Made by a program: the position numbers and the translations under genes. Below the pieces are notes generated by a model. It did not search any database, was not told where the DNA came from, and saw only the letters and a list, made by a program, of their open reading frames with translations. A stretch of DNA of 62,145 nt, filler included, from Pirum gemmata (lineage: Eukaryota): the NCBI GenBank assembly GCA_002812295.1. It is 10 parts of 10 records of this genome, joined end to end, with 100 filler letters (N's around TTAATTAATTAA, not from the genome) between each part and the next. Parts side by side here need not be neighbours in the genome. Positions count along the whole stretch, not along the records: positions 18,584 to 24,634 come from PDIN01000353.1; 9 more parts are not named here. The stretch is one strand, 5' to 3'. Each line of letters opens with the position of its first letter. The stretch's first letter is position 1. This document shows positions 1 through 62,145 of the stretch, piece by piece.

Positions 1-319
1 TAATAAATAATAAATAATAAATAATAAATAGCTAGCTAGAGTTCTGAGCCTAGCTAGCTACTAGTAGGCTAGTAGTAGCTACTACTAGCTAGAGTTCTAA
101 TAGCTAGCTCTAGCTAGCTAGCCGCTAGAGTTCTGGTTTTCTGGAGGTCCAAACTTTTAAGCCAATTGAACTTGTTCATTTAATTATTCCTTTATCAATT
201 AACCAATAAAGAACACTACCATAACCACTTCCACCAACCACCGCCACTGGTCTGACTAGGTTACAAATCTATTACAATAGGTCTAACTAGCTAGATACGT
301 CCACCAAAAAAAAAAACGA

Positions 320-690
320 AAAATCCTTGCCCGTTCGGTTCGGGTCCCGTCCGAAAATATGCTCGTACAAAAAGCCCCAACCTGTCACTAATAATCTTGT
401 CCAGATTTTTTTTTTTTTTGTATACTATTCTATAGTTTATTATAATATTATACTATCATATACCTTACTCAACATTTTCATCAATAAACAGCACCGTGCA
501 CTAGTCTAAATAGAAAATGTAGTTTTTAGCATACAATATTTTATTATTTACTTTTTCCAGTTTTTTTCTATGATACCAGTTTTTTTTGGCTGTTTATATT
601 ATTATTATTATTATTATCATTATTATTATTAGTACTGTTATTATTTTTACAAGAACCTTTTCGGACTGTAACATCGGCGTGTTACATCGC
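320..690. repeat. Fragments of an unclassified dispersed repeat, also at ~55235-55590
   Basis: Shares CCGAAAAT(A/G)TGCTCGTACAAAAAGCC (~351, ~55277) and CAAGAACCTTTTCGGAC(T/C)GTAACATC (~650, ~55561) in the same order. Confidence 0.6.
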
Positions 691-1951
691 TGACTGTAAT
701 TGGTGTCAGTGTATTGATAGCTTAATATGTATATCGTGCAGTGATTCGTCAAGTAATTAAAATATAAGCCAATAATGAATGTTAAAAACATTGAAAAAAC
801 TTGGAAACAATTTTGACCACTAACTTGAAAGGGCATAAAAATACATTGATATCATTATAATAAAAGTGATACATATTGATGCAACAAAACAAAACCTATC
901 TTTTTTATTACGGCCAAATATATTTTTTAGCCTTTTTAGATCAGAATATTTTTGACAATGTTAAAATAGAATGAAAAGTATTACTTATATAATTATGATA
1001 AAAAACGAAACAAAACAAAAAAGCAAAATTATAGTAATTTATTGTTTTTGTTTTTTAAAGCATTATTATGCAGAGAACAGCTTTTCCCTTTTATTATAGC
1101 ATTAAGGTTTTTGACAATACCAGCTCGTTCAGTATTATAATATAGTGTTCGTATCTGTAAGGCTAAAAACAGTAATGGTAATTACTGTTTTAATTTAAAC
1201 TATAATAAATACAACAATAATAAAGAATCACACAAACTCCAAAAACGACAACGAAAGGGTCAATATTAATACTCGTCAATGTTAATTGCACATGTATAAT
1301 TATTAACAATATTACCATAACTAACACTATTACCATAATAACGTTAATTATAACCATATAATATTATATTACTACGTACCATTTCAAAAAAAACTTTAAA
1401 TTTACGTTTAATAACGTCAACCAGAACCAGAACGGTGCAAGACCTACAATTACAAGCTCTGCAACAACAACAACAACTCCTACACAACTACAACTATAAC
1501 TATATAATAGCTATAGTTATAACTACAAAACTACGTATACAATCACATGCGCAAGTTTTATATTGTGAATCTACTTAACCACCTTACGTATAATACAACC
1601 ACGACACAACTGCAAGTTTGCAATTGCAACAACTACAGCTATGCATGGACTAGCTTATCACTAAAGTCTTATCATAACATAGACTAGCTCTTCAGAAACC
1701 ATCCTACGAAGTTCTTCTATTATACACTTAGAGACCACACTTTATACTAGTAGGTATCATAGGAAAAAGAAAATAATAAAATAATAAACTTATGATATTT
1801 ATATCAAATCAAATCAAACTATTTATATCAAATCAAATCAAACTTTGACATGAGTCACTACTCGCATAATGATATCTCTCTTAGTAGAGAGTCATTTTTA
1901 TGAGATTTTTTTATCCGTTTTTTTAGCGTTTTTTTTTTTTTTTTTTTTTTG

Positions 1952-1993
<42 letters not shown>

Positions 1994-2054
1994 CAGGGTT
2001 TTTTTTTTATTGTTATTTATTTTTTATTTATTTTTTTATCATAATATTATAATT

Positions 2055-2285
2055 CATAGATAAAGCTGTAGAAAATAATTATTAGAAATGACTTCTTTAC
2101 TAAAAACCTTTTTTAAAATGGGGTAACTAGCCAAATTATTTTCAAAAATTGGCCATTGGCTCATAATAGAGTTTTCTTAGTTAGTACTTTCATTAAAATT
2201 GGAGGATTTTAAAAGATTTGGTCAGATTTGGAGCTATATATTGGAGCTATATATATTATAGCGGATTTGCAATTTTATCTGGATA
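2055..2285. mobile_element. MITE-like family C (~230 bp); other copies ~10000-10236, 31528-31650, 37886-38098, 39683-39890
   Basis: Shared core AACTAGCCAAATTATT...ATTGG(C/T)TCATAATAGAGTTTTCTTAGTTAG in both orientations. Ends resemble CAGCCAAG(C)CGGATAAAA. TTAA abuts the terminus at 31524 and 39891. Confidence 0.7.
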
Positions 2286-2611
2286 ATAACAATAATAATA
2301 ATAATAATAGATAATAATAATAAGTAACGTTAACATAATGATAATAATAATAAGGACAAGCTACACTCAAGCTAGCTAGCCAGACCGGTCATGTGATACC
2401 GATATATATGATACAAGATAGTAGGAACTTAGGAAGGTTTATATATACTTTATAGTAGTCTCTAGCTACTGTATACGTAGCTAGCTCTCTCTAGTCATGA
2501 ATCATGATATGATATAATAATCTATTATATGACAGCTACTAGCTAGTAAAGACCTTCTACTCTTAGTAGGCATTGTAGGTAGGCTACTACTCGACCTTAG
2601 TCTGAGACCTT

Positions 2612-2790
2612 AGGAATCATCCATAAAGGACGCCACCTAATCTTACCTATGCCTCTTTGTCTAAAACACTTTTGGTCATAATTTTAAAGTTCATTTTAAT
2701 AATTAATCACTGCCTAAAACAGTTTAAAAGTCACACTTTCGAGCAATGACGTCTATCAAAGAATAAGTGACGTCCTTTATGAACGTTCCT
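2612..2790. mobile_element. Degenerate PIF/Harbinger-like MITE
   Basis: Imperfect TIR AGGAATCATCCATAAAGGACGCCAC / GTGACGTCCTTTATGAACGTTCCT with TTA-like flanks. It resembles the GGGAGCGTTCA family, and a similar end lies at ~39460. Confidence 0.5.
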
Positions 2791-3145
2791 TTAGGATCGG
2801 AAGTTAGGAGACTTGATTCTGACACTTTCTGACTTGTTCTGACTTGGTTTATTATCTATCATAGTCTAGCTATCATCTATACCCTATATAGAAATTATTC
2901 TAGAGAAATTATTCATGAACAGGAACATGATTCAGAACATGAATGTCACTGAATATAGGCCTCTGAATATCATACATAGACGTGACTCTATTCTATTAGT
3001 GGACTATATTATAAACTAGACTTTATATAGAAATAGAAGACTAGTATTGTCACTCTATTGGCCATTAAAAAACAAATACCAATAATAGCCTAATATGGCA
3101 TAGTAATAATTAAAAATAATTGGCTAATAATTTGGGGATACTTTT

Positions 3146-3212
<67 letters not shown>

Positions 3213-3687
3213 AAAATTTTTAAAAAAATATCATAAACACATCATAGCTTTCGAGTCTAGTAAAGCCTCTAGCTAGCTACTAGGCTCTTGGCTACAGACT
3301 ACAGAGTACAGACTCCGTCGGGTACGATAGCCTAGCTAGCTAGTATCGATAGCTAATAGCTATGCAATGTGCATACGTATCGACAAACAATAGTAAACTA
3401 GACTATTGAGAATTATTGAGAACTAAGCTTACTATAGACTATCGTCCTAGAGCGTTTGAAAAAAAAATATGACTATATATGATTTGCTAGTTATGATTTG
3501 AATAAATCATTTTCAAGAAATAACCAATGTACGTATAGTAACGTACACTGTACACCATGCACGATTCGGTTACACGAACTCCTGACACGAACACTAAGCT
3601 TGGCTCTATAGCTTGGCTAATATGATACAAGCTAATATAATTATGTATTATTATGTATGACATTTATTTATAATTATAGTCTATATG

Positions 3688-3721
<34 letters not shown>

Positions 3722-3722
3722 N

Positions 3723-3796
<74 letters not shown>

Positions 3797-3857
3797 CTGT
3801 TTTCCTTATAAAAAAGGAGTAGTAGGTTACAGTTATATAGTTAATTATAGTTCTAAT

Positions 3858-4280
3858 TTGTTGATTTGTTTCATAATACATTGACGTTCCGGTTTTAACT
3901 TGTTGTAGTACCATAGTATATTATATAGTACTATATAATCAAAATATATAGTCTATGATTAGTAATTATATTGTTCTTTTGTTGTAGAAATATTGGTTTT
4001 TAATTAACCTTTGTTCCTAATATTATAGCATTACAGTCGTTGTTATGGATGTTGTTGGAGTTGTCGTCTACAGTGGGATTTATCTTTTAATACCCAATAT
4101 TTTTTTGTTGTAGAATAGCCATTCAAGTCTAGTTTTGCAAGTTTGTCTGTGCTCAAAAATTTTAGTTTGACTTCTGGTGTAAATCTTTTGGAGCAGTATT
4201 GACTTTGAAAAGGTTGTTTCTTCGGCGTCCATTGTTTTGTTGATTTTCTTTGAGTTAGTAGTTAGTATCAAAGACCTCAA
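3858..4280 (-). repeat. Degenerate dispersed repeat, possibly the 3' part of a non-LTR retrotransposon ORF; copies ~30640-30780 and ~59640-59975 (opposite strand)
   Basis: Three diverged copies share TTTGTTCCTAATA..ATAGC, TTGTTGATTTGTTTCATAATA and GGAGCAGTATTGAC. The broken translation (SILLQ..T.SQT...CKTRLE...IILGTK) only loosely resembles LINE C-terminal regions. The repeat call is solid but the LINE identity is weak. Confidence 0.45.
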
Positions 4281-4749
4281 GAAAAAAGAAATTTTTTTTC
4301 CTGTGGTCTTTGGTTAGTGAGTTTATTTTATTTTTTTAAAAAAAAAATCAATTGTAGGTTTCAACTATCAGGAGTTGTAATAACTAGCTACTAGTGTATA
4401 GTACTGTATACTGATCTAAACTTGGTGGTTTGGAGTCTGGACTTTGAGCATATTTCTATTATAGTTTTAGTCTACGAATCACATACCAGTAAAGAAAAAC
4501 GTGTGCAATGAGGTGATTTGAACTTTAATTTGAAACCCATCTAGACACAGTAGACCCTATTGATTGGTTTATCAACAGAAGATGCCAGTCAAATGGTCAA
4601 ATTTGGAAACTTGGATTACTTGGATCCAAACTGGGTTGGTCAATAGAGGTCAATACACTAGGGCAGGGAAGTCTATGACGCTAAGTCAAATCCTAAAAGA
4701 GCCTAAAAACCCTAAAAACCCTCAAAAAAGTCCTTAGCAAAAAAACCTT

Positions 4750-4927
4750 TGTGGTGAAAACAATTAAAAAACGACCAACTTTTGGGTTTCATTAGAATTT
4801 TTAGTTTTCAAAAATAAGTAATGTAATAATTATTAAATAGATTCGAAATTTTCAAACATAAAAAGTGGGACTTTTTAAAAATTATTAGTAAAAAAAAGTA
4901 GCACGTTTTTAGATTGCTAGCACCATA
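4750..4927. mobile_element. MITE family D (~180 bp); copies ~20565-20755 and ~23875-23968
   Basis: TIR-like ends TGGTG(C/A)AAACAAT.TAAAAACG ... CGTTTTTA.ATTGTTTGCACCA|TA and shared interior TTTTGGGTTTCA.TAGAAT. Confidence 0.7.
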
Positions 4928-6562
4928 TTGTACACATAATATCACGATAATTTTATAATTATCATAGTACCTACTACCTATGTAATCAAGAAAAGAAACG
5001 TTTTACATAATATTAAATAATATGTTATAATGGTTATGGTGAGCTTTATGGTGAAAAAAATAACAATTTTCATCCAGTATTCCCGAGAAATGTGCAAAAG
5101 CAACGATGTTCAAATGTTTGGTTTTAATAATATTTAAAAAATATGCTAATACTAGGCCTCAATTACTACTATTAATTATTACTATTTCTATTAATATTAA
5201 TACTATTATAACTCATACTGTCACTATCACTATCAATTATTATTACTATTACCATTGCTATTACTATTACTATTGTACTATCACTATGATATCATTATCA
5301 GTATCACTATTTTACTATTACTATTAATATTACTATTACTATTTATTAATTAATATTACTATTACTGTTACTATATTATTAATACTGTGACTATCACTGT
5401 TCTATTACTGTTACTGTTACTAATACTATCACTGTTACTATCACTACATACTACCATCACTATTATCATATTAGTTATTATTATTGTCGTATTATTACTG
5501 AATTATCTATTACTATTACTGTTATTATGAGCATTTTTATATATATGATACTATTACTTCTAATATTACTATACATTATAATACTATTACTTTATAAATT
5601 AGCATTATTATTATTATTATTATGTATTACTATTACTATTACTATTACTATTACTATTACTATTTCTACTATCATTAACATTACTATAATATTATATAAC
5701 CATTACTATAACTACCACTATGTAACTATTTTTATTTCTACTTTTTTTAAAATTTGCCCTTTGTAATTGCTATTTCTATTCTGATCGCTATTACTATTAC
5801 TGACAAAAAACGAAACAAATGAAAAGTGAAGAAATCCCAAAGGAGACCAAGCACTATTATTATGGCTTAATATGACATACATACATGTACAATAATTTGT
5901 AATAAACGATATTGATGTAATAAATTAAACCTTGTCAAAAATTGTTATCAGATAGACCCTATTATTATTTGTTATAAATGGTCTAGACTAATAGTAAGCA
6001 AATAAATAAAAAAAATCAAAAAAAAATAATAATTTTAAAAAAAATAATAATAATAATAATAATAATATGACAATAATAATAATATTTATACATATATTAA
6101 TATTACAATATCCCAAATTTTTTTGAAAAAAAAAACAANNNNNNNNNNNNNNNNNNNNNNNNNNNNNNNNNNNNNNNNNNNNTTAATTAATTAANNNNNN
6201 NNNNNNNNNNNNNNNNNNNNNNNNNNNNNNNNNNNNNNTTCGTTGTTATATAATTCGCATCATCAGTTATTTTCGCCATTCGCCATTTTTTCAGGAAAAA
6301 AATTATTATAATGGCAAAAATAACCGTTTTTTTGCTATATATATATATGGCAAGAGGGCTAAGATTATAATTCGAAATGACTATTTTTATAAAAATACCG
6401 ATCTGAATTATTTTTTGGGCTACATCACCAACCACTATCTAAAGCATGTGCAGCTTTGAAAATAAAAATAAAATTGAAATTAATGATTATTAGACCTATT
6501 ATGTTTTTTTGTGTTCACATGAGTGTGTGTGTAGTTCTCATGCTTATTGCAAACATGCAACT

Positions 6563-6756
6563 TATTGTGCTTTTTATTCGTTTTTGTCACTCTGAATAAT
6601 TATTTGGTGGATTATATAACCTTTAAATTGACATTTTATACGAATAAATAATAAAATATACCAAATTAAATTAAATGGACTTATATTGTTTTAATTTGGT
6701 ACTCTTTAGTGTATTATTGTATATTTCATGATACCAAAACAACTGAAAAGCACTAT
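6563..6756. mobile_element. MITE family A (~190-200 bp), the most abundant; copies ~11332-11534, 19965-20162, 22797-22968, 23348-23513, 44254-44451, 47870-47985, 48637-48805, 48915-49098, 59117-59310, 60047-60211
   Basis: Consensus TIR TA|TCGTGCTTTTCA...TGAAAAGCACGA|TA with conserved interior (GTCACTCTGAATATTTATTTGG, TACCAAATTAAATTAAATGGATTTATATTG, GATGACAAAACAACTG). TA flanks suggest a Tc1/mariner/IS630-type target. Confidence 0.88.
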
Positions 6757-7130
6757 ATATATCATGTTTTTCAATCCAGTTCAAAAACTGAAATAAACAT
6801 ACCAAATTATTATGGTTAAACTATAAACAAGTTCAATTATACACTTTAACAGTACCAAATTAAAGATTGGAGGACAACTGTAGACGATATGGCTAGAGTT
6901 CTTGTATATTTTATTTAAGAACCGAGGTTCCCAAAAATATATTTTTTAAAAAACCCGAATCGAGCTTTTTATAGCAGTCTGACTATCGATAGGAACAGAG
7001 CTAGCTAGTAGTAGTGGTTGGTGATCAAGCGCAAAATACCCGCACTACAAACTTATATACTGGCTGTAATCAAGAGTATAACTAATGTTCTAATCCACAT
7101 ATAATCTTTGGGGGATTTGAACCCTGGGGG

Positions 7131-7432
7131 TTTTTTTTTCTTCAAGTTTACCATGATGAGTTTACTCACTAGGAGGTTCACACTATCCGGCCTACCTTTC
7201 TCCTACCCATCCTGGGAGTAGGTCCTCACTTTCCCTTAACGCCTTAGGTTCTATGATTCATGAGATTAGAGCTCCTTATACGCTCGATTGCTGGGTAGGC
7301 TTCCTATTATTTATGTTCACCCATTGTTAGCTACATCTCCCTGTCATTCACCTACGGGACTCGAACCGCGACTTGAACCGCGACATTCGAGTTGGTTAAT
7401 CGGTGTGACAATCACGGGGCCACTATCCCTCC
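7131..7432 (-). mobile_element. tRNA-derived SINE, near full length (~300 bp)
   Basis: Minus strand has a Pol III A-box-like AGTGGCCCCGTGATT and B box GGTTCGAGTCCC (partly duplicated). The body GAGCTCTAATCTCATGAATCATAGAACCT is shared with three other copies, and there is an A-rich 3' tail. Confidence 0.8.
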
Positions 7433-7502
7433 TTTTTAGCGCTAGCTTGACGTAGCATTTTTGAAATGGGTCAAAAACTCCTGTTTCCAACAGTGTTCTT
7501 GA

Positions 7503-7689
7503 ATAAGTGGCCCTGTGGTTAACACACCGATTAACCAACCGTAATATCGCGGTTCGAATCCCATTGGTGGCGTCAAGGACATGTAGCTAGCAATGGGCGT
7601 ACTTCCTAACTATAAATAAAAAAGAGAAAACATTGCCAAACAAACGAGATTTTAAGTAAGAGCTCTAATCTCATGAATCATAGAACCTG
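7503..7689 (+). mobile_element. tRNA-derived SINE, 3'-truncated, head-to-head with the previous copy
   Basis: A box TGGCCCTGTGG (7508-7518), B box GGTTCGAATCC (7551-7561), then the same body. No tRNA acceptor stem is evident. Confidence 0.8.
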
Positions 7690-7890
7690 AGTTTTTTTCT
7701 CAGGATTAATTTTATTTTTTATTCAGAATAGTTTATATTAATAATTATAATTTATAAAATTATAAATTGTTAGTCGATTGTGACCAAGAAGTAATCGGTG
7801 GTCTATGGTTTCAATGATGACCGAGAAGTTGTCCTCGGTGGTGTATGGTATCGATTAAGACCGAGAAGTAGTTGTGGTTTTTTAAGCCAA

Positions 7891-8345
7891 ATGGATGGGT
7901 AGGTAGAAGGTGTGTGAATCTCACTGGGGGTAAACTTGAAAAAGCAAAAAAAACAAATAGAGGGAGGGATTGACCAACTCGAATGTTCGTCAAGGAGATG
8001 TAGACTACCAGTAAACATACCCAAACAATCTGTCGTATAAGGAGAAATAATCTCATGAATCATAGAACCTAAAGTTGTAAGGGAAAGTGAGGGTCCATCC
8101 CGAATGGATTGGTAGGTGGAGGGGTGAACACTGAACAGTGTGTGAACCTTTCAGGGAGTATTACTTACTTGAAAAAATAGAGGGGATAAACCAGCTCGAA
8201 TGTTGGTCAAGGAGATGTAGCTAACAATGGGTGAATATAAAAAAGAGAACACATGCCCAAACAATCGAGCGTATTTATATAAGGAGACCTAATCTCATGA
8301 ATCATGAAGAAGGCGGTACTGGGAAGTGGAGGAGGGTCCATCCCA
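7891..8345 (+). repeat. Head-to-tail array (~220 bp period) of SINE derivatives lacking A and B boxes
   Basis: Units start ATAGAGGG..GAT..ACCA.CTCGAATGTT.GTCAAGGAGATGTAG at ~7957 and ~8177, each preceded by the SINE 3' end ACTTGAAAAA. Confidence 0.7.
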
Positions 8346-9041
8346 ATTAAATTAATTGGAAATGGAAGGTAGTTTAGGCCAGCGGAGGAACATGCTTCAA
8401 AGGAGGGAAGGTAGGTGACAACGTCACTAGCTAGCTAGGTTGGATTGCGTGAACCCTTCGATCCGAACATTCGGTTGCCCTGGTCTAGCTAGCTAGCTAG
8501 CTAGAGTTAGCTAGCTAGAGTAACTAGACTACTACTAGCTAGCTACTAGCTAGCTAGTAGAAGTCGACAGGCACAGAGGTCCAGGGGCCTGGGTCTTCAC
8601 TGACTCTTTTCACCGACTCTTCAGCTACCGGTGCTGGTACTAATAGACCGTCTAGCTAGCTAGTCTAGCTAGCTAGAGTGTTGTAGTAGAACCCGGTCTA
8701 GACCTAGAAACGTAACTACCAAATTATTATTATGGTTAAACTATCAGACATGTTTTAATTTATTTGGTAGTTTATACTTAATATTGTATTTATAAATAAG
8801 TTCAAGTATACACTTAAACAGTACCAAATTAAAGATTGAGAGGGCAACTAATGTTTTTATCAGGTTCACTACTAGCTAGCTACTAGCTAGTAGCTATCGA
8901 TAGTATTTTTAAAATTAAATGGTATGATACACAAGGTTTTCCAGACTAGACCGAAACAGCCCAACCCTAAGAGTAGCTAGCTAGCTACTAGTAGAGGTAG
9001 TTGACTGGTCTAGCTATGATAGTTGTCTGCTTGTATACAGC

Positions 9042-9103
9042 TAGCTATCATAGCTAGTCTAGCTATCATAGCTAGTCTAGCTATCATAGCTAGACTATCG
9101 ATA
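9042..9103. other. Representative TA-[short spacer]-TA chain (putative stacked excision footprints); similar patches at ~30-130, 8480-8560, 11060-11190, 11690-11865, 12115-12180, 23510-23580, 29545-29710, 40335-40540, 53405-53515, 54650-54845, 55030-55115, 61315-61380
   Basis: Parses without remainder as TA.GC.TA.TCA.TA.GC.TA.GTC.TA...GC.TA.GAC.TA.TCGA.TA. Confidence 0.7.
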
Positions 9104-10423
9104 GCCAGCCCTAGTAGCTAGCTAGCTAGCTACTGTAGCTAGTTTTTAATAGTCTATAGACAGTTCTATAGACTATGATATCATTATTAGCACTAAGTCC
9201 TAGCTAGATTGCTCTACATATCATAATAATAAGTATTATGTCATACCGGTATGGAGACCGAATTAGACCCCTTTGGGGTTATTAGCTTTTATCATAGGGA
9301 TTATCAGTTTGTTAGACCTTCAAGCTCAGCCTTCAAGCTATGCATAAGTAGACCCTGTAAGTAGACCCCCGCCATAGGTCCCTACTCCCTATGGCTATCC
9401 CCCCTCTGGTATCATAACAAAAAATAATGAATTAGTCTATATAGAGTCTATATAGACCCCCGCCCGGTCTACTATTCATACCTAGCTAGGGTCTACTACT
9501 GGTCTACTACTATCTGATAGCTAGCTAGCTGAGGAAACGAAAGGAGAATATTACTACTCAATTTGACTTTTAAAATATTTTTTTTGAGCTTCAGTTAAAG
9601 ATTGAAACAACCTTTGGTCAACAATTACCTTTTCACCACATAAAGTAAAACATTTTTCCCTTCCAAGCATTTGTTGTGAAATTTTTTAAAGAAGACGTAC
9701 TTATTATGGTGGCAATCGTACTATTGTAAATTACGCTGATACTATTAATAATGAAGATAATAACAATAACAACAATTGTTTTTATATAATATTTCTTCTA
9801 ATGATCTCTCACGATTTCATAGTCTACCTACAGTCTACCTACCATCAAAAAGTCCTTCAAAATATGTACGATATAGAAAATTGAAAATTGAAGTAAAATC
9901 AACACGTGCGGCGTGCGGCGTGACTCCAAAAGTACTCCAAGTACTCCAGAAGTACTCCAAGTCCAAAGCACTCACTCGTAGTTCTACTGGATTTTTTTTT
10001 TGTCGGATAAAAATGGCGACATCCGCCAGCTCATCCGCCACATGAGTTCAAAAATCCAAAATCTCAAAATGCTCCGATTTTAATAAAAGTACTACCAATT
10101 TTTGAGAAATAATCTAACTAAGAAAACTCTATTATGAACCAATGATCAATTTTTAAAAATACTTTGGCTAGTTAGTATTAAAGATTTTTAGAAAAGAGGC
10201 CTTAATTAAAAAAAAAAGATTTCTAGACTACAGTTTTCTCTCTCTATACCCTAGTCTCTATACCTATGATGGTAACCTAGACCCCCGGTCTATCTAAATC
10301 TAAAGTCACTAGCTATCGATAGAACTTCAGCTAGCTAGACCACCTCATGACTGGCACCTTATGAAATACCTCATGTCAGAAAAAGAAAAAGAAAAAAAAA
10401 TCATATCGTATCATAATATTATG

Positions 10424-10488
<65 letters not shown>

Positions 10489-10821
10489 AGAGCAGAAATT
10501 GCTACAGAATTAATTGATTATCTAGACTATTTAGGCTCTATTGATCAAGAACAAACTGAACAGTCTCCCAGGAGTCAGGACTCTCCCTACGGTAATAATA
10601 GACTACAATTAGTCTATTTATTATATATATCGTTACACAGGTATTATCAGATAAATAATAAGTAGTCTAGAAATACTATCTGAAATATCATAGTAGACTA
10701 GTAGTTAGTCTATTATGATAATAATAATGGAATATTATTCACCAGACCTAATGATAATAATACCAATAATATCATTTATCCTCGATCATTCATAGTTATT
10801 ATCATATAATGTTACTTATAG

Positions 10822-10946
10822 CTAGGGTTAGGGTTAAGGTTAGGGTTAGGGTTAAAGTCAGGGTTAGGGTTAGGGTTAGGGTTAGGGTTAGGGTTAAGGT
10901 TAAGGTTAAGGTTAAGGTTAGGGTTAGGGTTAGGGTTAGGGTTAGT
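10822..10946 (+). repeat. Interstitial telomere-like tract (TTAGGG/TTAAGG)n; others at 22510-22599, 28020-28080, 30797-30857, 42316-42336, 45160-45305, 61383-61418
   Basis: Direct reading of TTAGGG/CCCTAA hexamer runs flanked by unique sequence. Confidence 0.92.
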
Positions 10947-12516
10947 TAGTAAAAAATAAAAATAAAAAAAAGCTGTTTTAGCACCAGAAAAAACTTGGCA
11001 AAAAGCAGTCAAAAAGCAGTCAAAAAGCAGTCAAAAAGCAGTCACCACAAAGAGACTATTTAGCTATCATAGCTACTATGATAGTATCGAGAGTATCGAT
11101 AGTATGATAGTAGGTAGTATCACAGGATTCACAGCTGGTTAGCTCTAGCTAGTCTCTAGCTAACTAGCTACTAGTAGCTACTACTAGTGGAGAGACCCCA
11201 GTCTACTCATGACTCATCGACAGCAATGATTCTTGCTTCTAATCCTTAAAACCCTAACCCTATGATATATACAGCTGTATCTACTAACCCCAACTATTAG
11301 ACTACTAGCTAGACTGAGCTAGTTAGCAGTCTATAGTGCTTTTCACTGCTTTTCAGTTATGATATTTTGTCATCGTAAAATATACAATAAATAGTACAAA
11401 ATTAATATAATAAAATCCATTTAATTTAATTTGGTATATTTTATTATCTATTTATTGATTTAAAAATGCCAATTTAAATATTATAACCCTCCAAATAAAT
11501 ATTCAGAGTGACAAAATAAATGAAAAGCACGATAGTGTAGGCTAGATAGTGTATCACTGTGTATGTAGCCCTGGTATGTAGCCTGTGTAGTCTAGCAGTA
11601 GGGTCTTAGTAGTGCTGCTTTGCTAGTCTACTGCTTTTTGCCAGGCTTTTTGCCGCAACAAATTGCTCTGTAGCTAACCACAGCTATGAATAGCTAGACT
11701 AGCTAGCCAGGAGGCAAGCTCCCTGGGTAACCTCCTGTAGCTAGCTGCTACTCTAGCTAGCTATCTAGCTAGCTAGTAGAACAGCTAGTAGAACCCCCCC
11801 CTAGCTACTAGCTAGTGGTCTCTCTATCTCTATCTAGCTATCTTATCTAGCTAGAGCTAGTCTATTTATAATCTACATTTATCTGTCATTTATAAAGACT
11901 GTCTATTTCATTATAGTTGTCCTCTCAATCTTTAATTTGGCACTGTTTAAGTGTATAATTGAACTTACATTAAATATAAAATACCAAATTAATTAAAAAA
12001 CATGACTGATAGTTTTTTAAAAAACCATAGACTAGTTTTTAAACTGGACAACACGATATGGTTGTATTCACTTTGTATTCTCTAGCTAGACTTCTATATT
12101 ATGAATTTATGATATGATAGTTAGTTAGCTACTAGCTAGCTAGCTAGTAGCTATGATAGACTATCGACTAAGACTATCGGTATCTGATACAGTCTACAGA
12201 CTACATTCCTAGAGTACGGTCTAGTCAGTAGGGGTGAGATGACGTCATTTTATTATTACCGAACAGCTGCCGGAACTTTTCCGTTTTTTATGGTTTTTAT
12301 TACTATTAANNNNNNNNNNNNNNNNNNNNNNNNNNNNNNNNNNNNNNNNNNNNTTAATTAATTAANNNNNNNNNNNNNNNNNNNNNNNNNNNNNNNNNNN
12401 NNNNNNNNNTCTCTCTCTCTCTCTACCACTACCACAGTAAATCCCATTTTTAATTAGAATTTTACGTTTATTAATTTATTATCATATATTATATATAATT
12501 AAGAATGTAAAAAAGC

Positions 12517-12603
12517 AAATTAACGTCTATATATATAGTAAAAAAACAGTCTTTTTCGCGAAAAAGACTGATTTTTTACTATATATATATAGACGTTAAT
12601 TTG
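12517..12603. repeat. Near-perfect ~87 bp inverted repeat (foldback)
   Basis: CAAATTAACGTCTATATATATAGTAAAAAAACAGTCTTTTTCG|CGAAAAAGACTGATTTTTTACTATATATATATAGACGTTAATTTG. Confidence 0.85.
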
Positions 12604-12676
12604 ATTATTTGCATTCTTATCATTGATAGTATTGTTGGTTTTAAAAGTACTAAATAATATCATTTAATTATTACAG

Positions 12677-12890
12677 CTTGTCAAAAAACAGTAGGGAATT
12701 GTAAAATTTACGAAAACAATTGTGATGAATTTTATGTTAGTAAGTGCATGTCTTGTAAAAATGGTTTTTTTTTAAATGCTATTATTAACACATGTGAAGA
12801 ATGTACTAATGTCAAACATTGTGCAGAATATGACGAGAATGCACAGTGCAATATCGAAGGAGAAAAAAATTGCCAAACTTGCTCATCAGG
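12677..12890 (+). CDS. Internal exon of a cysteine-rich (CXXC, furin-like/growth-factor-receptor-type) extracellular protein
   Basis: TTACAG acceptor and GG|GTAAAA donor enclose an open frame: CQKTVGNCKIYENNCDEFYVSKCMSCKNGFFLNAIINTCEECTNVKHCAEYDENAQCNIEGEKNCQTCSSG. It is not in the ORF track, and the other exons were not identified. Confidence 0.75.
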
Positions 12891-13077
12891 GTAAAAATGA
12901 TTAAACTTGAGAAATTTGTTTTTATAATAACAATAAAATACCAATATCAATACCAATATCAATATCAATACCAATACGAGTGCAAGTACAAGCTTAAGAA
13001 CAATAACAATAACAATAACAATAACAATAACAATAACAATAATAATAATAATAATGATAATAATAATAATAATAATA

Positions 13078-13119
<42 letters not shown>

Positions 13120-13502
13120 AAACGAAGCTATAGTGAAAATCAAGAGATTTCTACTTATAGTATAACACCTGCAACAATATATGTAAACAAACAAATTATT
13201 AAAACATGCAAAAGCAACTAAAGTTAAATAGTAAATAGTATCTAAGTATAAGGGTTATCTGAATATATAAATCAGAAGAGGAATTTAAAGTATTTGTACT
13301 CATACAGAAGTACATTAGATATACTTGTAAAATAATTAGCAAATTTACAATATAAAGCCCCTTTAGAAGAAAAAACTTTAATATAATTGTAAACAATATG
13401 AATAGCTTAATATGTAATGTGTTTAAAGTAAGTAACTAAGGATGAAAGTTATAAGATCAAGAAGTAAAAAGCCAAGAGTTATTTTTAAAAGTATTGTTAT
13501 GT

Positions 13503-13690
13503 TTAAATAATTTAGTTGAAATGAAAATTTCCTTTTTATATACTTTTAAAGTAATAGAACACCCATATTTGCAAAAATTGCCATCTAAGGTCAAGTTTAA
13601 AACTTTAAATAGTCTAGTAGAAATGAAAATTTCCTTAAAATATACTTTTAAATTAACAGAACACCCAAATTTGTAAAATTACCCATTTTA
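13503..13690. repeat. Two diverged tandem copies with a 102-bp period
   Basis: GAAATGAAAATTTCCTT...ATATACTTTTAAA.TAA.AGAACACCCA at 13518 and 13620. Confidence 0.7.
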
Positions 13691-13958
13691 GGTTATTATT
13701 TATGGTGTAAACTTCATTTGTGGTAGTTAATTGTGTATGTATTTTTTCACAAGTTTATATAGAAATCAATAAATGAAATGTCAACAAAAAACTAAAAAAA
13801 ATCCAGATCCGGATGTATTGGGTTCAAATTTCCCTGACCAAGGCGAAGACCGTCTATAAACACAACATAGAGTCCATAAAATATTTTCCAATAACAACCA
13901 GTCGGGGTTTTCCAATAATTTTCCCCACCTGTGAATCAAAAAAAAATACAATAATATG

Positions 13959-14059
<101 letters not shown>

Positions 14060-14703
14060 ATTTAAAAACAAAATTTGAAAACAAAATTTGAAAACAAAAC
14101 AATTATTGGAAAATGTTTATTATGTAAAAAATGTTAACAAAAAAATAAAATAAAATAAAATAATATCATTAATAATAATATTTTACATTAAAATTATAAA
14201 CAAAAGTTAAGGTGAATGTATAAGGAACTTTCCTAAAGAAAATATATTTTATAATTTTTATTCTGTACGTTTTTACAAGTTCAAATTGTTTGTTTGCCAA
14301 TGGGAAGTTTTTTTATGAAAAAAAAGTCCTGAAAAGAATGGGGGAAGGTTGGCTTTGAAAAAAAATACCGTTAAATGTGCCTACTTTTTTTAATTTAAGC
14401 CAAAAAGCTTTTTGGTTTTGTTCACCTTTTTTACTTAACCATTTATTAACAATAAATACATAAAATATACCTAAATATTCCTAATAAACAATTAAGCTGT
14501 TTTTAAAAATGTGAACATTTTTTCGAGGACAATCAATACCAGTAGACAGTACACGCAACTAACTGTACAGTATTAGTAAACAAAAACAATAACAATATTA
14601 ATAACAATAACTAAATTGACGACAACAACAATAACTATAACAATAACAAAAACAATAACAACCACCACCATCACAATGTTAATAATAATAATGTTAATAT
14701 AGC

Positions 14704-14734
<31 letters not shown>

Positions 14735-14950
14735 GGACATTGATATTGAATACTTGTATTTCGCCTTGAATCATTACAATATTAAACCATAAAAATAACA
14801 ATAACAATAACAATAAAAATAAAAATAAAAATAAAAATAACAATAACAATAACAATAACAATAACAATAACAATAACAATAGCAATATAAATAACAATNN
14901 NNNNNNNNNNNNNNNNNNNNNNNNNNNNNNNNNNNNNNNNNNNNNNNNNN

Positions 14951-14981
<31 letters not shown>

Positions 14982-14994
14982 CCTCTGTTTTTTA

Positions 14995-15335
14995 AATTTT
15001 CTATCCACCAAAAAATTTCAATATTCATATTTTATTGTTTCTGTCTACCAACAAATTTCTCTTTTTTCTTTTTTTAAAAAAATAGAAAGCTCGAATGGTG
15101 TTGTTTTTATTGTTTATAGTATTTTAAAGGTTTCTATCTACCAACAAGTTTTTGAATTATTTTGAAGTGTTTCTATATCAACAAATTTCTTCTTTTTTTT
15201 AAAATTTTAATTCTAAAAATTAAAAAAGAAGAAACATTTGCTAGTCTAATCTGTCTAATCCCAATATATACATACTAAAGGCTTCTTTCTACCAACATTT
15301 TTAGATGTTTTTTAAAAAGTTCTATCTACTAACAG
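14995..15335. repeat. Cluster of ~6 TTTCTATCTACCAACAAATTT-like motifs
   Basis: Variants at ~14998, 15038, 15131, 15170, 15285 and 15320. Confidence 0.6.
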
Positions 15336-16300
15336 TTTTAAAAAGAGTGTAAACTTCAGTTTTATTTTCATACCTCCTTCAATTTATTTATTATTTAATT
15401 ACAGGACTGCTTTCCAGAAAGGGAAAGAAAACAAAACAAAAAAAAGTCAATTGCCAGGGTTTAGAAATGCGCCGAGACTTTCGCTTAATTAAGTCCTTAT
15501 TATTATTTTTTTGAAAGTTTCGAGATGGAGGGTCTACTAAAGCTGTTCATATGATTGCGCACCAACCAAAGTACTTAGTTTCTTATATTTATATTTAGAG
15601 CGGAACAAAGGCTAAAAAAGGAAACGTAGACACAAAACTCGAAATAAGGTTAAGGAAAACTATAAAATGATACTTTCGGAGAAAACCCAACCAAAAAAAA
15701 ATTATGTAACCATTTTCTGAGAAACCCTGGCCAGACCTCGCATTTTAATAATTGTCTCTTTATTAAAAGAAAAACTAAAAAGGTACCGAAAAAAGGTTTT
15801 GAAACTCATAAAGTGCTTCGAAATTCGCAAAAGGGCGTCGAGTATGAAACCACTAATAAATTTTGCGGACCACTAAAAAAAACACTTTTTCATCGTCTAC
15901 GTTTCCCTTTCTGGGAACCAGTTAGGGGTTTTCCAATATTTATCATATAAAAAAAAAACATCACTTGGATTATAAAATAGAAATAACAAACAAATTCAAA
16001 TATAACAAAGAAAATTACATTTTTGACTGGGTAAGATGAATCTATAATCAAATCTATAATCAATTAAAGAAAGAAATTTCAAGTACAATAGAAAAAAAAC
16101 AACAAAAACAATTACCAATAAAACTAGAAATTTCTACATAGACCTTCTATACATCATTGGACTTGTTATTTTGAAAACAGATAACAAAGGAAATATATTA
16201 GTCAATTTCCCAACAAAAGAAAAAGAACAAAATATAATTAGAAAGTTGGCGTAGGTGAAAAAAATTTAAATAATAGAATTAGAATATTTTTTTCATAGAG

Positions 16301-16373
16301 TTAACCCCACCCTAAATTTTATTAGTCAGCCCAAGAAAATTTTCAAAAAACTTCCGATATCGGAAGTTTTTTG
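16301..16373. mobile_element. Candidate right terminus of the piggyBac-like element, with a 30-bp perfect palindrome
   Basis: TTAA|CCCC at 16301-16308, ~380 bp beyond the stop codon. CAAAAAACTTCCGAT|ATCGGAAGTTTTTTG at 16344-16373. The other end is outside the contig, so the TIR cannot be confirmed. Confidence 0.4.
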
Positions 16374-16686
16374 GAGAAAATAATTCGAAGTGTTTTTTTG
16401 AAATCGAAATATAGTCTACCAAGAAAAAAAAAAAAAATGAAGAAATCAATTCGAGAAGAATAAAAAACCCATAAAATAAAAACCAAAGAAATAAATAGAA
16501 TAAAAGCAGTGCTTTATGTTTATACTACAATTAGTTTGTTAATAATTAAATGCACTAATAACTGTGCTACTTTAAAAACTAATGACACTCTTTATTACGT
16601 CATATAAACTATGACGCAATATTTACATCATAATGTATAGTCTATTTGAAATAGGAAAAAAATGAAAATGTTTTATTTTTATTTTG

Positions 16687-18480
16687 TTATGATAAATTGA
16701 AAATTTCATTCTGCCTTAAGTTTGCACTACTTAGAGCTATGCTTATACCATTGCTATGGGCTTGGTACCAACAACTATTTTTATAATATTTCCCACCATA
16801 CTGAAATATATCGGGAACTGAAGGTTTTACAATTATGGCACCAGGGTCCATTCGTTTTTGGTCTTCATAAGCCTGAAGTAAATGAGGTTGTACATGAACA
16901 TCTTGCATATGGAATCGTTGATGACATAGCAAACAAAACATGATTGTACTGGGTGTTGTGCTTTTATGACAATAAGAGCATTGTGATTTTGACTTATTAT
17001 TGATATAGTTGTTGGGTTCTTTCTCAGCACAACTAAACATGGGCACTCCCATACAGTTTTCACGTCTATCGCGTTCAAGTTGAATAGCTGCTACATCATT
17101 TTTATATCTTTTAGCAACTGAAAATTCATTACTGGATATTTTTCTAGGTGTCATTTTTGTAGGAGACAAGAAAAGGTTACTATGTGTAACAACTGTTTTA
17201 GGTTCGTGGTTTGCAGAAGTTTTATTCCTTTTCCTTGACAGTGTTACCTCTGGATCATTAGGGTTAGTATTAGTATTGTCTCTTGATAATACCGTGTTGA
17301 ACTCGGGAATTGGTAAGTTTAAAAGAAAGCGTTGATATCCACCTTTAGCTGTTGCATGGTCTCTTTTTTTTCTAAATTGAGATATTGACATTAAGTTATC
17401 AACATTTTTTATTTCGATAAATTGATTGACTGCATACATATTTCTCAACGCGAAACTCAAGTACTCCATAAATAAACGCATTGACACTGAATCGGCAATA
17501 GGCGAATAATCTCTTATCAATCTTGATAGAATATCTTCTCCTCCCATTGTTTTATTATATGCCACAACAACTGCTGGTTTCAACTTGAAAACATTTGATA
17601 TAAGCACCGGATGCTTGTTACATTCCATAGCTAAATTATAACACGAAAGAAGAGAATTCATATCAGGAAAGTTTTTCATTCTTCTATGATTGTTTTTTAT
17701 TAACCTTTTGCAAAATTGTTTTGTTTCTAGCGGCATGTCACGAGTGAGTAACCAAGGTAAAGATGTGTTGATTTCTTCCTTTGCAGCGTTAATAAAAGAA
17801 TCCAAAATTTCTGAAGTTGTTTGAATTTAAACTACTCTTATATTTTTTCCTTTTATGAAACCAACACATGTACCCATCACAACCATATGCTCAAGCAACT
17901 GAAGTCTATGTTTCTGACCAGGTAAAACTTTACTCAAGAGTTCACCACTATTCTCTTTGCTTAAATCAATTGTAACATACATACCGTATAGTTCTTTCAA
18001 GGTATTCTCTGCAGTTGTAGTTCCTACTGTACATCTTTTTTTCAATTCCAATACAAATAGTAATAAATCATCTACACTGATATCTGAAGATGGATCATAA
18101 TAACCAACCGCGATTGCTTTTTCAAGTTTTTGCTGATCTGGTTTATCTGATAAGTGACGCGTGTGCAATGGAAAGCTTTGTTTATATAACACTTTTGGTA
18201 TAAAAGTAGCTGCAGTTTTAGTCTTATTGACATAGGAACGTGAAAAGTAATCTGTTGCATTCAACCACACTTTGAAGTCAGTAAGACCATTTGCTATTTC
18301 CTCCTCTGTGTAATTTTTTTTACAAGCTGAAGGTCATTTTTATCGAAATACGCTTCTGAAGACTATTGTATTCCTTGCAAAGATTTAAAAACAAAATCAC
18401 AAGATTGTACTTGGGTGTGCTTTTTTAATTGAGGATAAAAGGCATAAACTAATCCTATTATGAAAGAAATTAACATTTTA
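16687..18480 (-). pseudogene. Decayed piggyBac-like transposase (C-terminal part), 5'-truncated by the contig end
   Basis: ORFs 17827-18270 and 16687-17805 are in the same frame, split by one TAA (IRVV*IQTTSEILDSF), with a frameshift near 18335. KPAVVVAYNKTMGGED matches the piggyBac P..V..YN..MGGVD third-Asp motif. The C-terminal CSYC...CLLC...CW..H resembles the piggyBac Cys-rich domain. Confidence 0.65.
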
Positions 18481-18583
18481 ATANNNNNNNNNNNNNNNNN
18501 NNNNNNNNNNNNNNNNNNNNNNNNNNNTTAATTAATTAANNNNNNNNNNNNNNNNNNNNNNNNNNNNNNNNNNNNNNNNNNNN

Positions 18584-18618
18584 CCTAACCCTAACCCTAA
18601 CCCTAACCCTAACCCTAA
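18584..18618. repeat. (CCCTAA)n at a contig start; possible chromosome end
   Basis: About six units, in the orientation expected for a left telomere. It could equally be an assembly break inside an interstitial tract. Confidence 0.6.
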
Positions 18619-19046
18619 TCAAGCAAAATTTACTAATCACGAGCTAGCAAAATATCAGCTAATGCAATAATAGTATAAATTTATATTAGAATATTATTGA
18701 TAATAATTTTAATAACCAAAAAGTGTTGGAATATTATCTGTAACGACTTATATATATTATATAGAAGCACAAGATTGAGGGAATAAAAAGAAAAGACAGA
18801 AAAAAATCCTGAATAACAGGAACAAAATAATCTGGATTAATTAACAATTTAGGAATATAATATTATTAATGCTACCGTACCATTGGATTATAAAATATAG
18901 ATGAATAAATCATAAAATTCATTTCACACTTTGAATGTTTTTTTACTTTTTATTTATATTTATTTCACAGAAACTTTCTTTCTTATCCTAACTCCTAAAC
19001 AATAAGAAAATTTTCATATAATTGATTTAAAAGAGGGTTACAGCCA

Positions 19047-19661
19047 TCAGCAGTTACCTACAGTATAAAAATCATAAGTTTTCCCGCTTGCCAGTTCGGT
19101 TTCTTGGTGGCCATTTTGATATAAAGAACACCTCGCTGCAGTACCCCACATGAACCCAACACAAGGATCGTTGAATTTACACTGTTCAAAGCAGTCGTCT
19201 ACACTATTAACAAATCTTAAATCAACAAGTTTATTAGCTTGATAGTATTGAAATCCACTCATATCACCTTGGTGAGAGATTCTCCAGGAATATTCGTTAG
19301 CGTATTTAGTTTTACATTTTTGGTTAACGTGAGGAGGAGGAGTTGGACATGATGTCATAGTGTAGACGTTATAAGTTTTGCCACTTGCAATTTTTTCATT
19401 GCTTCCTTGTTGAAATAATTCACAACGACCAGGAGTACCCCATAAGTAAGCCACGCAAGGTGCATTGAATTTACATTGTTCAAAACAATCGTTTTCTGAT
19501 TTAACATTAGCATTACTGATGACTGCTAACTTATTAACAGACAAGTAGTTAAAACCGGCCATACTTCCTCGATGATCAAGTTGCCATTTGTATTCATTAG
19601 GGTACAATTGTTTGCATCGGTTGTCTACGGCTGCACCAGAAACGGTAGAAAATACTTTCAT
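19047..19661 (-). CDS. Protein with two tandem PAN/apple-like domains (probably secreted; a 5' exon may be missing)
   Basis: Two ~90-aa repeats, each with six Cys and the core DCFEQCKFN.PCV...WGT..RC.L, joined by PTPPP. The N-terminus looks like an incomplete signal peptide. Confidence 0.8.
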   Translation of the reverse strand: MKVFSTVSGAAVDNRCKQLYPNEYKWQLDHRGSMAGFNYLSVNKLAVISNANVKSENDCFEQCKFNAPCVAYLWGTPGRCELFQQGSNEKIASGKTYNVYTMTSCPTPPPHVNQKCKTKYANEYSWRISHQGDMSGFQYYQANKLVDLRFVNSVDDCFEQCKFNDPCVGFMWGTAARCSLYQNGHQETELASGKTYDFYTVGNC

Positions 19662-20218
19662 TATTTTTTTTTTAAAAGTTTTTTCTTTTTTTTTTTTTTT
19701 TGCGATGTAGGTAATAATTATTAAAAAATATTATTTTGTAAATTATATTTTTTCAGTTATTATTGTGATTATTATGTTTTATTTTTATTTTATTTTTTTA
19801 AAATTATTTTTGTTTTTCACTCTAGTTTATATACTATTATTTCCGTCATTATTATTATTTTCATTCGTTACTCCGATTTATACATATTAGTATTGAAAGC
19901 CTCTGTAAGAGACCCTATAAGTAGAGTTATGATCGTATTTACAATTTTACAGTGTATTAGTCTTTATGTGCTTTTCTTTTATTTTGGTCACTCTGAACAT
20001 TTGCTTGGTAGAGTATAATCTTTAAATTGATATTTTTAAATGAATAAATAGGTAATCAAGTATAGCAAATTAAATTAAATGGGTTTATATTGTATTAAAA
20101 TTTGGTAGCCTTTAGTAGTATATTAAAAATGATGACCAAAACAACTTTTAAAAAAAAGCACCAGTCTCATTTGTCTATATAAAAATCTATACAAATATTT
20201 ATTGTGATAAGAAAAAAC

Positions 20219-20454
20219 AGTAGGGGTTAGATGACGTCATCCTATTATTACCGAACAGCTGCCGGAACTTTTTCGATTTTATGGTTTTATTACTATTACT
20301 GTTAATATTGTTACTTTAATTAGTATCTACTATAATTATATTTACTATTTTACGCTGTTTAACTGCTATTATTAGTAAGAAACACGGAACTAAGGTTGGC
20401 TCGATAAGCATCTGTTCGAAAAAAGTTCCAGTAGATAGATATCTCACCCCTACT
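20219..20454. mobile_element. MITE family E1 (~235 bp) with 8-bp TSD; copies 46357-46589 (intact), 12227-12309 and 29091-29303 (truncated)
   Basis: TIR AGTAGGGGT(G/T)AGAT...ATCTCACCCCTACT. TSD GAAAAAAC at 20211/20455 and ATTAGAAT at 46349/46590. Confidence 0.92.
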
Positions 20455-23400
20455 GAAAAAACTTGGCATTGGTCAAGTATTTCAAAAGAAAACCCTGAGA
20501 GCTCCTATCATAAACCTATCATAAACTACTCTCTAGCTAAACACTGCTAAACTAAAAATCTAGTAGCAAACAATCTAAAAACGTTCTACTTTTTTTTACT
20601 AATTATTAAAAGTTCCATTTTTTTTTTCATATTCGAAAATTTCAAATCTATTTATTAAATACTAATTACGTTGCTTAATTAATGTTCAAAAAAAACTAAA
20701 CATTCTAGTGAAACCCAAAAGTCAGACAGACGTTTTTACATTGTTTGCACCATAATAGTAGCCATGGGCAAAAAAAAAAAATCGAGTCTACAATAATAAT
20801 AATAATAATGACAACTATCAATATAACAAATATAATTATATTATAATAACTTATAATTATGTATTATTGATATTATTATTATTATTATTCTTGCTTATTG
20901 AAAAATTGGAAGACGAAAATCTGAAGAGGTAGACCATGATACAAAACTATAGACTATATAATATTATCGATATTATTCATCATTATGATGTATTATTAAC
21001 CAAATTAATTCCATAATACATCGTTATGATGTATATAATATTAAGATTCTGCCACTATGATAATTATCATACAGTCTTGTAACTTATTCTTTTGTATAAT
21101 TACTTTAATTTATTAAATAGATCTTTTAATTGGTTTTTTCATTTGCTATCACATTAATATTACTATATTAATATTATTGTTGTTATTATTGTTGCTATTT
21201 ATCACTATCATTTTCTTTATTGCTAATGTTTTATTATCTATTATTACTATATAACTGATCTAGAAGGAGTCAATAGAATATGAAAATTTGTTGATTTAAT
21301 TAACCATTTAACCATGCATTATTTCTTGCAATTTTTTTAAAAAGCACAACTACTACCAAACACTACCAAACTATTTCAAACTACGCTAGTACTGTAAGTA
21401 TTACAAACTGTGATAATGAATAATATTAAAAAGATACAATAATGCATGATAATATCATACAACGTTACAATAACCTGTTTAGGATGGATTGTAACGATCG
21501 GATAGACAGTTCGATAGACTATAAAATGATTCGCATTTCAAATTTTATGATTTTAAAAAAAAGTTTTTTTTTAAAAAAAAGTTAGTTGTCAACTAAGACT
21601 CAACTTGACACAATGTCATTGACTCTGGTGACCCCCCCATCAGCAATCATCCCACTCACAATCCATATATGTATATATATATGAGTTCACTCTTCCATGA
21701 GTTCACTAACCCCACTATACTTCCGCTATGTTCACTATGCCAAAAAACAAAATTCCATTGTTTCTAAATCGCCCAATTAAAATGCAAAAAATGGAAATGA
21801 AATTCTGAAAACCAAAGAATCAGATGAATCAGACTAGCTCTAGCTAGAGGAGTAAGAAGGGCTATCCCCTGGTAGTTCCTTTAAAAGGAAAAAACGGATC
21901 GGACTGGTTCGGGGTGACTCACAACTATTTTTTTTTTTTAAATATTGTATCGATAGAAGCTGTAATGTTCAACAACAGTTACTGTAGAACTCTTTTTATA
22001 CCGTCCATTTTATTGCAGTTGTCCTCTCAATCTTTGTTTTGGCACTGGTTAAATGTATAATTGAACTTGTTTATAAAATACAGCATTAATTATAAAATAC
22101 CAAATTAATTAAAAAATGTCCAATAGTTTAACCATAATAATAATCTGGTATGTTTAAATTTATTTCAGTCATAATACAATCGATCATACTTTTAATGAGA
22201 CTAACTCTTGAATGAAATTTTGAGTGATTGTATGTATACTTTTTTAAGTATCTATGTAGTCTATGTCTACATACTACTAATTTCAAAACTCGGCAGTAGT
22301 AGAGTGAGTGGTCCGTGACGCCAGTATTACCCCAAGAGCCATTTTTTTTTCGATAATAAACAAACGTTAATAAAAAAAAATGAACATAATAATATATAAT
22401 TATAAATATATCATAAGAAAAAAGAAATTTTATATATACATAGGGCCACAGTCACATGGTATGGGCGGCGGTCTGCTAAAAATACTGACCAAAATATATA
22501 ACCTATATCTAACCCTAACCCTAACCCTAACCCTAACCCTATCCCAACCCTAACCCTAACCCTAACCCTAACCCTAACCCTAACCCTAACCCTAACCCTC
22601 TATTTCATTACAGTTGTCCTCTCAATCTTTAATTTGGTACTGTTTAAGTTTATTTGCGCCTGTTTATAAATACAATATTAATTATAAAATACCAATTTAA
22701 TAAAAACATACCCGATATATAGCTTAACCATAATAACAATTTGGTACGTTTATTCAACTTTTTGAACTGGACAACACTATTGAAAAACACGATGCATCGT
22801 GCTTTTCATTTATTTTGGTCACTCTGAATATTTATTTGGTTGGTTATAATATTTAAGTTGGCATTTTTAAATGAATAAATAGATTATAAAATATACCAAA
22901 TTAAATTAAATGGATTTATATTATATTAATTTGGTACTCTTTATTGTTTATTTTATGATGACAAAAAAACTAACGCCCGGACTAAGCCTAGCTAGCTAGC
23001 GGACTAAGCTGCCTGTGAAGGCAAAGTGAGTGCAAACTTGCAAAGTGTCACTGGTGTCACTAGCAAAGTGTCAAGTGAAAAAAATCAATAAAGAGCCAAT
23101 CACCGGGCTACTAAAAAAAAATAACCAAATCGAGAAGCTGAAAGACAAAACATTTTTTGGCTTTTTTTTATTGGCTATTCTACAATCTCTACTTGACCCT
23201 CGAGCTCGATCAGAGGCTCGATCTTCTCGGCTCGATCTTCTTTTCGTTTGTAAACAAGATAATCTTTTGGCTTTTTTGAGCCCCCCGCCCCAGACTAAGA
23301 TAGAGCGGGGGAGTGGANGGGGAGTGGAGAGATAGGCTAGAGAACCATATCATTTATTTTGTTACTCGGAATATTTATTTGGAGGATTATAATCTTTAAA

Positions 23401-24011
23401 TTGACATTTTTAAATCAATAAATAGATAATAAAATATACCTAATTAAATTAAATGGATTTATATTGTATTAATTTGGTACTATTTGGTACAAAATAACTT
23501 GAAAAGCACGATAGCTACTACTAGCTAGAGAGACTATGATACTAGCTACTCTAGTAGAACACTAGCTAGTCTATCATATTGAAAAACACGATAGGTAAAG
23601 TTGTAGCTACAACGTTAATTAACTATCATACTTTAGTTAGTTAGTAACCCTTCCGGTCAAATAGACTACAGCTTCGAATACCCCCTACCTACCTACCCCT
23701 CGACGTTAATTTCCGGTCAAATACCACCTACCTACCTACCCCTTGACGTGACGTATTATTTGAACGCTCCCATAGTTAGACTATCGATACATAAAATTTT
23801 TTTATGGAATGATCTGTAGGAAAAGGCATACAATTTTTATATTTCGAAACTTATCGAACATAAGTAATTTAGTTGTATTTTATAGATTTGAAATGTTCAA
23901 ACCTTTTAAAAAAAAAGTGGGGCTTTAGTAAAAAAAAGTAGAACGTTTTTAGTTTTTTTGCACCATAATAAAAGAGTCTAGCTAGCTAGTTGAACCTACT
24001 ACTAGTACCAA

Positions 24012-24150
24012 GACTTTCGCTCATTATCTCCATTGTTGTTGCAATTATAAATGAAGATAACGATGATTATTATAAGTATAGGCATGTCCTATATAGTTGC
24101 TTTAATAAACATATTAATAGTAACAATAACAATGGAGATATGAGAAAGTC
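24012..24150. mobile_element. 139-bp TIR element with GAC...GTC termini
   Basis: Left end GACTTTCGCTCATTATCTCCATTGTTGTTG; right end (reverse complement) GACTTTCTCATATCTCCATTGTTATTG. The right end is followed by TA. Confidence 0.7.
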
Positions 24151-42857: not shown

Positions 42858-43114
42858 TTTTTTAAATTATTTGTATCTATATATGTATAACTTATGTATT
42901 TATTTAGGGTGTTTGGGCTCAAAAACTTTTTAATTTGCAGCAAGTTACTTATATGGAAAACCCACATATAGTAACATTAATAATTAAAATGAATTTCTTT
43001 TTAAATTATTTGTATCTATATATGTATAACTTATATATTTATTTAGGGAGTTTGGGCTCAAAAACTTTTTAATTTGCAGCAAGTTACTTATATGGAAAAA
43101 CCACATATAGTAAC
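42858..43114. repeat. Tandem duplication, ~140-bp period
   Basis: TTTTTAAATTATTTGTATCTATATATGTATAAC...CCACATATAGTAAC occurs twice with few substitutions. Confidence 0.9.
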
Positions 43115-43563
43115 GAGACTGAAGTCACTGAACCAACTACAAAATAAACTAAACTAAAACTAGTTCAAATAATAGCTGAAAAGGAGTAAGTTGTTGTCTC
43201 AAGCTTTTAAGAAGTCCTTGAATAATAGCACAAAAATAAAATATTTTTGAGTAAAAGAAAAGACTTTTTCATCATTGAACTTTGATGTTCTAGCTAGCTA
43301 TAATATATACTTTAGAAATTTGCTTTCTTTTAATTTTCCTTTGCCTAGCAAGCTATCATAGAATTTTTATATAGAACACCACACACTAATAATAAGTGAC
43401 ACTATAGAACACAAGGCGCGTCTATATTGAAATTTTGTAAAATTTGTGTGTAGACTACTAGCTAGCTGTTTGTTGTGTGTGTGGTATAACAAGTTGTAGC
43501 AGCTGTTGTAGCTAGCTAGCTATGTCTACTCTGTATCATTTTCTATATCATACATACCATACA

Positions 43564-43611
<48 letters not shown>

Positions 43612-44646
43612 ATATGATACCAAAATCAACACCAATGGATCATCGAATCGAACTTTCATTTTTCTTGATTTTTGTGGATCTAGAGTGCCTTTNNNNNNNN
43701 NNNNNNNNNNNNNNNNNNNNNNNNNNNNNNNNNNNNTTAATTAATTAANNNNNNNNNNNNNNNNNNNNNNNNNNNNNNNNNNNNNNNNNNNNTTAGGTTT
43801 TGAGACTCCGCTCTAAACCAAGGAGCCACATTTACCCCGATATAATAATATATAAATTATTTATATCATTATTTTTATAGTATTTTTTATATATTTATTT
43901 TTTTAAAAATTTATCATAATATTATTATTATATATCGATAAATTGTTATTACTATTATTAGACTATATCCTGTAAATAATTATTTTTATTATTCAAATCG
44001 ATAGTACTAGTTCAATTACAGTAACTGTTGTCCTCTCAATCTTTAATTCGGTACTGTTGAAGTGTATAATTGAACTTGTTTATAAAATACAACAATAAAG
44101 TATAAAATACCAAATTAATTAAAACATGTCTAATAGTTTAATCATAATAAGAATTTGGTACGTTTATTTCAGTTTTTGAACTGAACAAATCGGTCTACTA
44201 CTAGTGACCCGGGTAGTCTAGCTACTAGCTAGCTAGCTAGTAGTAGTAGTCTATTATTGTGCTTTTCATTTATTTTGTCACTCCGAATATTTATTTGGTT
44301 GTTTATAATATTTAAATTGATACTTTTAAATAATATATATATTATAATAAAACATACCAAATTAAATGAAATGGGTTTATATTATATTAATTTGGTACTA
44401 TTTATGGTATATTTTATAGACGATAAAATATGATAACTGAAAAGCACGATAGACTAGCTAGCTAGTAGGTAGGTAGCTAGGTGCTGTAGTTTCCGGTCAA
44501 ATACAGCTTCAAATACCCCTATCTACCTCCCCTCGACGTTAATTTTCAGTCAAATACCACCTACCTACCTGCCCCTTGACGTTACGTATTATTTGAATGC
44601 TCCCTATTCAGCAAACGAAATCTGACGATATCTGACGATAGACTAA

Positions 44647-44914
44647 GGGAGCGTTCAATAATTACGTAACGCCGATTTGGGACAAAAACCTACCCTACTA
44701 CCCCCCATGTAACGGCCTGTCACGTTTGAGAAGGACTACCTACCCCTTATGANNNNNNNNNNNNNNNNNNNNNNNNNNNNNNNNNNNNNNNNNNNNNNNN
44801 NNNNNNNNNNNNNNNNNNNNNNNNNNCCTACCCCCCCTACTGTGTCACGGCCTGTCACAAAAATCCGACCCCCCCTACCTACCCCCCAGCGTTACGTAAT
44901 TATTGAACGCTCCC
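44647..44914. mobile_element. PIF/Harbinger MITE, sister family H2 (spans an N gap)
   Basis: Perfect 26-bp TIR GGGAGCGTTCAATAATTACGTAACGC with TAA TSD on both sides. The interior differs from H1. Confidence 0.88.
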
Positions 44915-45975
44915 TAACACACGAAAATACACTGAAAATACTATGAAAATTGACGAATTCTCTTTCATCAATTCGAGTTTCAGTGTTATTAGATCGAACA
45001 ATTGAGATCGGAGGGTTTAGATTGTTCTAGTCAGTATTTATTTATAAATAATATCTAACTCGAAAACCGAACAAAGGGCTGTGTCTGTAACTGTTATATT
45101 ATCTGATACAAATAATATTATATAATAAAAAGTATGAGTTTTAATATATTATAAGAACCGGGTTAAAGTTAGGGTTAGGGTTAGGGTTAAGGTTTAATAG
45201 GGTTAAGGTTAGAGGGTTAGGGTTAGGGTTAGGGTTAAGGTTGGGGTTGGGGTTAGGGTTGGGGTTAGGGTTAGGGTTAGGGTTAGGGTTAGGGTTAGGG
45301 TTAGGTAGAAGCTCTTGTATTACCGTAATATTATTACCAAAATTTATTTTTACTTTATTGTATAGTCTAAAGAGTCTCAAGAGTTATAGTTTATTTTAAC
45401 CTCGAACGCGAACGCAGACTTGTTATCACGGGAGCCACTTGGTCTCAAGAGTTATAGTTTATTTTAACCTTGGGTAGTAGGTATGGTGTGGTTATCTATT
45501 TTAATTATCAAAATTATCCAAATATAATTAATATTATATGATAATATTATAAATGGACTTGTGGTTTTGGGTATTTTTGGGTCCACCTCCCTCCCTATTT
45601 TTATATAGACTATCTATAGTAATATCGTAGTTTCTGACAATATTAAAATAGACAAATTTGACAAATCACTACTAAATTACTATTATTGTTGATATATTCG
45701 TCATTGTTATGATAATAATTTTGTTGTTGTTGACATGGTCACATGGTTGCATGTAGGTTTTTCACTTCTTGTATTGGTTAACTTTATAAGTTTTGTTGTA
45801 TGTTGTTTGTTTATTATGTCTGTAAAAAATGAAAGTAAAAATTTTAATATAGCTAATTGATTATTACACATATAATATCAATAAATGCACTTCGGTGTAG
45901 TTTAGGTTGTTGTTGTTGTTGTTGTGGTGGTGGTGGTGGTGGTGGTGGTGGTGGTGGTGGTGGTGGTGGTGGTAG

Positions 45976-46006
<31 letters not shown>

Positions 46007-47994
46007 GGTAGTGGTAGTGGTGATGGTGATGGTGGTGGTGGTGATGGTGATGGTGGTGGTGGGTTGTTGTTGTTGTTGTTGGACAACACTATTGAAAAAC
46101 ACGATAATAATATCATAATAAAACTATCATACTCTTTCGATATTTAATATGACCATACTTTTCAGGGACTCTACAACTCACTACTACAACTCACGCAACT
46201 ACTGCTAGCTTGAATTTTTTTTTGGCTCGGTTCGAATCGGCAGAAATAATCATTACCGAACATATGTGTCCTCGCACTTTGACTTGAACGAACGCAGCAC
46301 CTCAGAACGCTGAACGCTCCCTGGATCTTTTTTGTTTTTTTTTATCATATTAGAATAGTAGGGGTGAGATATCTACTGGAACTTTTTTCGAACAGATGCT
46401 TATCGAGTCAACCTTAGTTCCATGTTTCTTACTAATAATAGTATTTAAATAGCTTAAAATAGTAAATTTAATTATAGTAGATACCAATTAAAGTAAAGAT
46501 ATTAATATTAATAGTAATAAAACCATAAAAATCGGAAAAGTTCTGGCAGCTGCTCGATAATAATAAAATGACGTCATCTCACCCCTACTATTAGAATATA
46601 TTATTAAGACTACATTACAAAAATAATTATTTTTTAAATTTTTGCTAGAAAATTTTTGATTTATTTATGATAAAAAAAAAAAAAATCGATACATCATGAA
46701 AGTCAAAGGCCCCAGGAAAAAAAGAAATGACAGAGCTGTGACAGCTCTATTAGTTGAAAAAAATACCCTGAAATTGTCGCCCAAATTTTAACCAAAATAA
46801 GACAATTTCTTCGTAATTTCTATATATGGTTACATTGTGCTACTTAATTAAGTATCTATCAGCCATCATTCTTTTGAGCTGGCCATGTGGGGCGAATTTT
46901 GAAGGTATGTTTACAAAATAATGGAGTGACATACCACACTCATACCACATACCTGATGTATTATTGGCATTATTGAAGTATTATTGACATATACTGTATA
47001 CATTATAAAATTTGTAATGATGTTTATGTTACAGAGTATATTTGAGATATTTCGTATGCTATCTCAAATTGGGCTGAGAATGGTTGACCAGATAAGAAAC
47101 AAATCAAACTCAACACTATATTCGGAGTGACAAAATAAATGAAATGCACAATATTGATATCAGATATCATAAATACAAATCGTTATGATAACTACTTTAG
47201 CTTACTTTAGCTTCTAAAGTAGACTAGCTAGTAGCTAGTCAGTAGGAAAAAAAGTGGAAACCCAATTTTTTTTTTTATTTTTATTTTTTTTTTTTTTTTT
47301 TTTGTAGACTAGTCTATGAGTGAAATAATTATTATCATAATTATTATGATAAATTTTATTAATAAATGAGGGCTAGAAAGAAAATGAGGGCACTCCAAAA
47401 ATACCATATTAAGGTAAACAGCTTTCCATTTAAGGTAAAACTGTACCCATCAGAGGATTAGGCAAAAATGAGTGACCCAAAAGTTGGGCCGAAACTTTTT
47501 TTTTTAGGATTTTTTCTGTTGAAAAAAAAAGTAATAATAATTTTTAAAAAAAAATAAATAAGTCCTATCATTGGCCTCTCTTGAGCGGTTACAAATACCC
47601 TCCTATATAAAAAAAGGCTATAATAGTCTCATTTATATAAATAAGGTAAAAAAACCCCTCAACCACAAAAATTAACTTTTTTATACTTTTTTTATTTTTT
47701 TCTAGAACAAGAAGAAAAAAAAGCAAAAATTTATAAAGTGACAACCTTAGCTCATCCAAACTTTATTGGTGTCTTTTTACCTAAAAAAGAACTATTTGCC
47801 AAATAAGTAGTATTTTACAATTTTACAATTATTACTGTAGTAATAGTACCGGTATACCGTATGGGTGCATTCCGAATGTTTATTTGTTTGGTTATAATTT
47901 TTTAATTGACATTTTTAAATGAATAAATGGATAATAAAATATACCAAATTAAATAAAATGATGACAAAACAACTGAAAAGCACTAGCATTTTCC

Positions 47995-48230
47995 AGGAGG
48001 GGTGAGAACTCTTATGGCGAACTTTTTTGACCGAGGCACAAAGTAAAATGTTGTTTGCCTGTTTCGTCTTACCATATTTAGTATTTGTAACTATTTATTT
48101 AGTAACTACCTATTTAAGTAGTTACTTTAAAAAGAGTTTATTATATTATTTATAGTAACTTTAGGCAAATTTCTGGAAGTTCGCCGGTCCAAGCATCCAA
48201 TTGGTAAGATGACGTCATCTCATCCCTCCT
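47995..48230. mobile_element. MITE family E2 (236 bp) with 8-bp TSD; second copy 62027-62145 cut by the window end
   Basis: TIR AGGAGGGGTGAGA...TCTCATCCCTCCT. TSD CATTTTCC at 47987-47994 and 48231-48238. Confidence 0.9.
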
Positions 48231-50100
48231 CATTTTCCAAATGTGTATAACATTAACAATTTGTATCACTTTGCCCTCGCCGAGATCTAGTGTATAACAC
48301 ATGTGTATAATAATATAATACATCATTATGAATTTATGATGTCTACAGCTGATGTCTACAGAATATTATATTTTAAAAATTATAAATTATTTATAATAGA
48401 ATACTTATATGATAGAATCTTGTACTCGAATCTTGTTTACAAGCCTAACTTGTATGACACGACTTACCCACAACTCATTTATCGATAATGTGCGTTTTAA
48501 AAAATTATTGCTATCTGATATGATAATATCATACTATACAATTTTTTAATTAATTATTTTAAAAGACTTCAGTTTTTAATTATTTTAACCCCGTTTGGTT
48601 TGTTTCCGTTTTGAGAGTTCGATTAAAAAATAATATTATTGTGCTTTTCAGTTGTTTTGTCATCATAAAATATACAATAAACAGTACTAAATTAATACAA
48701 TATGAACCATTTAATTTAATTTGGTATTTATTTATTTAAAAAAATGTCTATATTATAACCCTCCAAATAAACATTCTGAGTGACAAAATAAATGAAAAGC
48801 ACGATAAAAAAAACTCGATTCAACAAAAGATGGATTTTAGACTAAGACTTTAGCACAAAGAACCCATTTTATGATAGCTACTAAGCTAGCTAGCTAGAGT
48901 CTAGCTAGCACCACTATCGTGCTTCTCATTTATTTTATCACTCTGAATATTTATCTGGAGTGTTATAATATTTAAATTGATATTTTTAAGTTTATACATA
49001 TATAGCTAATAAAATATATCAAATTAAATTAAATGGATTTGTATTACTAACCCTATTGTATATTAAATTTTTATGATGACAAAACAACTGAAAAGCACCA
49101 CCAGTTAGTCTAGTAATATATCGATAATGATAGTAGACCTCTATCGATACAATCAACTAGACACTCTACAGACTCTATGCATGCCCACATGTTATAATAA
49201 ATATGATATCAAAATTTGATATATCGATATTATAGACTATATATTATACTTTGTTTATATAGTCTAAAAGACTCCATTTCTTTTTTCTGGGGTCTTTGAG
49301 ACTTTGCTAGATGGGGGTATTCAGAACTTATTGATTAGCTTTTTAATTTTTTTTAAAAAATATCCGGAAAGTCACATGATGCATAAACATAGCTATAAAT
49401 ATCGAGTTTAACTATTAAAATTTTAACTTTGATAACGCTCTTTCAAAAAAAAAAAAAAAATGACATTTATTATTTAACCCCTCTAACCCCTCTATATATA
49501 AACCTTTGCCCTCTAACCCAAGCTATTATTTTTGAATACCTGCAATTTATCGTCCTCTAATTTGATAGTCTACTGTGAACTCTTTTTTTAAAAAAAGTGT
49601 ATAATCGAACTTGTTTATATAAATACAATAGTAATACAATATTAATTATAAAATACCAAAATAATTAAAACATGCTTGAGCAGCTTGACAGACCTTGACA
49701 GACCTTGACAGACTCCAATAATAACATATATGACAGGTCTAGGGCCTATACCGCAGGCCCCGCCCCACCCACAAGAACAACAATAATAATTATAATAATA
49801 ATAATAATAATAATAATCAACATAATAATGATAATAATAACANNNNNNNNNNNNNNNNNNNNNNNNNNNNNNNNNNNNNNNNNNNNTTAATTAATTAANN
49901 NNNNNNNNNNNNNNNNNNNNNNNNNNNNNNNNNNNNNNNNNNTAATATTAATAATAATAATAATAATTAATAATTAATAATAATAATAATCATTTATTAT
50001 ATTATATAATATAACGTTTTTTATAACTAATACCAACATTACTCAAACTAAATAATTTTGTATAAAATATTATTATCAATAATTTTAAAATACTAAAAAC

Positions 50101-50952
50101 ATGTACCTTGGAACCGGAAATGCAATCGCAACCAACATGGACGATCTTTGGCGCCCTTGGAAACATAGCAAGGAGGAAGATGTTATGGAAATAGAATTAG
50201 ATTTGAGCTCTTCAGAAAGCGAACTGGAATCTAAAAGAATAAATCTAGAATTTGAAAGACAAGATCATTTCCACTACGATGTTAACAATAGCAGTACCAG
50301 TTTTAACAATTATAATGATAATGATAACATTGGTAGCATTAGTACAAATATTTATTCAAAATGTTATACAAATAGTGATCCAAGAACGCCTGAATTGTTA
50401 TATCGTGATAATAATGATTTTGATAATAACAATAATAAGAACAGCATCATCAGCAACAACAACAATAATGCTAATAATAATAATGACATTAACAGAACGT
50501 ATTATAACTGTCATAGGCGTTATAGCTTTAATAATTATAATAATTACCATTACTTTTCTACTGTTCATTTAGAAAAAAGACGCCATAGTTTAGATTTCCA
50601 AAGAAAACAAAACATAAGCAAAAGTAGTACAGAATTGAGCAATAATACCACCCTCACTACCAAATCCCATCCCAAAAACTTCTATAATATTTCAAATTTT
50701 CATTTTGTCACTAACAATACAAAGCTCTTTAAAATGAATGGTTCTAAACGGCCAAGAAAAAGAGAGGCTATTACTAGGGTAGACAACCCTTGTAAACACT
50801 GTGGTGAAATTACGTCTTGTACTTGGAGACCAGGGCCGGGAGGAAGCGCTTCTTTATGCAATACTTGTGGTTGCTATTATCGGAAGTATGGTGGATTGAA
50901 TATGTCAAGAAAAGATTTAAAAGTCACACCAACTACTGAAAACTTATCTTGA
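50101..50952 (+). CDS. GATA-type zinc-finger transcription factor (C-X2-C-X18-C-X2-C, type IVb)
   Basis: CKHC-GEITSCTWRPGPGGSASL-CNTCGCYYRKYG near the C-terminus, with an Asn-rich low-complexity N-terminal region. Confidence 0.88.
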   Translation: MYLGTGNAIATNMDDLWRPWKHSKEEDVMEIELDLSSSESELESKRINLEFERQDHFHYDVNNSSTSFNNYNDNDNIGSISTNIYSKCYTNSDPRTPELLYRDNNDFDNNNNKNSIISNNNNNANNNNDINRTYYNCHRRYSFNNYNNYHYFSTVHLEKRRHSLDFQRKQNISKSSTELSNNTTLTTKSHPKNFYNISNFHFVTNNTKLFKMNGSKRPRKREAITRVDNPCKHCGEITSCTWRPGPGGSASLCNTCGCYYRKYGGLNMSRKDLKVTPTTENLS

Positions 50953-51271
50953 TGTATGTTAAATTTTTTAAAAAATATTAAACAAATGATAATTGACAAT
51001 ACTAGATAATAGTTATTAAAACAATAATTTAAAATAATAATAATAATAATAATAATAATAATTAATAATTTACAAATTTATTTATTTTGAATATGTATAG
51101 AGGGTAATTATGTGTGAATCTCTATTAAATTCGGCCACCATGCCCTCCGTTCTTATGTATATTCTCTCTAATCTTGAGAATTATTGTTTCTATACTTTCA
51201 TATTTTTCTATGTGCAGGATAGCTACAGGATTATATTGAAATATCAATTATCATAATAACTCAATTTCAAA

Positions 51272-53049
51272 TTAAAAACGACCAGATTTTCTAAAGTCTT
51301 CTCCAGGGTACACAGCGTCAGCGCCCATTTCTTCATTGATACGCAATAATTGATTATATTTAGCTAATCTTTCGGAACGACAAGGGGCACCAGTTTTAAG
51401 GTGACCAGTACCAAGAGCAACTGTTAAATCAGCAATGAAGGTATCCTCAGTTTCACCACTTCGATGGGATACAAATACTCCCCATTCTTGGGATACACAA
51501 AGTTTGTAAGCATCGATAGCTTCGGAAATGGAACCAATTTGGTTGACTTTCAAAAGCATCGCGTTAGTGGCAGTGTTATCAATACCCTTTTGTACTAGTT
51601 TAGGGTTAGTACAGTATAAGTCATCTCCTACAATTTCAACTGTAGCTCCAATTTTTTTGGTTAACATAGCGTGGCCTTCAAAGTCATTTTCGTCACATGG
51701 ATCTTCGATTAAAACAATAGGGTATTTTTCACACCAGCCAGCCCAAGCATCAACAAGTTGTTCTCGTGATAACATGCGGTCAGCTGCAGTTTCTCCATCT
51801 ACTTTAAAGTCCAAATCGTAACAAGCTTTTTCTTTGTTGTACCATTCAGAAGCAGCAGGGTCGGAACCTATTTTAATTTTGCCAGTGTATCCAGCTTTTT
51901 CAATAGCTTGTACCAACATTTCCAAAGCTTCATCGATATCTTTCATGTTAGGTGCAAAGCCTCCTTCGTCACCAACAGCAGTAGAGTCTATACCAAATTT
52001 AGCTTTCAATAAACCTTTAAGGGTATGGTAAGTCTCGGATCCCATTTTCATAGCTTCAGTAAAATTAGTAGCACCAGTAGGGATTAAGAAAAATTCTTGT
52101 GGAGCAAGAGAGTTACCAGCATGTACACCACCATTAATAACGTTGAAGCATGGCACAGGCATAACCATTTTAGGGGAGCCAGCTAATTCGTTCAAGAATT
52201 TATAAAGTGGCATGGATTTAGAAGCGGCAGCAGCACGGCAAGCAGCCATGGACACACCAAGGATAGCGTTAGCTCCAAGTTTGGATTTATTTGGAGTTCC
52301 ATCTAATTCCATCATTTTAGCATCTAAAGCACGGATATCAACAACATCCATACCAGTAAGAGCAGGGGCGATGATTTCTTTAACATTTTTGACAGCAGTT
52401 AAAACACCTTTGCCCATGTAGTCACTTCCTCCATCACGAAGCTCGCAAGCTTCATTTTCACCAGTGGATGCACCAGAAGGAACATCAGCACGGAATAACC
52501 CCTATATATATATATATTTATTAATTAGTAATCAAAAGTAAAGTGTAAAATACAAGTAAAGTGTAAAATATAAGTAAAGTGTAAAATATAAGTAAAGTGT
52601 AAAAGATAAGCAAAGTACCCAGTACTCGAAGTTGAATTATTGCACAATAAAGAGTACAATAATAATAATAATTAATAATATTAAAAAAAATTAATAATAA
52701 TAAATAATAATAATATTTAATAAAAATAAAGATTAATAATAACAATAACATAGTAAAGAGTAAAATAATATTTAATTAATAATAATAATAATAATTGATA
52801 TTAAAAAAAATAACATTGATCAACAATAATAATGATTAAAATAACAATAATGATTAATAATAATAATGATTAATAATAATAATGATAATAATAACAATGA
52901 TTAATAATAATTAATAATAACAACGATTAATAATAATAATAATAATAATAATTGAAGCGTACCAATTCAGTTTTAAGCTCAACCTCCACTGTTGGGTTAC
53001 CACGAGAATCAAAGATTTGTCTTGCGTGCAAAGATTGAATAGTAGACAT
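51272..53049 (-). CDS. ENO: Enolase, 438 aa; exons 53049-52963 and 52501-51272
   Basis: Exon 1 encodes [29 protein letters not shown], followed by a phase-0 GT-AG intron and [18 protein letters not shown]. Motifs [21 protein letters not shown] and [20 protein letters not shown] are present. Confidence 0.98.
52546..52616. repeat. 18-bp tandem repeat (x4) in the enolase intron
   Basis: AAGTAAAGTGTAAAATA(C/T) units. Confidence 0.85.
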
Positions 53050-55157
53050 ATTTCTTGATGTGTTTTTTTTTTTTGTTACTAATAATGTTTTTTTTATTAT
53101 TATTATTGAGTATTGAATATTTAAAAAATGAAACTCTGACAAAAGTTAATGGTTATATATAGTATTTTATGATATAAGAATTATTTTATTTAATTTTATA
53201 TCTCAGTTTTTTATTTTTTATTTTTTGTTATTTTTTATTTTTTTTGCTTTGTTATTATTTTTTGTTTTAGATATTATTATTATTGTGAAATAAATAAGAT
53301 AATCTTTTACCTCCTTCTTTGGGCTTCTTTGGATTTACAAATTACAATAGACTATCACGATAGTCTATTAGGTGAGTGGGGTAGGTCACTGTAGGTGGGG
53401 TATACATCTAGTAGCTGGGACTATCAGATAGCTAGCTAGGTAGCTACTAGCTAGGGGGGTATCAAGGTTGATAGGGTATACTGATAGACTAGCTAGCTAG
53501 ACTAGCTAGCTAGGAGGTGGGTGGGTGAGGGGGTAGGTAGGAAAAGTGAGACAGGTGGTCGGCACTGACTCGGCAGTCAAGGTTGGTTGTGGGTACAGTA
53601 GTTGCCTTCATCACAGACTCTGAGACTCGCAGTTGCTAAAATAATACGGTAATCTGAATATCATACTGGAATATCATATCGAGTTTCTTTTTATTAGAAG
53701 TTTCTTGGATTTTGTTTATAAATATTGAAAATGTAAGGCTTTTCTTCTATTTTTTTCTAGTAGACTATATATCATAGTCTAATGTGTTTTTCTTATATCT
53801 TACTAGTTCCATCTACTAGCTAGCTAGCTACTAGTAGTTATGATAGCTATTATGGTCAGCTGATTATGGTACCAAACATACTCCCAATATATATTATCAT
53901 GACACGGTTGAACAGCGGTTGAACTTGATACCGCCATTAATACCTATACTATTAATAATACTACTGTCACAATAAGAACACACCACTATTATATTATTGA
54001 AATCATAGATACTTGAAATTAATGTTCGAATGCTAATATTATTAGTACTAAAGTTTTTATTATTATTATTGGTTTGTATTTATTAATAACGTATTGTATT
54101 GTATTAATATAATTTGTACTTAATTTGTATTGTATTGTATAATGTGTACTATATATTATTACATTAACCGTATTGTACAGCATTATATTGTAGTGTATTG
54201 TATGATACATGTTTTGTGTTTTGTATAGAATCGCATCATATTTAATTGTATCGTATTGCATGGGATATATTGGTATTGTATGTTTTTCAGTGTTGTGTTT
54301 GTTTTGTATAACTCAAAAATATATATAAATGCCAGTGAGAGCAAAAAAAGACTAAAAAAAGCAAGAATCACATCTGAGAATCACATGATAATAAAAGTAT
54401 CATAGTCTGTATGATAAAAACTGGTTAGGATAGAGTCTCAGTGTTGAGTCTGTTGACAATATCAAAATGATATAAAAATATAGTCTATTATTTTTATAGG
54501 ACTGAAATTCAGTGCCACTGAATGGATCATTTTTTTTCCAACCTTTTTTTACTCTTTTTTTTTTTTTTTTATTTTTTATTGAGCTTTGATCGAAAACTCA
54601 CACGTGATGTTGTTTGCTGGTTGTTTGTGGTACTACTTATTATCATGATACTACCAGCTAGTCTAGTCCTAGCTAGCTAGCTAGCTAGCTATCATAATCT
54701 ATCATAGCTATCCGATAGCTAGCTCTAGCTACTAGCTAGTAGTAGCCTCTCAGGTAGTAAGTCTAGATATAGTAAGGGTAAGTAGCTAGGGGTAAGTAGC
54801 CTTAGTAGTAGCTAGCTAGCTATGATAGTACCAGCTAGCTACCCTTTTTACACATATGTCCGAAAATCTCAAATCTATTAAATACCTATTACATTACTTA
54901 TGTTTGAAAACTGAAAATTCTATTGAAATTTAAAAGTTGGATAGACTTGAACAACCACATGGCTGACCACATGCTATTTTTTTTTCAGTCTAGAGTCTAG
55001 ACTAATCAAAAGCTAATAGACTAATAACCACCCCTAGCTAGCTAGCTAGTAGCTACAGTCTAGCTATGACCAGCTACTATCAATCATACCTGCTACTGCT
55101 AGCTAGCTAGCTAGAGACCAAAATTCGTCTGACTGTGGCTCATACTGAAAAAAAAAA

Positions 55158-55188
<31 letters not shown>

Positions 55189-55909
55189 AATTGAAAAAAT
55201 ATATATTTTTGCACCCATGTTCCCGACAAATCGAAAAACCCTTGTCTGGCTCATTCGGGTGTCTGTTAGCTTCGGCTCCGAAAATGTGCTCGTACAAAAA
55301 GCCTCAATTTTTTTTTTTTTTTTTTTTATGTATGATACAGAATGGAAAAATCGAATATGTATATTGGAATACTTGGAATAAGAGAACTTACAAAACTAAT
55401 CAGGAAAACAAGAAACTTTCTCAATAATAAAACGGTAAAATAAAACAAAAATTACTAAAAAAAAAGCTTTTTTCTGGTCCCGAAATCGATAAATTTTTGG
55501 GTTTTGAAACATTTGGCTTCGGAACGGGATGCAAAACATTTCGGACGGGCGGCTACCGGACAAGAACCTTTTCGGACCGTAACATCATACGTCATTTTGG
55601 TATCTTGAAAAAGAAAGCTCACAAAGTGCTCACAATTATTTTTTCTTTTTTGATGGCCTTTTTTTTGTGTTTTTTTCTTCTAAAAATGAGAACACTATTA
55701 CCATTATAAGTAAAATATTTACTCGTAGTATACAAATTAAGAATCCAAAAATAGAAAATTTTTTGGAGCATGTACAGTATGAAAAAACTGGCTACATTTC
55801 AAAAATGGTGGAACCAAAATTTTGGAACCAAGGCTTATTGATAGTACTATTATTATTATTAATGTTGCTGCTGTTGCTGTTGCTACTGTTGTTACTTGTT
55901 GTTGTTGTA

Positions 55910-55981
<72 letters not shown>

Positions 55982-56171
55982 CGCTGTTGTTGTTGTACAT
56001 ATTGTCGTTGTTGTTGTTGTTGTGGTTNNNNNNNNNNNNNNNNNNNNNNNNNNNNNNNNNNNNNNNNNNNNTTAATTAATTAANNNNNNNNNNNNNNNNN
56101 NNNNNNNNNNNNNNNNNNNNNNNNNNNTAATAATAATAATAATATAATAAATAATAGAATAAGTAATAAAG

Positions 56172-56182
56172 ATGGTCAATCC

Positions 56183-56213
<31 letters not shown>

Positions 56214-58355
56214 GAGAAATCCAACTTGGATTTATTCTGTCAAGAACTTGTCATCCAAGCTTCCCAAGGGCAATTAGACCCAGTATTAAATCGAGACAAT
56301 GAAATTGGGAGAATGATAAGGATTTTAGCGCGTCGAACAAAAAACAACCCCGTCTTGATAGGGCCTCCAGGGGTAGGTAAAACGGCCATAGTAGAGGGTT
56401 TAGCACAGAGAATTATAAGAGGAGATGTAACTAAAAATTTAACTGATTGCAAAATATATAGTTTAGATATGGGTTTGCTCATTGCTGGCGCATCGTACCA
56501 AGGACAGTTTGAAGAAAGGTTGAAAGGTATTATGAAAGAGTTAAAAAACTTGACTGAAGCTGGAGAACATGTTATTTTATTTATCGACGAGATTCATTTG
56601 GTATTGGGTTGTGGTAAAACCCAAGGGGCCATGGATGCTGCTAACATTATGAAGCCAGAATTATCGCGTGCACACTCAGGATTAAGGGTTATCGGTGCCA
56701 CTACTTTGGAAGAGTATCGTCAATACATGGAAAAAGACGCTGCGTTTGAAAGACGATTCCAACAAGTTATGGTATCTGAACCGTCTGTGTCTGATACTAT
56801 TAGCATTTTGAGAGGCTTGAAAGAAAAATATGAAGCTCATCATGGTGTTAGGATTCTAGATAGTGCTTTGGTGATCGCTGCACAACTTTCTGATCGTTAT
56901 ATTCAAGGTCGTTTTCAACCTGATAAATCTATAGATTTAGTAGATGAAGCTTGTGCGAAAATTAGATGTCAGTTAGATTCCCAACCTGAAGAAATTGATG
57001 TTTTAGAACGGAGACAAATGCAGTTAGAAGTAGAAAAACAAGCGTTGAAAAGTGAAAAGGATAGTCAAAGTAGGGCAAGATTGGGAGTGATTGAAGAAGA
57101 ATTGGCTAACTTGCAAGAGGAATTGGTACCATTGAAAGAAAAATACGAACGCGAAAAAAGCAGAGTAAGCGGAGTTCAAAATTTACAACAAAAATTGGAC
57201 AGCTTAAAAATGAAATTAATCACAGCTCAAAACAATCGCGATTTGGCCACAGTTGCTGATTTACAATACTATGCTATTCCAGAAGTAATGGAAAAATTGA
57301 AACAAGCAGAAATACAAGTGGAGAACATGGAAATAGACGAAAATGAAGGTCAAATGCTAACTGAACAAGTACAACCCGAAGTTATATATGATATTATTTC
57401 TAATGCAACAGGGATCCCAGTACAAAAATTAAACAGGTCAGAGCAACTCAAAGTATTAAATTTACAACAAAATTTAAATAGAAGAGTGGTAGGTCAAGAT
57501 GGAGCTTTGAAGGCTATCAGTGAAGCTATTTTGCGTTCAAGAGCTGGTATCAATCGTCCTGAACAACCGTTATTTACTGGTCTTTTTCTGGGTCCAACTG
57601 GCGTGGGCAAAACTGAAGTAGCAAAAGCTTTGGCAGATGAGCTATTTGACGATGATAAACATATTATTCGGATCGATATGAGTGAATACATGGAAAAGCA
57701 CTCAGTGGCACGCTTAATCGGAGCTCCACCCGGTTACGTTGGCCATGAAAGTGGGGGGCAATTAACCGAACCAATTCGTCGTCACCCTTATAATGTGGTA
57801 CTTTTCGATGAGGTTGAAAAGGCACACCCTGATGTATTAAACGTTTTATTACAAGTACTTGATGATGGTCGTTTAAGTGATGGACAAGGACGTACAATCA
57901 ATTTCAAAAACACGATTATTATATTAACTTCCAACGTTGGTGCAGAGTATTTTTCAATGCCAGAAGTTGATTCAAAAACAAAAGAACAATTAGTACAACA
58001 GGCAGTTAGACAGCATTTTAAACCAGAATTATTAAACAGGTTAGATGATATTGTTATCTTTAACTCTCTTGGTAAAACAGACCTAAGACGTATTGCCTCA
58101 TTGCAATTGAAACAAATTGCGAAACGTTTGAATGATATGGATGTTGAGTTAAGCCCTAGTAATGAAGCTTTGGATTACTTTCTTGAAAATGGTTATGATG
58201 AGCGTTATGGTGCTAGACCAATGCGTAGATATTTGGAAAAGAATGTGGTTACTGACCTGGGGAAAATGATTATTATGGGTCAAATACCTGAGCATTGTAT
58301 TGTTAATATTGATGTAAAAATGGGTAGATTGAATTTTGATGTTACTATGAAATAA
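56172..58355 (+). CDS. HSP104: Hsp104/Hsp101/ClpB AAA+ disaggregase (N-terminal Clp-N domain absent or off-contig)
   Basis: Two Walker A motifs (GPPGVGKT, GPTGVGKT), two Walker B motifs (LFIDEIH, VLFDEVEK), a coiled-coil middle domain with ADLQYYAIPE, RIDMSEYMEKHSVARLIGAPPGYVG and YGARPMRR. Confidence 0.96.
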
Positions 58356-58409
58356 TAATATTATTATTATTATTATATATTATTATTATTATTATTATCA
58401 TTATCATCA

Positions 58410-58466
<57 letters not shown>

Positions 58467-60336
58467 ATTATTATTATTATTAATTCAAAAGTGCCAGTAT
58501 TCGTACAATTCTACGCTTTTGTCGCATAAAGTGTCTAATTGTATAGTTATTATTATTATTATTGTTATTATTATTATTATTATCACTATTATCACTATTA
58601 TTATTATTTTTATGATTGTTATTAATGTTGTTGTTATGTTTTTGAAACTAAAATTTCAAAATAATAATTTACCTTGAGCTGAAGTTTGTAATATACCTTG
58701 AACTGAAGTTTGAATTTAGGGGATGGTTAAAGCCGATAGTATTATTATATTGTTTTGTTTTTTAAGTGTGTGTTTCGTTTGTTTCATAATCGTTTGTTAG
58801 TGTATTTCAAGGTACATATATATAGCTTGTTTTTAAGTTACTATTTATTAGTGTTAACGTTTCTTACAAGCTTGGATGGTGTTTTATTGCTGTGTAAGTA
58901 AATTAATGCCATTTTGATTACAATGGTGTTGATTGGTATGCATGTACACGCCATCAATGTTTAAAAGGAAAGAAAGTCAAAGTAAAGTATACATCAAACA
59001 AAAATCTTATTATTAATAATATTAATCAACATTATCTAAAAGTTCTCTGTAATGCAAACTACGAAGGAAATGCAGTTGTATTATATAATAATATATCATA
59101 TATCATATATATATGTAGCGATTTTCATTTATTTTATCACTCCGAATATTTATTTGGTTGGTTATATTTTTTTAATTGACATTGTTAAATGAATAAATGG
59201 CTAATAAAATGTACCAAATCAAATGATATGGATTTATATTGTATTAATATAAAAAGTTGGTACTCTTTATTGTATATTTTATGATGACATAACAACTGAA
59301 AAACACGATACATTATGCAATCCCTCCGGATTGCAGTCATCAAGCTTAAAAGTGCCCAGGTACTACGTCTATTATTATATGTATTATTAATATATGATAT
59401 ATAATACATCATTTGTGATGTATTATTGTCATCATAATATTATACATTATTATAAAAAAGTCAAAGCCTCTTTTATATTCGAGTATAGACTAGCTTACTA
59501 GCTACTATATCAGTGGCTATTAGGGCTTTTAGTTTATTTGATGATAACAACTTCAATCTTTGGAAGTTGGAACATAGAACGTCATATATGCATAATATAT
59601 GTTAGTCTGTGGAGGCCTGTGGATACTAAGTCAAAGAAACCCAACTAGACACTGGACATCAAAGTAAAAAACCTTTTCTACAATGTCAATACTCAAATGT
59701 CAATACTGCTCCAAAGATTTCCTACCAGCAGTCAAACTACAAATCTGCAAGACTAAATTAGAAAGCTATCCTAAATACCCCCAACAACATTCATAACACT
59801 ACAGTGCTGTATTATTAGGAACAAAAGTAAAAAATCAATATTTATACACCAAAAGAACAACACAACTGTTAATCATAGACTATATTCTATGGTATTGCTA
59901 TGAAAATTACAAGACAAAACTCAACGACAATCAAATTATTAACTTATACTACACCAAAATATTATGAAATCAATAAATTATAATTGATTTTTATAAATCA
60001 TCAATAGCCAGAAAATTCTGGAGGGTAGTGGGGTCTACCCGTTAGAATTATTTTGTCACCCTGGAGTATTTATTTGGAGGGCTATAATCTTTAAATTGAC
60101 ATTTTTAAATAAATAGATAGATAATGAAATAATACCAAATTAAATTAAATAGATTTATATTGTATTAATTTGGTACCATTTTATGATGACGAAAGAACTG
60201 AAAAACACTATTTATATTACATGAGAACTATACATCATAATGATGCATCTATAATTGAATCCTAACCCACAGTACAGAGGTACCACGAAACAGTACAGCT
60301 ATGGTAGCCTTTGGTAGCTAGCTAGCAGGGTAGGTA

Positions 60337-60636
60337 GTCTTCTCCGAATTCTGCCCCTAAAACTCGACTTTCTGCTTCTGCCTTCTGACTCGAAAAGCTC
60401 GATTTCTGCCGAGCAGAATTTCTGGTCTGTTTGGTCTGTTCGAAATTAATTTTTCAAGTTTATTAATAAATACATAGGTTTGAAAATTTCGAGCTTATAT
60501 TTTATAGTGGTAGAGTCAATCTCCTTTTTTTTGTTTTTTCAAAAAATTAATTTTTGATCGAGTTAGAGAGGGAAAACACCATTTTGTCATTTCTCGAAAA
60601 AGGCCAAATTCTGCCTGGGCAGAATTCGGAGAAGTC
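60337..60636. mobile_element. 300-bp TIR element with G(A/T)CTTCTCCGAATTCTGCCC ends
   Basis: TA|GTCTTCTCCGAATTCTGCCC ... GGGCAGAATTCGGAGAAGTC|TCTA, an 18-bp perfect inverted core, with internal TTTCTGCC repeats. Confidence 0.8.
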
Positions 60637-61472
60637 TCTACGAGGCTTCTCTCTGAATATGGGTACTCATGAAATGGAAACTCTCCAGTTTAGTAGACCT
60701 CTGTGATATTTTTATGTTCACGTCAACCAGTAGTGCTGTTGCTTTGAATCTCTTTAATTTTGCACATTTCAATTGGATTAAAACTGTTCTACTAGCACCA
60801 ATTATTGACAACGAAGGAAAAAATATTGCGAATTTTGAGTATGATTGCAAGAAATCCACTACGCTCGAAAAAAAAATTACTACAAAAAAAAAATCCCGAA
60901 AAAAAATCATATATGAGAATAATACTAACAATTTGCTAGTTAGTACTTTATTTTACAATTAAATTTTTACATCTTTTATGTTTAGAATTGATTCAGTTTG
61001 ATGGAACATTATCGAGCTAAAACACAAAAGCTTTCGCAATTTCCCTTGCGCAGTTTGCTTCTTCAACGAGCTCTCCAGTGCGAAACCCTGAAAAAATATC
61101 GACTTCGTTCATATTTATGACTTTTTGGCCAGAGCCATTTCATTTATAAATGGCATGATTGAATTTTGTAAAAAATAATTAGCTCTCATTTTCTTTATAA
61201 TTTCTCCACCAGTGAGTAAAGGAAGAAATAAATGTGACGTAAATTACTCTACATTTACAGCCTCTACTAGCTGTGCTAGGTCAATCATTAGTCCAATCAT
61301 TAGTCTATAGATGGGTTCTAGCTAGTCTACTATTAGCTATGATAGCTAGCTAGACTAGCTCCAGTAGTCTAACTATCTGACCAACCCTAACCCTAACCCT
61401 AACCCTAACCCTAACCCTACATTGCTACTACAAGTCTACGTACATAACTGATACAAACTTCATACATATGAC

Positions 61473-61601
61473 ATACAAGTCTACTAGTTATTGATAGCTA
61501 GCTAGTAGTCTATGATACTACAGTAGCTTAGTACATGGAAATACAAGTCTACTAGTTATTGATAGCTAGTCTATGATACTACAGTAGCTTAGTGCATGGA
61601 A
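61473..61601. repeat. Tandem duplication (68 bp and 61 bp copies) differing by a 7-bp TA-motif indel
   Basis: ATACAAGTCTACTAGTTATTGATAGCTA[GCTAGTA]GTCTATGATACTACAGTAGCTTAGT(A/G)CATGGAA. Confidence 0.9.
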
Positions 61602-62145
61602 ACTTTGCAGGAAACTTTGCCTAGCTAGCTAGCTAGCTACTAGTAGGGAAACTTTACTGAGAAACTTTAGTTGGGGACTTTAGGAGACTTTATGGCTAGA
61701 AAGAAAGTTTTATAATTCCAGAAATTCAGGAAACCCATAAATGAGCAGAAATGATTGGGTTATATAATCGCAAAGGTGGCAAAGACTCAAACTGAAGCTT
61801 ATACTTCTAGGTAAAATAAATTCGATTTTTTTTCAATAATTGCTTTTTTTAAAACTTTTTTTTTTTTTTAAAAAAAATCATTGGTGAATTTCTGATCATT
61901 AATTTATTTTTTTTAAAAAAAATTTGAGTAATTATTTATCCGTACCCGTCCGTACCAAATGTTGAAATTTTGAATGAGGAAAAAACATTTTGAAATCCGC
62001 GTTACCGCAGAATTTAGTCCTGAGTCAGGAGGGGTGAGAACTCTTATGGCGAACTTTTTTGACCGAGGCACAAAGTAAATGTTGTTCGCCTGTTTAGCCT
62101 TACCATATTTAGTATTTGTAATTATTTATTTAGTAACTACCTATT

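What the first reader, a model, noticed from the sequence alone, without database searches (positions are those of the whole stretch)
23558..23593. Intergenic DNA apparently built from stacked transposon excision footprints: one TA expanded to TA-GC-TA-GTC-TA-TCA-TA
Seen: the family-B end reads AACAC-TA-TTGAAAAACACGATA at ~22773, ~29500 and ~46085, but here reads AACAC-TAGCTAGTCTATCATA-TTGAAAAACACGATA. The single TA has gained three TA-terminated units. The same small vocabulary (spacers G/C, GC, GAC/GTC, TCA/TGA, TCGA, TCAGA/TCTGA, TCCGA, GAGTC/GACTC, GACC/GGTC, CAG/CTG, CCG/CGG, mostly as reverse-complement pairs) makes up dozens of patches in most contigs and is absent from the coding exons. 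Established: Tc1/mariner-type excision leaves TA + a few element-terminal bases + TA (e.g. Sleeping Beauty TACAGTA). Inference: repeated insertion and excision at the same TA doubles the target each cycle, giving self-amplifying hotspots whose scars act as an ordered log of past transposition. I know of no description of footprints forming a bulk genome component, but could not search the literature.
Basis: partly seen in the sequence, partly recalled or inferred. Interest (0 to 1): 0.92.

Follow-up and report, generated by a model that had tools for sequence, protein, structure and literature searches.

The report
Mixed transposon scars in TA hotspots
In this single-celled relative of animals, a few fixed 5-7-base words are inserted at TA sites and cluster in short patches of non-coding DNA; they are likely scars left by cut-and-paste jumping genes, make up about 2-4% of the non-coding DNA examined rather than its bulk, and cannot record the order of events.

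Summary
The string at 23558-23593 is real, but only 5 bases tie its left side to family B, so this site is weak proof. The general pattern is solid. In 52.5 kb of non-coding DNA, TA-X-TA with X = GAC/GTC (91), TCA/TGA (118), TCGA (17) or TCAGA/TCTGA (11) is 3.5-13 times above local shuffles, almost never tandem, and near 1:1 in both orientations. Four insertions into repeat copies add exactly X+TA at a TA. Family B is a TA-flanked element whose ends begin TCG, which fits TCGA. Best reading: repair scars of Tc1/mariner-type excision (0.65). Corrections: the commonest unit, GC, is mostly tandem (158 of 224) and may be slippage; CAG/CTG and CCG/CGG are not enriched; units cover about 4% of non-coding DNA; clustering is regional, not specific to the doubled TA; a stack cannot record order. 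No source transposase and no occupied/scar/empty allele trio were found. The organism is an ichthyosporean near Abeoforma. This scan has noted similar TA scar words in other genomes (unchecked notes). New variant of a known kind; interest 0.45.

The parts
23558..23593 (+). Flagged string: 5-base anchor, three TA-terminated units (GC, GTC, TCA), then a family-B1-type end
   Evidence: anchor is short and upstream DNA is not family B
23512..23578 (.). TA-word patch between a B2 end and the B1-type end remnant
23350..23513 (+). Family B2 copy (TA-flanked non-autonomous element with terminal inverted repeats); carries the single-TA form of the sub-terminal site
23662..23668 (+). Cleanest case: TA-GAC-TA inside a family C copy (23646-23773); 5 of 5 other window copies have one TA
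   Evidence: 5 letters left out in 6 contigs of X1, and single-TA consensus in X1, X2 and X3 loose ends
10224..10230 (+). TA-GAC-TA inside a family E copy; 2 of 4 other copies show the single TA, 2 are mutated there
44429..44435 (+). TA-TGA-TA at the sub-terminal site of a B2 copy
11358..11364 (-). TA-TCA-TA at the same homologous site in another B2 copy, the mirror form
9042..9103 (.). Longest mixed run, 13 units; partly an 18-base tandem repeat of units
9453..9471 (.). TA-GACC...GGTC-TA mini-remnant (others at 5953, 10278, 29795): likely both tips of an element whose ends begin GACC
   Evidence: 5 inward pairs vs 0.03 in shuffles, 1 outward
29332..29521 (+). Complete family B1 copy, both ends reading TA|TCGT, followed by a patch
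22773..22794 (+). Family B1 end with a single TA after AACAC (also 29500 and 46085)
61464..61604 (+). Local two-copy duplication whose copies differ by 7 bases, one GC unit and one G unit, both tandem

Best explanation
The fixed words inserted at TA sites (GAC/GTC, TCA/TGA, TCGA, TCAGA/TCTGA) are likely end-joining scars left when two or three families of TA-targeting Tc1/mariner-type transposons excised, and they gather in regional hotspots, often beside family-B ends. Shown: enrichment, non-tandem nature, 1:1 mirror forms, insertion at TA in repeat copies, clustering, and a TA-flanked element family. Inferred: excision leaves 3-base overhangs from the element tips; two GAC or two TCA overhangs pair around one central mismatch and give GAC/GTC or TCA/TGA; a one-base overlap gives TCAGA/TCTGA and GACTC/GAGTC; two TCG overhangs, as at family-B ends, pair through CG and give TCGA. 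The GC, G and C units are likely mixed: some may be trimmed GAC scars, while most (TAGC)n and (TAG)n growth is likely tandem duplication of a CTAG or TAG already present, which then supplies more TA targets.
For: Enrichment 3.5-13 times, above all 60 shuffles. Tandem context in only 1 of 91 GAC/GTC, 0 of 17 TCGA, 15 of 118 TCA/TGA and 1 of 11 TCAGA/TCTGA. Neighbouring asymmetric units have random orientation: 7 same vs 11 opposite for GAC/GTC and 15 vs 15 for TCA/TGA within 40 nt. Only two of the possible mirror-type 3-mers are enriched, so this is not a general palindrome effect. Of 24 short insertions (3-7 nt, counted by hand, two of them end artefacts), 4 make one of the four 3-base words; a tandem-duplication null gives 0.013 per event, P(4 or more of 24) = 3e-4. 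One site is confirmed against other genomic copies. Of 30 listed family-B ends, 13 read TA|TCGT, 4 TA|TTGT and 2 TA|TAGT with unrelated flanks; 143 records of X1 diverge just after the B1 end. Inward GACC...GGTC remnants: 5 vs 0.03. Units are enriched within 40 nt of B ends: 40 of 144 TA vs 420 of 6,224. Canonical scars are the first or last 2-4 element bases between two TAs (PMC6943129, passages).
Against: No Tc1/mariner transposase among 7 long and 148 of 152 shorter reading frames; the only transposase-like gene resembles piggyBac. No full element beginning TA|GAC or TA|TCA was found. No occupied, scarred and empty alleles of one locus were seen. The TCA and TGA insertions in B2 may be one event plus a later base change; at 2 events P = 0.04. 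For the family E case an inverted copy of the inserted bases lies about 17 nt upstream in other copies, which fits a fold-back origin. About half of GAC/GTC and two thirds of TCA/TGA have a direct or inverted look-alike within 30 nt (no baseline computed). 20 of 24 short insertions in repeats are of other kinds. In rice only 8 of 94 excisions were clean (PMC4423477, passages), so uniform scars need unusually tidy repair. The B-end list was drawn up by me and includes the flagged site.
Confidence: 0.62

Rival explanations
1. Everything is a degenerate (TAGC)n/(TAG)n microsatellite growing by slippage, with point mutations making the other words.
For: 158 of 224 GC units are tandem; GC-only runs sit in C-TA-G context in 40 of 112 cases against 2.8% of background TA; G and C neighbours share orientation, 71 vs 40; the copies at 61464-61604 differ by tandem units only. 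GC can also arise from or give GAC by one base: both occur at one homologous site in the 7200-8350 repeats.
Against: GAC/GTC, TCA/TGA and TCGA are almost never tandem, 247 of 326 runs are single units, and the insertions at 23662 and 10224 are not copies of their flanks. 66 GC units are non-tandem vs 35 expected. This rival accounts for much of GC, G and C, not for the rest.
Confidence: 0.12
2. The words are templated insertions made by fold-back or template switching during break repair at TA sites, with no transposon ends involved.
For: All enriched words are near-palindromes; 15 of 42 GAC and 17 of 49 GTC units have an inverted look-alike within 30 nt; the family E site has a possible inverted template.
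Against: No nearby template for 43 of 91 GAC/GTC, 39 of 118 TCA/TGA, 13 of 17 TCGA and 10 of 11 TCAGA/TCTGA. Templating should copy varied flanks, yet the vocabulary is a handful of fixed words, and other near-palindromes (CAG/CTG, GCC/GGC, GATC) are not enriched.
Confidence: 0.13
3. The words are selected protein-binding or chromatin motifs that arise by ordinary mutation and are kept in non-coding DNA, as argued for TACATGTA in Phytophthora.
For: Nearly absent from coding DNA and clustered; such a reading was preferred for an abundant footprint-like motif in PMC3520976 (passages).
Against: They appear as whole 5-base insertions inside single transposon copies, cluster at element ends, and are densest in contigs where I found no gene (20.8 per kb in 6239-12309) while sparse in two gene-bearing contigs (1.3-1.4 per kb). 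Later use as motifs is not excluded.
Confidence: 0.06
4. A mobile system other than Tc1/mariner (another TA-duplicating or CTAG-duplicating transposase) makes the scars.
For: No Tc1/mariner gene was found, while the window holds piggyBac-like, hAT-like and TWA-flanked elements. Keeping both copies of a CTAG target would give a GC unit.
Against: The piggyBac-like element ends at TTAA; families C and D duplicate other targets; mirror pairs with a central mismatch are the Tc1/mariner pattern.
Confidence: 0.07

Closest known systems
Canonical Sleeping Beauty excision footprint, TACAGTA/TACTGTA (PMC6943129, passages); ZB leaves 0-3 bases (PMC7913693, passages)
   Same: TA on both sides, a 3-base core, two mirror forms that differ at the middle base
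   Different: Cores are GAC/GTC and TCA/TGA, plus TCGA and 5-base forms; hundreds per 50 kb of natural DNA, mixed in patches; source enzyme not found. CAG/CTG itself is not enriched here.
Tc1 taCATGta footprint, raised and dismissed for the abundant TACATGTA motif of Phytophthora (PMC3520976, passages)
   Same: A TA-bounded palindromic word abundant in non-coding DNA; TCGA here has the same 2+2 shape
   Different: That paper took abundance as evidence against footprints; here insertion at TA is shown in repeat copies
Genome-wide excision scars of DNA transposons in rice (PMC4423477, passages)
   Same: Excision as a source of non-coding sequence in a genome rich in non-autonomous elements
   Different: Rice scars are varied (8 of 94 clean, deletions and filler common) and counted in the tens; here a few fixed words recur and cluster
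Mos1 mariner 3-base footprint (TCA/TGA-type; recalled from memory, no call confirms it)
   Same: The same core as the TCA/TGA class
   Different: No mariner element with a TCA tip was found in the window
(AGCT)n / (TAG)n microsatellites
   Same: Describes most GC, G and C units
   Different: Does not describe the non-tandem 3-5-base words

Membership tests
Tc1/mariner end-joining excision footprint | One TA at the empty site, two TAs around the core at the scar | tested here: met
   4 sites in repeat families; one confirmed in other genomic copies
Tc1/mariner end-joining excision footprint | Two mirror forms in about equal numbers, differing at the central base | tested here: met
   GAC 42 / GTC 49, TCA 60 / TGA 58, TCAGA 5 / TCTGA 6; random orientation of neighbours
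Tc1/mariner end-joining excision footprint | Core equals the first or last 2-4 bases of a TA-flanked element of the same genome | tested here: inconclusive
   TCGA fits family-B tips (13 of 30 ends TA|TCGT); GAC fits only mini-remnants; no TCA-tipped element found
Tc1/mariner end-joining excision footprint | A cognate Tc1/mariner transposase in the genome | tested here: inconclusive
   None in the window; no whole genome held
Tc1/mariner end-joining excision footprint | Occupied, scarred and empty alleles at one locus, or scars seen after induced excision | tested here: inconclusive
   Only short contigs were available; no such alleles among the rows shown, with patchy cover of unique DNA
Slippage microsatellite | New unit is a tandem copy of adjacent sequence | tested here: not met
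   Not met for GAC/GTC (1 of 91), TCGA (0 of 17), TCA/TGA (15 of 118); met for most GC (158 of 224)
Templated insertion by fold-back or template switch | Direct or inverted template within tens of bases | tested here: inconclusive
   Absent for 43 of 91 GAC/GTC, 39 of 118 TCA/TGA, 13 of 17 TCGA; present for the rest, no baseline computed
   Non-GC unit after a unit: 0.095 at lags 1, 2 and 3, and 0.067 at lag 50, base 0.034; GC after GC falls from 0.31 to 0.06

The most novel reading that the evidence does not exclude
All units, GC included, are scars of three or more co-existing TA-targeting families; one family prefers C-TA-G, a target that its own GC scar doubles, so excision scars seed and feed a (TAGC)n microsatellite class that keeps attracting other transposons and has written about 4% of this organism's non-coding DNA from nothing.
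Probability: 0.25. Interest if true: 0.75.

Novelty: new variant of a known kind. Interest (0 to 1): 0.45.

Why it matters
Excision scars are usually treated as rare by-products. Here likely scars reach roughly one per 280 non-coding bases even without the GC class (about 190 above chance in 52.5 kb). They would be a countable record of past jumps by families whose intact copies may be rare, their letters would predict the tips of elements not yet found (GAC, TCA), and they offer a route from transposition to microsatellites. They also warn motif-finding studies that an abundant TA-bounded palindrome may be a scar, the reading that PMC3520976 set aside because of abundance. Eight searches returned no paper whose listing describes scars as an abundant genome component; the library covers open-access papers only.

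Tried and rejected
Whole genome: none held. A family C motif found nothing in metagenome or viral contigs; a shorter motif gave 108 matches in prokaryote genomes, one per locus in unrelated organisms among the 80 listed, treated as chance and not used. The piggyBac-like protein had no confirmed relative in metagenome contigs. No RNA holder listed. Laying X1 and X2 on 53300-55135 to catch allelic indels showed none at unit sites, but unique DNA was patchily covered (24 of 30 bins in X1, 15 in X2) and the tool skipped 54542-54698, so this says nothing on heterozygosity. Inverted-repeat and cross-contig searches found no full element with GAC or TCA tips. Rfam: 0 matches. CpG decay of TCGA to TCAA/TTGA: 7 vs 4.2 and 11 vs 5.1, within the shuffle range, not counted as support. 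A 2-base-overhang model for the GA family was rejected because GATC is absent (0) and GA/TC are depleted. RIP-like mutation was rejected because it does not insert bases and would remove the CA in TCA; CA/TG is 0.94 of expectation. One Pfam row under its cut-off for a 55-residue frame at 23990-24154 was taken as chance. Summed depth over families B and C is about four orders above unique flanks, but the tool warns that this is no copy number, so none is claimed.

Full report
Setting. The window is ten unrelated contigs of about 6 kb joined by N-padded linkers. No genome is held. The enolase at 51272-52501 is 83-84% identical to two proteins labelled Awhi in EukProt, a label I read as Abeoforma whisleri, and 89% to an unnamed JGI protein, so the organism is likely an ichthyosporean near Abeoforma; the species is not determined. 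A paper on such genomes reports AT-rich, repeat-rich, fragmented assemblies and does not mention this pattern in the passages and two supplement parts I saw (PMC5560861; part 1 of 2 and part 1 of 72).

The flagged site. The letters are as described. But in the three comparison copies AACAC continues upstream into the family-B body, whereas at 23558 it follows a patch of the same words. The anchor is 5 bases, and AACACTA occurs 16 times in the masked window. Reading the site as one TA expanded by three units is plausible but not shown. No matching deletion was among the 12 indel rows displayed (77 not shown).

The vocabulary. After masking genes and linkers (52.5-52.7 kb), TA-X-TA counts were compared with Markov expectations and with 60 dinucleotide shuffles in 100- and 300-base blocks. 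Enriched: GC 224 vs 49, GAC 42 vs 8, GTC 49 vs 9, TCA 60 vs 16, TGA 58 vs 17, TCGA 17 vs 1.3, TCAGA 5 vs 0.4, TCTGA 6 vs 0.6. CAG/CTG, CCG/CGG and GGTC are not enriched; GACC, GAGTC/GACTC and TCCGA are too few to judge. Coding DNA has 7 units on 705 TA sites. Removing all 465 core units removes 2,148 bases, 4.1% of non-coding DNA; without GC, 241 units and 1,252 bases. A run from a second study holds one patch letter for letter over 125 bases, so the patches are not assembly errors.

Two classes. GC is tandem in 158 of 224 cases, and non-tandem G and C are at chance level; GC-only runs sit in C-TA-G context in 40 of 112 cases against 2.8% background; a recent local duplication differs by tandem GC and G units. 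This class fits slippage, or duplication of a CTAG target, though 66 non-tandem GC units exceed the 35 expected. The other words are different: tandem in 1 of 91, 15 of 118, 0 of 17 and 1 of 11 cases, and random in orientation among neighbours.

They are insertions at TA. Alignments of seven repeat families give four cases: GAC at 23662 in family C (single TA in 5 of 5 other copies; 5 letters left out in 6 contigs of run X1, and the single-TA form in loose-end consensus from X1, X2 and X3); GAC at 10224 in family E (2 of 4 other copies clearly empty); TGA at 44429 and TCA at 11358 at one homologous site of family B2, where 1 of the other 8 copies has a single TA and 7 have CA, GA or AA. These are 4 of 24 short insertions by my hand count. 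A tandem-duplication null makes such a word with probability 0.013, so P is 3e-4 for four events and 0.04 for two. The two B2 cases may share an origin, and the E case has a possible inverted template. Most short insertions in these repeats are of other kinds.

Mechanism. Tc1/mariner transposases leave 3' overhangs, and end joining gives scars equal to the first or last 2-4 element bases between two TAs, for example TACAGTA/TACTGTA (PMC6943129, passages). By inference, GAC and TCA overhangs give the two mirror pairs, a one-base overlap gives the 5-base forms, and TCG overhangs pair through CG to give TCGA. Family B is a TA-flanked element: 13 of 30 listed ends read TA|TCGT, 4 TA|TTGT and 2 TA|TAGT, and flanks diverge at that point in 143 records. 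Five inward TA-GACC...GGTC-TA remnants against 0.03 expected point to a GACC-tipped family, although regional clustering of both tips inflates this. No full GAC- or TCA-tipped element and no Tc1/mariner gene were found. TCA/TGA could also come from trimmed family-B ends; the data do not decide.

Stacking. Runs number 247, 48, 19 and 12 for 1, 2, 3 and 4 or more units, far above a uniform doubling model (310, 15, 0.8). Yet non-GC units are no more frequent at the adjacent TA than two or three TAs away (0.095 each), and remain raised fifty TAs away (0.067 vs 0.034 base). Hotspots are therefore regional. Units are enriched within 40 bases of B ends (40 of 144 TA vs 420 of 6,224) and C ends (10 of 45), not clearly D ends (1 of 29 at 40 bases, 9 of 49 at 80). 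Local hopping, reported for ZB and other elements (PMC7913693, passages), is one likely cause; tolerance of insertions far from genes is another. A stack cannot be an ordered log, since any order of insertion gives the same string.

Known work. Single scars are textbook. Rice comparisons show varied scars, 8 of 94 clean (PMC4423477, passages). A Phytophthora study considered and dismissed a footprint origin for an abundant TACATGTA motif (PMC3520976, passages). Eight searches found no listing that treats scars as an abundant genome component; sought mariner footprint papers and the organism. This scan's earlier notes report similar TA-bounded words in diatom-like, protist and animal genomes, one with a source element said to be found; I did not check them and do not count them as support.

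Verdict. Observation partly confirmed, interpretation partly supported. Likely Tc1/mariner-type scars (0.62) mixed with tandem growth of TAGC, in regional hotspots, covering 2-4% of the non-coding DNA examined. New variant of a known kind; interest 0.45.

Noticed in passing
window, 10 segments (e.g. linker 6139-6238): The window is ten separate contigs of about 6 kb joined by N-padded linkers with stops in all frames; neighbours across linkers are unrelated.
   Followed up: yes
window:16687-18333 (-): PiggyBac-like transposase (Atlas look-alikes carry DDE_Tnp_1_7, scores 0.91-0.94, recognition just under the tool's threshold; no Pfam hit under 0.001), broken by an in-frame stop at 17827-17829, with a TTAA-flanked end near 16300.
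   Followed up: partly
window:40701-40853, 29851-30027, 38428-38585, 44646-44917: Family C and a relative: short elements with GGGAGCG tips flanked by TWA, as in Harbinger or Zator elements (labels recalled); very high depth in run X1.
   Followed up: partly
window:20218-20456 and 46357-46593: Family D: about 240 bases, tips CAG...CTG in one copy and TAG...CTA in the other, each with a 6-base target duplication; hAT-like by recall.
   Followed up: partly
window:6560-6890, 22598-22972, 44015-44451, 48630-49103: B1 and B2 elements sit next to each other in varying orientation, often with a word patch between them, as if B inserts at the TA of an earlier B end.
   Followed up: partly
window:7200-8350: Four related copies of about 100-150 bases in direct and inverted order; one homologous site reads TA-GAC-TA in one copy and TA-GC-TA in the others.
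   Followed up: partly
window:12505-12620: Near-perfect palindrome with arms of about 55 bases, each holding a TA run; possibly a fold-back element.
   Followed up: no
window:10823-10945, 22509-22599, 45160-45305, 61385-61420: Internal TTAGGG-type arrays, several beside family-B copies or patches.
   Followed up: no
window:56163-58355, 51272-53030, 50089-50952, 33683-35750, 19047-19730: Genes: ClpB/Hsp104-type chaperone in one frame, enolase with an AAT-rich intron, GATA zinc-finger protein, forkhead-domain exon beside a long Asn-rich frame, two-repeat PAN-domain protein.
   Followed up: partly
literature, PMC2874221: This review prints the Sleeping Beauty footprint as TAG(T/A)CTA, which equals the GAC/GTC word here, while PMC6943129 gives TACAGTA/TACTGTA; I treat the first as a likely misprint and draw nothing from it.
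   Followed up: yes
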